64,000 bases of DNA, taken from the NCBI GenBank assembly GCA_963776925.1, contig CAVZON010000002.1, forward strand, positions 58 through 64,057. Direction: 5' to 3'. Position 1 is the stretch's first letter, and the number at the start of each line of letters is the position of its first letter. The notes below the pieces were generated by a model, which was given only the letters and a program-made list of their open reading frames with translations, did no database searches and was not told the DNA's origin. Below, one piece after another: positions 1 through 64,000 of this stretch. The stretch is from an uncultured Chloroflexia bacterium. GTDB lineage: Bacteria > Chloroflexota > Limnocylindria > Limnocylindrales > CSP1-4. The position numbers were made by a program, and so were the translations under genes.

Positions 1-1030
1 CACGTGAGAACTTCTCGGTGACGTAGCCGATGTCGGCGGCGAAGTAGGTTGGTTCCCCGTTGGACCGGTAGATCACCCGGTCCTTGTCGTGGCCGAACGC
101 GGTGGAGCGGAACCACAGTCGCGCCGTCCTGCTCGTAGACGTGGTCGTTGTCGCGCAGCCGGTCGATCGCCCGCTCGACCCAGCCGTCCCGGTGCAGCGG
201 GCCCTCGGTCGTCCAGACGTCGAAGTGGACGCCGAGGCGGTCGAGGCTGGCCTCGATCCCCGCCCGGATCTGTCCGGCCGCCCAGGGCCGAGGTCCGTCG
301 GCGGGTCGGCCCCGACCGGGACGCCGCCTGCCACACGTCGATCGGGACCGCGTCGACAGCTCGCGACGTACTCCCCCGGTAGCCTCCTCGGGCACCTCCT
401 CACCGCGCCGGAGGGCAGGGACCGAGGCACCGAGAGGTCCATCTGCCGGCCCGAGTCGTTGAAGTAGTACTCCGTGTGACCGGTGGCCACCGGCTTCGAG
501 CACCGGCTGAGCAGGTCACCCACGAACGCACCCCGGGCATTGCCGACCGTGAGGGGGCCGGTCGGGTTGGCGGACACGAACTCGACGTTGACCGCGCGTG
601 GCCGGATCGGCTCGACGCGGCCCCACGCCGCGGGATCACTGAGGATGCCGTCGACCAGGCCCTCGCAGGGCGTCTGGGCGAAGCCGGATGTTCAGGAACC
701 CTGGTGGCGCGACCTCGGCCGCTTCGACGATCGACGGTGGCCGTTAGATGCTGCGATCTCGCACCAGCTTGGCGGCGAGGAGCGTGGCGATCTCGAGCGG
801 TGCCCGGCGGTAGGGTTGGGGCCGACTTCATCGCCAGGTTGGTGGCGAGGTCGCCATGCCCCGGATCGGCCTGCTGTTCGACCTCGATCGGCGGGCGGGC
901 GTCCACTTCGAGCTCGGGCAGCGCTGCTGCGGATCGCCTCGTCCTACGCACGCGCGATGGCCTGGCGAGCCTGGGTCCTGATCGGTTCCTGGGAGCACGG
1001 GCGTCGGCGACCTCCTGCGGGCCGGACCAT
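1..1030 (-). CDS. argS: arginine--tRNA ligase (N-terminal ~60%; 3' end beyond window start; several frame breaks)
   Basis: Minus-strand translation gives ArgRS hallmarks: ...[23 protein letters not shown]..., ...[28 protein letters not shown]..., ...EYYFNDSG..., and at the window edge ...[27 protein letters not shown]. ORFs 73-336 and 400-951 are fragments of it. The start near ATG 1030 is uncertain. Confidence 0.8.
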
Positions 1031-1291
1031 GGTACCGGTCGTCAGCATGGCCCCGTGGTCAGGGTCGCGACGGGACCTTCCCGGTGCTCTACCGCACCGA
1101 ATTCCAGTCGTTGCTATGCTTTTGTGCGGTCAAGTGACGTCAATCGGACACCATCGGTACTAGACGAGTACCGGTTCCACCTGCGAACATCGGCCAACGC
1201 CGCCGCCAGGTGCACGGACAGTCCGGGGGAGCCACAGGCGGCGCCATCATCCATCCGAGGCTTTTCGGCCTCACGCTCGGGGACCTAGAAC

Positions 1292-2811
1292 ATGTCGACA
1301 CCACGTCGTCGACGCGCGGGATTTGCGCGTCGCCTTTCCTGGCTAGCGGTGGGGGCGCTGCTCGTCGCAGCCCTTGTACCCACACCGGCGCTGGCCTCCC
1401 ACGATCCGAACAGCGCGCCGAACGCCGATCGCCACGAGCTGGTCACTGGCAATCCCACATGTGATAGGATGACCAGTACTTCTCGTTCAAGATCGATGCC
1501 ACGCCGACCAACGGCACCCATGGCCCGATCATCATCAGCAACGCCACGAACTTCTCGTTCGACTGGGCGATGACCGAGCAGGCCCTCCATGACTACGACA
1601 TGTCCCGGCCGGCCATCAAGGCCAACAACGCGATCGTCTACTACTACTACTACCCGGTGACGACAGCGACACCAACCTGGTGCCCCCGTCGAACGGTGGC
1701 GACCAGCAGGCCCAGATCAGCCACGTCGAGTTCTGCTTCGACCGGCAAGCTCGGGCCGGAGCCGACGCCGACGCCGACGCCGACCGCGACGCCGGGAGCC
1801 GACGCCGACCCCGGAGCGACGCCCACGGCGACCCCGGAGCCGACGCCCACCCCCACGGCGACGCCCGAGCCGACGCCGACCGCGACCCCGGAGCCGTCCC
1901 AGTTCGCCTTCCCGACGATCGGGTTCACCCATTGCGAGAAGCCGGGCGGCCAGGGCGCGATCGTCGTCAGCGGCTTCGCGGCCACCAACGGCGGCGAGCT
2001 GGTGATCGACCCCGGTGAGAGGGCGGAACTCGTCATCACCGAGAACGGCACCTACCCGCTCGACCCGGGCGCCCACACCGCCATCGTCCGCTTCGAGGGC
2101 GAGATCGTGTCCGAGGAGCCGATCGAGTTCACGATCGGGGAGTGCCCCGTCGAGCCGACGCCGACCCCGGCGCCGACCTGGATACCCTGGCCCGACTGCG
2201 ACCCCGGCGCCGACCGCGACGCCTGAGCCGACCCCGGAGCTGGTGTTCGGCGTCCTCATCCACACGCCCGTGTGCGATGGCGACGTGCCCACCCTCGACT
2301 ATGAGGTCGAGGTCACCGGCACCGAAGCCGACACGCTGACCATCACCTTCCTGCACCCGACCGACCCGTCCCAGAACGTCGTCTACAGCGACGTGCCGTT
2401 CAGCGGCTCGCTCCTGTGGCCCGGCGCCGAGATCGACGACGAGGGCAACCCCGTCGATTGGCCGGGCTGGAGCTTCGTCGACGGTGTGTGGGTCGAGGGT
2501 GACGAGTTCGACTGGGTCCGCCCGTCGGTCCAGGTCCGCTTCGAGGCTGATGCCGATGCCGAGGCGACCGTGACCGTCGACTACCCGCCGTCCTCCCCGG
2601 ACTGCGACGCCAACCCGCCGGAAGGCGAGGTCGGTGGTGTAACGGATCTCCGGCGTGACCCTCCCGCCGACGGACATGGACCTCGCCCAGGGTGGCGTGG
2701 CCCCAGGCGACGGCTGGCGCCTCATCTCCTGCGATGGCCGGCCTCCTGGCTGGCGCCCCGCTCCTGACCCCGGCCAGCGCCGTCAGCCGCAAGGACTACC
2801 AGCAGGGCTGA
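1292..2811 (+). CDS. secreted Pro/Thr-linker protein with C-terminal TLPPTD + TM anchor-like tail (frame breaks)
   Basis: ATG 1292 followed by signal peptide MSTPRRRRAGFARRLSWLAVGALLVAALVPTPALA|SHD. The body reads across ORFs 1292-1573, 1570-2226, 1680-2018, 2015-2767 and 2655-2837 (...NGTHGPIIISNATNFSFDW..., ...VYYYYYPGDDSDTNLVPPSNGGDQQAQISHVEFCFD..., two PT linkers, ...LIHTPVCDGDVPTLDYEVEVTG...). It ends TLPPTD, spacer, hydrophobic helix, SRKDYQQG*, stop 2809-2811. Confidence 0.6.
1759..1897 (+). repeat. low-complexity coding repeat (Pro/Thr/Glu/Ala linker, ccg-acg-ccg-gag type)
   Basis: Translates as EPTPTPTPTATPGADADPGATPTATPEPTPTPTATPEPTPTATPEP. A second shorter PT stretch lies at about 2152-2240. 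Confidence 0.8.
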
Positions 2812-2835
2812 TTGCCACCGATCCCGAGCGCGCAT

Positions 2836-2870
2836 GACGGACCGCCTGGCCGATGGTCAGGCGGTCCGTC
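2836..2870 (+). terminator. perfect 13-bp stem / 9-nt loop hairpin just after the stop of the 1292-2811 gene
   Basis: GACGGACCGCCTG gccgatggt CAGGCGGTCCGTC, 25 nt after stop codon 2809-2811. There is no U-tail, which is common in GC-rich genomes. Confidence 0.5.
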
Positions 2871-3100
2871 CGTGTCTGCACGGTGTCGGGTAGGCGACCA
2901 CGATGCTGCCGCGGGCGGGACTAGGCAGCCGCATCGTCGCCCGGTAGCATCGGCCGTGGACGGGCGGGGAACCCGTCGGGGACCAGCGGAGCGCGAAGCA
3001 GATCTCGGGGACACGGGCCGCCGCCTCGCACAACGTCCGACACCGGTCGTCGTCGCCCCAGTGATGACCTGGTCGGGCTCGACCAAAACCTTTCCCAGCG

Positions 3101-3146
3101 TGGACGGACTGCCCGGCCACCTCCGGCCCGGCGGTCCGTCCATGTC
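3101..3146. repeat. inverted repeat TGGACGGAC-N24-GTCCGTCCA, sharing a 17-mer with the 2836-2876 hairpin
   Basis: GGCGGTCCGTCCATGTC (3130-3146) matches GGCGGTCCGTCCGTGTC (2860-2876) at 16/17 positions. The arms TGGACGGAC (3101-3109) and GTCCGTCCA (3134-3142) are perfectly complementary. Confidence 0.45.
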
Positions 3147-3490
3147 CGCCGCGGACGGTCCTCCATGCGGCAGGACCCTCGTTGCAGGGCCGCACCAGCA
3201 TCGTCGGTGCGGTCTGGTGGGTCTGCACCGGCACCAGGCGTGCAGACAAGTGACGACCTAGGAGTACCATCCGCGACCCTTGCGGCCTAGAGTGGCGGCT
3301 TCAAGTCCTGTCGCCGGCTGGTACTACCGGGGGTCCTGTCAGCCACCAGCAGCGCGCGAAACGGACAACAAGGCTCTCAGGGTCGCCGATGACGGCGACC
3401 AGGGGCACCGCCAAGGCGTCGCACGCTGTACGGCAATCGGCATCGGCAAATCCCGGGATCCAACGGTCGAGGGACCGGGAGGCATATCGA

Positions 3491-6400
3491 ATGACTCGGG
3501 GAATCTGGTTCGCGATGGGTGCGCGGACACGAAGGAGGCTCGTCCCGCTGTGGACCGCGCTCTTCCTGTGTTCGCTCCCATTGCAATAGTTCAGGCCGGC
3601 GCACCGGCGCCGGCCCTGGCCGCGCACGACGAGGGGATCTTCGAGCTCGAAGGAACGCGATCGACGAGGCCGCCGCCGGCGCCGACTGGGAAAACGGCCC
3701 CGAAGGGGCGGCCGACAGTTCTTCGTCGGCCGGCGATGCGAGGCCCCGATCAACGACACCAGATACTTCACGGCGGCGGCTCGAAGGACGAGAACGACAT
3801 CCCGCGTGGGGGATCACGACAACGGTCCCGGACAAGAACGAGCTGCTCGACGCCTACGCGGCGGTCTACCAGGCCGGTGGCGACACCTGGGTCTATTTCG
3901 GGGCTGACCGCTTCGACAACGACGGGACGCCCAGATCGGCTTCGGGTTCTTCCAGAACAATATCGCCATCCCAACGGCGACTTCACAGGCGAACATGTCG
4001 ATGGCGATGTCCTCATCCTCAGCGAGTACACGAACGGCGGCGTCGTCGAGCTCGGTCTGCGCGTACGAGTGGGACGGCGCCGGGGGCGGGCGAACATCGC
4101 CAGCCGTCGGCATCTGCGACCCGGCCACCGACGGCAGCAACCTGAACCTCGTCGCGGCCGGCGCCGGCGTGCGACCTGGCCGACGGCACGTTCGACATCT
4201 GCGCCCAGAACGATCGACGACGTCGAGGATGCGCCGTGGCCCTTCCTGAACAAGGACGGCGAGACCGACTTCGGCGTCGGCCAGTTCTTCGAGGGCGGCA
4301 TCAACCTGTCCGACATGTTCGGCGGCAATCCGCCGTGCTTCGGCAGCTTCCTCGTCGAGACCCGCTCCTCGCGGAGACCACGCGCAGCTGAAGGACTTCG
4401 CCCTCGGGCGACTTCAACACCTGCGCCCCGCCGGAGATCGAGACCGAGGTCTCCGACACGACGATCGATCTCGGCGGCAGCGTCACCGACACGGCGACCC
4501 TGTCCGGCGATGACGGCCCGGCTTCCGGCACCGTCGACTTCTTCGTCTGCGGACCGACGGACGCTCCGGCCGACTGCGCCGGTGGCAGCCAGATCGGCGG
4601 ATCCGTCGATGTCGACACGAGCGCGAATGGCGGGACCGCCACGTCCGATGCGTTCACGCCCACGGAAGCGGGCTTCTACTGCTTCCGCGTCCAGTACACG
4701 CCCGACGATGCGTCGCAGTACCTCGAGGCGGGCCACACGAACGACACGACCGAGTGCTTCCAGGTCCTGGCGGCCGACATCAATATCGTCAAGGTCGCAA
4801 ATCCGGAAGGCCCGGTCAGCGCCGGCGACGAGATCGGCTTCGACGTCACCGTCACCAATGACGGCACGGCACGGCCCTCGGCGTCTCGGTGACCGACACC
4901 CTGCCGACGAATGCCGGCCTCAGCTGGACGATCGCCGCGGGTTACCCGCAGGGCGATGCCGGCGCCGCGTGCAACATCGCCGCGGGTGTCCTGACCTGCA
5001 CCGACGGCTCGATGCCGAACGGTGACTCGTTCACCGTCCGCATCACCAGCCCGACGACCGCCGCCACGTGCGGCACGGTCGACAACACGGCCAACGTCAC
5101 GACCTCCAACGACGGGATCGCCGCCGACAGCGCGTCGATCACCGTCAACTGCCCGGACGTCAACGTCGTGAAGACGCCGAATGACGGCCAGGTGAACGCC
5201 GGCGATCCGGCGTCGTTCTCGATCGTGGTGTCCAACGCCGGCGCGGGCACCGCCACCATCGTCACGCTCAACGATCCCTTGCCGGCGCCGCTCACCTGGA
5301 CGCTCGGCACGGTCACCGGCGACATCAGCGGCGTCGCCTGCGCGGTCAACGGGGCGCCCGGCGCCCAGATCCTGCAGTGCGCCGACAACGACGGCATGAC
5401 GACCGGTCAGGCGTTCACGGTCACCGTGACGACGACGACCTCGTCGGCCCAGTGCGCCACCTACCCGAACGTTGCGACGGTCGACGCGACCAACGAGTCG
5501 AACGACGCTTCGGCCACCGATGACAACACGGACTCGGGCGCGATCACGGTCAACCGCCCGGACGTTACCGTCCTCAAGGAGGCTGACGCGAGCCCGGTCA
5601 ATGCCGGGGACCCGATCGGCTTCACCATCACCGTCGGCAACGCCGGTGCGGGCGTCGCGTATGACGTCGCCCTGACCGACAACCTTCCCGCCGGCATCGC
5701 CTGGTCGGAGGACAGCGACGCCTGCTCGATCGCGGCCGGTGTCCTGTCGTGCGACTTCGGCGATCTCGCGCCGGGCGCCTCGGTCGAGGTCCATCTGACC
5801 GGCACGACCGATGCGGCCGACTGCGGCACGCTCACCAACACGGCAGTCGTGTCGGCGAGCAACAAGGCGGCAGAGCGCCACGGGCAACAACACCTCGACC
5901 GACTCGGTCGTCGTGGACTGCCCCGACGTCGAGGCCCTCAAGGTCGCCGATGCCTCGCCGGTCAACGCCGGTGATGAGATCGGCTTCACGGTCACCATCG
6001 TCAACAACGGGACCGGCACGGCCTATGGCGCCACCGGCTCCGACACCCTGCCGGCCGGCATCGACTGGACGATCGACGGTGCGGCCAACGGTTGGTGATC
6101 ACCGCGGGCGTCCTGAGCTTCGGCCCGCCGATTCGCCCCCGGCGCCTCGGCCAGCGTCCACATCGTGGGCACGACCGATGCCGCCGACTGCGGTTTCGTC
6201 CCGAACACGGTCACGGTCGATGCGACCAACGAGTCGAACGACGCGTCGGTCACCGATGACAACACCGCCACGGACCTCGTCACGGTCCTGTGCCCGGACG
6301 TCCAGGTGGTCAAGACCGCGACGGACAATGCCATCAGCGCTGGCGAGGTCGCCGAATTCACCATCGTCATCACCAACATCGGCCTGGGGACGGCGAACGA

Positions 6401-8405
6401 CGTCAGCCTCACCGATACCCTGCCGAGCGGCATCGATTGGAACCTCGACGAGATCGCGTACAACGGCGTGGCGGTCGCGATCCCGATGCGCTGTGCACGA
6501 TCAGCGGCACCTCGCTGAACTGCCTGGACCTGGGTGACCTCGCCCCCGACGGCGAGATCTCCATCACCATCTTCGCCGACACCGACCTCGACGACTGCGG
6601 TCTGCGCGTCAACAACGTGACGATCGACGCGTCGAACGAGTCCGACGATCCGGAGTTCACCGAGAACAACACCGACGGGGCGACGATCCTCGTCGATTGC
6701 CCCGAGCTGGCGATCGACAAGGACGCGGACCACGTCGATCCGGTGCTCGATCGGCAACCCGATCGGCTTCACGGTCACGATCCAGAACAACGGCGATGGC
6801 ACCGCCTTCCTCCTCAGCGTCTCCGACACGCTCGACAGTGACTTCACCTGGTCGATCGAGTCGTCCGACCCCGGTTGGACCCTCGTCGGCAACGTGCTGA
6901 GCTTCCAGGGCAACCTCGCGGCCGGCGCGGACTCCTCGGTCCACGTCACGGCCCCGACGACCGTCGGTGATGGCGATCAGTGCGGGCTCGTCCCGAATGC
7001 CGCCGTCCTCGATCACCCGAGCATCCCGCCGACCACGGCGGAAGCCAGCGAGACGGTCCGCTGCCCGGGTGTCGAGCTCATCAAGGGCGCGAATGACGAT
7101 CTCGTCGAACCGAACCAGACCGTCAGCTTCCTGCTTGAGGTGCAGGTCGTGGACGGGCCGGTGACCGACGCGGTCGTCACCGACACGCTCCCGGTCGGTC
7201 AGACCTACGTCGCCGGCAGTGCCGAGTCGAAGGTCAGCCCCGCAGCGACGTTCAGTCCGGACGAGCCCACTGTGTCACCCGATGGTCGGACCCTCTCCTG
7301 GGAGTTCGCCAGCCTGGCGACCGGCGACCCGTCCGTGACGATCATGTACGACGTGACGATCGACGCCGACGCGTCGACCGCCACGCAGGTGAATGTGGCC
7401 AAGATCTGCATCTCCGAGAACGGGCTGTGCGACTCGGACGATGAGGATGTCACGCCGCAGCTGCCTGATATCGAGCTCATCAAGACCGCGGGCGACGCGG
7501 CCGACGGCGACGTCTTCGCGACGGTGCCCGGACCGGTCGACTACACCTACGAGGTCACCAACGACGGATCGCTCCCGCTGGTCGACGTCACCGTCACCGA
7601 TGACGCCGGCACGCCGGACGACCCCAGCGACGACTTCGGCGCGGACTGCCCGCAGACCACGCTGGCCGTCGCCGAGACGATGACCTGCACCTTCACGATC
7701 GACGTCCTCGCCGACACGGTCAACGTCGCGGTCGCTCGCGGCGTCACGGCCGGGGGCAACCCCGTCGAGGACGGCGACGACGCGGAGGTGGTGGTCCTCG
7801 AGTCTCGGCCTGGTCATCGACAAGTCCAACGATGCCCCGCTCGAGACCCTCGAGCTGCCCGATGGCAGCACCGCGGATCTCCCGACGGCGGACGAGGGTG
7901 AGACGGTCACGTACACGCTCGAGTACGACCTGTTCGGCGATCCGGTGACCGATGGCGTCATCACGGATGTCCTGCCTGCCGGCGTCACCTACATCGGCGG
8001 GTCGGCGACCGGCAACGCCGAGTTCACCTTCCAGGGCTACGACGCCACGACGCGCACGCTCACGTGGACGGCCGACGACGTGTCCGAGGACGGCACGGTG
8101 TCGTACCAGGCCACGGTCGACGAGGGTGCGGCCGAGCTGATCCAGCCGCTCATCAACATCGCCAGCATCGACTCGGATCAGACGGAGCCCGACGAGGCTG
8201 ACTCGCCGGTCTTCGTGCCGACCATTCCCTGGCGATCACCAATCCGCCGACGCTCCCGCCGACGGATACCATCGCCACCCCACAGGGGCAGGCCAACCCG
8301 GGCTTCACGATGATGCTCGTGCTCCTGACCCTGGCGGCCATCGTCCTCGTGGTCGGGTTCGTCACTCCGGTGCCGGCCTCGGTCCGGGAGCGGAACCGCC
8401 GCTAG
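3491..8405 (+). CDS. giant secreted surface protein: N-terminal domain + ~9 DUF11-type repeats + TLPPTD/TM/basic C-terminal tail (many frame breaks)
   Basis: GGGAGG lies 9 nt before ATG 3491. Signal peptide ...RRRLVPLWTALF/..APIAIVQAGAPAPALA|AHDEG. N-terminal domain pieces: GGSKDENDIP, WGITTTVPDKNELLDAYAAVYQAGGDTWVYFGADRFDNDG, IGFGFFQNNIAI, GDFTGEHVDGDVLILSEYTNGG, DAPWPFLNKDGETDFGVGQFFEGGINLSDMFGG. Then repeats of the form CPDVxVxK...VNAGDxIGFTITVxNxGxGxA..V.L.D.LP.G. Ends ...TLPPTDTIATPQGQANPGFTMMLVLLTLAAIVLVVGFVTPVPASVRERNRR*, stop 8403-8405. Confidence 0.75.
4774..8200 (+). repeat. tandem array of ~9 divergent DUF11-like (conserved repeat domain) coding units, period ~370-400 bp
   Basis: Unit starts recognisable at about 4774 (DINIVKV), 5150 (CPDVNVVKT), 5555 (RPDVTVLKE), 5925 (CPDVEALKV), 6293 (CPDVQVVKT), 6700 (CPELAIDKD), 7065 (CPGVELIKG), 7460 (LPDIELIKT) and 7805 (LVIDKS). 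The central units carry about 4 Cys each (C.I..GVL.C, ..CG.., ..C-PD). Confidence 0.7.
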
Positions 8406-8494
8406 CGCATCACGTCCGGTCGGTCGTCCCGCAGGCGATCGACCGGGCCATCTCGGCGCCGCAGGGCGCCGTCCCATCGGGGTCCCCGAGACCC

Positions 8495-8531
8495 GGACGG
8501 AACGCATCGCTGTCCGTGATGCGTTCCGTCC
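8495..8531. terminator. perfect 14-bp stem / 9-nt loop hairpin between convergent genes (bidirectional terminator candidate)
   Basis: GGACGGAACGCATC gctgtccgt GATGCGTTCCGTCC, between the stop of the giant gene (8405, +) and the stop of the MBL gene (8623, -). Confidence 0.55.
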
Positions 8532-8622
8532 ACCCGGTCTCTTCCCGTCGCTGTCTTCGAGAGCGACACCTGACCGGAGCGTGCCCGTCGTGGGTGCGCT
8601 CCGGTCTTCGTTCGTCGCGCGG

Positions 8623-9412
8623 CGTCAGCGCCGGCCGACGACCTCCGCGGTCGTGCCCGGCTCGACCAGGCGAGACCGGACCGTCGTACAGCGCCCGGAC
8701 GGAGGCGATCGTCGCGTCGGCGTCGTAGCCCATCTGCAGGTGGGTCAGCAGCACGGCCCCGGGCGACGTCCGGGCCGCCAGCGCCCCGACGGCCGGACCG
8801 TCGAGGTGCATCGCGCCTGGCGTGACCGGTCCGGGCCCGAACGAGACCTCGACGAGGAGCGTGTCGCCCGGCCGGATCAGCGCCGTCGAGGTCCTCCGCA
8901 CGGCCGCAGTCGCCGGAGTAGACGAGCCCCGCCGCCAGGTGGTCCGCGGCGAGCGAGACGCGATAGGCGACGCTGCTCGGCGTGTGGGCGACGCGTCGCG
9001 CGTCGAGGCGCAGGTCGCCGACGATCGTCGGCGAGGCGACCGACACCGGTTCGACGTCGAGCGCCGCGATCGTCCAGTCCCGTTCGCCGTGGAGCGCGTC
9101 CAGCCGGTCGCGCAGCCGGGCCGGGCCGATGACCCGGACGCGGCGGACCGGGTCGTGCTCCCAGCGCAGGTAGTGGCGCAGCGGGACGAGGTCGATGAAG
9201 TGGTCGGGGTGGAGGTGGCTGATGGCCACGGCCCCGAGCTCCGCCGGGTCGACGTGCGGGAAGAGGCGCGGGAACGAGCCCTGGCCGAGGTCCAGCAGGA
9301 TGGAGCTGCGGCCGCCGCGCACGAGATACGCGGCACCGGTCGCGCCGGCTCGGTCGGTGTAGGCGGGACCCGCGCCGAGGACATCGACCCGAAGGCCCGT
9401 CGCGTCTTCCAT
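8623..9412 (-). CDS. MBL-fold metallo-hydrolase (two frame breaks)
   Basis: MEDATGLRVDVLGAGPAY..., metallo-beta-lactamase motif ISHLHPDHFIDL. The C-terminal part ...GDTLLVEVSFGPGPVTPGAMHLDGPAVG...VLLTHLQMGYD... is in another frame (breaks near 8880 and 8660). Confidence 0.8.
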
Positions 9413-9443
9413 GTCGTCGGCAGCGTAGCCGACGGGTCGGGGG

Positions 9444-10513
9444 TCAGTCCCCCTGTCCGCGCGGCGTCGGCTGGCTCTGCTCGTCGGCGTCGCTGCCGCG
9501 GGTCCCGGGGTTGCCGCCACCGCCGCCGCCGCCACCGCCGCCGCGCGCCGGCGGTTCGGCGGGTCCGGGGTAGGTCGCGGTGTCGGGCGGGCTCGGCGCG
9601 GACGTGGGCCGTCGGCTCGGGAGCGGTGGCCTGGGTCGGCTTCGGCGTCGCGGTCGGCTTGGGCGTCGGCTCGTCGGCTTGGGTTCCTTGGTCGGCTTTG
9701 GCGTGGCCGCCGGGTCGGGGGTCGCTGCTGGACCGCCGCCGTTGCCGCCGGCATCGTTCTCGTCCGGGCCGTTCCCGCTGCCGCCACCGTTCGGCGCGGT
9801 GTCGTTGCCGATGCCGTCGACGGTCTCGGTGCTGCGGTCGATCGCTCGCTGCAGCGCGTGCTCGACGGCGTCGCTCGCCCGGTCGGGGAGGATCGCGACC
9901 AGTCCGTTCAGGACGGTGATGTTGTGCCTGGCGCCTTCCTCGATGGTCAGCATCGCGATGGCATCGTCGGACAGCAGCGCCGAGGCCGCCGCCGACTCGA
10001 GGATGGACTGGTACGCGGCGAGGGCCGCCTCCGCGGCCGCATCGTCGCCTCGCGCCGTCGCGGACGTGATCTCGGCCAGCCGCTCGTCGAGACGGGCGAG
10101 CTCGGCGACCGCGCGCTCTCGAGGTGACGCCGGCAGCGTGAGCGTCTCCGCCCAGACGCGAGCGCCGTACAGCCCGCCGCCGGGCTGGGCGGCCAGGGCC
10201 ACGCTGGACATGGCTCCGGCGGCCAGGGCGGCCGCGACCAGGAGCGCGGCTCCCCGACGCATCGTTCGCGAGCGACCCGAGGACCGCGATCGCGTCGGCG
10301 TGGACGTCGTCGCCTCGTCCGGGATCGGCGACCAGGGCGAGGGTCGCGTCGGCGCGGACGACCGAGGACTGGCGATGGGCGACGGCCAGGACGCGGGCAC
10401 GCATCCGGCTCGAGGCGGCCAGATCCGGGGTCAGGCGCGCCTCGGCGTACGCCGTCCAGGCGGCGCCGCAACTCCCCGTGATCGGCCATCAGATCCAACA
10501 TCGCGTCATCCAT
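9444..10513 (-). CDS. anti-sigma factor-like membrane protein with DUF5667-like helical ectodomain, PT/K linker and Gly10 run (frame breaks)
   Basis: ATG 10513 overlaps the sigma stop by 1 nt (TGATG). N-terminus MDDAMLDLMADHGELRRRLDAYAEARLTPDLAASSRMRARVLAV. TM RRGAALLVAAALAAGAMSSVALAA. Ectodomain ...ARVWAETLTLPASPRERAVAELARLDERLAEI.... Tail ...TPKPTKEPKPT...GGGGGGGGGG.... Confidence 0.65.
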
Positions 10514-11109
10514 CAGCGGGCCCGCTTCCTGGCGACATCCCGGTCGCCCTCGCGGCGGTCGTCGTCGTCGATCCCGAGCTGTCGCCGCAACGCGGCGATG
10601 GCCCGGAACTGGAGCCCTCGGATCGTCCCTTCCTGCTTGCCCATCACCTCGGCCGCCTCGCGGGCGGAGAGGCCGGCGAAGAAGCGAAGCGCGATGGCGT
10701 CTCGTTGCTCGTCCGTCAGCGACCCCAGCGCCACGGCCACCTCGTCCATCTCCTGACGGGCGACGGTGACCTCATCCGGTCCCGCCTCGCGCCCGGCGTG
10801 ACCGGCTGCGGCGTCCAGGTCCGCGTGGTCGTGTCGCGTCCGGACGTGGTCGATGATCGTGTTCCTGGCCAGCCGGAAGAGCCAGCCCCCGAACGGGATG
10901 CCCCGCGACTCGTAGCGCGGCAGGGCTTCCAGGGCCTTGACGAAGACCAGCTGCGTCAGGTCCTCCGCGTCCGCCGGGCGATGGACGCGGCTGGCGATGT
11001 AGCGATAGACCGGCAGGTGGTAGTGGTCGAACAGTCGACCGAAAGCCCAGGCGTCCCCCGCGCGGGCTTCCGCCACCAGCCGCTCGATCGCGGCGTCGTC
11101 GAGGGTCAC
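10513..11109 (-). CDS. ECF-type RNA polymerase sigma-70 factor
   Basis: Intact 198 aa. Region 2 (DAEDLTQLVFVKALEAL, GWLFRLARNTIIDHVR) and region 4 HTH (LSAREAAEVMGKQEGTIRGLQFRAIAALRR). Confidence 0.9.
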   Translation of the reverse strand: MTLDDAAIERLVAEARAGDAWAFGRLFDHYHLPVYRYIASRVHRPADAEDLTQLVFVKALEALPRYESRGIPFGGWLFRLARNTIIDHVRTRHDHADLDAAAGHAGREAGPDEVTVARQEMDEVAVALGSLTDEQRDAIALRFFAGLSAREAAEVMGKQEGTIRGLQFRAIAALRRQLGIDDDDRREGDRDVARKRAR

Positions 11110-11990
11110 AACGAACGTCCAGCCATCGCGTTAGGTGCCGCCGGCAGCGCGATCGCCACCGGCTCGCCGCCGCGACGGAAGGTGAGCTCGCGGAACCCCG
11201 CGTCCCACGCGCTGGCGTAGCCGTCGTCGAGCCCCCACGCGAGGCTGTCCTCGAGGTGCGCGTCCGACCCGATGCTGACCGCCCGGCCGCCCAGCTCGCG
11301 GAACCGGGCGACGACGTCCGGAGCGGGGAATGCGGCGGCGGCCGGGGAGCGCAGGCCGCTCGTGTTGACCTCCAGCGCGGTGCCGCTGTCGACGAGCGCG
11401 TCGAGGATCGGCTTGTACAGCTCCGGCGCCGCGGCGAGGTCCGCCGCCGTGACGTGGGGCGCGAGGAAGCGCTTGACGAAGTCGATGTGGCCGATCGCGT
11501 CGAACAGGCCCGCTGCGGGCGCCGGCGGCGACCTCGTCGAAGTAGGGCGGACGATCTCGGGCAGCGACTTGCCGGCGACCCAGGCGGCGACGTGGTCGGC
11601 GGCGTACGGCGAGTCGCGATAGACGTGGACGGAGCCGATGACGAAGTCGTAGGCGTGGCGGGCCAGGTGGTCGCGGATGGCCTCGGCCCACTGGCTGTCC
11701 CAGGTGATCTCCGCCCCGAACCGGATGGCCACGCCGCGATCGGCCCAGCGCTCGGCGGCATCGCGCACGTAGCGCTCGCGCTGCTCGAACGTCGAGTTGC
11801 CGAAGCCCGGGGCGGACGGGTCGAAGTCGACGTGGTCGGTGATGGCGAGCTCGGCGATGCCGCGCTCGACGGCCCGCTGCGCGTAGGCGTCGATGGCGAC
11901 GTCGCTGTCGGGCGACAGGTCGGTGTGCACGTGGGCGTCGAGCGGCAGGTCGCGCGCCTGGCGGCCCCGCGCCGGAGCGGCCATCGTCAC
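11106..11990 (-). CDS. PHP-domain (HisJ-family histidinol-phosphatase-like) protein
   Basis: PHP metal-ligand contexts LDAHVHTDLSPDS, AITDHVDF, IGSVH, AIGHIDF, SIGSDAH. The stop overlaps the sigma start (4 nt). There is a local double frame break around 11500-11560. Confidence 0.85.
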   Translation of the reverse strand: MTMAAPARGRQARDLPLDAHVHTDLSPDSDVAIDAYAQRAVERGIAELAITDHVDFDPSAPGFGNSTFEQRERYVRDAAERWADRGVAIRFGAEITWDSQWAEAIRDHLARHAYDFVIGSVHVYRDSPYAADHVAAWVAGKSLPEIVRPTSTRSPPAPAAGLFDAIGHIDFVKRFLAPHVTAADLAAAPELYKPILDALVDSGTALEVNTSGLRSPAAAAFPAPDVVARFRELGGRAVSIGSDAHLEDSLAWGLDDGYASAWDAGFRELTFRRGGEPVAIALPAAPNAMAGRSL

Positions 11991-12039
11991 GGCCGTCCCG
12001 CGGTCCGCCGTGTCCCCCGGATCGCCCCCCGGCGTGCGG

Positions 12040-13266
12040 TCATCCCCCGATCACCCCCAGCTCGCGGCCGACCGTCGCGAACGCCTCCAGCGCCCGGTCG
12101 AGCTGGTCGTCGGCATGGGCGGCGGTGACGATCGTGCGCAGCCGGCACTGGTCGAGGGCGACGGTCGGGAAGACGACCGGCTGGGCGAACACGCCCTCGC
12201 CGAGCAGGCGGTCGCTGAAGCGCATCGCGGTCTCCGGGTCGCCCATCATCACCGGCGTGATCGGGGTCTCGGAGCGGCCCGTGTCGAAGCCGAGCCGCGT
12301 CAGCTCCGCCTTGAACCGACGGGTGTTGGCCCACAGCCGCTCGAGCAGCTCCGGCTCGTCCTGCATCACCCGGATGGCCTCGCGGCAGGCGGCCACGACC
12401 GCCGGTGGATGCGACGTCGAGAACAGGAACGGGCGCGCGCGCTGGGTCAGGATCTCGCGCAGCGCCTCGCTCCCGGCGACGTAGCCACCGAGGGCGCCGA
12501 CCGCCTTGGACAGCGTCCCGACCTGGATGGCGACGCGGCCGTGCAGCCCGAAGTGGTCGACCGTGCCGCGGCCGTCCCGACCGAGGACGCCCGAGGCGTG
12601 GGCGTCGTCGACGAAGACGGCCGCGCCGAACGCCTCGGCCGCCTCGACGATCCCCGGCAGCGGCGCGATGTCGCCGTCCATCGAGAACACGCCGTCGGTC
12701 ACGACGAGGATCAGCCGGTGCGGCTCGCCGGAGCCCTCGCGGCCGTGCTCGCGCGCGGTCGCCAGGATCGCGCGGAGGGCCTCGACGTCGGCGTGCGGGT
12801 AGACCTTGCGCGGCGCCTTGGACAGGCGCATGCCGTCGATGATCGAGGCGTGGTTGAGGCTGTCGCTGACGATCAGGTCGGTCTCGCCGGTGATCGTCGG
12901 GATGACCCCGGTGTTGGCGGTGAAGCCGGACTGGAAGGTCAGGACGGCGGGCGTGCCCTTGAACTCGGCCAGCTCCGGCCTCCAGCGCCTCGTGCATCGA
13001 CATCGTGCCGGCGATCGTGCGGACCGCGCCGGAGCCGACCCCGAAGTCGCGGACCGCCTCGAGCGCCGCCTCGCGCAGCCGCGGATGGTGGGTCAGGCCC
13101 AGGTAGTCGTTGGAGGACAGGCTGATGAGCCGCCGCTCGTCGACCGAGACGATCGGGCCCTGGGCCGCTGCTCATCACCCGCAGGGCGCGGTAGAGGTGG
13201 CGCTCGCGAGCGCGGCGACCTCGTCGTCGAGGAACGCCAGCGGGTCGGTGCGCGGGGTCGTGGTCA
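12040..13266 (-). CDS. kbl: glycine C-acetyltransferase / 2-amino-3-ketobutyrate CoA ligase (frame breaks in the 5' third)
   Basis: Alpha-oxoamine synthase family: ...LSSNDYLGLTHHPRL..., DGVFSMDGDIAPL, FVDDAHASGVLG, GTLSKAVG (PLP Lys). Lies 23 nt downstream of tdh. The N-terminus MTTTPRTDPLAFLDDEV is read from another frame. Confidence 0.85.
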
Positions 13267-13289
13267 TCGGACCGGGGATGGTCGCATGC

Positions 13290-14324
13290 TCAGGTACCCC
13301 AGTCCATCACCACTTTGCCGGAGTCGCCGCTCCGAGCGGCGGCGAACGCGGCCTCGTGCTCGGTGAACCGGAAGCGGTGGGTGATGGCCGGCGCGATGTC
13401 GAGGCCCGACTGGAGCATGACCGACATCTGGTACCAGGTCTCGTACATCTCCCGGCCGTAGATGCCGCGCAGGCGTCAGCTGGTCGAAGACGATGCGGCT
13501 GACGTCGAGCGGGATCTCGGCCGGTCGGGATGCCGAGGATGGCCATCCCGGCGCCGTGGGCCATGTTGTCGATGGCGTCGCGCAGGGCCTCCGGCGTTGC
13601 CCGACATCTCGAGGACGACGTCGAAGCCCTCGACCATGCCGAGCTCGCGCTGGACGTCCTTGAGGTCGCGCTCGCGCGGATCGACGGCGATCGTGGCGCC
13701 CATGCGCGATCGCGAGCTCGCGGCGGAACGCGTTCGGCTCGCTGACGACGATGTGGCGGGCGCCGGCATGCCGCGCGACGGCGCTGGCCATCAAGCCCGA
13801 TCGGGCCCGGCGCCGACGACGAGCACGTCCTCGCCGAGGACCGGGAAGGCGAGCGCGGTGTGGACCGCGTTGCCGAACGGGTCGAAGATCGCGGCGACCT
13901 CCTCGTCGATGCCCGGCCAGTGGTGCCACACGTTCGTCACCGGCAGCACGACCTGCTCGGCGAACGCCCCGTCGCGCTGGACCCCGAGGCCGATCGTGTT
14001 GGCGCACAGGTGCCAGCGGCCGGCGCGGCAATGCCGGCACCGACCGCAGATGACGTGGCCCTCGCCGCTGACGATGTCGCCGGGCGCGATGTCGCGGACG
14101 TTGCTGCCGACCTCGAGGACCTCGCCGACGAACTCGTGGCCGACGACGAGCGGCGGCTGGATCGTCTTCTGCGCCCAGGCATCCCAGTCCGCGATGTGCA
14201 GGTCCGTGCCGCAGATGCCGGTCTTGCGGACGCGGATGCGGACGTCGTTGATGGTCATCGACGGTTCGGGGACGTCCGTGAGCTCCAGGCCCGGGCCCGG
14301 GGCGGTCTTGACGAGCGCGCGCAT
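13290..14324 (-). CDS. tdh: L-threonine 3-dehydrogenase (several frame breaks in the 3' half)
   Basis: Zn-dependent MDR: [36 protein letters not shown]-terminal pieces in other frames: ...[14 protein letters not shown]..., ...[17 protein letters not shown]..., ...[12 protein letters not shown]. Confidence 0.85.
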
Positions 14325-14392
14325 CGTCCCGATGGTACCGGTGGTCGCGCTCGAGAGGGCCCGTTGCCGGTGCGCCGGCGCGCCGGCAGGCG

Positions 14393-15341
14393 CTAGACGG
14401 TCGTGGTCCCGTCGACGATCGGGTTCTCGACGGTGCCGATGCCCTCGATCTCGCAGCGGACGCGGTCACCCGGCTCGAGGAAGACCGGCGGGTCGCGGAA
14501 GACGCCGACCCCGCCGGGCGTGCCGGTGGCGATGATGTCGCCGGGCTCCAGGGTGATGCTCTGCGAGATCATGCTGATCAGCGCCGGGACGTCGTGGATG
14601 AGGTCGGCGGTCGTGCCGTCCTGCATCAGGTGCTCGGTGCCGTCCGGGGTGATGCGCCAGGAGCGGATGGCGGAGGCCGGCCTTGGGGTCGACCTCGTCC
14701 GCCGTGACGAACACCGGGCCCATCGGCAGGAACGTGTCGGAGCCCTTGGCCCGGAGCCACTGGCCGTCGCCCTTCTGGCCGGGCTTGAGCGCGGCCGGCG
14801 TGCCCTGCCAGTCGCGGGCGCTGATGTCGTTGACGACGACGTAGCCGGCGACGTGGTCCATGGCGTCGCCGACGGTGACGCGCCTGGCCCGCTTGCCGAT
14901 CACGACGCCGAGCTCGACCTCGAGGTCGAGCGCCACCGTGCCCTCCGGTCGGATGACCGGCTCGCCGTCGGCGATGACCGCGTTGGCGAACTTGGCGAAG
15001 AGCAGCGGTCGCTCGGCGACGGCGCGGCCGCCCTCCGCGACGTGCTCCGCGTAGTTGAGGCCGACGCAGACGATCTTGCCCGGCGCCGGGAAGGGGGCGG
15101 CCGGCGCTCGCCGGTGGACCGCCAGCGGCTTCGCTCCGCGCTTCAGGGCCCGACGGGCTGCCTTGGCCAGCTGGCGCTGCCACCCCTGTCCGACGGCCAG
15201 CATCCAATCGAGTCCGAGGTGCGTGTCCGGCGCATCGAGCCCACCGCGTCGTTCGAGGGCGCGACCGGTCAGGAGCTGGCCCTTGACCTCCACGCCGAAG
15301 CGGTCGTGGCCGAACCGGTCACGGTAGGCACGGATGCGCAT
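14393..15341 (-). CDS. fumarylacetoacetate hydrolase (FAH) family protein (frame break ~14650-14700)
   Basis: [29 protein letters not shown], and the C-terminus ...[18 protein letters not shown]...[19 protein letters not shown] in ORF 14393-14626. Confidence 0.8.
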
Positions 15342-15353
15342 GCCGCTGCCGGC

Positions 15354-16280
15354 CTAGCTGGCGCTCGGCGACGGTTCGGCCGACGGCTCGACCGACGGCG
15401 CGGCGCTCGGGGCCGCGGACCCGCTCGGGTCGGCGGAGCCATCCGGCGAGGCGCTCGGCGGGTTGCAGAACTGCTCGGGGTTGGTCCGCTCGCCGAAGGT
15501 CGCGTCGAACTCCTTGATGGCCGCCTCGTCGAGCGTCTCGAGCGGGAGCACCCGACCCCAGACGAGGGCCGCGTACGGCGTGGCCATGTCGTCGAAGCGG
15601 GCGAAGACCGGCCCGACGCTCGAGCCGGCCTCGAAGCCGCACACGGGGCTGGGCGGGTAGCTGTCGAAGAACGAGCGGAGCTGTTCCTGGCCCGCCTCGG
15701 TCGCGCCGTCGCTGTCGCCGCGGTACAGGACGACGAGTCCACCGTGCTCCAGGTTGTGGATCCAGCCCTGCGGGTTGACGCGGTCATCCGGGCCGTACAG
15801 CCGCGGCGCGATCGGGCCGCTGCCCGACGCGTTGTAGTGGCGGCCGCTGGCCGGCGGGCAGTAGGTATAGGTCACGGCCGTGCCGTTGGCGATGTGGGTC
15901 TGGCCCATGTCCGGCTGGGCGTAGCCGGGCTGGGGCGACGCACCCTCGGCCGGCGTCGGCGTGGCATCGGGCTCCCAGATCGTGGAGCAGGCGTAGACCG
16001 GCTGGCTGGCGGCCGCGAACATGCCGATGCCGGCCAGGCCGACGATGGCGATGACCGCGATGCCGACGAGCAGGTTGCGGTTGCGCTGGATGAACGACGG
16101 CTTCGCCCCGGCGTAGGTCCGCGACCGTTCGCGTCGGCCGACCCGCGGCGTCCCGGTCGGGCTCGTGGACACGGGGCTCGACGGGGAGCCGGCGCCGGTC
16201 GTGGATGGCCGGCTGGTCGTGCCGGCGGGCGGTGTCGTCTGGCTGGCCGTGCGCTGGCGCCGGCGGGATTCCTTGCTCAA
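15354..16280 (-). CDS. DUF3105 domain-containing membrane-anchored protein
   Basis: Intact 308 aa. Basic/Ser-Thr-rich N-tail, TM LLVGIAVIAIVGLAGIGMFAA, core with WIHNLEHGGLVVLY typical of DUF3105, Ser/Pro/Ala-rich C-tail. Confidence 0.8.
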   Translation of the reverse strand: MSKESRRRQRTASQTTPPAGTTSRPSTTGAGSPSSPVSTSPTGTPRVGRRERSRTYAGAKPSFIQRNRNLLVGIAVIAIVGLAGIGMFAAASQPVYACSTIWEPDATPTPAEGASPQPGYAQPDMGQTHIANGTAVTYTYCPPASGRHYNASGSGPIAPRLYGPDDRVNPQGWIHNLEHGGLVVLYRGDSDGATEAGQEQLRSFFDSYPPSPVCGFEAGSSVGPVFARFDDMATPYAALVWGRVLPLETLDEAAIKEFDATFGERTNPEQFCNPPSASPDGSADPSGSAAPSAAPSVEPSAEPSPSAS

Positions 16281-16395
16281 GTCGGTGGTGCCTCGGTGCG
16301 GTCGATGGGTCGCCGGGCATGCTGGCGTCCGGCGGCGACGAGGGCCGCGTCCGCGTGAGGGTACCGGTTCGGCGCGAATCGGTGCGCGCGGATGC

Positions 16396-16771
16396 CTACG
16401 GCTCGCTCAGGTAGGTGCGCACCTCGGGCCGCAGCAGCCCACGGAACAGGAGCACCCCGAACGCCGCCACGAAGAACGGCGTGGCCGGATGGACCGGGAC
16501 TCGTCGCCAGGATGACGATGGCCGGGATGATCAGGCTGGCCAGGCCCAGGGCGAGGCCACGAGCCGCCTGCTTGCGCTGGAGCACGAGGGTCGTGGTGAA
16601 GATCGTGTACGCCAGCAGGACCATGACGAGGACGCCGAGGGGGCTGATCGGGGCGGCGATCGCCTCGTCGACGACGAAGCGCAGGCTGAGCCCGATGCCG
16701 GCGAGGATGAGGGCGGCGTAGACGAGGAGGAGCCGGATGCCGCCGGGCATCGCGCGGATCCGTTGGACCAT
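16396..16771 (-). CDS. small polytopic membrane protein (one frame break ~16500)
   Basis: MVQRIRAMPGGIRLLLVYAALILAGIGLSL...GVLVMVLLAYTIFTTTLVL...LASLIIPAIVILAT... continues in another frame as ..TPFFVAAFGVLLFRGLLRPEVRTYLSEP*. No recognised family. Confidence 0.45.
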
Positions 16772-16809
16772 GCCGCCGATCGTAGCGTCCACCCTATACT
16801 CCCCGCCTG

Positions 16810-17427
16810 GTGGCAGACCTTCCGATCGCCCTCGACGCTTCGCTCGCGGGGCGACTGCAGGGCGCCCTCGATGCCGACGGCAAGATCCTCCGCGCGCTCG
16901 AGGCCCTCGGCCCGGTGGCGGATCGCGACGTGACCCTGCTCGACGGTCACGACGGCGACCTGCGCTCGACCCAGCTGCGTGCCCTCGGCGCGCGCGTCCG
17001 CCCTGCGCCGCGGACCGAGGACGACGGCTGGGATGCGCCGCCCGGGTCCGCCGACAGCGTGATCGGGCTGTGGTCGGCCCTGCGCGGAGCGATCCCCGAC
17101 GAGGTCGATCGCGCGGCAGCCCTCGCCCGGCCCGGTGGCCGGCTGTTGGCCGTCCACGACTACGGTCGCGACGACGTGGCCAGGCTGACGGGCGAGCCGC
17201 CTGAGCCCCTGGACTGGAGCCGCCGCGACGGGCCGTTCCTGGGCGCCGGCTTCCGCATCCGGGTCGTCCACTGCTTCTGGACGTTCGAGGACCTCGAGGC
17301 GACCCGCTCGTTCCTCGAGGATGCCTTCGGGTCGACCGGACGCGACGTCGGCGCCACACTGCAACGACCCCGGCTGTCGTACAACGTCGCCGTCTACCAC
17401 CGCACGATCGGGGAGCCCGCCGCATGA
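16810..17427 (+). CDS. hypothetical protein, weak methyltransferase-fold resemblance
   Basis: Intact 205 aa with protein-like composition (…VTLLDGHDGDL…, …ARPGGRLLAVHDYG…). The stop overlaps the next start (ATGA at 17424). Confidence 0.5.
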   Translation: MADLPIALDASLAGRLQGALDADGKILRALEALGPVADRDVTLLDGHDGDLRSTQLRALGARVRPAPRTEDDGWDAPPGSADSVIGLWSALRGAIPDEVDRAAALARPGGRLLAVHDYGRDDVARLTGEPPEPLDWSRRDGPFLGAGFRIRVVHCFWTFEDLEATRSFLEDAFGSTGRDVGATLQRPRLSYNVAVYHRTIGEPAA

Positions 17428-17765
17428 CCCGAGCCGCCCGCCGGACCCCTGCCCGACGCCGGATCTCGCCCGGTGCCGTGTTCTTCGGTGTGGCCATCGT
17501 CGCGTCGGTGGCGTTCTCGCTGTACGCGGTCACGGTCCGCGAGGCCGACCAGATCCCGCTGCTGGCGGCCGGGGCGGTCGTGGTCGGGCTGACGTTCGGC
17601 GCGCTGGCCATCTACTGCCTGCGGGCCATCGTTCGGGCCGGCAAGAACGGTCGTGGCGGGCGGGCGATGGCCTTGGCCCTCCTCGGCGGCATCGCGGCGA
17701 TGGTCGCGGCCGGCAGCCTGGCCGGGGCCTTCATCCTGTTCCAGCTCGCCGGGACGCCGACCTGA
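17424..17765 (+). CDS. small membrane protein (3 predicted TM helices)
   Basis: Intact 113 aa, translationally coupled to 16810-17427. Hydrophobic stretches AVFFGVAIVASVAFSLYAV, LLAAGAVVVGLTFGALAIY and ALALLGGIAAMVAAGSLAGAFILF. Confidence 0.5.
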   Translation: MTRAARRTPARRRISPGAVFFGVAIVASVAFSLYAVTVREADQIPLLAAGAVVVGLTFGALAIYCLRAIVRAGKNGRGGRAMALALLGGIAAMVAAGSLAGAFILFQLAGTPT

Positions 17766-17788
17766 CCGGTCCGGCCGCGACCCTCTGC

Positions 17789-17794
17789 TAGACT
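17789..17794 (+). promoter_or_regulatory. candidate -10 hexamer TAGACT upstream of tRNA-Glu
   Basis: TAGACT fits the actinobacterial TANNNT -10 pattern, 20 nt upstream of the mature tRNA 5' end. No convincing -35 at canonical spacing. Confidence 0.3.
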
Positions 17795-17814
17795 CGCCGG
17801 GCCGTCGAGCCCGG

Positions 17815-17888
17815 GCCCCCATCGTCTAGAGGCCTAGGACGCCACCCTTTCAAGGTGGAGATCAGGGGTTCGAATCCCCTTGGGGGTA
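17815..17888 (+). tRNA. tRNA-Glu (anticodon TTC at 17849-17851); CCA encoded at 17889-17891
   Basis: Cloverleaf by hand: acceptor GCCCCCA/TGGGGGT, D-arm GTCT..GGAC, anticodon stem CCACC/GGTGG with loop CTTTCAA, T-arm GGGG-TTCGAAT-CCCC. Confidence 0.9.
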
Positions 17889-17934
17889 CCAACCTCCCGC
17901 GGTCGACGGAGACGCCCTGCTACCATCGCCGCCG

Positions 17935-18303
17935 ATGGAGATCATGGGCATCGAGATCCGGACGGTCATCAGCGACAACATCGCGCGTCGTTGCGATGGC
18001 TGTCGCCAGGTCATCGAGGGCACGCCGTGGCGGGTCAACCTGCTCGACATCGTGGCCGCCGAGACGCCCGTGTCGTGGGCCGAGCGCCCGGTGATCAATC
18101 CCGGCCCGTTCCAGTTCCATGGCTCCCCGACCTGCGTGCGCTCCTGGATGGCCGAGAAGGGCTATCTGTTCTGCCGCCGCGGCGAGGTCCGCGAGATCAT
18201 GCGGCCGGTAGCGCTGCCGCCGGCCGAGTCAACGCCGGATGCCGCGCGCTGGGGACTGTGCGACGGGATCCATCGCGACGACCACGAGTTCGTCCCCGCC
18301 TGA
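17935..18303 (+). CDS. hypothetical protein
   Basis: Intact 122-aa ORF directly after the tRNA, with protein-like composition (…ARRCDGCRQVIEGTPWRVNLLDIV…FQFHGSPTCVRSWMAEKGYLFC…). No family recognised. Confidence 0.4.
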   Translation: MEIMGIEIRTVISDNIARRCDGCRQVIEGTPWRVNLLDIVAAETPVSWAERPVINPGPFQFHGSPTCVRSWMAEKGYLFCRRGEVREIMRPVALPPAESTPDAARWGLCDGIHRDDHEFVPA

Positions 18304-18349
18304 GCCGCGGTCCGCGCAGCGGGCAGCGACGCCGCCGTGCGGCTGAGCC

Positions 18350-19470
18350 ATGGACCTGACCCTCTTCCTGCCGGCCGCGACCGCCGTCCTTGCCCTCGGC
18401 TTCAGCCTCGCCCTGTTCGACCAGTGGTGGGAGCGCCGCGGGGGGTTCCAGCTCATCTGGGCCCTCGGGATGCTCTTCTACGGGGTCGCCGCCGGCGCGG
18501 AGGCCCTGGCCGAGGTCGGCGGCTGGAACGAGCCGCTGTACCGCGTGTGGTACCTGACCGGGGCCATCTGGACGGCCGGCTGGCTCGGTCTCGGGACGGC
18601 CTATCTCCTGGGTCGGACCCGGTTCGGGTACACCTTCGCCTTCTGCCTCGCGCTGGCCGGCGTGTTCACCCTGCTGACGCAGCGCCGCTACGACTACCCG
18701 GGCGCTGGGGCGGCCCCGTTCCTGTACCTCGTCGGGGCCGATCGTGCTCGCGCTGGCCATCGCCAGCGAGACGTACTTCCAGAACGAGCGCTGGCCGCGG
18801 ATCGCCGCGGGTGGCGTGGTCGGCGTGACGCTGCTGAGCGTCGTGCTCATGGCCACGACCGCCCTGCCGCCGCCCGGCTACGCGCTCGACCCGGCGACCG
18901 GCATCCCGGTCGGCGACCTGTTCCCGGGCACGATCCGCCTGCTCACGCCGTTCATGAACATCACCGGCGCGTTCGCGCTCATCCTCGGCGCCGTCTTCTC
19001 GACGTACGTGTTCATGCCCAAGAAGCGGGTGCTGCCGTACTCGCTCGACCCCAACCAGCCGGGTGACGAGTTCCTGTTCAACCTGCTCATCGCGCCGGTG
19101 GCGATCGCGGTCAACCTCGTCGCCTCGCTGCCGGGGACCCTGCGGGCCCTGGCGACCGGCACCATCCACTCGCGCGTGCCGGCGACGATCCTCATCGCGA
19201 TCGGGGCGTTCATCCCGACCATCACCGACAGCCTGAACCGGTTCGGGATCGACGGAGCTGTTCCAGCTCGGCAAGTTCCTCGGCGTGCTCTTCCTGTTCG
19301 CCGGGTTCCTCGTGTCGATCGACGTCTTCCGCGAGATCCGCGTGCCGTTCACGGGCATCCGGCTGGCGACGGGCCGACGCGAGTCAGCCGCTGGCCCAGG
19401 TCACGGCCGCGACCGCCGAGACCATCGACCCGCCGGTCGGCGGCGGGACACCGGGAGCAGAGGTCCGCTA
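18350..19470 (+). CDS. polytopic integral membrane protein, unknown family (2-3 frame breaks; 3' end uncertain)
   Basis: Hydrophobic helices continue across ORFs 18350-19066, 18744-19922 and 19285-20652 (…LIWALGMLFYGVAAGAEAL…, …ITGAFALILGAVFSTYVF…, …LFQLGKFLGVLFLFAGFLVSIDVF…). Confidence 0.55.
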
Positions 19471-19498
19471 GCCCACGACGACGCCCTACCATGGCGCG

Positions 19499-20536
19499 GT
19501 GTCCGGCTCGACCCAGCCCGCCGTCATCGCGCCATCCGCGTCGTCCGCTCCGACGTCCCCGGCGCTGGCCGGCGCCGCGCGTCCGCCCGCGATCGGCTTC
19601 CTCGTGGTCATCGGCGCAGCGGCGCTGTTCGGCATGCTCGGGCCGCTGTCGCGCTTCGCCTACGACCAGGGCATGCAGCCGGCGGCGTTCGTCGCCTGGC
19701 GCGCCGGGGTCGCGCTCGTCGTCCTGCTGGCCGTCGTCACCGTCCAGGTCGTCCGTGGGCAGGGGACGTGGCTGCGCTTCCGGGCGATGCCCCGACGCGC
19801 GCAGGTCACCCTGCTCGTCGCAGCGGTCACCGGCTTCACCCTCAACCTGTTCATGTTCTTCGCGTTCGACCGGATCAGCGTGGCGCTCGCGCTGCTCGGC
19901 TTCTACACCTACCCGGCGATGATCGCCGTCGTGAACGTGGCCCTCGGGCGCGAGCCGCTCGACCGGCCCCGGGTCGTCGCGCTGCTGCTCGCCCTGGCCG
20001 GGATGGCCGCCGTGGTCGCCTCCCAGCTCGATCCGGCGTCGGGCATCCGACTCGACGCGCTCGGGCTCGGCCTGGCCCTTGGCGCGGCCGTCAGCCAGAC
20101 CATCTACGTCACGGTCAGCCGCGACGGCTACCCGGACGTCCCGACCGAGCAGGCCATCACCATCGTGCTCGCGGTGACCCTGGTCGGGGCGACGATCATG
20201 GCCATCCTGGGTGGCAACGCGGCATCGCTGGCCTGGCCGGTCGAGCAGCCGTCCGTCCTGCCGCTCCTGCTGTTCACCGGCATCTTCGCGGCGGCGATCC
20301 CGTCGCTCGGGTTCCTGACGGGGATCCGGACCATCGGCGGCTTCCGCGCCGGCGTCCTGATGCTGTTCGAGCCGGTCGTCGGCGTCGCCCTCGCGGCGTG
20401 GCTGCTCGACGAGTCGCTCGTGCCGATCCAGATCCTCGGCGCCGTGGCGATCCTCGCCGCGGCGGTCATCCTGCAGCGTGCGTCGCGGACGATCGATCCG
20501 GACGACGCCGCCGTCGCGATCCCCGGCGGCCCGTAG
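19499..20536 (+). CDS. EamA/DMT family transporter
   Basis: Intact 345 aa with about 10 TM helices in two EamA-like halves (…FGMLGPLSRFAY…, …LMLFEPVVGVALAAWLL…). Confidence 0.85.
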   Translation: MSGSTQPAVIAPSASSAPTSPALAGAARPPAIGFLVVIGAAALFGMLGPLSRFAYDQGMQPAAFVAWRAGVALVVLLAVVTVQVVRGQGTWLRFRAMPRRAQVTLLVAAVTGFTLNLFMFFAFDRISVALALLGFYTYPAMIAVVNVALGREPLDRPRVVALLLALAGMAAVVASQLDPASGIRLDALGLGLALGAAVSQTIYVTVSRDGYPDVPTEQAITIVLAVTLVGATIMAILGGNAASLAWPVEQPSVLPLLLFTGIFAAAIPSLGFLTGIRTIGGFRAGVLMLFEPVVGVALAAWLLDESLVPIQILGAVAILAAAVILQRASRTIDPDDAAVAIPGGP

Positions 20537-20539
20537 CCG

Positions 20540-21235
20540 ATGGCCGCTCGCGCCGTTCCCATCCGCATCGTGATCGTCGACGACCACGCCATGGTCCGAC
20601 GGGGCATGCGCGACTTCCTCGACCTGCACGACGACCTCGATGTCGTCGGTGAGGCGTCCGACGGGCTGTCGGCGGTCGAGGTCGTGGCGACCGCGCAGCC
20701 GGACGTCGTGATCATGGACCTGCTGATGCCCGGTCTCGACGGGATCGAGGCGACCCGCCGGATCAAGGCCGCCCAGCCCGAGGTGGAGGTCGTGGCCCTG
20801 ACCTCGTTCATCGAGGAGGACCGCATCGTCGGCGCCATCGAGGCCGGCGCGGCCGGGTTCCTGCTCAAGGACGCCGAGGCGGACGACCTGGCCGCCGCGA
20901 TCCGGGCGGCCGCAGCCGGCGAGGTCCACCTCGATCCGGCCGTGGCCGGCATCGTCGCGCGCCGGCTGCGTGGTCGGGCCGCGGGTGGTAGCGGGCGGGC
21001 GGCCGACGGGTCCGCGGACGCTCCGGGCGACCGGCTCGCCCGCCTGACCCCACGCGAGCGGGACGTCCTCGCCGGCGTCGCGCGAGGTCTGTCCAACCAG
21101 GCCATCGCCGACGAGCTCGGGATCACCGAGCGGACGGCCCGGACCCACGTCTCGAACATCCTGGCCAAGCTGGGGCTGACCAGCCGGACGCAGGCCGCCC
21201 TGCTCGCCGCGGAGCACGGCCTGGGCGAGCGATGA
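20540..21235 (+). CDS. NarL/FixJ (LuxR-type) response regulator
   Basis: Intact 231 aa. Receiver (RIVIVDDH…VVIMDLLMPGLDG…LTSF) and LuxR HTH (LTPRERDVLAGVARGLSNQAIADELGITERTARTHVSNILAKLG). Confidence 0.9.
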   Translation: MAARAVPIRIVIVDDHAMVRRGMRDFLDLHDDLDVVGEASDGLSAVEVVATAQPDVVIMDLLMPGLDGIEATRRIKAAQPEVEVVALTSFIEEDRIVGAIEAGAAGFLLKDAEADDLAAAIRAAAAGEVHLDPAVAGIVARRLRGRAAGGSGRAADGSADAPGDRLARLTPRERDVLAGVARGLSNQAIADELGITERTARTHVSNILAKLGLTSRTQAALLAAEHGLGER

Positions 21236-22080
21236 CGGCCATGCGCCGACCATTCGTCGCCGACCCCGCGACGTTCGATGTCGCGGGACCGATCGGCGCC
21301 CCGGCCATCGTGTTCGTCCACGGCACGCGCCTGACCCGGGCGCTCTGGACCGCCCAGCTCGACGACCTGTCGGACACCTATCGGGTCGCCGCGCTCGACC
21401 TCCCCGGCCACGGCGTGCTCCGGGGCGAGCCGTTCGAGCTCGATGCGGCCGCCGACCAGGTCGCCGCGGTCATCCGGGCGACGGCCCCGGCCGACGACCC
21501 GCGGGCGGTCGTGGTCGGGCTGTCGCTCGGCGGCTACGTCGGGATGCATCTCGTCAGCCGCCAGCCGGAGCTCGTCCGTGGGCTCGTCCTGTCCGGGTCG
21601 ACGGCCGAGCCGGTGGCGTGGCGCGCGCTGCCGTATCGCGGCCTGGCCTGGGTCATGGAGCGGTTCGCCGGGGAACGGCTGGACCGGCTCAATCGCTGGT
21701 TCTTCCGGACCCGCTTCCCGGCGGCGACCGCCGAGCCGATCGTCGCCGGCGGGTTCTGGTACGCCGGCGGGGCGACGGCCCTGCGCTCGCTCGTGGGGCG
21801 CTCCTTCGTGCCGGCGCTGGCGGCCTACGACGGCCCGACGCTGTTCCTCAACGGGACGTGGGACCTGCCGTTCCGGCTGTCCGCGGCGACCTTCGCGCGG
21901 GCCGCCAGGCGACCGCGCCGGGTGCGTCTGGCCGGCGCCACGCACCTCGCCAACCTCGACCGGCCGCGCGCCTTCGATGTCGCGATCCGGCGCTTCATGG
22001 ACGCCCTCGAGCCGGCCCCCGATGGGGTCGGAGGGGGGTCCGATGGTAGACTGGCCCGGCCCCTGACACCACACCCCTGA
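21232..22080 (+). CDS. alpha/beta hydrolase
   Basis: Intact 282 aa. IVFVHG, nucleophile elbow VVGLSLGG, late His (…GATHLANLD). The start overlaps the regulator stop. Confidence 0.8.
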   Translation: MTAMRRPFVADPATFDVAGPIGAPAIVFVHGTRLTRALWTAQLDDLSDTYRVAALDLPGHGVLRGEPFELDAAADQVAAVIRATAPADDPRAVVVGLSLGGYVGMHLVSRQPELVRGLVLSGSTAEPVAWRALPYRGLAWVMERFAGERLDRLNRWFFRTRFPAATAEPIVAGGFWYAGGATALRSLVGRSFVPALAAYDGPTLFLNGTWDLPFRLSAATFARAARRPRRVRLAGATHLANLDRPRAFDVAIRRFMDALEPAPDGVGGGSDGRLARPLTPHP

Positions 22081-22086
22081 GGTTCC

Positions 22087-22965
22087 ATGCGCGTTCGCAA
22101 GGCCGTCTTCCCTGCCGCCGGCTGGGGGACCCGTTTCCTGCCCGCCACCAAGGCGATGCCCAAGGAGATGCTGCCGCTGGTGGACAAGCCGATCATCCAG
22201 TACGCCGTCGAAGAGGCGGTCGCTGCGGGCATCGAGCAGGTCATCATCGTCACGTCCAGCCAGAAGCGCGCGATCGAGGATCACTTCGACCTGTCCTACG
22301 AGCTCGAGCACCTGCTCGAGGAGAAGGGCGACATCGAGATGCTCCGGCAGGTGCGCCACATCAGCGACCTGGCCCAGGTGGCGTACGTCCGCCAGAAGGA
22401 GCAGCTCGGCCTCGGGCACGCGGTGCTCATGGCCAAGGACCTCATCGGCCACGAGCCGTTCGCGGTCATCCTCCCGGATGACGTGTGCGTCGGCGACCGA
22501 CCGGTGATCGGCCAGCTGATCCATGCCTACCAGCAGACCCACGGCTCGGTCGTCGCGGTCATGGAGGTCCCGGCGGAGGAGACGAGCCGCTACGGCGTCA
22601 TCGCCGCCGAGCCGACCGAGGACCCGCTCGATCACGGCCGGCTGCACCGGGTCACCGGGCTCGTCGAGAAGCCGGCCCCGGACAAGGCACCGTCCGACCT
22701 GGCCATCATCGGCCGCTACGTCCTGACCCCGAAGATCTTCGACAAGCTGGAGCAGACCCAGCGCGGCGCCGGCGGGGAGATCCAGCTCACCGATGCGATC
22801 CAGGCGCTGATGGAGGAGCAGCAGGTCTTCGCCTACGAATTCGAAGGCACGCGGTACGACGCGGGGACCACGCTCGGCTGGCTCCAGGCGTCGATCGAGC
22901 TGTCGCTCCAGCGCCCGGAGCTGGCGCCGGCGATGCGCGCCTACCTCAGCGGCCTGCAGCTCTGA
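22087..22965 (+). CDS. galU: UTP--glucose-1-phosphate uridylyltransferase
   Basis: Intact 292 aa. AAGWGTRFLPATKAMPKEMLPLVDKP, GLGHAV, GLVEKP, RYDAG. Confidence 0.92.
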   Translation: MRVRKAVFPAAGWGTRFLPATKAMPKEMLPLVDKPIIQYAVEEAVAAGIEQVIIVTSSQKRAIEDHFDLSYELEHLLEEKGDIEMLRQVRHISDLAQVAYVRQKEQLGLGHAVLMAKDLIGHEPFAVILPDDVCVGDRPVIGQLIHAYQQTHGSVVAVMEVPAEETSRYGVIAAEPTEDPLDHGRLHRVTGLVEKPAPDKAPSDLAIIGRYVLTPKIFDKLEQTQRGAGGEIQLTDAIQALMEEQQVFAYEFEGTRYDAGTTLGWLQASIELSLQRPELAPAMRAYLSGLQL

Positions 22966-23067
22966 ACCCGGTCGACACCCGGGCCGGTCGGGGGTGGTCC
23001 ATGCGGTACGATGCCGGCCGAGGCGGCGACGCGGAGACCGTGTCGCCCGCACCATTGAGGGAACCAC

Positions 23068-24737
23068 GTGGCTGACGTCGGGACGATCCTGGGTGGGCGC
23101 TACCGCGTCCTCGGCACGCTCGGGCAGGGCGGCATGGCGACGATCTACCACGCCATGGACACGCAGCTCGGGCGTGAGGTCGCGGTCAAGGTCCTGCGTC
23201 CGGAATACCTGCGCGACCCCGACTTCGGCTCGCGCTTCCGGCAGGAAGCCCAGAACGCCGCGTCGCTGAGCCACCCCAACGTCGTCACCGTCTACGACTA
23301 CGGCGAGGACCCATCCGGCCCGTACATCGTCATGGAGTACGTCGACGGCGAGGACCTGGCCACCATCCTGCGCAACAACGGCCCCCTCCCACCGACCCAG
23401 ACGGCCCGCATCGGGGCGGCCGTGGCGAAAGCCCTGGCCGCCGCGCATGCCCGCGGCATCGTCCACCGCGACGTGAAGCCGGGCAATGTGCTCATCGGTC
23501 GCGACGGACGGGTCAAGGTCGTCGACTTCGGCATCGCCCGGGCCATCGCCGAGGCCCAGATGACCCTGCCCGGGACGACCCTCGGCAGCGTGCACTACTT
23601 CAGTCCCGGAGCAGGCCCGCGGCGAGCCGACCACGGCCGCCTCCGACATCTACTCGCTCGGCATCGTCCTGTACGAGATGCTGACCGGCAAGCGGCCATG
23701 GGAAGGCGACAGCGCCGCGGCCGTCGCGCTGGCAAGGCTCAGCGGCCCGATCCCGGACCCGACCACGATCCGGCCCTCGACGCCGGCCGACATCGCCCTC
23801 GTCGTGCGCACGGCCCTCGCCCTGGACCCGGACGACCGCTACGCGACCGCGACGGCGCTGGCCGACGCGCTCGAGGCGACCCTGCCGCCCGGCTCGGCTG
23901 CCGCAGCCGCGGCCGGGGTGGCAGCGCTCGGGGCCGCCGCGGCCGGGGTCGCCAACGCCGAACCCGACCGTCGCCTACCCGCCCGACGCGTACGCCGGCG
24001 CCGCGGCGGTCGTCGATACCCCACCGCCACCGCCACCCGCGGTCGTCGAGGACGACCAGGGCACCAGCCCGATGGTCTGGGCGGCCGGGATCGCGGCGGT
24101 GCTGCTGCTCGGCGCGATCGCCTTCCTCGTCTTCCAGCTGCTGTCCGGCCCGGGCGAGCGGGAGCCGACCACCGTCGTCGTCCCGAACTTCGTCGGCCAG
24201 CTCATCGCCGACGCGACGCGTGAAGCGGATGGCCTGGAGATCACCCTGGTCCAGACGCCGGACGAGACCTCCGACCAGCCCACGGGCACGATCCTCAGCC
24301 AGGACACGCCGCCGGACACGGAGGTGCCGACCGGCTCCGAGGTCGCGGTCACCGTGGCCGCCGGGCTGACCCAGATCCCCGCGCCCGACCTGCGCAACAA
24401 GTCCGAGGCCCAGGCGGTCACCGAGCTCGTCTCTGTCGGCCTGCGGCCGGGGACCAAGACCGAGGCGTTCGACCCCACCGTGCCGGTCGGCCTGATCGTG
24501 TCGCAGAACCCGGCGCCGGGCGTGATCGTCGCCCGCGACGCGTCGATCGACTACGTCATCTCGCGTGGTCCCGAGCCGACCCCGACCCCGACGCCGACAC
24601 CCAGTCCGACGCCGGAGCCGACACCCAGTCCGACGCCGGAACCGACCCCGACCCCGACCGAAGAGCCGACCCCGACCCCGACCGAAGAGCCGACCCCGAC
24701 CCCGACCGAGGCACCCACGCCGACACCGGCCCCGTAG
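23068..24737 (+). CDS. Ser/Thr protein kinase with two PASTA-like domains and a Pro/Thr-rich C-terminal tail (two frame breaks)
   Basis: LGQGGMATIY, VAVKVL, HRDVKPGNVL, DFGIA, then SP-EQARGEPTTAASDIYSLGIVLYEMLTG after a frame bridge at ~23606. TM MVWAAGIAAVLLLGAIAFLVF. PASTA-like units VVVPNFVGQ… and QIPAPDLRNKSEAQA…. Tail EPTPTPTPTPSPTPEPTPSPTPEPTPTPTEEPTPTPTEEPTPTPTEAPTPTPAP*. Confidence 0.85.
24575..24734 (+). repeat. tandem 24-bp coding repeats (PT linker) at the 3' end of the kinase gene
   Basis: gagccgacacccagtccgacgccg x2 followed by gaagagccgaccccgaccccgacc x2, embedded in a longer ccg/acc-rich tract. Confidence 0.8.
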
Positions 24738-24762
24738 CGCGGGCGGTCGCCCGCGGCGCGGG

Positions 24763-25206
24763 TCAGGTCTCCAGGTCGGTCCAGAGCGACCAGCGCGGCT
24801 CCGTGGCAGCGGTCGTCGCCGGTGGCCGCGCTCCCTCGACATCGAACGTCGGTTCGGTCCCGGCATCCCGCGACGGCGTCACGATCGGGTCGTCGGAGCG
24901 GACCTCGACGAAGTCACGACGCGTGGCTGCGGGCGTCCCATCGCCGCGCAGCGCGCCGACCGGCACGAAGACCGGGACGGGCGAGGTGGTCGCGGCGGCG
25001 GCGCCGCCGGGTTCCCAGCACGCCCGGATCTCGTCGCCCTGGAGCGGGGTGCGACGCCGATCGAGCCCGCAGTAGCCGACCTGGGCGGCGACCGAGCGTC
25101 GGAAGTGCCGGCACGTCCCGCAGGCGGTCGAGGACCGTCGGCAGACCCAGCAGCGAGACGTCTCCGCCTGGGGCGTCCCACAGTGCGGACAGCGCCACAT
25201 CGGCAT
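24763..25206 (-). CDS. zinc-ribbon domain protein
   Basis: 147 aa from ATG 25206: MPMWRCPHCGTPQAETSRCWVCRRSSTACGTCRHF… (three CxxC pairs), then a low-complexity tail. Lies 45 nt downstream of the Ig-like protein gene on the same strand. Confidence 0.55.
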   Translation of the reverse strand: MPMWRCPHCGTPQAETSRCWVCRRSSTACGTCRHFRRSVAAQVGYCGLDRRRTPLQGDEIRACWEPGGAAAATTSPVPVFVPVGALRGDGTPAATRRDFVEVRSDDPIVTPSRDAGTEPTFDVEGARPPATTAATEPRWSLWTDLET

Positions 25207-25250
25207 GGCCGGATGGTAGCTGCGATCCTCGGGCGTGTCACGCCCGTCGG

Positions 25251-26450
25251 TCATTTCGTGATGGTGATCGGCGCTTCGTCCGAGGTCGAGCCGAATTCGC
25301 GGGTCCGGACGAGGACCGCGGCGTTCCCACCACCGCGGTCGGCCGAGTCGGGGATCGTCGCCTCCCACGATGCCTGGCCGTTCTTGTCGGTGGTCGCCTC
25401 GCCGGTCACGGTCTTGATGCCGGGAACGCTGAGGGTGAAGGTCACGTCCGCGCCCTCGAGCGGCTTGCCGTCGGGATCGTCGACGGTCGCGGTCAGGGTG
25501 ATGGTCGCCGGCAGCGAACCCTTCTTGAAGCGATAGGTGTCGGCGCTCAGTGAGGCGCGCAGCTCGCCCGATCCGCGGCTCACCGTCAGCGCCTGCTCGT
25601 TGACGTTGCCGGCCGGGTCGGTGGAGGTGATGACGATGTGGTTGGCGCCCGACGCGAGCGGCAGCCGCAGCGCGAACGCGCCGTCGGTGTCGGCCGCCCC
25701 GCCGATGGAGTCGCCGGTGTCCTCGTTGCGCGCCATGAGCGTCGAGCGAGCCTGGGTGCGGCCCTCCAGGTCGACCGCCTTGCGATTGACCGTCGCACCA
25801 TCCCGGACGGAGGCGAGCTTGATCGGCGGCTTGTTCTGGTCGAGGGCATACCGGACCAGTGGCGACTGCTCCGACTCGCCGCCGGGACCGACGAGCGTCA
25901 CCGTGAAGTCGTTGATGCCCGGTGTCAGCGCGACCGGGATGATCGTCTGCGGCGTCGCGGCCAGCGGGGACTCCTGGATCGGCGCGGGGGCCTGGTCCTC
26001 GAGGGCGAGGTAGACGCGGATCCGGTAGTCCGGATCGCCGACGACCGCATCCTCGACGGTCACCGTCAGGTCGACCGTGTCCAGGTTGGTGTACGGCTCG
26101 TTGGGCACGACGATCGACGGCGAGCGTGGCGCGACGACCGGCGTCGGCGACGGGACGGGCGTGGCGGTGACGCCCTCGATGAAGCCGGTGACGACGCCCC
26201 CGACCGAGGTCGCGACCGTGCCCAGCCCACGCGCGCCGACGTAGAGCACGCCGACGGCGACCGCGATGACGGCGAGGCCGAGCAGCAGCCGACCGACCAG
26301 GGGGATCCCCCGGCTGCGCTGGATCGGGGTGTGGACGGCCAGGCGTCCAGGGGCGGGCGCGCGCGTGCGGACCTTGGCGGGGACGGGCCGCCCGCTCGAC
26401 GGCTGTCGCGGTCGAACGTGGCTGGAGCGGGCGGATCGCCGGTCGGCCAT
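25251..26450 (-). CDS. membrane-anchored protein with tandem bacterial Ig-like (Big_1-like) domains
   Basis: Intact 399 aa from ATG 26450. Basic N-tail, TM LVGRLLLGLAVIAVAVGVLYV, beta-rich ectodomain. The last domain …LTATVDDPDGKPLEGADVTFTLSVPGIKTVTGEATTDKNGQASWEATIP… fits the invasin/intimin-type Ig pattern. Confidence 0.65.
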   Translation of the reverse strand: MADRRSARSSHVRPRQPSSGRPVPAKVRTRAPAPGRLAVHTPIQRSRGIPLVGRLLLGLAVIAVAVGVLYVGARGLGTVATSVGGVVTGFIEGVTATPVPSPTPVVAPRSPSIVVPNEPYTNLDTVDLTVTVEDAVVGDPDYRIRVYLALEDQAPAPIQESPLAATPQTIIPVALTPGINDFTVTLVGPGGESEQSPLVRYALDQNKPPIKLASVRDGATVNRKAVDLEGRTQARSTLMARNEDTGDSIGGAADTDGAFALRLPLASGANHIVITSTDPAGNVNEQALTVSRGSGELRASLSADTYRFKKGSLPATITLTATVDDPDGKPLEGADVTFTLSVPGIKTVTGEATTDKNGQASWEATIPDSADRGGGNAAVLVRTREFGSTSDEAPITITK

Positions 26451-26798
26451 TCGCGGCGGATTGTCGCACGAGCGACGCGCGGGCACCGTGGGCGCGTCAC
26501 ATCCGGTCGACGGGCCTCGCCCGGTGCGTGGACGACGCGTGTCGGAGGCGAGTGGTGCGTAGTACTCTGCGGCGGTAGGGCGCGCGCACCCTGGCCGCGC
26601 GCTGTCGAAGAGGGATGGATGCAGGCCCGCGATCCCCGTTCCGGACGCACCTCGGGTGCCCATGGCGGGTCGACCGGCGGATCGTCCGGTCGCGCCACCG
26701 GGCCGTCGCATGGTCGCCCAGCCTTCGGCCTCGGACCCATCGCCCGGGTCACCCCGTCCCCGCTCGCGTCCCGCGCGCCCGAATCGACGCTCCCGCCC

Positions 26799-27062
26799 AT
26801 GCCGATGGGGCCGCGCGCGGGCTTCGGCCTGCCCAACCTGCGGCGCAACGTCTGCCCGCACTTCTACATGACCGGCGCGCGCGGCGCGATCCCCATCCAG
26901 GCCCCGCACCTGCTCAAGGCGCTCATCCGCCAGGACGCCAACGTGTCGCGCTGCCAGCTGCGCGGCGGGGTCCACCTCGACCAGGGCTACGTCAACGACG
27001 TGTGCCTCACGCCGCGGTTCAACCAGTGCGTCTTCTACGAGGACGAGCTGTCCCGCGAGTGA
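26799..27062 (+). CDS. small conserved-looking Cys-containing protein, translationally coupled to folC (possible longer form from ATG 26619)
   Basis: MPMGPRAGFGLPNLRRNVCPHFYMTGARGAIPIQAPHLLKALIRQDANVSRCQLRGGVHLDQGYVNDVCLTPRFNQCVFYEDELSRE*. Stop TGA 27060-27062 overlaps the folC GTG at 27059. No family recognised. Confidence 0.4.
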   Translation: MPMGPRAGFGLPNLRRNVCPHFYMTGARGAIPIQAPHLLKALIRQDANVSRCQLRGGVHLDQGYVNDVCLTPRFNQCVFYEDELSRE

Positions 27063-28426
27063 CGCCCGATCCCGCGGCCGCCGAGCTCGACTACCACGCG
27101 GCGCTGGCCGCCCTCGCCGACCGTGGCCGGTTCGGCATCCGTCTCGGGCTGGGCCGCACGCGCGCCCTCCTCCACGCGCTCGGCGATCCGCAGCGCACCG
27201 TGCGCGGCGCGCTCGTCGCGGGCACGAACGGGAAGGGCAGCGTGCTGGCCATCGCCGGCAGCGCCCTGCGCGCGGCCGGTCTGCGCGTCGGCGAGACGCC
27301 CAAGCCGCACCTCGTGTCGTATCGCGAGCGGATCGTCGTCGACGGCGAGCCGATCGGTGCCGCCGACTTCACCCGGCACGTGGCCGCCGTCCTTGCCGTG
27401 GCCGACCGCGTCGCCCGCCGGCATGGCGATCCGACCGAGTTCGAGCTGCTGACCGCGGTCGTGTTCCGGCACTTCGCCGAGTCGCGACTGGACGTGGCCC
27501 TGGTCGAGGTCGGGCTCGGCGGGCGGCTCGACGCCACGCACGCGTGGGATGGTGGCGTGGCGGCCGTCACCAACGTCGACCTCGACCACATGGACCGCCT
27601 GGGACCGACGATCGCGCACATCGCGCGCGAGAAGGCGGCGATCATCGAGCGCGGCGACCTCGCCGTGACCGGGGCGACGGGCGAGGCGCTGGCCATCATC
27701 CGGCGCCGGGCGCGACGACTCGACGTGCCGCTGCGCGTGGTCGAGCCCGCGGCGCTGCTCGCCCAGGACCGGACCGGCATCGAGGTCGAGCTGCCGCGCC
27801 TGGGCAGGACCCGCGTCGGGCTGCTGGGGCGGCACCAGGCGGCCAACGTGGCGGTCGCCGATGCGCTGCTCGACGCGCTCGATGCGGCCGGGATCGCCAC
27901 GGCCGACGACGACGCGCGGCGACGGGGCTACGCCGCTGCCCGCTGGCCGGGCCGGCTCGAGCTGCTGCCCGGACCCGACGGCGGGGATGTCCTGCTGGAC
28001 GGCGCGCACAACCCGGCCGGTGCCGCAGCCCTGGCCGCGGCGCTCGACGACCTCCGGCCGACGCTCGCGGCCGGTCCGGTGACGCTGCTCGTGGCCGCGA
28101 TGGCCGACAAGGACGTCGACGGCGTCATCGCGGCGTTGCGTGGCTCGGCGGTGGTGCGCACCGCCCGCGTCATCGCCACGAGCCTGCCCGACCTGCCGCG
28201 GGCGATGCCGGCCGACGAGCTCGCGGCGCGCTGGCGTGCAGCCGGGGCGGACACGGTGACGGCCGTCGACGATCCCGTGACCGCCCTCGACGCCGCCCAC
28301 TCGACCGACGGGACCGGGGTCCTGGTCGTGGCCGGGTCGCTCTACCTCGTCGGGGCCGTCCGCGCCCGGCTCGTCGACGACCCGGTCCTGCGCGATCCGC
28401 CGCCGCGCGCCACCATGGCGCCGTGA
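27059..28426 (+). CDS. folC: bifunctional folylpolyglutamate synthase / dihydrofolate synthase
   Basis: Mur-ligase family: P-loop VAGTNGKGS, EVGLGGRLDAT, VTNVDLDH, LLDGAHNPAGA. The upstream part of ORF 26615-28426 is non-coding read-through. Confidence 0.88.
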   Translation: MTPDPAAAELDYHAALAALADRGRFGIRLGLGRTRALLHALGDPQRTVRGALVAGTNGKGSVLAIAGSALRAAGLRVGETPKPHLVSYRERIVVDGEPIGAADFTRHVAAVLAVADRVARRHGDPTEFELLTAVVFRHFAESRLDVALVEVGLGGRLDATHAWDGGVAAVTNVDLDHMDRLGPTIAHIAREKAAIIERGDLAVTGATGEALAIIRRRARRLDVPLRVVEPAALLAQDRTGIEVELPRLGRTRVGLLGRHQAANVAVADALLDALDAAGIATADDDARRRGYAAARWPGRLELLPGPDGGDVLLDGAHNPAGAAALAAALDDLRPTLAAGPVTLLVAAMADKDVDGVIAALRGSAVVRTARVIATSLPDLPRAMPADELAARWRAAGADTVTAVDDPVTALDAAHSTDGTGVLVVAGSLYLVGAVRARLVDDPVLRDPPPRATMAP

Positions 28427-29308
28427 CCACGGCCCTCGCGCCCACCCGCATCGGTCCGGCGACGTTCACCTGGGGATCGCGGACGTACGTCATGGGCATC
28501 CTCAACCTGACCCCGGACTCGTTCTCCGGCGACGGGCTGCTCGCCGCGTCCGATCCGATCGCAGCCGCCGTCGGCGCAGGCTCGGGCGATGGTCGCCGAC
28601 GGTGCGGACCTGCTCGACATCGGCGGGGAGTCGACCCGACCGGGGCATGCCACGGTCGACGTCGATGCCGAGGCGGCCCGGGTGGTGCCGGTGGTCGCCG
28701 CCCTCCGCGCCGCCCTGCCCTCGACGCCGATCAGCATCGACACGACCAAGGCCGCGGTCGCCGAGGCGGCCCTGGACGCCGGTGCGGACCTCCTCAACGA
28801 CGTCAGCGGCACCGACCCGGACTCGCCGATCACGGCCGTCGCCGCCGCGCGCGGCGTGCCCATCGTGCTCATGCACACGCGGGCGGAGGCCCGCTACGCG
28901 GACGTCGTGGCCGAGGTCGTGGCCGACCTCCGGGCAGCGGTCGACCGGGCGACTGCCGCCGGGGTCGCAGCGGGGAACGTCATCGTCGATCCGGGCATCG
29001 GGTTCGGCAAGACCGCGGAGCACAACGTCGCCGTCCTCCACGACCTCGGCCGGCTCCGCGGGATCGGCCGGCCGATCCTGCTCGGGACCTCGCGCAAGTC
29101 GACGATCGGCAGGATCCTCGACCTGCCGGTCGAGGAGCGGCTCGAAGGGACCCTGGCGACGACGGCCCTGGGCATCGCGGCCGGCGTCGACATCGTGCGA
29201 GTCCACGACGTGCGCGCGAACATCCGGGTCGCCAGGGTCAGCGACGCCATCGTCCGTGGGACGTGGCGGGAGCGCGATGCGCACCACGGAGCTGGAGGCC
29301 CGGCATGA
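28423..29308 (+). CDS. folP: dihydropteroate synthase (one frame break ~28575)
   Basis: GILNLTPDSFSGDG, then after a frame bridge AQARAMVADGADLLDIGGESTRPG, ISIDTTK, LLNDVSG, VDPGIGFGK, LLGTSRKS. GTG 28423 overlaps the folC stop. Confidence 0.88.
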
Positions 29309-29667
29309 CCGACCGCATCGTCCTCACGAACCTGCGCTTCGAGGCGCGGCACGGCGTCCACGCCTGGGAGCGCGAGACCGCCCAGCCGTTCGAGGTCGAC
29401 GTCGAGCTCTGGCTCGACCTGCGTCCAGCCGGCGTCGCCGACGACCTGAGCCTGACCATCGACTACGGGCGGGCGTACCAGGTCGTGGCGGCCGTCGTCG
29501 ACGGTCCCTCGGTCGACCTGCTGGAGACCCTCGCCGAGCGCATCTCGCGCGACCTGCTGGCGGCGTTCCCGGTCGATGCCGTGGTCGTCCGCGTCCGCAA
29601 GCCGGCGGTCAAGCTGGCCGGCCCGCTGGACCACGCGGCGGTCGAGATCCGACGCGAGCGCGGCTGA
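29305..29667 (+). CDS. folB: dihydroneopterin aldolase
   Basis: Intact 120 aa. MTDRIVLTNLRFEARHGVHAWERETAQPFEVDVELWLDL…DYG. ATG overlaps the folP stop (ATGA). Confidence 0.88.
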   Translation: MTDRIVLTNLRFEARHGVHAWERETAQPFEVDVELWLDLRPAGVADDLSLTIDYGRAYQVVAAVVDGPSVDLLETLAERISRDLLAAFPVDAVVVRVRKPAVKLAGPLDHAAVEIRRERG

Positions 29668-29678
29668 CGCGCACGCGA

Positions 29679-29708
29679 ACGGCCGGCCCGGAGGACCGGA
29701 CCGGCCGT
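29679..29708. terminator. hairpin between convergent folB and htrA-like genes
   Basis: ACGGCCGG cccggaggaccgga CCGGCCGT: 8-bp perfect stem, 14-nt loop. Confidence 0.35.
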
Positions 29709-29730
29709 GGAGCGGCGACGGGGATGCGAC

Positions 29731-31117
29731 CTAGAAGTCGGCGGGGCGGGTCCCCAGGGTGAGCTGGATGGTCACCGTCTGGCCGTCCCGGAGGACCTCC
29801 AGCGAGACCGTCTCGTCGGGGGCGTACTGGCTCAGCGTGGCGTCGAGCGGATGCTCGTCGTCGACCGCCGTGCCGTTGATCTTGACGATGATGTCGCCGT
29901 CCTGGAGACCGGCATCGGCGGCCGGCGTCCCGGGCTGGATCGCGGGCGAGCTGCCCTCGCCGCCGCCGATCCACGCGCCGTCCTCGACCGGCAGGTCCTC
30001 TTCGGTCGCGAGCTGCTTGGTGATGGTCACGTAGCTGACGCCCATGTACGGGCGGGCCAGCTCCTTGCCCGCGACGGCCTGCTCCATGATCGGGCGGGCG
30101 ATGTTGATCGGGATGGCGAAGCCGATGCCGTTGCTGTCCCGGGCGATGGCGGTGTTGATGCCGACGACCGCGCCGTTGGCGTCGAGCAGCGGGCCACCCG
30201 AGTTGCCGGGGTTGATCGCCGCGTCGGTCTGGATGAGGTTGTTGAGGTTCTGGTTGCCGTCGGTCGTGATGCTCCGGCCCTTGGCCGACACGATGCCGCT
30301 GGTGACCGAGTTCGAGTAGGTGCCGAGCGGGCTGCCGATGGCGACGACGAGCTGTCCGACCTTGAGCGCGTCGGAGTCGCCGAGCGCGGCGGTCGGCAGG
30401 TCCGTGCCCTCGACCTTGACGATGGCGAGGTCGGTCAGGGTGTCGATGCCGTAGACGGTGCCGTTGAGGACGCCGGCCGTCGTTGAGCTCGACCTCGAGG
30501 TCCGAGCTCCCTTCGACGACGTGGCGGTTGGTCAGGATCCAGCCGGCCGCGTCGTAGATGACGCCGGAGCCGACGCCGGTCTCCGGGATGATCCCGTTGC
30601 TCGTGTCGGCGCTGCCGGAGACCGTGATCCGGACGACCGCCGGGCTGACCTTGGACGCCACGTCGATGGTGGCCGACTGCTCGTCGATGGTCACCGGCTG
30701 GCTGGCGCTGACGTTCGTGCCGCTGTTCGAGACGGGTGCCGCACCGGTGCGATCGAGCGCGCCGGTCGCGGACAGGGCGACGACGGTCCCGCCCGAGGCG
30801 AGGATCGCGGACAGCGCGGCCGCGAGGACGACGGAGCCGGTGGAGCTGCGGCCGGTCCGGCCGGCGGTGGTGGTCGTGCTGGTCGGAGGCGTCGCCACGG
30901 GCGTGGTCGACCCGGCGGACGTCACCGGGGCCGGTTCGTACCAGCGCTCCGGGGTGACGGCGGGGGCAAGCTCCGGCTCGTGGCGCGTCCAGACAGGACG
31001 CGGGTCCGGCGCCGGGGAGTAGCGGTCGACCGCGGGCTGGCCCGGCGTCACGGGGCTCGTCGGCTGGTCGTGACGTCGCGTCGCGTCGGCGTCGTCGGGA
31101 GACAGGTGGTCGGTCAT
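29731..31117 (-). CDS. htrA: HtrA/DegP-family trypsin-like serine protease with PDZ domain (frame break ~30480)
   Basis: Pro/Thr-rich N-region, TM GSVVLAAALSAILASGGTVVALSA. Triad contexts ILTNRHVV, DLAIVKV, INPGNSGGPLLD. PDZ …GLQDGDIIVKINGTAV…. Confidence 0.85.
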
Positions 31118-31181
31118 CGGGTGGGGGATCCTGTGATGGTGGGCCCGGTGAGCAGGCCGCGGTGTCCGTGGTGGTCGACCC

Positions 31182-32960
31182 TTAGGGTGCCGCCGACGGA
31201 TTCACCTGGGGGGCGTCGGACGGTGAAGTTTCCGTCATCTCGCCGTTCTCGTCCTGTGGGTCACCCGGCGCACCTTCGGCGGCTCGGCGTTCTTCGCCCT
31301 CGGCTGCGCTGGCCACGTCCGAGCGCTGGGCCGACGGCGTCCCGGCGACCGTGCGTGGGTCATCGGGCAGGCGCACGGTGAATCGCGAGCCGACGCCCGG
31401 TCCGCTCTCGACCTCGACCGACCCGCCGTGGATGTCGACGATCGAGCGGACGATGGCCAGGCCCAGGCCGCTGCCGCTGCCACGGGCCTCGTTGGCGCGC
31501 GAGCCGCGATAGAACCGCTCGAAGATGTGCGGCAGCTCCGCGGCGTCGATGCCGACCCCGCTGTCGGTCACGTCGATGCGGGCCCCGTCCGGCGTCGCGG
31601 CCACGGTCACGCGGACGGTGCCGCCACGCGGCGTGAACTTGACCGCGTTGCCCACGAGGTTGGCCACGACCTGGCCGATGCGCGGTGGGTCGTGGCGGAT
31701 GCGGACCGGGCGTCGCGGGCAGGTCGACCTGGAGGATGACGCCGCGCCGGGCCGCGACCGCATCGAGCTGATGGGCGGCCGATTCGACCGCCGCGCGCAG
31801 GTCGTCCGGACGCAGGTCGAGCAGCACCAGGCCCGGAGTCGAGCTTGGACAGCTCGAGCAGGTTCTGGGCGAGCCAGTCGAGCCGCTCGATCTGGCCGGC
31901 GCTCGACTCGAGGAACTCGGCGCGAGCGTCGGGGTCGTCACCGGCGCCCTCCATCAGGAGCTGGTTGAACGTGCGCAGGGCGGCCAGCGGCGTGCGCAGC
32001 TCGTGCGACACGTCGGCCAGGAAGTCGCGGCTGCGGTCGCTGTCGCGGCGGATGATCTCGACGCTCTCCTGGAGTCGATCGGCCATGGTGTTGAACTGGA
32101 CCGCGAGCTCGCCGATCTCCGACGAGCCGGTCTTGAGCGGCGATGTCGGCACGCGTTGTCCGAGATCGCCCTCGGCGATCGCGCGGGACGCGTCGGTCAG
32201 CTGGCGCAGCGGGGTCGTGAACCGCCGGGCGAGCGCGGCCGAGACGACGACCGACAGGCCGAGCGCGAACAGCCCGATCGCGGCGAGCAGGCCGGTCACG
32301 TTGGCGATCGCCGCACGGCGGTAGGTGTACGGATCCTCGAGGGTGACCCGAACCGTGTACTGCTGGGTCACGACGCCCCCGGCGAAGTAGTCCGCCCAGG
32401 CGATGTCCTCGCGGCTCTGGCCCTCGCTCGGCGGGCGACTGCAGCGGCATGACGAAGTGGCCGTCGTCGGCGGGCACGAACGTGCCGCTCGTCTCGCCAC
32501 CGGGCACGGTCAGGCCGAAGTCGAGGACGACGTCGGCCTGGCCCAGCCGGTCGGCGATGAACTGCTCGTTCTCGGGGTCGGACAGGAAGGCCACGACGGC
32601 CGGGTCGAGCATCGCCGTCCGCGCCGACCGACCGGGGCGCCCGGCCCGACCTGCGCCTCGACGCCAAGGACGACGTAGACCGCGACGGTCTGCCCGCGGC
32701 TCTCGAGGTCGGCGCTGCTGCTGCTGGGTGAAGAAGTCGTCGAGTCGGTTGAGGACGAGGACGCTGACCAGGCCGAGGGTCAGGGCGATGACCGCGACGA
32801 AGGCGACGGTGAGCCGACCCTGGAAGGTCCTGGGCATGAGGCGGCGGACCTGGCGACGGGCGCGGGCCAGCCAGCCGTCGAAGCGGCGACCGAACGATCG
32901 CCCCGGTCCGGGTCCCGTCCCTGCGCCGGCCTCAGCGCTCGGCGAAGGCGTAGCCGACAC
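31182..32960 (-). CDS. sensor histidine kinase with HAMP domain (several frame breaks; start 32960 or 32836)
   Basis: TM FQGRLTVAFVAVIALTLGLVSVLVL, second TM + HAMP (…ALARRFTTPLRQLTDASRAIAEGDLGQRV…), H-box FLADVSHELRTPLAAL, N-box VVANLVGNAVKFTP, G-boxes VTDSGVGI and GSGLGLAIV. Confidence 0.8.
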
Positions 32961-33630
32961 CCCGCACCGTCAGCACGAACACCGGGGTGGCCGGGTCGTC
33001 CTCGATCTTCTCGCGCAGGTGGCTGACGTGGACGTTGATCGTCTTCTCGTCCTGGTCGAGGGCCTCGTAGTCGCGCAGCAGCTCGAGCAGCTCGCTGCGC
33101 GTGTAGACCCGGCCCGGCCGCGAGGCCAGGTGGCGCAGGATCTCGAACTCGGTCGGGGTCAGGCTGATGCGGCGCGCCCCGCGCTGGACCCGCCGCCGCT
33201 CGAGGTCGATGACCAGGTCGCGATGGCGGATGACCCGCCCGCCGCCGGCATCGGCGAGGTCGCCGTACGAGCGCCGCAGGAGGGCCTTGATCCGGCTCAT
33301 CAGCTCGCGCAGGCCGAACGGCTTGGTCAGGTAGTCGTCGGCGCCCAGCTCGAGGCCGATGACCTTGTCGACCTCGTCGTCCCGGGCGGTCAGCACGAGG
33401 ATCGGCATCTTGGCGCCGGCCGCACGGACGCGACGGAGGACCTCGAACCCGTCGATGCCGGGCAGGCGCACATCGAGCACGACGAGGTCGGGCGCCTCGC
33501 GAGTGGCGATCTCCAGGCCTTCCTCGCCGGATCGCGCGACCTGGACCTCGTAGCCCTCCTGCTGCAGGGCGTACTGGATGCCACGCGCGACCGCGTGCTC
33601 GTCTTCGACGATGAGGATGGTTGCTGCCAT
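32932..33630 (-). CDS. OmpR/PhoB-family response regulator
   Basis: Intact 232 aa from ATG 33630. ILIVEDE…DLVVLDVRLPGIDG…LTARD…YLTKPF. Winged helix …LTPTEFEILRHL…TVRGVGYAF. Confidence 0.92.
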   Translation of the reverse strand: MAATILIVEDEHAVARGIQYALQQEGYEVQVARSGEEGLEIATREAPDLVVLDVRLPGIDGFEVLRRVRAAGAKMPILVLTARDDEVDKVIGLELGADDYLTKPFGLRELMSRIKALLRRSYGDLADAGGGRVIRHRDLVIDLERRRVQRGARRISLTPTEFEILRHLASRPGRVYTRSELLELLRDYEALDQDEKTINVHVSHLREKIEDDPATPVFVLTVRGVGYAFAER

Positions 33631-33781
33631 GTCGGCGCGACTGTAACGCGTGGCGGTCATGTCGGCCCGACCGGGGCGCTCGTGGTACCCTGTGCGCCGC
33701 TCCGGGCGCCTCGCCACTCCGGCCCCGCCGGCGAGCCGCAGCCCGAACCACGAACCGATCACAGCCTGAGGTCCCGACCCC

Positions 33782-34477
33782 ATGTCCACCGCCCGTCCGA
33801 CGCTCGCCGCCGAGCACCGCGAGGTCACCGGCAAGCACGTCGCCCGCCTGCGCAAGGAAGGCCTCCTGCCGGCCGTCGTGTACGGCCACGGTGAGGCCTC
33901 GAGCAACGTGACCATCGATGCCCACGAGTTCGACCAGCTGCGCAAGCACACCGGCCCGAACGCCCTGGTCGACCTGTCGGTCGACGGCAAGAAGGCCCAG
34001 CCCGTGCTGATCAACAGCGTCCAGGTGCATCCGGTCCATCGCCGCCCGCTCCACGCCGACCTGTTCCTGGTCCGCATGACCGAGGAGCTGACCGTCGACG
34101 TGCCGCTCATCCCGACCGGCGAGTCGGTCGCGGTCGCGCAGCTCGGTGGCACGCTGCTGCACCCGACCGAGACGGTTCGCGTCAGGGCCCTGCCCGATCA
34201 CCTGCCGCAGTCGATCGAGTACTCCATCGAGTCGCTGGTCGACTTCGACGGGACGATCCTCGTCAGCGCCCTGACCATCCCCGGCGACGTGACCCTGTTG
34301 ACCGACGGCGAGGAGATCATCGCCAAGGTCCAGCCGCCGCGCGTCGAGGTCGAGGAAGTCCCGGTCGTCGCCGAGGGCGAGGAAGGTGCCGAGGGCGAGG
34401 AAGGTGCCGAGGGCGCGGCCGCCGAGGGTGCCAGCGCCGAGGGCGGCTCGGGCGCGTCCGGCTCGGACGAGGGCTAG
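33782..34477 (+). CDS. rplY: 50S ribosomal protein L25 / general stress protein Ctc (long form)
   Basis: Intact 231 aa. …GKHVARLRKEGLLPAVVYGHG…VDGKKAQPVLINSVQVHPV…LHADL…, acidic Gly/Ala/Glu tail. Confidence 0.9.
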   Translation: MSTARPTLAAEHREVTGKHVARLRKEGLLPAVVYGHGEASSNVTIDAHEFDQLRKHTGPNALVDLSVDGKKAQPVLINSVQVHPVHRRPLHADLFLVRMTEELTVDVPLIPTGESVAVAQLGGTLLHPTETVRVRALPDHLPQSIEYSIESLVDFDGTILVSALTIPGDVTLLTDGEEIIAKVQPPRVEVEEVPVVAEGEEGAEGEEGAEGAAAEGASAEGGSGASGSDEG

Positions 34478-35441
34478 TCGGCCCGCACCGCGCGTCCGGG
34501 TAGGAGCTCTCCGACCCCGGACAGGATCTCGAGGAAGGCCGCGACCGGGCCGGTCATCGCGCCCAGGTCGCGTCGTCGGATGGCCGTGATGCGGCGCCGG
34601 ATCGGCGCCGCGCCGCGCATCGGGATGGCCACGAGTCGCCCGTCGCGGACTTCGCCGGCCACGGCCGTCGACGGGAGCAGCGCGATCCCGAGGCCCTTCC
34701 CGACCATCTGCTTGGCGGCATCGATGTTGTCCAGCTCCATGACGCCGTCGGGAGTGACGCCCGCGCTGCGGAAGAGGGCATTGGTCAGGTCGTAGTAGCT
34801 CGACGTCCGGTCGAACAGGATGAGCCGTGCCCCGGCGACGTCCTCGACCGACGACCCGGCCATGCCCCGCCAGGGGATGGGATCGGATGCGCCACGAGCA
34901 CCAGCTCGTCCTCGTACAGCGGCACGCTCTCGATGTCGCGGTGGCGCAGCTCGCGGACCAGGCCAAGGTCGATCTCGCGGCGCAGTGCCATCGCCAGGAT
35001 CTCCTCCGAGTGCCCGGTCCGGACGACGAGCCGCACCCGCGGATGCCGGTCGACGAAGCGGACGAGCAGGGCCGGCAGGACGTACGTGCTGACCGCCGGC
35101 GCGGCGCCGAGGACGAGCTCGCCGGTCCCACCCTGGCCGAGGTCGCGGACCAGGCTCGCGCCCTCGTCCAGGGCGATGACGGCACGTTCGGCGTACGGCA
35201 GGAACGCCCGTCCCGCGTCGGACAGGGTCATGCCCCGGCGGCCGCGGAGGAACAGCGCCTGGCCGAGCTCCGACTCGAGCGCCTGGACGCGCGCCGTCAG
35301 CGCCGGTTGCGACACGTGCAACGCTTCGGCAGCCCGGCTCAGGTTCCCCTGGCGGGCGATCTCGAGGAACGCTTCGACCTGCGACGTGAGCACCGTGCGA
35401 TGGTACGACGTGGTATCGATCACGTCGATGGCTGACATCAC
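34474..35441 (-). CDS. LysR-family transcriptional regulator (frame breaks ~34860-34900)
   Basis: HTH FLEIARQGNLSRAAEALHVSQPALTARVQALE. The substrate-binding half continues in another frame (…ARLILFDRTSSYYDLTNALFRSAGVTP…GLGIALLPSTAV…). Divergent from the isocitrate lyase locus. Confidence 0.85.
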
Positions 35442-35520
35442 GACAAGCGATTGGACTGATACGTTGCGACCGGCCTAGGCTCCCGCTCCGACCCAAGCCG
35501 TCGAACGCGAGGAGGCCACG

Positions 35521-35768
35521 ATGAGTCCGACCGCCGTCCCGACCCGCATCACCATCGACTTCCGTGACGCGCTCCATCCGTCGCGGACGTGGATCCTCGG
35601 CATCGGGGACGAGGGCGAGCCCGGGTCGACCTGCTGGCCTTCGACGGGGCGCTGGGCGCGACCCTCGCCGGCCCGGTGCCGACCCGCCTGCAGCGGTCAC
35701 GAGCCACGGCGCTCTCGGCGGACTGCGCCTGCCCCGACTTCTGCGAGCGCGACCACGCCAACGAGTGA
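35521..35768 (+). CDS. small hypothetical protein upstream of isocitrate lyase (one frame break ~35620)
   Basis: MSPTAVPTRITIDFRDALHPSRTWILGIGDEGE… joins a second frame …VDLLAFDGALGATLAGPVPTRLQRSRATALSADCACPDFCERDHANE*, stop 35766-35768. No family recognised. Confidence 0.35.
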
Positions 35769-35778
35769 GGCACCGGTG

Positions 35779-37789
35779 ATGACGACCGCCAGCGATCCCG
35801 ACCTGGCAACGCTCGAGCCAGTGGATGGGCGGACCGCGCTTCCGCGACACCGAGCGGCTCCATACGGCGCGCGACGTCGCCGAGCAGCAGGGCACGATCC
35901 CGATCGACCACGCCGTGGCCCGAGGCGCGGCCGAGGGCTTCCACGCGTTGCTGCGCGAGCGGTTCGTCGAGGGCCGGGCCATCACGACGTTCGGTCCGTA
36001 CTCGCCAGGGCAGGCCGTCGTCCAGCGCCGGCACGGCATCGAGGCCGTCTATCTCGGTGGCTGGGCGACCTCGGCCAAGGGATCGGTGCACGAGGACCCG
36101 GGACCGGACCTTGCCAGCTATCCGCTGAGCGCCGTGCCGGAGGAGGCGGCGGCGATCGTCCGGGCCCTGCTGGCGGCCGACCGCGACCAGCACTTCGCAC
36201 GCCGCCGGATGACGCCGGCGCAACGCTGCGCGACGCCCGCCGTCGACTTCCGACCGTTCATCATCGCCGACGCCGATACGGGGCACGGCGGCGACGGCCA
36301 CGTGCGCAACGTGATCCGGCAATTCGTCGAGGTCGGCGTGCCCGGCTATCACCTCGAGGACCAGCGGGCCGGCGCCAAGAAGTGCGGCCACCAGGCCGGC
36401 AAGGTCCTGGTCTCGACCGCCGAGCAGCTCAAGCGCCTCAACGCGGCCCGTTTCCAGCTCGACGTCATGGGCGTGCCCGGCCTCATCGTCGCCCGGACCG
36501 ACGCCGAGGCTGCCCAGCTCATCGACGACCCGAGCGACGAGCGCGACCGGCCGTTCATCCTCGGGGCCACCGCGCCGGACGTGCCGCCGTACCGGATCGT
36601 CGCGATCGTCGTCCAGGAGCGGCTGTTCGAGCTGGGCCTCGACGACGTGCGCGGCCACCGGCTGTTCGCGATCGGCGCGGATGACCGCGCGGCCGCGCTC
36701 GCCTGGCTCGACCGGACGGGCCTGGCCGATCGGCTCGTCTCCATGGTCGATGCCGCCTGGGCGGAGGCGGCACCGGTCGGCGAGCGCCCGGATGGCGGCC
36801 TGGTCCACGACGCGATCGACGGCCTGGTCGCCGCTCGCTGGGCTGCCGATGCGCAGCTCCGGACTCGCGCCGATGCCGGTGCGGGGCCGTGGGATCCGGA
36901 GCTGCCCCGGACACCGGATGGCTTCTACCGGATCCAGGGCGGCCTCGACCTGGCGGTCGCTCGCTCGATCGCGGCGGCGCCGTTCGCCGACCTGCTGTGG
37001 ATGGAGACCGCGACCGCTGACCTCGGCGACGCTCGCCGGTTCGCCGACGCCGTCCACGCCGTGCACCCGCGGGCGATGCTCGCCTACAACCTGTCTCCCT
37101 CGTTCAACTGGGACACGACCGGCATGGACGACGCGGCGATGCGCCGCTTCCCGGCGGAGCTCGGTGCGCTCGGGTTCGTGTTCACGTTCATCACCTACGG
37201 CGGGCACCAGATCGATGGCCTGGCCGCCGAGGAGTTCAGCACGGCGCTCCGCCGCGACGGGATGCTCGCGCTGGCCCGGCTGCAGCGTCGGCTCCGGCTC
37301 CTCGAGTCGCCGTACCGGACACCGCAGGCGCTCGTCGGCGGGGCGCGGGGCGATGCCGCACTCCTGGCGACGTCGGGCCGGACCGCCGCGACGCGGGCGA
37401 TGGGCGCCGCCTCGACCCATCGGCAGCATCTCGTCGCCATCGAGCCCACGACCGCCGACCTCGAGGAGGAGTTGCGCGGCTGGGCGATCCGCCACGCGGT
37501 GCCCGTCCCGCTGACGATCGAGCTCCGCCCAGCCGACGCCTGGTCCGACCGAATGCTGTTGACGATCGAGGACGCCCAGGGGCACGCCCTCGCCGGCGTC
37601 GAGGCGGTCGCCGTCGACGATGTGCCCGGCCGGCGGCTCGTCGTCCTGCGGCGGGACATCGACATCGACCGCGGTACGGCCGAGCTCCTCGAGGCGATGA
37701 CCGGGTTCCTGGCCCGGCACGGTCGGGTCGACGCCGTCGATGACGCCGCCCCGGTCGATCAGCCGTCCGAGCGGATCCCCGTCGCGTAG
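35779..37789 (+). CDS. aceA: isocitrate lyase, long form with C-terminal extension (frame break ~35820)
   Basis: …[16 protein letters not shown]…, [11 protein letters not shown], signature [15 protein letters not shown], …[12 protein letters not shown]…. An internal insertion (~36560-36900) and about 130 extra C-terminal residues compared with ~430-aa ICLs. Confidence 0.85.
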
Positions 37790-38601
37790 ACGATCGGCGC
37801 CCGGAAGGTCAGCTCCTCCTCGGACAGCCGCATCAATCGCTCCCGCAGCGTGGCGAGGAATCGCTGCCGTTCTCGGCGGGGCATCTCATCGAACAGCGTC
37901 TCCTCGTCGAACTCGGTCAGGAAGCCGAGGTACGACTCGACGCTGAAGGCGAACGCCAGCTCCGAGGGCTCGGCCGTGACGGCCCGGAACCCGGCGTGCC
38001 GCAGCTCGCCGGCAGCGATCGGCGCCGACGGGATGTCGCCGTGGCGCGCCTCGGCCGGCTCCTCGTCGTAGCCGGCCTCGCCGAGCAGCGCATCGAAGAT
38101 CCGGTCGGGGGCGAACGGACGACGATCCTCCAGCCAGGTCACGTGGCCGATCCGGCCGCCCGGACGAAGGACCCGCCGCAATTCGCGCAGGGCCTTGGCC
38201 CGGTTCGGGACCAGCTGCAGGACGAACGAGGCCATCGCCACGTCGTACGTCGCGTCGGGGTCGGGCAGCTCGGCGGCTGGCGCGGCCCGGGTCGTCAGCC
38301 GCGCCCGCCCATCGACCAGCCGCTCGTCGGCGGCGCCGGCCAGCACCGCCAGCATCTCGGATGAGACATCGGCCGCCGTCACGCGCAGGTCGGGCCAGCG
38401 CGCCAGGGCGGCGAGGGTCAGGTTGCCGGTCCCGGCCCCCACGTCGAGGGCGACCGTGCCCGGCGCCGCCAGTGCCGGCGCCAGCAGGTCGAGCAAGGCG
38501 GCCGTGCTCGGTCGGAGGACCGGCGCCCACCAGCGCTCGTAGCCCGCCGAGATCCGGTCGTAGCGTTCGGTCTGGTCGGTCATCGCCTCCGATGGTGCCA
38601 C
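37759..38601 (-). CDS. class I SAM-dependent methyltransferase
   Basis: Intact 280 aa. Motif [13 protein letters not shown], post-I …TAADVS…, motif II/III …[13 protein letters not shown]…LRPGGRI…. The 3' end overlaps the aceA 3' end by 31 nt (convergent). Confidence 0.8.
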
Positions 38602-38623
38602 GCCGGCGCGCAGCGACGGCAGG

Positions 38624-39586
38624 TCATCCGGCGACGGCGCCCTCGGTCGGGCCGGGCGAGGCCGGCGGTGTCCCGCGTCGCACGCGTCGGACGATCCATG
38701 CCGCGACCAGCGCGACGGCCCCCACGACGAGCAGGATCGGCAGCCACACGATCGCGAACCAGATGCCGGCCGTGGTCAGGCCCTGGAGCACGTCGATGAG
38801 GCTGGCCGACGCCTCGTCGACGACGAGCGCCGGGTCCCAGTCCTGCTGCGCGACCTCGACCGCGACGACCGGCATGCGGAACGTGGCCGTCAGCGTGGCG
38901 TAGGCCGCTCGGTCCTCCAGGTCGGCCAGCTGTGCCGTGAGCTGCTCGATCTCGCCGCGAACCTGGGTCAGCTGTGCCTGGACCTCGAGGACGTCGGCGA
39001 TCCGCACGGCATCGGCCGCGATGGCCTGCAGGGCCGACTCGCTCGCCTGCAGGTTGCGGATGCGTGCCTCGAGGTCGATGACCTGGCCCGTGACCTCGAC
39101 GGCGTCGGTCCGCTCGGTGACGACCTTGGTGCCCGGGCCGCTGATGCCGCGGAGGAGGTCGAGCGCCTCCTCCCAGCGGTCGGACGGGACGCGGTAGCTG
39201 ACGCTGGCGACCGGCGTATCGCCGTCGTTCTCGGTCGTCGAGGCGCCGATGTAGCCACCCATCGCGCGGATGCCGTCGCGGGCGGCACGCAGGGACGCGC
39301 CGACGTCGGCGACCTCGAGGTCGATCGATCCGGTGCGGATGATGCTGGCGTCGTCGATCGGGGCTCCGACCCCGTCGCCATCCTCGCCCGAGCCCTCGCC
39401 CTGGCCCTCGTCGGGCGCGGCCGGCGCGAAGCTCGCAGCCGCGCTCGCAGCCGCGAAGTCGCCGGAACCGACGTCGTCGCCGACCGGCGCGAGCTCCGGT
39501 GCCGACGCGCTCCCCGCACAGGCCAGGAGGCTCGTGGCGAGGAGGATGAGCGCGATCGCCGCGATCGCGGGACGGATGGTGCGCAT
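38624..39586 (-). CDS. DUF4349 domain-containing lipoprotein
   Basis: MRTIRPAIAAIALILLATSLLAC (lipobox LLAC), a coiled-coil-like core …VIDLEARIRNLQASESALQ…QLTQVRGEIEQLTAQLADLEDR…, and C-terminal TM helices GIWFAIVWLPILLVVGAVALVAAWIV. Confidence 0.75.
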   Translation of the reverse strand: MRTIRPAIAAIALILLATSLLACAGSASAPELAPVGDDVGSGDFAAASAAASFAPAAPDEGQGEGSGEDGDGVGAPIDDASIIRTGSIDLEVADVGASLRAARDGIRAMGGYIGASTTENDGDTPVASVSYRVPSDRWEEALDLLRGISGPGTKVVTERTDAVEVTGQVIDLEARIRNLQASESALQAIAADAVRIADVLEVQAQLTQVRGEIEQLTAQLADLEDRAAYATLTATFRMPVVAVEVAQQDWDPALVVDEASASLIDVLQGLTTAGIWFAIVWLPILLVVGAVALVAAWIVRRVRRGTPPASPGPTEGAVAG

Positions 39587-39682
39587 CGCAGTGGCCCTCC
39601 GTGGCTCGTCAGCACCCACTCCGGAGTGCGACGGCATCGTCCGGACGCCGGTCCGTGCCGGCCGGTTCCGCCCGTCACGCCG

Positions 39683-39891
39683 ATGTGCGAGTACCTGCGG
39701 GTGCTGCCCGACGACGCGGTCCCGGCGCTCGTCGCCGCCTGCCGGTGCTGCCCGAGCCGGAGGCCGGGCTCGTCCATTCGATGCTGCTCGCTCGCCGCCA
39801 GGCGCTGGCCGCCGATCCTGCGCTCACCGCGCCGGCAGCCTGGGATCTCGGGCGGGAGCGAGCCCGGGAGGCGCTGGCGACCCTGCCCTGA
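39683..39891 (+). CDS. possible small ORF upstream of ligC (needs one frame bridge)
   Basis: MCEYLRVLPDDAVPALVAACR… joins …VLPEPEAGLVHSMLLARRQALAADPALTAPAAWDLGRERAREALATLP*. Protein-like composition only, with no homology recognised. Confidence 0.25.
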
Positions 39892-39910
39892 CGGCTACAC
39901 TCGAGGGGTC

Positions 39911-41006
39911 ATGGCCCTCGACCTGCCGTTCCCGCCGCCCCTCGAGCCGATGCTGGCCAAGGCGGCCGATTCCCTGCCGGATGGCGAGGGCTGGCTGTAC
40001 GAGCCGAAGTGGGACGGCTTCCGCGCGCTCGTGTTCCGCGACGGCGACGAGGTCTTCACCCAGTCGCGGGACCTGAAGCCGCTCGACCGCTACTTCCCGG
40101 AGCTGGCCGAACCGCTCAAGGCCGCGCTGCCCGAGCGCTGCGTCCTCGATGGCGAGGTCGTCATCGCCGCCGACGGGGGCCTCCAGTTCGAGTCGCTCCT
40201 GCTGCGCATCCACCCGGCGGCGTCGCGGGTGAAGATGCTGGCCGAGCAGTCACCGGCCTCGTTCGTCGCCTGGGACCTGCTCGCCCTCGGTGACGAGGAC
40301 CTGCGGGACGTGCCGCAGGGCGAGCGGCGTGCCCGGCTCGAGTCCGTGCTCGGTGCGGCGGAGCCGCCGGTCCACCTGACGCCCGCCACTCGCGACCGGG
40401 CCCTCGCCGCCGATTGGTTCGACCGGTTCGAGGGTGCCGGCCTCGACGGCGTCGTGGCCAAGCGCCTCGACGCGCCGTACCAACCGGGCAAGCGGGCGAT
40501 GCTGAAGATCAAGCACCAGCGCACGGCGGACTGCGTGGTCGCCGGGTTCCGCTGGCACAAGAACGGCCCGGGGACCCATGTCGGCTCGCTGCTCCTGGGG
40601 CTGTTCGACGACGAAGGCACGCTCCATCACGTCGGCGTCACGTCGTCGTTCACCTGGGACAAACGCGCCGCCCTGACCGAGGAGCTCGCGCCGCTGCGCG
40701 AGCACGCGCTCGACGACGCATCCATGGAAGGAGTGGGCCGAGTGGGCCGTCGCCGGCGAGGCGGACGCCTCGGGCCAGCGGCTGCCCGGCGCGACCTCGC
40801 GCTGGAACCGCGGCAAGGACCTGTCGTGGGAGCCGCTGCGCGCGGAACGGGTCGCCGAGGTCGCCTACGACCACCTCCAGGGCGATCGCTTCCGCCACGG
40901 CACGACGTTCAAGCGCTGGCGTCCGGACAAGCCGCCGGCCGACTGCCGCTACGACCAGCTCGAGACGTCCACGCCCTACGAGCTGGCCCAGATCTTCGGG
41001 GCCTGA
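39911..41006 (+). CDS. ligC: ATP-dependent DNA ligase (LigC-type, stand-alone ligase domain; frame break ~40725)
   Basis: Adenylation motif I YEPKWDGFRAL, LDGEVV, GLDGVVAKR, MLKIKH. OB-fold part …VGSLLLGLFDDEGTLHHVG… and, in another frame, …RWNRGKDLSWEPLRAERVAEVAYDHLQGDRFRHGTTFKRWRPDK…. Confidence 0.85.
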
Positions 41007-41013
41007 CGCGGCG

Positions 41014-41661
41014 ATGGATGCCTGCGGGTGCGACGGCTTCACCGAGATCTTCGATGCCCGCACCGCGCGGCATGACCTTGCGCGCTACCGACGCCGCGGG
41101 CCGGATGACACGACGCGACTGCTGCTCGACATGGTCCGGGCGCACGGCGTGATCGGCCGGACCCTCCTGGATATCGGCGCCGGGATCGGCGTCATCGACC
41201 ACGAGCTGTTGGGCCAGGGGTTGCAGCACGCCGTCCTCGTGGACGGCTCGTCGGCGTACCTGGCGGCCGCGCGGGACGAGTCGACGGCGCGTGGGACCCT
41301 CGACCGCGTGTCGTTCATCGAGGGTGACTTCGTGCGGGTCGCGGACCGGGTCGGACCGGCGGACGTCGTGACCCTGGTTCGCGTCGTGTGCTGCTATCCC
41401 GACGTCGACGCGCTGGTCCGGACATCGAGTCGGAAGGCCACCCAGCTGTACGGTCTCGTCCTGCCGCGCGACCGCCTGCTGATCCGCGTGGGTCTCGCCA
41501 TGGTCAACGGCTGGTATCGCCTGCGTGGGCGCGCCTACCGGGCGTTCGTGCATCCCAACGCACGCGTCGATGCGCTGGCCGCCGAGGCGGGGTTCCACCC
41601 CACGTCCGAGGCGACGACGACCTTCTGGCGAGTGGTCCTGTACGCCCGAGCCGCGACCTAG
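41014..41661 (+). CDS. class I SAM-dependent methyltransferase
   Basis: Intact 215 aa. N-terminal MDACGCDGFTEIFDARTARHDLARYRRRGP, motif I LLDIGAGIGVI. Lies 7 nt after the ligC stop. Confidence 0.7.
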   Translation: MDACGCDGFTEIFDARTARHDLARYRRRGPDDTTRLLLDMVRAHGVIGRTLLDIGAGIGVIDHELLGQGLQHAVLVDGSSAYLAAARDESTARGTLDRVSFIEGDFVRVADRVGPADVVTLVRVVCCYPDVDALVRTSSRKATQLYGLVLPRDRLLIRVGLAMVNGWYRLRGRAYRAFVHPNARVDALAAEAGFHPTSEATTTFWRVVLYARAAT

Positions 41662-41706
41662 CGACGCGCGTCGCCGGCCGAGCCGTCGCCGACGAGGCCG
41701 CCGCGG

Positions 41707-43186
41707 TCACGCGTCGTCGGTCGTGGTCGCCTTGCGCTTGCGCGGCGCGCGTTCCAGCTGCCCGGCGCGATCGGGCCACTCGAAGCCGGCCCACGGGTCG
41801 TAGTCCGGATCGAGCGGTTCCTGCGCCGGTCGCTCCGCCTCGGGGACGTGGGTGAGGTTGACCCGGACGCGGTACCACAGCGAGGAGCGGCCACGCATCC
41901 CGTCGACCAGCACGTCCGCCGGCTCGAGATGATCGCCGACGCCCGGGTGCCGTCGCCTTCCAGCGCTCCAGGCCCTCCAGCGCCTCGGCCTTGGACGCGG
42001 CCCGCGAGATCTCGATGACCGGCACGCTCGTCTTGCGCCGCCCGGTCGGGGTCGGGCGGCTGCCCTCCCACTCCGTGGGCAGCCCGGCGTTGGGGTCGCC
42101 GGCCGCGACCGCCGCCGCGCGCTCGGCCTGGACCTCCGGCGGCGGTCCACCGGCCTCGCCACGGCCGGGCTCGTACTCGGTGTCGGGTCGGCGCTTGCGT
42201 GAGGGCTGGACGCGTGGCGGCTCGCCTGCCTGCTTGGCGTAGTTGGGCGGCCACGGGGCATCGCCCTCGCCCTCGCGCTCGTGCTCGGCCGACAGCTCCA
42301 GCAGGGCCTCGAGCGAGCCGACCGCCCCGTCGATCCCCGCCCCCGGGTCGCCGATCTCCGCGTAGCGCGCCGGGACGGTCTGGATGGTGAAGGCCTCGGC
42401 CTCGACGGTCGGGACCTCGTCCCAGGTCAGCGGGGTCGAGACGCGCGCATCGGGCAGCGGGCGGATGGAGTAGGCCGACGCCACGGTCCGGTCCTTGGCG
42501 TTCTGGTTGTAGTCGAGGAAGACGCCGTGGCGCTCCTCCTTCCACCACTTCGAGGTCGCCGCGTCGGGCGCGCGTCGCTCCACGTCCCGGGCCAGGGCCA
42601 GCGCGGCCCGCCGGACCTCGGGGTACGTCCAGCGTCGCTCGATGCGCACGTTGATGTGGATGCCCCGCGAGCCGGACGTCTTGGGCCAGCCGACCAGCCC
42701 GACGGCCTCGAGCGCGTCCTTGCAGACCATCGCGACGTCACGGATCTGCGACCAGGGCACGCCCGGGACCGGGTCCAGGTCGATGCGCAGCTCGTCGGGG
42801 TGGTCCAGGTCGTCCGCCCGGACCGGGTGCGGGTTCAGGTCGATGCAGCCGAGGTTGACGATCCAGGCCAGCCCGGCCGCGTCGTCGACGACGATCTCGT
42901 CGGCCGTCCGGCCGGACGGGAACGTCAGCTCGGCGGTGCGGATCCAGTCGGGCGTGTTGTCGGGTGCCCGCTTCTGGAAGAACGGCTCCTTGGTGATGCC
43001 GTCGACGAAGCGCTTGAGCGCCATCGGGCGGCCGCGCACCCCGGCCAGCGCCCCATCGGCGATGGCCAGGTAGTAGTGGACGACGTCGAGCTTGGTGTAG
43101 CCCGCATCGGGGAAGTACACCTTCTGGGGGTTGGAGACGGCGACCTCACGGCCGGCGATCTCCAGGATCTCCTTGGGCGACGGCAT
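41707..43186 (-). CDS. AEP-family DNA primase-polymerase (LigD polymerase-domain homologue, stand-alone; frame break ~41960)
   Basis: …VSNPQKVYFPDAGYTKLDVVHYY…, AEP motifs RIDLDP, KTSGSRGIHINV, VFLDYNQN. The C-terminal domain in a second frame reads …HLEPADVLVDGMRGRSSLWYRVRVNLTHVPE…. Confidence 0.85.
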
Positions 43187-43225
43187 CCCCGAACGATACG
43201 CGGATGGCCGGGCTGCGTCGCCGGA

Positions 43226-43747
43226 TCAGGTGCCCGGCGGCCGCTCCGGCTCGTCGTCCGAATGCGTGCGCCGCGGTCGTCGACGCGCCAGGTCGCGTCC
43301 AGCCCGGGCCGCCGACCGCCCGGCCCAGCGGGCACTCCGTGCTGCCCCACGCGCACCGGTCGTCACCACGCGTCGGCCGACCCGGGCGCCGCGCCGCGCG
43401 ACCCAGGCCGTGGAGACGCCGACCGTGCGCACGTCGCTCGCGAGGTCGTCCTCGAGGAGGCCGACCGCGGCCAGATGGGCGCGACGCCGTTCGGGGGACA
43501 GCCCGTCGAGGGCGACCTTGAGCGCGACGAGCACGACCAGCAGGTCGTCGAGCTGGCCGAGGATGGGGACGATGCCCGGGACGAGATCGATCGGCGAGAC
43601 GAGGTAGATGGCGCCGGCCAGGACCGCCGCCCGTCGGGCCTTGGCGATGCGCGGATCGCGGCCGAGGGCGAACGACAGCTTCGCGTAGCGCGGCACGCGG
43701 CGCACGAGGGCGCCGAAGGCATCGGACGGGAACGGATCGTCGGCCAC
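43226..43747 (-). CDS. DUF1232 (YkvA-like) domain membrane protein
   Basis: Intact 173 aa with the characteristic …YLVSPIDLVPGIVPILGQLDDLLVV…. Confidence 0.7.
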   Translation of the reverse strand: MADDPFPSDAFGALVRRVPRYAKLSFALGRDPRIAKARRAAVLAGAIYLVSPIDLVPGIVPILGQLDDLLVVLVALKVALDGLSPERRRAHLAAVGLLEDDLASDVRTVGVSTAWVARRGARVGRRVVTTGARGAARSARWAGRSAARAGRDLARRRPRRTHSDDEPERPPGT

Positions 43748-43751
43748 CGGC

Positions 43752-43789
43752 CGATGCTACGCCCGGGTCGCGAAGAGCGCGTAGCATCG
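43752..43789. promoter_or_regulatory. 11-bp perfect inverted repeat in the divergent DUF1232 / YciI-sigma promoter region
   Basis: CGATGCTACGC (43752-43762), 16 nt spacer, GCGTAGCATCG (43779-43789). It begins 5 nt upstream of the DUF1232 start codon and sits 85 nt upstream of the YciI ATG. Confidence 0.3.
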
Positions 43790-43873
43790 ACGTGTCAATT
43801 CCCATCGGACCCGTTCGTCGTGCTCATGACGGCAGCGAGACCAGCGCTGCGACCAGCGACAGGAGGCCGAGCC

Positions 43874-44266
43874 ATGCAGTACGCCCTGCTGATCTACACC
43901 GAGGAACCGACCTCGGCGCCCACCCCGGAGCAGATCCAGGCGGAGATCGAGGCCTACGACGTCTTCACCAGGTCGGTCCGCGAGAGTGGCGCCTTCGTCG
44001 CCGGTGAGGCCCTCCACCCGTCGCCGACCGCCACGACGGTCCGCATCCGCGACGGCCAGACGCTGACGACCGATGGACCGTTCGCCGAGACCAAGGAGGT
44101 CCTCGGTGGCTTCTACCTCGTCAACGCCGCCGATCTCGACGAGGCCATCGCGATGGCCGTCCTGATCCCGAGCGCGAAGTCGGGATCGGTCGAGATCCGG
44201 CCCGTCATCGACTGGAACGACCCGGCGTTCGCGGGTGCCCCGACGTCCGAGGCGGTCGCCGGCTGA
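43874..44266 (+). CDS. YciI (YCII) family protein
   Basis: AGGAGG 8 nt upstream. MQYALLIYTEE…GEALHPS…TDGPFAETKEVLGGFYLV…DLDEAI…. Confidence 0.85.
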   Translation: MQYALLIYTEEPTSAPTPEQIQAEIEAYDVFTRSVRESGAFVAGEALHPSPTATTVRIRDGQTLTTDGPFAETKEVLGGFYLVNAADLDEAIAMAVLIPSAKSGSVEIRPVIDWNDPAFAGAPTSEAVAG

Positions 44267-45559
44267 GCCCCTCGATCGCCGCCGCCCACGAGGTCGTCGA
44301 CCGACTGTTCCGCGCCGAGCAGGGCCGCGCCGTCGCGACGCTCATCCGCGTCCTCGGCGACTTCGACCTCGCCGAGGAGGCCGTCCAGGACGCGTTCATC
44401 ATCGCCCTGGAGACCTGGCCGGACCGCGGCGTGCCCGACAACCCGGGCGCGTGGATCACGACGACCGCGCGCAACCGGGCCATCGACCGACTGCGACGTC
44501 GCGCGCGCCTGCGCGAGAAGACCGAGCAGCTCGGGCGCGAGTCGGTCGATCGAGGCGGAGCTGGCGGCCATCGAGCCTGGCGAGGCGGAGGACGGCATGG
44601 CCATCGCGGACGATCGGCTTCGGCTCATCTTCACCTGCTGTCATCCGGCCCTGCCGCTCGATGGCCGGGTGGCGCTGACGCTGCGCACGCTCGGCGGCCT
44701 GACGACGCCGGAGATCGCGCGCGCGTTCCTCGTCCCCGAGCCGACCCTGGCGCAGCGGCTGGTCCGCGCCAAGCGCAAGATCCGCGACGCCGGCATCCCG
44801 TACCGCGTCCCGCCGCGTGAGCTGCTCCCGGAGCGGCTCGATGGCGTGCTGCGCGTCCTCTACCTCGTCTACAACGAGGGCTACAGCGCATCGTCCGGCG
44901 ATGCCCTCGTCCGGCGCGAGCTGAGCGTCGAGGCGATCCGGCTGGCCCGGCTCGTGGCCGGCCTCATGCCCGATGAGCCCGAGACGCTGGGCCTGCTCGC
45001 CCTCATGCTCCTGCACGACGCCCGGCGCGACGCGCGGGTCGACGCCGACGGCGACCTCGTGCTGCTCGAGGACCAGGATCGGTCTCGCTGGGACGCGGCG
45101 CGGATCGCCGAGGGGACGGCCCTGGTCGAGGGGTCGCTGCGGATGGGTCGGCCCGGTCCGTACCAGATCCAGGCGGCGATCGCCGCGCTGCACGACGGCG
45201 CGCCGACCGCCGCCGAGACGGACTGGCGCCAGATCGCCCTGCTCTACGACGCGATGCGCCGGATGGATCCGTCACCGGTCGTGGCGCTCAACCAGGCCGT
45301 GGCGGTGGCGATGGCCGACTCGCCCGCGACCGGATTGGCGATGGTCGACGCGATCGGGGCCGACGGCGCGCTCGAGGACTACCCGTACTTCCATGCCGCC
45401 CGGGCCGACCTCCTTCGTCGGCTCGAGCGTCGGTCGGAGGCGGCCGACGCCTATCGCCGCGCGGTCGCGCTGACCGACAACGGCCCGGAGCGCGCCTTCC
45501 TGGAGCGACGCGTCGACGAGATGACGAGCCGTCCGGCCGGAGGCCCGAGGGTCAACTGA
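44263..45559 (+). CDS. ECF-type sigma factor with long C-terminal (DUF6596/TPR-like) domain, YciI-associated type (frame break ~44545; start uncertain)
   Basis: Region 2 …AEEAVQDAFIIALETWP…NPGAWITTTARNRAIDRLRR. Region 4 …RLRLIFTCCHPALPLDGRVALTLRTLGGLTTPEIARAFLVPEPTLAQRLVRAKRKI. C-terminal …VLYLVYNEGY…PYQIQAAIAALH…. No ATG/GTG in frame near 44263. Confidence 0.8.
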
Positions 45560-45873
45560 GGCCGGCGTCGTCCTCGGGGTGCGGACCGCCCCGAACGCGG
45601 ATGCGTTCGAGCCGGGCGGTCGCGACCGCCGCATCGATATCGCGCGGGGTCAGGTCTCGTCGGCGGATGGGCGGTCGGTCGTGTCGGGTCGTCGGTCCAC
45701 TGCCAGTGGACCTCGTCGTCCTCCTGGACGCCCTGTGGCCACGCGTCGCCCCGGTACGGCCGGAAGAGCGACAGGCGCAGGTCGGCGGTCAGCTCCATCC
45801 AGCGGTAGATCCGGATGGCGACCAGGACCACGATGACGGCCCCGGTCAGCGACAGCAGCGTCTCGTTCGACAT
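45552..45873 (-). CDS. small membrane-anchored hypothetical protein (one frame bridge ~45700)
   Basis: MSNETLLSLTGAVIVVLVAIRIYRWMELTADLRLSLFRPYRGDAWPQGVQEDDEVHWQW… and, after the bridge, …DLTPRDIDAAVATARLERIRVRGGPHPEDDAGLS*. The 3' end would overlap the sigma gene 3' end by 8 nt. Confidence 0.35.
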
Positions 45874-45937
45874 CGCATCACCGTTCCCGTGCGCCGGCCG
45901 GCGGCGCACCTCCATCGTACGCCCGGTGCGCCAGCGC

Positions 45938-47864
45938 TCAGGCCAGGACGGCGCCCGCGTAGCCAGGAAGGTCGAGCGCGGTCCCGTCATCGGAGACGCC
46001 CTCGTCGGTGGCCAGCTCCAGGCCGAGCCCGGCTCGGTCCGGGAGGACGACCCGGCGCGGCTCCGCCGACAGGTTGAGCACGACGATCGCGCGCTCGGCG
46101 TCATCGCCGATCCCCACGGCATACGTTCCAGCGTCGTCGTCGAGAAGGACCGTCCGGCGGGTGCCGGCCCAGCGTCCGGGCGTCGCGCGACGTAGCGCCA
46201 CGAGCCGGCGGTACCAGGCGAGAAGGGCCGCGTCCTGGTCGTCCCCCCAGGGCATCGGCAGGCGCGATTCCTCGGGATGGCCGCTGCCGTCGGCCGAGCG
46301 CACGTCGCGCTGCCTGGGATCGCCCGACCTCGGTGCCGTAGTAGATGATCGGCGGATCGGGCAGGGTGCACTGGAACAGGGCCGCCAGCCGAAGCCGCCG
46401 GGTGTCGCCGCCCACGACCCACAGGAACCGGTTCATGTCGTGGTTGTCGAGGAAGGTCGGCCGGACGAAGTCGGCCGGGCGCGTCGCCAGGTGGCGGCGC
46501 ACGACGTCGTCGAGCCCGCTCGGCGGCAGCGTCCCGAACGCGAACGCCCCGCGCAGGGCGCCGAGCAGGAAGAAGTCGAGGCAGCCATCCAGCCGGCCCT
46601 GGTAGGTCAGCTGCACGGCCGGCGTCTCGACGACCTCGCCGATCGTCGCGCTGTCCGGCGCGATGGCGCGGGTCGCCGCCCGGAATGCCGTCCAGAACGC
46701 GTGCGACGGGCCCTGCGCGTAGTCGAGCCGGAAGCCATCGACGCCGAGGTGGAGCCAATGCTCGGCTGCCTCGATCATCGCCGCGCGGGCGCCCGGGTCG
46801 TCGCTGTCGATCTGCGGGTGGTCGAGCACGCCGAAGAACGACAGGTACTCGTCCGGCCAGTCGGTGAAGGTGAACCAGCGGGCCTCGGGGCTGTCCCGGT
46901 CGCGACGAGCGGCAAGGAACGCCGGATGTGCCGATGACACGTGGTTGACGACGAAGTCGAGCAGGACGCGCAGGCCGCGGGCGTGGGCCGCCTCGACCAG
47001 CTCGACCAGGTCCGCCTCGGTCCCAAGCCGCGGCTCGACCGAGCGATAGTCGGTGGCGTCGTAGCCGTGGTGCGACGGGCTGGGGAAGATCGGCGACAGC
47101 CAGATGCAGGTCGCCCCGAGGTCGACGACGTGGTCGAGCCGCTCGGTCACGCCGCGCAGCGTGCCGCCGTAGAACCCGCCGGGCGTCGACGGCTCGTCGA
47201 ACGGGCGGCCACCCATCGTCGCGAACCGGTCGACGAAGACCTGGTAGATGACCGCCTCGCGCAGCCAGTCCGGGACGCGGTCGCGATCGACCCGATAGGC
47301 ATCCGCGGCCGAGCGGCGGATCGGCCACAGGCCGGGGTCGAAGGCGAACATGGCCGCGTCGTCGTCGCGCACGCCCGGGCGGGCGGGCGCCACGCACGAC
47401 CCCGGCGATGTCCGAGGCCCAGGCGCTCGTACCGGTGTCGCCGGCCCAGGCTTCGAGGCGGTAGCGGACGAGCGTCCCGTCGGGCTGCCCGGGCAGCGTC
47501 CCGGTCCACGTCTCGCGATAGCCCCAGGTCAGCGTGTCCCACGTCGACCGCGGTCCGGGTCAGCTCCACGGCCGTGCCGCTCGAGGCCACGCCGAGCGAC
47601 CCGGCCGGGTCGGCGCCGTCGGTCGTGACGTAGGCCGTGACGTGGTCGGCGCGGACGGTCGGACCGACCGTGACCCGGACCGTCACCGGTTCGCCCGGGT
47701 CGGGATCGAGCGGCGTCGAGGTCGTGGCCATGGTGGACGCCGGCCGCAGCCGCACGGAGCTGGGCGAGCCGCAGCGCATCCGTCGCCAGGGTCCCGAACA
47801 CGAAGTCCTGCGAGACCGCCGGCACGGCCGCACCGGCGCCGCCGCTCGTCGGCTCGTCGGTCAT
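45938..47864 (-). CDS. GH13 alpha-amylase-family glycosidase with N-terminal beta-domain (3-4 frame breaks)
   Basis: GH13 regions: I LLDFVVNHVS, II GFRLDYAQG, III TIGEVVE, IV FLDNHDMNR. N-terminus MTDEPTSGG… (ATG 47864 overlaps the upstream stop, ATGA). C-terminus in ORF 45938-46303. Confidence 0.8.
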
Positions 47865-49774
47865 CGCGGCGCCGCCGGATCCGCCAGCCACAGCGCGACG
47901 CCTGGCGGCGTGGACGGCAGGGGGAGGTGCCCGCCGGTCACGGTCGCCCGGCCTCCGGTCAGCCGTTCGTGGAAGGTCGTTCCGTCGGGGATCGCCCCGC
48001 GTCCGACATCGAGCCCACCGGCCGGTCGCGACATCGGGCCCCGGCACACGACGACGACCGCCCAGGACGTGTCGGTGTCGCGCAGGTAGGCGAGGTGATC
48101 CGCACCCGTCTCGAGCACCTGGAAGCCGCCGCGATGGAGCGCGGGCGTGGAGGTCCGGGCGTGGACCAGCTCGCGCACGAACGCCAGGCGGTCGAGGTCC
48201 CAGGCCGCCCGGTCCCAGGGCATCGGCCGGCGGGTGTCGCGATCGTCCTCGCCCTCCATCCCGATCTCGTCGCCGTACAGCAGGCAGGGCACGCCGACCC
48301 CGGTCAGCAGCAGGCCGAACGCGGCCCGGATGCGCCCCTCGTCGCCGTCGAGCATGGTCTGGATCCGTGGCGTGTCGTGGCTGTCGAGCAGGGCGAGCTG
48401 GTGGCGTGCCACGGCCCATGGGATCGCCGCGCGGAAGGCCGTCATCGTGGCGGCGAGGTCGGGCGTCGCCGAGCGGCCGGCGCGGATGACCCGTCCGGTC
48501 GTGTGGCTCCACATCTCGATGCCGACGAGCCAGTCGAGGACCGGCCGCTGGAAGCCCCAGTAGTCCATCACGCCGTCCCACTGGTCGCCGGCCAGGTGGT
48601 CCGTGGCGTCGTAGGCGTGCTCGCCGAGCAGGTAGGCGTCGGGCTGCTCGGCCTTGACCGCGGCACGCATCCCGCGAGCCACGTCCGGTCCCAGCTGGTC
48701 GGGCCCCAGCCGCCCGAGCATGTTGGCGACGTCGATGCGCCAGCCGTCGACCGAATACGGCGGCCGCAGCCAGCGGCGCAGGACGCCGTCCGGACCGTCG
48801 TACATCGCCGCCCGCAGGTCGGCCGAGCGGTAGTCGAGCTTGGGCAGCGAAGCGACGCCGAGCCACGACGCATAGTCGTCCGGGTGCTCGCGGAACACGA
48901 AGTACGGCGCGGTCGGCGCCGCTGGATCGGCCTGGGCCGCGCGGAACCACGGATGCTCGACGCCGAGGTGGTTGGGGGCGATGTCGAGGATCAGCCGCAG
49001 ATCGCGCTCGCGCGTCGCCTGGCGCAGGGCGACGAGCGCGTCGTCACCCCCGAGATGGGGGGCGACATGCTCGTAGTCGAGGATGTCGTAGCCATGATTC
49101 GAGCGCGTGTCGAAGATCGGGGTGAGGTAGATCGCACCGACCCCGAGGTCGACGAGGTGGTCGAGATGCTCGGCGATGCCCTGCAGGTCGCCGCCGAAGA
49201 ACTCGACGATCCCGCGCATGTCGCGTGATGGCCGGGCATCCCACGGCATGTGTCGGGCGGTCTGGCCGCGATACGTCCAGGCGCCGTCCCCCACGTCGTT
49301 GGCAGGGTCGCCGTTGGCGAACCGGTCCGGGAAGATCTGGTAGACGACGCGATCGGCGAGCCAGCGCGGCGGATCGTAGCCCGCGACCAGCACGAAGTCG
49401 TCGCGATCGGTCGGCGTGGCGGTGTGGACGCCGGTCCCGTTGAGCCAGCGTGGGCCGTCCTCGGTCAACGCGAGGAAGCGGTAGCCGGTCGATGGCATCG
49501 TCAGCTCGAGCTCCACCTCCCACCAGCGAGCGGCGGGTCCGGCGTCCGCTTCGACCATCTCCACGAAGACCTGCTCGCCGTCGGGTGTCCAGCGCAGCAG
49601 GATCCGCTCGATCGGCGCGTCCGGCGCCGCGCGGACCCGCAGCCGCAGGCGGTCGCCGATCCGCAACCGGTCGGGCTCCACTCCCGGGCAGGGCACGACG
49701 TAGCGACCGGACCCGTCGTGGTGGAGCGACTCGAGGCGGCTCATGGCGCCGCCGACGGTGGAGCGCGTCGTCAT
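47861..49774 (-). CDS. GH13 maltodextrin glucosidase-like enzyme (MalZ-like, with N-terminal domain)
   Basis: Intact 637 aa. YQIFPDRFANG; regions I ILDIAPNHLG, II GWRIDVANM, III YLLGEHAY, IV LLDSHDTPR. Confidence 0.88.
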   Translation of the reverse strand: MTTRSTVGGAMSRLESLHHDGSGRYVVPCPGVEPDRLRIGDRLRLRVRAAPDAPIERILLRWTPDGEQVFVEMVEADAGPAARWWEVELELTMPSTGYRFLALTEDGPRWLNGTGVHTATPTDRDDFVLVAGYDPPRWLADRVVYQIFPDRFANGDPANDVGDGAWTYRGQTARHMPWDARPSRDMRGIVEFFGGDLQGIAEHLDHLVDLGVGAIYLTPIFDTRSNHGYDILDYEHVAPHLGGDDALVALRQATRERDLRLILDIAPNHLGVEHPWFRAAQADPAAPTAPYFVFREHPDDYASWLGVASLPKLDYRSADLRAAMYDGPDGVLRRWLRPPYSVDGWRIDVANMLGRLGPDQLGPDVARGMRAAVKAEQPDAYLLGEHAYDATDHLAGDQWDGVMDYWGFQRPVLDWLVGIEMWSHTTGRVIRAGRSATPDLAATMTAFRAAIPWAVARHQLALLDSHDTPRIQTMLDGDEGRIRAAFGLLLTGVGVPCLLYGDEIGMEGEDDRDTRRPMPWDRAAWDLDRLAFVRELVHARTSTPALHRGGFQVLETGADHLAYLRDTDTSWAVVVVCRGPMSRPAGGLDVGRGAIPDGTTFHERLTGGRATVTGGHLPLPSTPPGVALWLADPAAPR

Positions 49775-49777
49775 GGC

Positions 49778-51346
49778 TCAGCCGATGAGCAGGACCGCGC
49801 CGTCGCGTGGCGGCAGCGTGAGGGTGAGGCGACCGTCGACCACCGTCGCCACGTCCGGCCATGGCCCGGCCGGCTGCCCCGACCAGCGTTGGGTCGCGAA
49901 CGTCCGGCCATCCAGCCAGGCCAGGTCGATCGACAGCTCGTGTGGCCCGTGCCCGCTGTTGATCGCCACGAGGGCGACCGCCGGCCCGTCCTCACGCACG
50001 AACGCGATCGCCGGCCCGTCCGCGGCGACGACCCGGAACGAGCCATGGCGCAACACCGGCTGCGCATGCCGCAGGGCCGCCGCTCCGGACATCGCCGCCA
50101 GCAGTGGTCGGTCCCACGTCTCGGGGTGGTCCCACGGGAAGGCCCCGCGGTTGTGTGGGTCCAGCTCGCCGGTCATCCCGACCTCGTCGCCGTAGTAGAT
50201 CGACGGCGCGCCCGGGACGGTCATCTGGAGCAGCGTCGCCAGCCGCAGCGACGTCGTGTCGCCGCTGACCATCGACAGGAAGCGCGGCGTGTCGTGGCTG
50301 TCGAGCAGGTTGAGCTGCGACGCGATGACCGACGGCGGATACACGGTCAACGCGCGCTCCAGCCGGCCGGCGAAGGTCGGGCCATCCTCCTCGCGCACGG
50401 CGGCGCCGATCGTGTAGTGCTGGTCGAGCACCCGTCGATCCAGGTGGCCGGCCCCGACGAACGAGGTGATGGCCGCGCCGAGCGGGTAGTTCATGAGCGC
50501 GTCGTACTGGTCGCCCTGGAGGACGTGCGGCTGCTCGTTCCAGATCTCGGCCACGATGTACGCATCGGGGTCGATGGCCTTGACCCGCCGGCGGAACTCG
50601 CGCCAGAACTCGTCGGGGACCTCGTTCGGGACATCCAGCCGCCAGCCGTCGGCGCCGAACCGGATCCAGTGCTCGGCGACGTCGAGCAGGTAGGACCGGA
50701 CGGCGGGATTGTCGGTGTTCAGCTTGGGCAGCGCGGGGAGGCCCCACCAGGCCTGGTAGCCGAAGCGGGCCACCGAGTCATGGCCGGCCCGTTGCTCATC
50801 GGTGATCGTCGCCAGGTCGACGGTCACATCCTCCAGCGGGTAGGCACGCACCGTGCGGCCGGCCGCGAGCGCCTCGCGGTCGAAGTAGAACCAGTCGACG
50901 TAGGGCGAGGCAAGCCCCGCCTCCATCACGTGGTGGAACGGCCAGAACCCGCGGCTGGCGTGGTTGAACACGCCGTCGAGCACGAATCGCATGCCCCGGG
51001 CGTGACAGGCGTCGATGAGCTCGCGCAGCGCCGCGTCACCGCCGAGGAGCGGGTCGACCGACAGGTAGTCATAGGTGTGATAGCGGTGATTCGACGCCGA
51101 CTGGAAGATCGGGTTGCAGTAGATGGCCGTGGCGCCGAGTGCCTGGATGTGGTCGAGATGGTCGGCGATCCCGTACAGGTCGCCGCCCTTGAACCCGTAC
51201 ACGGTCGGCGGGCTGTCCCACGGCTCCAGCGGCCCGGGCGCCGGCACCCGGCCGCTCCGGGCGAAGCGGTCGGGGAAGACCTGGTAGAAGACCGCGTCCC
51301 GGACCCAGGCTGGGGTCCAGGACGCGTCCGATGCGGTGTCGGTCAC
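49778..51346 (-). CDS. GH13 alpha-glucosidase / neopullulanase-like enzyme
   Basis: Intact 522 aa. FYQVFPDRFA; regions I VLDGVFNHAS, II GWRLDVPNE, III YIVAEIWNE, IV LLDSHDTPR. Confidence 0.88.
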   Translation of the reverse strand: MTDTASDASWTPAWVRDAVFYQVFPDRFARSGRVPAPGPLEPWDSPPTVYGFKGGDLYGIADHLDHIQALGATAIYCNPIFQSASNHRYHTYDYLSVDPLLGGDAALRELIDACHARGMRFVLDGVFNHASRGFWPFHHVMEAGLASPYVDWFYFDREALAAGRTVRAYPLEDVTVDLATITDEQRAGHDSVARFGYQAWWGLPALPKLNTDNPAVRSYLLDVAEHWIRFGADGWRLDVPNEVPDEFWREFRRRVKAIDPDAYIVAEIWNEQPHVLQGDQYDALMNYPLGAAITSFVGAGHLDRRVLDQHYTIGAAVREEDGPTFAGRLERALTVYPPSVIASQLNLLDSHDTPRFLSMVSGDTTSLRLATLLQMTVPGAPSIYYGDEVGMTGELDPHNRGAFPWDHPETWDRPLLAAMSGAAALRHAQPVLRHGSFRVVAADGPAIAFVREDGPAVALVAINSGHGPHELSIDLAWLDGRTFATQRWSGQPAGPWPDVATVVDGRLTLTLPPRDGAVLLIG

Positions 51347-51364
51347 GGGCGGGCGGTCGACCCG

Positions 51365-52217
51365 TCAGCCCTTCACGGCGCCGGCCGTCAGGCCGCCGGC
51401 GATGTACTTCTGGAAGTAGAAGAAGAGCAGGACCGTCGGGATGGCGGTCAGCAGCGTGCCGGCCGCGAACAGCCCGAAGTTCGCGTTGCGCTCGCCGGCG
51501 ACCAGGCCATACAGCCCGACCGCCAGCGTCTTGCTCTCGCTCTGGGTGAGGAACACGCTGGCCATCAGGAACTCGTTGATGGCGCCGATGAACGACAGCA
51601 CGCCGACGACGGCGAGGATCGGCGTCACCAGCGGCAGGATGATCCGGAAGAACGTCACGGAGTGCGACGCCCCGTCGACCTTGGCCGACTCGTCGAGCTC
51701 GATCGGCACGGTGTCGAAGAAGCCCTTCATCAGCCACGTGTTCACGCCGAGGGCGCCGCCCATGTACAGCAGGATCAGGCTCCACGAGGTGTTGAAGCCG
51801 ATCGGCGGGTACAGCTCCGAGATCTGCGTGAACATGATGTAGATGGTCACGATGGCCAGGAACTGCGGGAACATCTGGATGAGCAGCAGGAACAGCAGCC
51901 CCGGTCGGCGGCCCGGAGAAGCGGAAGCGCGAGAACGCATAGGCCGCGAACGTCGACAGGCTCAGCGAGAACAGGGTCGCGCCGCCGGCGACGACGACCG
52001 AGTTGATGAACCAGTCGGTGAAGTCGGTCCGGTTGAACAGGTTCTCGAAGTTGACCAGGCTGGCGCCCGTCGGGATGAGCGTGCTCGAGCTGAGGGTGCC
52101 CTGCGGGTTGAACGCCGCCGACGCCACGAACAGGATCGGGAACAGCGCGAAGATGCAGGCCCCGATGGCGACCAGGTGACGCCAGCCGACGCGGCTGAAC
52201 CAGTTCTGACCGGTCAT
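51365..52217 (-). CDS. malG: maltose/maltodextrin ABC transporter permease (MalG-like; frame break ~51910)
   Basis: N-terminus MTGQNWFSRVGWRHLVAIGACIFALFPILFV…, EAA loop …IELDESAKVDGASHSVTFFRIILP…. ATG 52217 overlaps the malF stop. Confidence 0.85.
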
Positions 52218-53793
52218 CGGTTCACCTCCTCGAGAGCTGCGGTGCGGCGGAAGCCGATGATCGACACGGTGGCGACGATCAGGAAGATGAGGATCGAGAC
52301 GGCGGCGGCGAAGCCGTACTGCGCGCCGCCGGCCGCGAAGGCCAGCTTGTAGACCAGGCTGACCAGCAGGTCGGTCGCTCCGGCGCGCGGGTTGTCCGGC
52401 GGGAACGGGCCACCGTTGGTGGTCAGGGCGATGATGTTGAAGTTGTTGAAGTTGAACGCGAACGACGAGATGAGCAGTGGCGCGATCGCCACGAGGAGCA
52501 GCGGGAAGACGACCGCGCGGAACGCCTGGTAGCGCCTCGCCCCGTCGACCGCCGCGGCCTCCGTCAGGTCCTTGGGGATCGCCTGGAGCGCACCCAGGCA
52601 GACCAGGAACATGTACGGATAGCCCAGCCAGAACTGGATGAACAGGATCGCGGCACGGGCGGTCCAGACCTCGCCGAACCAGTTGATCGACTGCCCGGTC
52701 AGCGTGTTGATCAGGCCGAAGTCCTGGTTGAACATGTCGCGCCAGACCAGGAGCATCGCGAACGACGGCATCGCGTAGGGCAGGACGATGAGGACCCGGT
52801 AGCAGCGCAGCGCGCGCAGGTCGGGCGAGTTGAGGGCCATCGCCACCAGCAGCCCGGCGATGAACGTGATGAGCACCGACAGGAAGGCGAACCCGAAGTT
52901 CCAGACGAGGATGCTCAGGAACGGGCCGGACACGGCCGGGTCGGTGAAGGCGCGGGTGAAGTTCGACAGGCCGACGTTGACCTGCCAGCCCTGTGGCAGG
53001 GTCGTGCCGTCCTCGGCGACGAACGAGCCCACATCGTTGTCGGCCGTCCAGACCTCGCCGGTCGCCGAATCGGTGATGCAGTCGCAGGCCTCGTCGTAGG
53101 ACCGGCGTCGGATTGCCCTCGAAGGCGCGACTCAACCCCTGGCTCTTGATCGCGCCCGTTCTCGGTCGGGACGAAGAATGTCTCCAGCTCCTCGGATCGG
53201 GCGCCGACCTCATCGGCGCTCAGCAGGACCAGGCCCTCCGGCGCCTCGGTGACCTTGCCGCGCTCGTTGAGCACCGCGTCGGGCAGCGGGGTCAGACCCT
53301 CGGCGTCGCCCTGCTGGGCGGTCATCGTCTCGGGGTCGACGAGCAGGAACACCAGGTCGCCGGTGGCCGCGTCGCCCTCGGCGGCGATCGTCAGGACGTA
53401 CTCGGTCGAGCCCTCGACCTGCTGGACGCTGCCGCGCTCGACTGCGGCGATGGCGTCCTCCTTGGTGCCGCGATGGCCGTCACCGAAGTTGGTGAAGGCG
53501 GTGGCCCCCGTGAAGATCACCGGGATGACCTGGAAGATGATCAGGAAGATCGTGCCCGGGACGAGGTACTTGATCGGGATGTGGACCGGCTGGAGGTAGA
53601 TGGCGTAGAGCGCGATCGTCGTGACCACGACGATCGCCAGCAGGACCCACTGCTCCGTCGCGATCAGCGGGATGGCGAGCCAGACGGCGATCGCGGTCAC
53701 GACCGCCAGCAGGATGATCTTCCCGATCAGACCCCCCGTGGTCTGCGCCTGCAGGCTGAAGCCACTCGGCCTGCCCGCATCCGGCTCCATCAT
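52214..53793 (-). CDS. malF: maltose/maltodextrin ABC transporter permease (MalF-like with large periplasmic loop; 2-3 frame breaks ~53050-53160)
   Basis: N-terminal TMs (…IGKIILLAVVTAIAVWLAIPL…), long loop, then …LSILVWNFGFAFLSVLITFIAGL… and EAA loop LTEAAAVDGARRYQAFRAVVFPLL. Confidence 0.85.
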
Positions 53794-53877
53794 CGGTGGG
53801 CTCCTCCCTGGACCTGAACGATGGGGTTGCCACCGGGCGCCGCCTCGTGGCGACGCCCGGTGCGCGGTGGCGCGGGG

Positions 53878-55187
53878 TTACTGGGCGGCGATGCCGTCGC
53901 GGATGGCCTTGGCCGCCGATTCGAGCGCGGTCTTGGGATCATCACCCTTGATGATCGCCGCCTCCGCGACGCCGAACGGGCGCCCAGACCTGGCCCATCG
54001 CCGGGATGGCCGGCAGGATGGTGCCGCCTGCTGCGGCGGTCTGGAACTTCGCGATGTTCGGGTCGGTGGCCTTGGCCGCCTCAAGGGACTCGTTCAGCGC
54101 CGGGCGCCGCGGCTCGGCCGCGAACAGGGCTGACTGGACCTCAGCGGTGGTCAGGAAGTTCGTGGCGAACTCCTGGGCCAGGGCCTTGTTCTGCCCCTTG
54201 CTGGCGAGATAGAAGCCGTTGACGCCGATGAACGGGCCAGCCGCCTCCTTGCCTTCCCAGCCCGGGATCGGGCAGATCTCGTACGGGGTGCCGGACTTCT
54301 CGATGTCGGCGACGGCCCACGGTCCGGAGACCAGGAACGGCGCCTTCTTGTCGAAGAACAGCGGGATGGCGTTGGTGTTGTCGATCGACGTCTTGAGTGC
54401 CCCGGACCCGGTCTCGCCGATGCCCTTGAGCAGCTCGCCTGCGGCGATCGAGCCTTCGGAGTCGACCGTCACGTTCTCGGGATCGGGATCGCCCTCGGGG
54501 GTCAGCCCGAAGAACGAGCCGCCGCCCGACGCGAACAGCGGATAGATGTGATACGCGTCGCCGGCCTGGCCGCTCTGCAGCGACATGACCTCGGTGGCGG
54601 TGCCGTCGGCGACGAGTGCCTCGCCGGTCGAGACGAGCGCCTCCATCGTGGCCGGGCAGGCGTCGACCATGTCGGTGTTCATGAACAGGCCGATGTTCTC
54701 GACCGAGTACGGGATGCCGTACAGCTGGCCGTCGAAGGTCATGCCCTGGACCGCCAGTGGGTCGAACCCGGAGGTGTCCGACATCTGGATCGGGTCGATC
54801 GCGCTGTTGGCGACCAGCTGCCCGACCACGTCATGCGCCCAGACGACGATGTCCGGCGCCGTGCCGGCTTCACTCGCGGTCAGGAAGTTCGGGATGATGT
54901 CGGCCGAGATCGCCTCGACCCGCACGGTCACCCCGTTGTCCTCGCCGAACTGCGCGGCGAGCGGCTCCAGGGCGGCAGCGCGCTTGTCGTCCGCCCAGAT
55001 CACCAGGTCGGCATCGCCTGCGGCGCCACTGGCCGCGGCGGACGGTGCCGCCGATGCGTCGGCGGATGGGGCCGCGGCGGACTCCGCGGCACTCGGGGCG
55101 GCGGACGTTCCGCCGCCACCGCTGCAGGCGGCGACGATCAGGGTCAAGTCCCAGGATCGCCGCGACGCTGCGTCGCTTGTCGGTCAT
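53878..55187 (-). CDS. malE: maltose/maltodextrin-binding lipoprotein (MalE-like; frame breaks ~55145 and ~53990)
   Basis: MTDKRRSVAAILGL/TLIVAACSGGGG (lipobox VAAC), …LVIWADDKRAAALEPLAAQFGEDNGVTV…VVWAHD…GIPYSVENIGLFMN…, C-terminus …AIIKGDDPKTALESAAKAIRDGIAAQ*. Confidence 0.85.
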
Positions 55188-55259
55188 CTCTGTATCTCCT
55201 CCATCGATGACGTGTCGTTCGACCGGGCCCCGGTGGCACCGATCGCATGGGTCACGAGT

Positions 55260-56336
55260 TCACTGGCTCAGGACAGGGTCTCGGTCACCTCCTGCTTCGA
55301 TCGCGTGGCTGGTGCTGCCTCGGATGACGAGGCGCACGTCGAGTCGGCGATGGGCAGACGGGCCGGCGGGATCCGTGGACGGCTCGCGCAGGAGGAGGCG
55401 CACGGCCTCCTCGCCCTTCTGGTGGATCGGCTGGTGGATGGTCGTCAGCGGCGGGTCGGTGTAGCGAGCGAGGTCGATGTCGTCGAACCCGACGATCGAC
55501 AGCTCGGCCGGGACCCGGATGCGCTGCTCCCGTGCCGCATGCAGCGCCCCGATCGCCGTCGCGTCGCTCATCGCCAGCACCGCGGTCGGGCGCAGCCCGT
55601 CACCCCACGCGGCATGGAACGCCTGGCGGCCACCCTCGATCGTCGTCGGGGCGATGACGAGGTCCTCGTCGCCGAGGTTGATCCCGGCCCCGCGCAGGAC
55701 CGTCCGATAGCCGCGCATGCGCGCCGCCCCGACGGCCGCGGTCCGGCCCCCGGAGCCGGCCGGCGGCTCCACACCGAGCACGAGGAAGCGCCGATGGCCC
55801 AGCCCGAGCAGGTGTTCGGCGGCCATCCGGCCACCGCCCTCGTTGTCCACGCTGATGCTCGGCTCGTCGTCGGTCTCCGGGGCGTCCACCACGACCAGGC
55901 GCATGCCCGACCTTCGGACCCGCGCGACATCCGGATGGCTCGACGACAGGCCGACCGCGATGATCCCGTCGACGCTCGCCCGGTCGACCGCCCGGCCCAG
56001 CGATCCATGCAGCGGGGAGATGAACTGGAGCGCGTAGCCCGCCCGCTCGGCCTCCACCGCCACGCCGGCCGCGAACGCCGCGTGGTACGGGTTGTTGAAC
56101 GTCAGCTCCAGCGATTGCGGTGTGAGGATGCCCAGCGTCCCGGTCCGTCGCTGGGCCAGGGAGCGCGCCACCGGATCGGGCCGGTAGTTCATCGCCGAGG
56201 CGATGTCGTGGATGTGGCTGACCGTCTCGGCGCTCAGGCGCGTCGGGGCGTTGAACGCGAACGACACGGCGGTCTTGGACACGCCGGCCGCCTTGGCCAC
56301 GTCCGCGATGGTCGTCCGCCGCAACGTCGACTGCAC
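55260..56336 (-). CDS. LacI-family transcriptional regulator (likely GTG start 56336; ORF extends to 56393)
   Basis: HTH TIADVAKAAGVSKTAVSFAFN…, sugar-binding core …VDGIIAV…, …IVGFDDIDLARYTDPPLTTIHQP…. Same strand as, and directly upstream of, malE. Confidence 0.88.
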   Translation of the reverse strand: MQSTLRRTTIADVAKAAGVSKTAVSFAFNAPTRLSAETVSHIHDIASAMNYRPDPVARSLAQRRTGTLGILTPQSLELTFNNPYHAAFAAGVAVEAERAGYALQFISPLHGSLGRAVDRASVDGIIAVGLSSSHPDVARVRRSGMRLVVVDAPETDDEPSISVDNEGGGRMAAEHLLGLGHRRFLVLGVEPPAGSGGRTAAVGAARMRGYRTVLRGAGINLGDEDLVIAPTTIEGGRQAFHAAWGDGLRPTAVLAMSDATAIGALHAAREQRIRVPAELSIVGFDDIDLARYTDPPLTTIHQPIHQKGEEAVRLLLREPSTDPAGPSAHRRLDVRLVIRGSTSHAIEAGGDRDPVLSQ

Positions 56337-56404
56337 GGGTCCTCCGCTCCGGTCCCCGCTACCGACGCGCCACCGACGGGGATGCTGGCTCACCGCGTGA
56401 AAAG

Positions 56405-56425
56405 CGGTTTAGCAAACCGGTTTAG
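56405..56425. promoter_or_regulatory. candidate LacI-type operator: 10-bp palindrome AAACCGGTTT (56414-56423) inside a 13-bp-spaced direct repeat CGGTTTAG x2
   Basis: Lies in a locally AT-richer patch 70-90 nt upstream of the regulator start. The central CG palindrome resembles LacI-family half-sites (…AAAC|CG|GTTT…), but symmetry does not extend beyond 10 bp. Confidence 0.3.
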
Positions 56426-56452
56426 GGACAGTAGCGACGGGTCAGGACGGTG

Positions 56453-57130
56453 TCAAGACGGTGCCGAGCCGGTCGCGCCCGGGTCACCCAGGCGGAGGAC
56501 GCGCGCGACCTTCGACGGCACGTCCTCCAGGTCGACCAGGGTCGGCACCTCGGCCCGCGCCAGCTCCTCCAGCCCGCTCTCCGGCAGGTACGCCCGGCCC
56601 AGGTCGCCGGTCAGCACCAGCGCCCCCCGGCCGGCCAGCGCCCGCAGCCACGGCCCCATCCGGTCGGCCAGCTCGGACTCGTACCACACGTCGCCGGCCA
56701 GGACCACGTCCCAGCCGTCATCGCTCCCGATCGGGTCGGTCTCCTGCAGGGTCAGCGACACGTGGTTGGCCGCTGCGTTCAGCCGGGCCGCCTCGATCGC
56801 ATACGGCTCGATGTCGACCGCGACCACCTCGGTCGCCCCGGCCAGCGCTGCCGCGATCGCGACCACGCCCCCGCCCGCGCCGATGTCGGCGACCCGTCGA
56901 TCACGAACCAGCCCGGGGTTGTCCAGCACGTAGCGCGCCAGGACCTGGCCGCCCGCCCAGGGCCACGCCCAGTACGGCGGTGGCACCGGCAGCCGTGGGT
57001 CGGCCAGGGCCGCCGCTTCCCACAGCGGCATCGCCTCGCCGCCGACGTGCAGCCGCACCTCCGGCACGAACGGGCACGGCTCGAGGCGGGTGTGCGCCAC
57101 GATGAACCGGCGACGTGCCTCGGGATCCAC
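56453..57130 (-). CDS. class I SAM-dependent methyltransferase (small, COG3897-like)
   Basis: GTG 57130 preceded by GGAGGA. …PYWAWPWAGGQVLARYVLD…, motif I VADIGAGGGVVAIAAALAGA, …VLAGDVWYE…. This is the last 225 codons of ORF 56453-58327. Confidence 0.7.
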   Translation of the reverse strand: MDPEARRRFIVAHTRLEPCPFVPEVRLHVGGEAMPLWEAAALADPRLPVPPPYWAWPWAGGQVLARYVLDNPGLVRDRRVADIGAGGGVVAIAAALAGATEVVAVDIEPYAIEAARLNAAANHVSLTLQETDPIGSDDGWDVVLAGDVWYESELADRMGPWLRALAGRGALVLTGDLGRAYLPESGLEELARAEVPTLVDLEDVPSKVARVLRLGDPGATGSAPS

Positions 57131-57264
57131 GGTCGTTCGCTCCTCCGGTCGGCTCTTCCACGCTTGCGAAGGCTCCCCGGTCCCCTGCAAGTCCGTGTCG
57201 TCAGCCGCCGTCGTAGCGTACGCGACGGACGGTCGATGCCGGCCTGCTGCCCCGGACGATCCGC

Positions 57265-58327
57265 CTAGGGCAGGCGCCCGAACCACACGGCCGACAGGCC
57301 GGCGGCGAGGACGACGAGGACGAGGGCTCCGGCGGCGAACCAGGCCGTGACCTCCTGCTGCTCCTCGGTCGAGCCGAGGCGCGACTCGAGGTTGTCGTAG
57401 ACGGCCCGCAGGTCCTCCGCGGTCGGCGCGTCGAAGGCGGTCGCACCGGTGACCTCGGCGATCTGGGCGAGCGTCTCGGTGTCGGGCGGCACGTCGAGCG
57501 TGACCGGCTGGCCGAACTGGTCCTCGACCGTGACCCGGCCGTCGGCCGTGCCCAGGGCGATGGTGTAGATCGGCACGCCGAGCGCAGCGGCGCGCTCCGC
57601 GGCATCGAGCGGCTCGGCCTGGCCGACCGAGTTGGCCCCATCCGAGAGGAGGATCGCCGCGACGAGCGGCTCGTCGTCCGGCTGGTCGTCGGCGGTGCCC
57701 GGCGAGGCGGCGGGGTCGTCGCTCGCGGCGGGCGTCGTCGCTCGCGGTCGGGGCCGGGTCGGGCGTCGCCGCGGCGGCGTCGGCCGCCTGGATGTCCTCG
57801 GCGATGTCGAGGACCTGCATGAGCGCGTCGCCCATGGCCGTCCCGTCGAGCGGCTCGAGGCGATCGATGGCCTGGATGACCTGGTCGCGGTCGTCGGTCG
57901 GCTGGACGAGGGTCTGCGGTCGTGAGGCGAACGACACGACGCCGACCCGGATGCCCTCGGGGAGCTGGGCGACGAAGGAGCGCGCCGCGTCCTTGGCGGC
58001 ATCGAGGCGGGTCGGGGCGACGTCCGTCGCCTTCATCGAGCCGGACACGTCGATGGCGAGCATCACCGTGGCGTCCTCGCGCGGCACGGCCACGACCATC
58101 GAGGGTCGGGCGAGGCCGAGGACGAGGAAGGCGACCGCGGTGAGGTACAGCACCGGCGGGAGGTGGCGTCGCCACGAGGGGCGCTTGGGGGCGATGTTGG
58201 CAAGCAGGTCCAGGTTCGTGAACCGGACCGCGTAGCGCGAGCGGCGGCGCTGGGCCCACAGGTACAGCCCGATGAGGACCGGCACCAGGAGGAGGCCGAG
58301 CAGGAGGAGCGGGGCGAGGAAGGTCAT
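57265..58327 (-). CDS. VWA domain-containing membrane protein (BatA-like; frame break ~57760)
   Basis: N-terminal TMs MTFLAPLLLLGLLLVPVLIGLYLW…, MIDAS motif AIDVSGSM, …VVSFAS…, …ILLSDGANS…, C-terminal TM FAAGALVLVVLAAGLSAVWF. Confidence 0.8.
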
Positions 58328-59288
58328 GCGATGCGTCCCGTGCTATCGAGCCCGCGCGCCATCGAGGCGAGCCACGAGCCCTGGGTGGAGAGTCGGAGAT
58401 GGCGGATGCCGAGCCGCTGGAACTCGGCGGCGACGGCGGCGCGCTCGTCGCGCGCCCCGGACTCGAACGCGTCGCGCAGCCGCCGGTCGGCGGTGTCGAC
58501 GCGCATGCGTCCGACCCGTCTCCGGATCGATCAGGGTCAGCTCGCCGATGTCGACGAGGGTCTCCTCGCGCGGGTCGGTCACCTCGATCGCGAGGACCGT
58601 GTGCCGAGCGACGACGTCGGTCAGCGCGCGGCGCCAATCGAGCGGTCCGCGGAAGTCGGAGACGATGGTCACGAGGCCGGCCGTCGTGCGCGAGGCAGCG
58701 ACGGTCCGCAGCGCGTCGGCGATCGACGACTGCGCTCGCGCCTTCCTCGGCCGGTTCGTCGGCGAGCGTCCGGAGCAGGCCGAGCATGCCGTTCCGACCA
58801 CCGGCGGGCGGCCGGACGACCGCGCGAGCGCCCGGACCGCCGAAGGCGACCACGCCGAGCCGATCGGAGCGGCGGGCGACGAAGCGGCCGATGACGAGGG
58901 CGGCGCCCTCGGCCACGTCCGCCTTGCGCCGGTCGGCGGTGCCGAAGTGCATCGACGCGGAGCGGTCGACGAGCAGCCAGGCCGTCAGCTGGCGGTCGGG
59001 CACGTCCTCGCGGACCTGCGGGATGCCGCTGCGCGCGGTGGCCTTCCAGTCGATGCGCCGGACGTCGTCGCCCGGCTCGTACGGCCGGATGCGGTCGAGC
59101 TCCAGGCCGGCGCCAAGGCCCAGCCCGCGGTGGTCGCCGACGAGGCGAGCCCCCGAGCGTCGGGTCAGGGCGATCTCCAGCCGGCGGACGAGGTCCTCGG
59201 CGATCGGGCCCGGACCGGGTCGTGCGGCGCTGCGCTCCCGCCCGGCGAGCCGGGCGAGGTCGCCGCCGCGCGTCGGGTCGAGGGTCAT
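58324..59288 (-). CDS. DUF58 domain-containing protein (two frame breaks)
   Basis: …GDHRGLGLGAGLELDRIRPYEPGDDVRRIDWKATAR…LLVDRSASM… then …GLVTIVSDFRG… and …AAEFQRLGIRHLRL… in other frames. ATG 59288 overlaps the MoxR stop. Confidence 0.8.
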
Positions 59289-60327
59289 GCCGTGGCCGCG
59301 CCCTGGTTGGCGAGGTCGAGCTGCGGGGCCGGCACGAGGCTCAGGACCCGCTGGATGACGCTGTCCGGCGTGATGCCGTCGGTCAGGGCGGCGTAGCGAC
59401 AGGACGAGGCGGTGGCGCAGGACGTCCGGGGCCAGCTCGGCGACATCCGACGGCAGGACGTAGCGCCGGCCGCGCAGGACGGCCAGGGCGCGGGCGCCAT
59501 GGACGAGGTTGATCGAGCCGCGCGGGCTGGCGCCGTAGGCGACGTAGCCCTCGAGCTCCGGGGCGCCCCAGTAGGTGAGCTTGCGGGTCGCCTCGACCAG
59601 GCCGACGGCGTAGCTGATGATCCGCGGGTCGACGTAGATGTCGTCGACGCGGCGCTGCAGCGCGGCCAGCCCCTCGGCGTCGAGGACCTCGCGCGGCGGC
59701 AGCCCCGGTCGCAGCGAGCGGGCGACGATCTGCGCCTCCTCGGACGGATCCGGGTAGCCGACGACGATCTTGAGCATGAACCGGTCGACCTGGGCCTCCG
59801 GCAGCGGGTAGGTGCCCTCCGCCTCGATCGGGTTCTCGGTGGCCAGGACGATGAACGGCTCGGGGACCTTGTGGGTCGTCGCCGCCGATCGTGACCTGGT
59901 GCTCCTGCATGACCTCGAGCAGGGCGGACTGGACCTTGGCCGGGGCGCGGTTGATCTCGTCGGCCAGCAGGAAGTTGGCGAAGACCGGGCCGAGCTCCGT
60001 CTCGAACGAGCCGTCGGACGGACGGTAGATGCGCGTGCCGACGAGGTCGGACGGCATGAGGTCCGGGGTGAACTGGATGCGCTTGAAGCTGCCACCCAGG
60101 ACATCGGCAAGGGTCTTGATGGTCAGCGTCTTGGCCAGGCCGGGCACGCCCTCGAGCAGGATGTGACCGCCGGACAGGAGGCCGACGAGGATCCGCTCGA
60201 GCATCTGGTCCTGGCCGACGATGACGCGTCGGACCTCGAACAGGATGGACTCGGACACGGCGCGCGCATCGGCCAGATCGGGCAGGGCGCGCAGGTCGGA
60301 CGTGGGCGTAGACGTGGTCTCGGTCAT
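59285..60327 (-). CDS. MoxR-family AAA+ ATPase (two frame breaks)
   Basis: Walker A ILLEGVPGLAKT, …RIQFTPDLMPSD…, Walker B FLLADEINRAPAKVQSALLE, then …VPEPFIVLATENPIEAEGTYPLPEAQVDRF… and …YGASPRGSINL… in a second frame. Confidence 0.88.
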
Positions 60328-60457
60328 GGGTGGCGACTCGTGCTGCGGGCCGGGCGGAGTGGGGGATGCCCGTGCGTGGCGACAACCATGCCCAACGTTC
60401 ATGAGGGTTCGGTGAGAGCGAAGGTCAAGGAATCGCAATCCTTCGCTGCCGCAGCGG

Positions 60458-60486
60458 TTGACGCGCCCCCGCCCCCAGCCCACCAT
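60458..60486 (+). promoter_or_regulatory. candidate promoter of the aldehyde dehydrogenase gene (TTGACG -17 nt- CACCAT)
   Basis: TTGACG at 60458-60463, 17-nt spacer, CACCAT at 60481-60486 (A2/T6 of TANNNT), 36 nt before ATG 60522. Sequence pattern only. Confidence 0.25.
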
Positions 60487-60521
60487 CGAGCCCCGTCCAC
60501 CGTTCGATCGAGGACCCACCG

Positions 60522-62027
60522 ATGGCCACCGTCACCCCCGACCGCGACCTCGACCTGCGCACCCGCCTGTTCATCGACGGCCGCTTCGTCGACGCCGCCG
60601 CCGGCGGGCGCTTCACGACCGAGAACCCGGCCACCGGCCAGCCACTCGCCGACGTCGCCGAGGGTGACGCCGCCGACGTCGACACCGCCGTCCGCGCGGC
60701 GCGCGCGGCCGTCGAGCACGGTCCGTGGGCGAGCCTGGCCCCGGCCGAGCGCAAGCGCGTCCTGCTGGCGGTCGCCGACGCCATCGATGCCAACACCGAG
60801 GAGCTGGCTCGCATCGAGAGCCTGGACGCGGGCAAGCCGATCGAGGACTGCCGGACGATCGACATCCCCGAGACGGCCAACACGATCCGCTGGCACGCCG
60901 AGGCCATCGACAAGCGCAACGACGACGTGAGCCCGACCGGCCGGGACGCCCTGGCGATGGTCGTGCGCGAGCCGGTCGGGGTGGTCGGCGCGGTCATCCC
61001 ATGGAACTACCCGGCGCTCATGGCGGCCTGGAAGCTCGGCCCGGCGCTGGCCACCGGCAACGCGGTCGTCATCAAGCCCGCCAGCTATACCGCCCTGAGC
61101 CTGCTGCGCATCGCCGAGCTGGCGACCGAGGCGGGGCTCCCGCCGGGCGTGCTCAATGTCGTCACCGGCGGCGGTGCCACCGCCGGCCAGGCCATCGGCC
61201 GACACCCGGACATCGATGCCGTCGCCTTCACCGGCTCGACCGAGGTCGGCCGCGATTTCCTGCACTACGCGGCCGAGTCGAACCTCAAGCGGGTCATGCT
61301 CGAGCTCGGCGGGAAGTCGCCGCAGGTCGTGATGCAGGACGTCAGCGACCTCGACAACCTCGTCGCCAACGCGGCCAACGCGATCTTCTGGAACATGGGC
61401 GAGAACTGCTCGGCCGGCTCGCGGATGGTCGTCCACGAGTCACGGCGCGACGAGGTCCTCGACCGGCTCGTCGCCCATGTCGAGCGGGAATGGGTCGTCG
61501 GCGACCCGATGGACCCGGCGACGCGCATCGGGGCGCTCATCTCGAAGGGCCACATGGAGCGCGTGCTCGACTACGTCGCGACCGGCCGCGCCGAGGGCGC
61601 TCGGGTGGCGACCGGCGGCCAGCGCGTCCGCGAGGACTCCGGCGGCTGGTTCGTCCAGCCGACGATCTTCGACGGCACGACCAACGACATGCGCATCGCC
61701 CGCGAGGAGATCTTCGGCCCGGTCCTGTCAGTCATGACCTTCCGCACCGAGGCAGAGGCGATCGCCATCGCCAATGACACGCCGTACGGGCTGGGCGCCT
61801 CCCTGTACACGGACGACCTGCACGTGGCCCATCGCGTGTCGCGTGCGCTCAAGGCCGGCACCGTCGGGGTGAACTGCTACTCCGAGGGCGACATGACGAC
61901 GCCGTTCGGCGGCTACAAGCAGTCCGGATTCGGTGGCCACGACAAGTCGCTCCAGGCGCACGACCAGTACACCGAGACGAAGACGATCTGGATCCAGCTC
62001 CGGACGGAGCCGGACGCCGATCGATGA
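60522..62027 (+). CDS. NAD(P)-dependent aldehyde dehydrogenase
   Basis: Intact 501 aa. …IPWNYPALMAAWKLGPALATGN…, FTGSTEVG, catalytic ELGGKSP and GENCSAGSR, …EEIFGPV…. Confidence 0.92.
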   Translation: MATVTPDRDLDLRTRLFIDGRFVDAAAGGRFTTENPATGQPLADVAEGDAADVDTAVRAARAAVEHGPWASLAPAERKRVLLAVADAIDANTEELARIESLDAGKPIEDCRTIDIPETANTIRWHAEAIDKRNDDVSPTGRDALAMVVREPVGVVGAVIPWNYPALMAAWKLGPALATGNAVVIKPASYTALSLLRIAELATEAGLPPGVLNVVTGGGATAGQAIGRHPDIDAVAFTGSTEVGRDFLHYAAESNLKRVMLELGGKSPQVVMQDVSDLDNLVANAANAIFWNMGENCSAGSRMVVHESRRDEVLDRLVAHVEREWVVGDPMDPATRIGALISKGHMERVLDYVATGRAEGARVATGGQRVREDSGGWFVQPTIFDGTTNDMRIAREEIFGPVLSVMTFRTEAEAIAIANDTPYGLGASLYTDDLHVAHRVSRALKAGTVGVNCYSEGDMTTPFGGYKQSGFGGHDKSLQAHDQYTETKTIWIQLRTEPDADR

Positions 62028-62092
62028 CGGTCCGCCAGGTGCGGGTGGTGGTCACGGTCGAGGACGACGACCGGGCGGTCGGCTGAGGCCGC

Positions 62093-62581
62093 TCAGCGGC
62101 CAGTGGCGACGTCCCGAGGTTCGAAGACGACGACCGCCGTCCCGTTCGGTCGGCGAGTGGCGAACCCGTCGAGGCTCCCGTAACCGCTGCCGCGTGCCAG
62201 CTCGGCCCACAGCCGGTCGCGCTCGTCGCCCTCGGCCGTGCGGGCGTGCACGGGTCGCGCGCCGTCCTTGAGGTCGACCACCGCGTCGGGCCGGTCGAGC
62301 AGGTTGAGCCACCAGGCGGGCTCGGGGGCTGCCCAGCCGTTCATCGCGAGGGTCACGAGGTTGGGCCCGTCCTCGATGTAGCCAAGGATCGCGATGCGCT
62401 CCTTGCCGGACTTCCGGCCGATCGTCCGCAGGCGCAGGTAGCCGAAATGGCCGTCCTCGTTCGGAGGGGCGAGCCCGCGGCGGCCGCCGGTGACCCGGTG
62501 GATCGTCCGATGCCCGACCCACGCGGTCCGGATGACCCAGCGCGGTGGGAGTCGACTCGGGGCTGTCTGTGCGTCCGTCAC
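62093..62581 (-). CDS. deazaflavin (F420)-dependent nitroreductase/quinone reductase family protein (DDN-like)
   Basis: Intact 162 aa. …LRLRTIGRKSGKERIAILGYIEDG…LVTLAMNGWAAPEPAWWLNL…, typical of the PF04075-type split beta-barrel family. Confidence 0.8.
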   Translation of the reverse strand: MTDAQTAPSRLPPRWVIRTAWVGHRTIHRVTGGRRGLAPPNEDGHFGYLRLRTIGRKSGKERIAILGYIEDGPNLVTLAMNGWAAPEPAWWLNLLDRPDAVVDLKDGARPVHARTAEGDERDRLWAELARGSGYGSLDGFATRRPNGTAVVVFEPRDVATGR

Positions 62582-62602
62582 GGTGGCTCCTCCTGGTCGA
62601 AT

Positions 62603-62650
62603 CTACGCCGTAGGTCTACGGTGTAGGGCATCCTAGACCTACGCTGTAGG
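62603..62650. promoter_or_regulatory. three CTAC-N3-GTAG palindromes (candidate TetR operators) in the divergent TetR / DDN promoter region
   Basis: CTACGCCGTAG (62603-62613), CTACGGTGTAG (62616-62626), CCTACGCTGTAGG (62638-62650). They lie 22-69 nt upstream of the DDN start and 33-80 nt upstream of the TetR start. Confidence 0.45.
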
Positions 62651-62682
62651 TTCGTCAACCCCGAAGGCTGTACGATGCCGCC

Positions 62683-63378
62683 ATGGCTCGACGACCGGCG
62701 ACCGGCCCCCCGCGTGCGACGACGCGTCCACCGCTGACCCGCGAGGCGATCGTCGGCGTGGCGGTCGAGCTCGCCGACAGCGACGGTCTGGAGGCCGTGA
62801 GCATGCGTCGCCTGGGGCAGCGGCTCGGCGTCGACCCCATGTCGCTGTACAACCACGTGGGCGACAAGGACGACCTCCTCGACGCCATGGCCGATGCGGT
62901 GGTCGCCACCATCGAGCCGCGGACCGACGCCGCCGCCTGGCCGTCCGCCCTCCGCGCGCAGATCATGGCGGCCCGCGCCACGATGCTCCGCCATCCCTGG
63001 GCGGCGACCGTCGTGGCCCGCCCACGCGATCCGGGTCCGGCGACCCTGGGCTACATGGAGCGGCTCATGGCGATCCTTCGCGATGGCGGCGTCTCGCTCG
63101 ACCTCACCCATCACGCCGTGCATGTGCTCGGCAGTCGCGTCCTGGGTTTCAGCCAGGACCTGTTCGAGGACAAGTCGGCAGAGCGCCCGGATCCGGCCGC
63201 CGCCGCGGCGATGGCGGCCCAGTTCGCGGCGGGCTACCCGCGCGTCGCCGAGATGGCGCTCGCGGTCAGCCATGACGGTGGTCTCGGCGGTTGCGACGAC
63301 GACGTGGAGTTCGCCTTCGCCCTCGACCTGATCATCGACGGCCTGGAGCGGCGACGGGCGACTGACGCCGGCGCCTGA
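62683..63378 (+). CDS. TetR/AcrR-family transcriptional regulator
   Basis: Intact 231 aa. HTH …EAIVGVAVELADSDGLEAVSMRRLGQRLGVDPMSLYNHVGDKDDLL…, TetR_C-like helical C-domain. Confidence 0.88.
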   Translation: MARRPATGPPRATTRPPLTREAIVGVAVELADSDGLEAVSMRRLGQRLGVDPMSLYNHVGDKDDLLDAMADAVVATIEPRTDAAAWPSALRAQIMAARATMLRHPWAATVVARPRDPGPATLGYMERLMAILRDGGVSLDLTHHAVHVLGSRVLGFSQDLFEDKSAERPDPAAAAAMAAQFAAGYPRVAEMALAVSHDGGLGGCDDDVEFAFALDLIIDGLERRRATDAGA

Positions 63379-63417
63379 CGCCGGGGCCCGGCGCCGGGGG
63401 ACTGATCGGAGGCCGGC

Positions 63418-64000
63418 TCAGCCGGGCGTCACCGCGGGGCCGGCGGCGGCCATCTCGAGTGCCTGCGCGAAGACCTCCGCAGGCTGCGCGCCGGACACGC
63501 CGACGGCGCGATCGAAGACGAAGAACGGGACACCCGTCAGCCCGAGCGCGACGCCGGTCCTGATGTCGTCCTCGACCTCGGCGGTGAAGGCATCGCTCGC
63601 CAGGACCGCCTCGACGTCCGCCGCCGGCACGCCGACCTCGCCGGCCAGCCGGACGAGCGTCGCCGGCTCGTCGAGGACCTCCCCCTCGACCAGCTGGGCA
63701 CGCAGGAACCGCTCCTGGATCGCATCGCCGAACCCCTGGCTCGCAGCCAGGTGCGCGACCCGATGCGCATCGAACGTGTTCACGACCGTGTACCGGTCGA
63801 AGTCATAGGCGAGGCCCTCTGCCGCGGCCAGGGCCGTGACCCGCTCGTCCATGACCTTGACGTCGGCGAGCGAGCGCCTCGTCTTCTCCGCCAGGTACTC
63901 GTCATGGCGACGGCGCAGCCCGCGTGGATGGTCGGGGTTGAGCTGGAAGCTGCGCCACACGACCTCGACCGGCACGGGCACGTCGGTCGCCGCCAGCGCA
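63418..64000 (-). CDS. DsbA-family oxidoreductase (FrnE-like); 5' end beyond window end
   Basis: …VEVVWRSFQLNPD…, …VNTFDAHRVAHLA…, …GLTGVPFFVFD…GAQPAEVFAQAL…. The N-terminal CxxC part lies outside the window. Confidence 0.8.
   Translation of the reverse strand, partial: ALAATDVPVPVEVVWRSFQLNPDHPRGLRRRHDEYLAEKTRRSLADVKVMDERVTALAAAEGLAYDFDRYTVVNTFDAHRVAHLAASQGFGDAIQERFLRAQLVEGEVLDEPATLVRLAGEVGVPAADVEAVLASDAFTAEVEDDIRTGVALGLTGVPFFVFDRAVGVSGAQPAEVFAQALEMAAAGPAVTPG

Follow-up and report, generated by a model that had tools for sequence, protein, structure and literature searches.

A conserved TLPPTD-type C-terminal module on adhesin- and pilin-like proteins of Limnocylindria: a candidate cell-surface anchoring signal

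Two neighbouring surface-protein genes in a 64,000-nucleotide stretch of DNA from an uncultured Chloroflexia bacterium (GenBank assembly GCA_963776925.1, contig CAVZON010000002.1; hereafter, the window) end in the same module, in which a TLPPTD motif is followed by a membrane helix and an arginine tail. Comparison with homologous sequences supports the view that this tail represents a conserved, undescribed and signal-like C-terminal module. On balance, we consider it probable that the tail serves as a lineage-specific, modular anchoring or sorting domain of the Limnocylindria found on surface proteins of the fibrillar-adhesin and pilin-like kinds, and its role as a new cell-surface anchoring signal of this lineage is credible.

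Background

The Limnocylindria (Chloroflexota) are abundant bacteria of soils and freshwaters that have not been cultured, and we know of no account of how these bacteria build their cell surface. A lineage-specific signal on large adhesin- or pilin-like proteins would allow the surface proteome of the Limnocylindria to be listed with a single HMM, and the tail would also serve as a concrete query for enzyme finding by phylogenetic profiling, the enzyme sought being either a divergent sortase that accepts Asp or Ser at position 5 of the core pentapeptide or a member of a new class. Curated models of both subtypes of the tail could improve the annotation of hundreds of proteins presently labelled as 'hypothetical' or 'DUF11 repeat', and could help in spotting gene ends in error-rich long-read MAGs.

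Methods

A profile of the 57-residue tail alone was used to search for further proteins ending in the module (here, referred to as cargo). A word-indexed search with this profile returned short fragments only, while an exhaustive search of representative sequences revealed the full-length cargo. GTDB species genomes were covered by two scans. Gene neighbourhoods, in windows of up to 20 kb around the matches, were surveyed by Pfam annotation of six loci and by clustering 1,273 ORFs from 90 loci and the window all against all, and recurrent uncharacterised neighbours were screened with Pfam and NCBIfam. The FolC, FolP, isocitrate lyase and maltodextrin genes of the window were identified by eye only.

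Results and Discussion

The TLPPTD DNA pattern occurs twice in the window against 0.01 occurrences expected from shuffles. In the six-frame translation of the window the hexapeptide was found only at the ends of the two surface-protein genes (gene 1 and the giant gene), and the top three matches of a tail HMM run on the window were fragments of these same two tails.

Gene 1 (1292..2811, forward strand), which was delineated using ORFs, three-frame translation and GC3 coding frames, encodes a small secreted surface protein that starts with a Sec-type signal and continues through a Pro/Thr linker and an uncharacterised C-terminal domain to a tail of the subtype designated type 2. The translated signal peptide is MSTPRRRRAGFARRLSWLAVGALLVAALVPTPALA (1292..1396), and N-termini of the form RLARRLSWL... 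are also present on small cargo proteins at other loci. The core motif TLPPTD (2658..2675) is followed by the spacer MDLAQGGVAP and the boundary GDGW (together 2676..2717, with GDGW at 2706-2717), the hydrophobic helix RLI(L)L(A)MAGLLAGAPLL (2718..2766), and the cytoplasmic end TPASAVSRKDYQQG with the stop codon (2767..2811). The counterpart of the helix in intact orthologues reads WRLILLAMAGLMAAALLL, and the cytoplasmic ends of the orthologues read TPA..(I/V)RKDDRRR.

The giant gene (3491..8405, forward strand) encodes a fibrillar adhesin of approximately 1,600 aa with CLIPPER/DUF11 and CLIPPER_2/DUF7507 repeats (Pfam, NCBIfam). Its translated N-terminal signal region, MTRGIWFAMGARTRRRLVPLWTALFLCSLPLQ (3491..3586), includes a twin-arginine-like stretch and is kept by the giant-adhesin family, with matching N-termini in many representatives, for example MASRGIWHFMSARTRRSLALSWSALFVLSL. 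The tail, of the subtype designated type 1, is read in a single frame from 8232 to 8405 as AITNPP-TLPPTD-TIATPQGQA-NPGF-TMMLVLLTLAAIVLVVGFV-TPVPA-SVRERNRR-stop. It comprises the core motif (8250..8267; translation and six-frame search), the spacer together with the boundary NPGF (8268..8306, NPGF at 8295-8306), a hydrophobic transmembrane helix of 19 aa (8307..8363) and a cytoplasmic end (8364..8405) that is made up of TPVPA (8364-8378), the basic SVRERNRR (8379-8402) and the stop codon (8403-8405). Forty-eight homologues were recovered for the last domain plus tail; those with an intact frame end near-identically, and the helix is kept in every homologue whose tail is intact.

Both genes are interrupted by frame changes, approximately nine along the giant gene, which are consistent with long-read indel errors, and approximately four in gene 1, caused by single-base indels. 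Two intact orthologues of 1,902 and 1,905 aa align to the giant gene by tblastn in ten collinear segments whose frames alternate. One frame change, at the homopolymer CCC (8228..8230) just 5' of the tail, connects the tail to the upstream DUF11 body; the close relative P0021 has no break across this junction, where it reads ...VPTVPLAITNPPTLPPTDTIATP, and is continuous at the position of the CCC run (VPTVPLAITNPP). The tail of gene 1 is restored by one pair of single-base corrections near 2640-2655 and another near 2724-2733, the latter where two 1-nt deletions interrupt the helix. The bridged reading, GDGWRLI/LLAMAGLLAGAPLLTPASAVSRKDYQQG, is matched by ITLPPTDTALGGSTTPSGDGWRLVLLAMAGVLAAALLLTPAGVVIRKDDRRR and a stop in the intact syntenic orthologue at locus L001. 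In addition, the tail fragments of gene 1 align by tblastn with the tail of a small protein at L017, and the body of gene 1 appears by eye to be similar to L013 1345-2322.

In a window with this many indels, the shared tail could have been created by frameshift bridging or misassembly. The probability of such an artefact is negligible, however, as intact orthologues carry the same tails in many assemblies obtained independently, short-read MAGs among them, and unbroken ORFs of 1,900 aa end in them. The first-pass annotation had read the two tails by bridging local frame breaks, and the bridged readings are reproduced by intact orthologues (P0021, L001 and approximately 20 more, the last of gene 1), with the helix retained in those of P0021 and L001. 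Judging by these orthologous sequences, the artefact may by now be regarded as effectively refuted.

Across the family, the module is a conserved C-terminal domain of two subtypes with the core T-[L/P]-P-x-T-[D/S], which forms part of an extended exoplasmic Thr/Pro-rich motif, [A/G]-x-T-[G/A]-T-P-x-x-T-[L/P]-P-x-T-[D/S]. The core pentapeptide is LPxTG-like: P2 and T4 are nearly invariant, position 1 varies between L, P and A, position 3 is the most variable, and position 5 is D, S or N. The commonest forms are PPTD, PPTS, PQTD and PPTN; recurring variants differ at the third position (PQTD, PRTD, PSTD, PATD) or at the last (PPTS, PPTN), with the second P and the T kept almost without exception. 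In the core region of alignment A1, T8 and P10 do not vary at all, and P11 and T12 are kept in at least 90% of the sequences. A polar spacer of 10-15 residues separates the core from a small/aromatic boundary (NPGF in type 1; GDGW, GDSW or NDAW, followed by R, in type 2) and a hydrophobic helix of approximately 17-22 residues. The inner end of the helix carries a conserved, Pro-containing TP(V)PA, after which the protein ends, mostly within 9-13 Arg-rich residues with an average of 4-5 Arg/Lys; at this end of alignment A1, P47 and R53 show no variation and P49 is kept in at least 90% of the sequences.

A T is present at position -2 in 253 of the 302 unique tails. In some tails, such as PLAATGTPRITLPPTD and VLAETGRPVITLPPTD, the core is preceded at a distance of 4-9 residues by LAATG, LAETG, LPATG or LAETS, and the module could be taken for a degenerate or extended class E sortase (LAXTG) signal with the true site a few residues upstream of TLPPTD. 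This reading is very improbable: L[PA]xT[GASNDH] occurs upstream in only 43 of the 302 unique tails and L[PA]xTG in only 11, the tails in the window carry LAITN and GVT..ISGV at this place, the site would lie approximately 30 residues from the helix, and neither TIGR01167 nor PF00746 matches. An upstream LAxTG was rejected as a general sortase site on the count of 43 in 302.

The exhaustive search with the tail profile yielded 346 protein clusters (50% identity) at E ≤ 1e-3, of which 151 also passed E ≤ 1e-10. The matched proteins are 60-1,817 aa long, and nearly all matches listed run to within a few residues of the protein end. In the GTDB species genomes 84 loci were found, nearly all of them in MAGs of Candidatus Limnocylindrales or Chloroflexota. 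The motif thus extends well beyond the two proteins of the window, being conserved in hundreds of orthologues and paralogues with unrelated cargo domains. Type-1 tails are found on DUF11, DUF7507-like, SpaA/DUF5979-like and VWA-containing bodies, and type-2 tails on PT-linker proteins, SpaA proteins and the gene 1 family. By these domains (CLIPPER/DUF11, CLIPPER_2, SpaA, VWA) the cargo consists of proteins of the fibrillar-adhesin or pilin type, with below-threshold similarity to SpaH/EbpB LPXTG pilins; in Gram-positive bacteria, cargo of these types is anchored by sortases. The tail has the general features of a C-terminal sorting signal: a short signature motif with a helix and basic cluster at the very end of the protein, on several unrelated cargo proteins of one genome and within a restricted lineage.

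Most of the cargo genes reside in a conserved island in which argS is followed by the cargo, as one to four adjacent genes, an MBL-fold gene and an anti-sigma/ECF sigma pair. We counted 162 tail-bearing ORFs at the 90 loci, with two to four of them at 49 loci, and the pair in the window represents one small type-2 and one giant type-1 cargo of this argS-adjacent island. The MBL-fold hydrolase gene (8410..9325, reverse strand; Pfam Lactamase_B_2), which is frameshifted and convergent with the cargo, is the conserved right-hand neighbour of the island, its cluster being present in 65 of 91 sources (90 loci and the window). An orthologue shows a below-threshold resemblance to cyclic-nucleotide phosphodiesterase, and nothing about the MBL-fold gene points to a sorting enzyme. 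Further along the reverse strand are a DUF5667 anti-sigma-like gene (9444-10400), which scores 26.6 bits, just under the 27-bit Pfam cut-off, and an ECF sigma factor gene (10513-11109; Pfam Sigma70_r2/r4/ECF), both of which are, by synteny, conserved beside the island. This pair (9444..11109) could possibly regulate the island. Besides housekeeping synteny and these three genes, the neighbour survey yielded an Hvo_1808-family lipoprotein with HEYDH, HVO_1808 itself featuring in the literature only as a model haloarchaeal lipoprotein, and occasional GT-C glycosyltransferases.

Pfam scans of the window ORFs, apart from those of the surface-protein genes and of the maltodextrin cluster, detected no sortase, exosortase, rhomboid or CPBP protein, in agreement with the first-pass annotation, which had seen no processing enzyme in the window. 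None of these families, nor archaeosortases, was detected among the annotated neighbours at six loci and the recurrent clusters of the 90-locus set. In 1.39 Mb of Limnocylindria sequence no canonical LPXTG substrate was found except for a TLPETS variant of the same tail. Our search for literature on Limnocylindria with a sortase found nothing, and none of the papers found on sorting signals, exosortases and sortase/LPXTG in Chloroflexi/Chloroflexota, judging mainly by titles and abstracts, describes the tail.

The likely course of events begins with the export of the cargo by its N-terminal signal peptide, as suggested by the sequence. The C-terminal helix would then act as a stop-transfer segment and the positive-inside tail would hold the cargo N-out/C-in in the cytoplasmic membrane; from the composition of the two elements this topology is near-certain, and membrane anchoring via the helix may safely be assumed. 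In a third step, a putative dedicated enzyme might recognise the exoplasmic motif and either cleave or transfer the cargo at [L/P]-P-x-T|[D/S], following the logic of sortases, or modify it. Enzymatic processing at the LPxTG-like pentapeptide is plausible. Hence, the proposal in the first-pass annotation of an undescribed sorting signal holds as far as a conserved signal-like module is concerned; in the strict sense of a signal cleaved or transferred by a dedicated enzyme it stays a proposal, no gene for such an enzyme having been found in the window or among the annotated neighbours.

Most of the data are explained equally well by an uncleaved membrane anchor. In this main rival to the sorting domain, the tail would be a plain transmembrane anchor with a Thr/Pro stalk for O-glycosylation (O-mannosylation) or wall contact, with no sorting enzyme involved. 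The helix and the Arg-rich tail suffice for anchoring, and no sorting enzyme was found in the window or the surveyed neighbourhoods. The motif is Thr-rich in a Pro context with long PT linkers upstream, and a PMT_2 gene resembling protein O-mannosyltransferase is present in the cargo island at five loci, directly 3' of the cargo in L090, L053 and L063; a PIG-V-like GT-C is also present at two loci, and a further GT-C-like membrane protein was noted by eye approximately 3 kb from the cargo at L078. In the giant family the excess of tail identity over that of the preceding domain is small (48% versus 44%), so the conservation of the tail may in part be due to shared descent, and since most cargo lies in one island, duplication in place could have spread a plain anchor. 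However, a plain anchor gives no reason to expect an LPxTG-like pattern that keeps the same distance from the helix in both subtypes and on unrelated cargo, the conservation of the cytoplasmic TP(V)PA points to a specific partner, and glycosyltransferase genes occur at only a few of the 90 loci. We regard the uncleaved anchor as rather unlikely, and retain the lineage-specific anchoring or sorting domain as the preferred reading. A more specific form of the latter, a sorting system confined to Limnocylindria whose putative enzyme lies outside the sortase, exosortase/archaeosortase, rhombosortase and CPBP families and recognises both T-[L/P]-P-x-T-[D/S], approximately 12-15 residues above the membrane, and the cytoplasmic TP(V)PA, is tentative and, as a whole, unlikely.

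A further reading takes the boundary rather than the core as the recognised element. In type-1 tails NPGF immediately precedes the helix, with the G invariant in alignment A1, and could be recognised by a polytopic membrane enzyme of the exosortase/archaeosortase type encoded elsewhere, leaving TLPPTD to serve as a linker or for glycosylation. Neither Pfam nor NCBIfam has a sorting-signal model that matches the tails or the cargo at threshold; the sub-threshold NCBIfam similarities of the tails are to MYXO-CTERM, Heimdall-CTERM, Loki-CTERM and PVV-CTERM, which we take to be exosortase-, archaeosortase- or myxosortase-type signals, and to families of S-layer glycoproteins, of which two are ArtA-dependent going by their NCBIfam names. 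The only sortase-type match is to a LAVTG sortase-substrate family at E = 3.7. Haloarchaeal S-layer glycoproteins also carry a Thr-rich glycosylated stretch just before the PGF-CTERM, which is in line with this reading. Against it, all matches fall far short of the cut-offs, the best E-value overall being 0.003 (0.014 for the S-layer families and 0.027 for MYXO-CTERM), and helix and arginine composition alone could explain them. The boundary is GDGW followed by R in type 2 and PGSS, SGSS or PGMS in many type-1 variants, and is by this variation less conserved than the TxPPT[DS] core. No exosortase-family gene was seen at the loci surveyed, and PGF-CTERM with ArtA is not known outside archaea. 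We consider recognition of the boundary improbable and continue with the core-centred anchoring or sorting domain. The PGF that the first-pass annotation had pointed out at the helix start is a feature of the giant-gene subtype and does not extend to that of gene 1.

Comparison with known systems

One of the nearest known systems is LPXTG/sortase (TIGR01167, PF00746 Gram_pos_anchor), in which the protein likewise ends in a pentapeptide followed by a hydrophobic helix and a basic tail. The pentapeptides agree in the xPxTx pattern, in which P2 and T4 are constant and position 3 is unconstrained, and both systems have isopeptide-domain adhesin or pilin-like cargo and clustered cargo genes. The tail differs in having D, S or N instead of G at position 5, as had already been claimed from the two window tails and now applies family-wide to exclude LPXTG/LAXTG proper, and L, P or A at position 1. 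It also differs in the 10-15 residues and the extra NPGF or GDGW between motif and helix, where classical LPXTG signals have the motif nearer the helix, and in the conserved TP(V)PA at the inner boundary. The host belongs to the Chloroflexota, no sortase gene was found in the window or among the annotated neighbours, and TIGR01167 and PF00746 gave no match to tails or full-length cargo at E-value ceilings of 0.01 to 10. Variant sortase motifs include NPQTN of SrtB, (S/P)PxTG of C. difficile, LPNTA of class D and LAXTG of class E. Such variants show that position 5 need not be Gly and that position 1 may be Pro, and the PPPTD and LPPTD of the tail resemble (S/P)PxTG, but we know of no sortase class that combines D or S at position 5 with the spacing of this tail.

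The PGF-CTERM/ArtA system of archaeal S-layers resembles type-1 tails in having PGF exactly at the helix start and a basic tail after the helix, in a Thr-rich stretch just upstream and in the weak sub-threshold matches to S-layer families. It differs in that the host of the tail is bacterial, PGF is missing from type 2 and from many type-1 variants, and conservation in the tail peaks 10-15 residues outside the membrane. No curated PGF-CTERM model is matched significantly, and no archaeosortase gene was seen at the loci.

With PEP-CTERM/exosortase, MYXO-CTERM, GlyGly-CTERM/rhombosortase, Heimdall-CTERM, Loki-CTERM and PVV-CTERM the tail shares the tripartite logic, restriction to a lineage, many cargo proteins per genome and sub-threshold HMM similarity; it lacks their signature PEP, Cys or GG at the helix boundary, and its scores lie far below the cut-offs. 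Curated sorting-signal models thus contain no match to the tail, in line with its initial description as a candidate new signal. As for the cargo, PMC12617251 describes CLIPPER (DUF11) domains as the stalks of fibrillar adhesins; the passages considered name an OmpA-like domain and LPXTG as anchors, with no mention there of the present tail. The giant cargo, with its tandem CLIPPER/CLIPPER_2 stalk, is a protein of this kind.

Frame breaks and the reading of the two tails

Single-base frame breaks are numerous across the window (G+C ~72%), in sequence that is otherwise clearly coding (for example at 3491-8405, 12046-13168 and 23074-24563), and many fall at short homopolymers. About nine lie in the giant gene (3491-8405) and four in its neighbour, gene 1 (1292-2811), with further breaks in the genes for KBL, a Ser/Thr kinase and the MBL-fold protein. 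The same artefact occurs in several ENA homologues (endings such as ...RATRASR), and the breaks in the window point to long-read assembly error, not pseudogenes. MFD assemblies are presumably Nanopore MAGs, an origin that would account for the indels. G+C is 0.67-0.69 over the surface-protein genes (1-8000) and the maltodextrin ABC-transporter genes (50000-54000), and 0.72-0.75 elsewhere.

The giant gene encodes a fibrillar adhesin built from DUF11 (now CLIPPER) and DUF7507 (CLIPPER_2) domains in tandem, and intact orthologues of 1,902 and 1,905 aa cover it as ten collinear pieces in alternating frames. According to PMC12617251, the CLIPPER domain is CnaA-like and isopeptide-bonded, and forms the stalks of fibrillar adhesins. 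The C-terminal tail (8232-8405) lies in a single frame and reads AITNPP-TLPPTD-TIATPQGQA-NPGF-TMMLVLLTLAAIVLVVGFV-TPVPA-SVRERNRR-stop; the DUF11 body upstream is in a different frame, the change falling at a CCC run (8228-8230). A close relative, P0021, is unbroken across this junction (...VPTVPLAITNPPTLPPTDTIATP). The product of gene 1 has a Sec-type signal peptide followed by a Pro/Thr linker and then a C-terminal domain that matches nothing in Pfam. Its TLPPTD core lies at 2658-2675, and two missing bases must be supplied in the frame before it and two more within the helix; at a syntenic locus, L001, an intact orthologue has the bridged reading too (ITLPPTDTALGGSTTPSGDGWRLVLLAMAGVLAAALLLTPAGVVIRKDDRRR, then a stop), and about 20 additional orthologues agree.

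The shared TLPPTD tail proposed in the first-pass annotation is thus confirmed for both genes. The back-translated pattern is present at two sites in the window, where 0.01 would be expected, TLPPTD appears at those two places only in the six frames, and the top-ranked pieces of a tail HMM in the window are exactly the tail pieces of the two genes.

Conservation, subtypes and geometry of the tail

The last domain and tail of the giant gene have 48 homologues, all metagenomic, and those with intact frames share near-identical tail ends. The consensus of a 26-tail alignment was ..T..xT.PPTDT(x7)SNPGFxLMLxLLALAxxVLxxGFVTPVPAxVRRRxRR, with T8, P10, G25, L30, P47 and R53 invariant. An exhaustive profile search of 1.84 billion representatives extended the motif well past the two window proteins, to 346 clusters at E<=1e-3 (151 at E<=1e-10); the matched proteins were 60-1,817 aa long and, among the matches listed, nearly all stopped no more than a few residues short of the C-terminus.

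Two subtypes were distinguished. Type 1, that of the giant gene, carries NPGF at the boundary with the helix, and exosortase-type recognition at this motif is a lesser rival to the reading developed below; type 2, that of gene 1, reads GGV(G/E)GATGTP..(V)TLPPTDT, about 12 residues, then (G/S/N)D(G/S/A)WR(L/I)(I/V)LLAMAG..AALLLTPA...RKDDRRR. Between core and hydrophobic run, type 1 tails mostly have a spacer of 10-13 residues and type 2 tails one of 14-15; the run itself is ~17-22 residues, and the basic end averages 4-5 Lys/Arg.

Among 302 unique tails, T stands at position -2 in 253 and L, P or A at -1, followed by P, a residue that is mostly Pro, T and then D/S/N. Motif counts show the third core position to be variable (Q, R, S, A, and E in a TLPETS variant) and the last to be D/S/N, while the second P and the T are seldom altered, the same pattern of conservation as in the sortase pentapeptide LPxTG. 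An LAxTG- or LPxTG-like pentapeptide (LAATG, LPATG, LAETG or LAETS) lies 4-9 residues before the PPTD core in some tails (P0100, P0009, P0194, P0085, L044 10185-11447 and L032 2346-3491), and may be the remnant of an ancestral sortase signal; however, such a pentapeptide is found in only 43 of the 302, and we regard this as another lesser rival.

Cargo proteins

DUF11 was detected in 62 of 70 longer tail-bearing representatives, the other domains being DUF7507, DUF7927, DUF5979, SpaA, Big_3_5, GBS104-like Ig and VWA. In roughly 15 of 113 representatives the last domain is other than the usual DUF11 one, and type 2 tails also occur on SpaA/DUF5979-type proteins. Small tail-bearing proteins that occupy the position of gene 1 in other genomes are built along related lines: SpaA prealbumin-like domains occur in several, and one resembles SpaH/EbpB LPXTG pilins below threshold. 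In the giant family the tail exceeds the domain before it in conservation by only a small margin (48% against 44% identity), so the argument for modularity depends on the diversity of cargo and on there being two subtypes. The N-terminus of the giant adhesins is also conserved, M(S/A)RG(I/L)W..MSARTRRSL(T/A)L.W(T/S)ALFV.SL..QY (window 3491-3586; P0109, P0115, P0118, P0123, P0132 and others), and includes a twin-arginine-like stretch, TRRSL; it may represent a signal peptide, specialised or Tat-like, that accompanies the tail.

Distribution and genomic context

Together, two scans with one genome per GTDB species gave 84 distinct loci (34 in one, 51 in the other), of which almost all are titled Candidatus Limnocylindrales, Limnocylindria, Chloroflexota or 'uncultured Chloroflexia ... 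MFD...'. A few short contigs come from MAGs labelled Verrucomicrobiia, Methylomirabilota, Acidimicrobiales or Anaerolineaceae (L019, L022, L027, L081, L051, L054); several of them measure <8 kb and their tails are very close to those of Limnocylindria, so these labels are likely to reflect mis-binning or mislabelling.

In 90 loci (1.33 Mb) there were 162 tail-bearing ORFs, 49 of the loci having 2-4 on one strand, and clustering of all ORFs revealed one common island in all but ~5 loci. It starts with argS, followed by 1-3 small cargo genes with or without a giant one, then a convergent MBL-fold gene, DUF5667 anti-sigma and ECF sigma genes, and PHP, KBL and TDH genes, which is exactly the order in the window. 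The succession of MBL-fold gene and anti-sigma/sigma pair (window 8410-11109, minus strand) is kept in about 60 loci, and the MBL-fold gene invariably converges on the cargo genes; one orthologue of it scored 119 bits against a 400-bit cut-off for a cyclic-nucleotide phosphodiesterase family. The anti-sigma/sigma pair may regulate the island. Two further window genes lack a Pfam match: a frameshift-split polytopic membrane protein of ~300 aa (18347-19253, plus strand) and a small membrane protein of ~127 aa conserved in synteny (16502-16783, minus strand). At the non-syntenic locus L087 (559-7963), a type 2 cargo gene stands beside a run of pilus-assembly proteins that look, by eye, TadE/TadG-type.

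Candidate partners and proposed function

Members of the sortase, exosortase, rhomboid and CPBP families were not found in the window, in agreement with the first-pass annotation, and none turned up when the surroundings of six other loci were annotated with Pfam or among recurrent neighbour clusters. The sole protease of the window is HtrA-like (29734-31135). A conserved lipoprotein of ~430 aa, with a lipobox-like LAAC and a zinc-protease-like HEYDH motif, is encoded just beyond argS in 47 loci (e.g. L043 6021-7331, plus strand), a position outside the left end of the window; it has no Pfam match, reached 157 bits with the NCBIfam model for Hvo_1808 family surface proteins (cut-off 200 bits), and is possibly an exoplasmic protease adjoining the island.

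In a minority of genomes, glycosyltransferase-like genes are inserted between cargo and MBL-fold gene. A PMT_2 gene (protein O-mannosyltransferase-like) lies inside the island in five loci, and in the three that were inspected it follows the cargo directly; two of the five also have a PIG-V-like GT-C gene. Genes of these two kinds lie at L090 14417-15724, L063 11561-12853 and 10278-11486, and L053 12118-13359 (all on the minus strand), and in L029 and L023. They hint at O-glycosylation of the PT-rich linkers or of the tail motif, and the main rival reading holds that the tail is an uncleaved anchor below an O-mannosylated Thr/Pro stalk. Neither the PMT_2/GT-C genes nor the HEYDH lipoprotein are evidence of tail processing.

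On balance we lean towards the tail working as a processed sorting signal and not as a mere anchor. It can safely be inferred that the cargo would be exported by its N-terminal signal and held in the membrane by the tail helix, with the Arg-rich end inside. By analogy with sortases, a putative dedicated enzyme would then recognise the exoplasmic T-[L/P]-P-x-T-[D/S] motif.

Comparison with known signals

As first suggested, the tail lacks a curated sorting-signal model: neither subtype, nor the full-length cargo, matched a Pfam or NCBIfam model at threshold, and literature searches yielded no description of the signal. The sub-threshold similarities (best E=0.003-0.05) to MYXO-CTERM, Heimdall-CTERM, Loki-CTERM, PVV-CTERM and S-layer glycoprotein families are expected from a helix and an arginine cluster. 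The tail is shown to be a C-terminal domain that is conserved, modular and restricted to a lineage, is carried by adhesin- and pilin-type cargo, and lies outside all curated models; the signal is real and not previously curated. Its difference from LPXTG, also noted at first pass, is upheld on Gly at position 5, spacing and HMM match, the nearest form in the set being the LPETS core at L029 7667-8425 (plus strand; KTLPETSTIEPTSPVNSG, helix, ARKRD). It differs from PGF-CTERM in the universality of PGF, host domain and HMM match. We rate the tail as a variant form within the known class of C-terminal sorting and anchoring signals.
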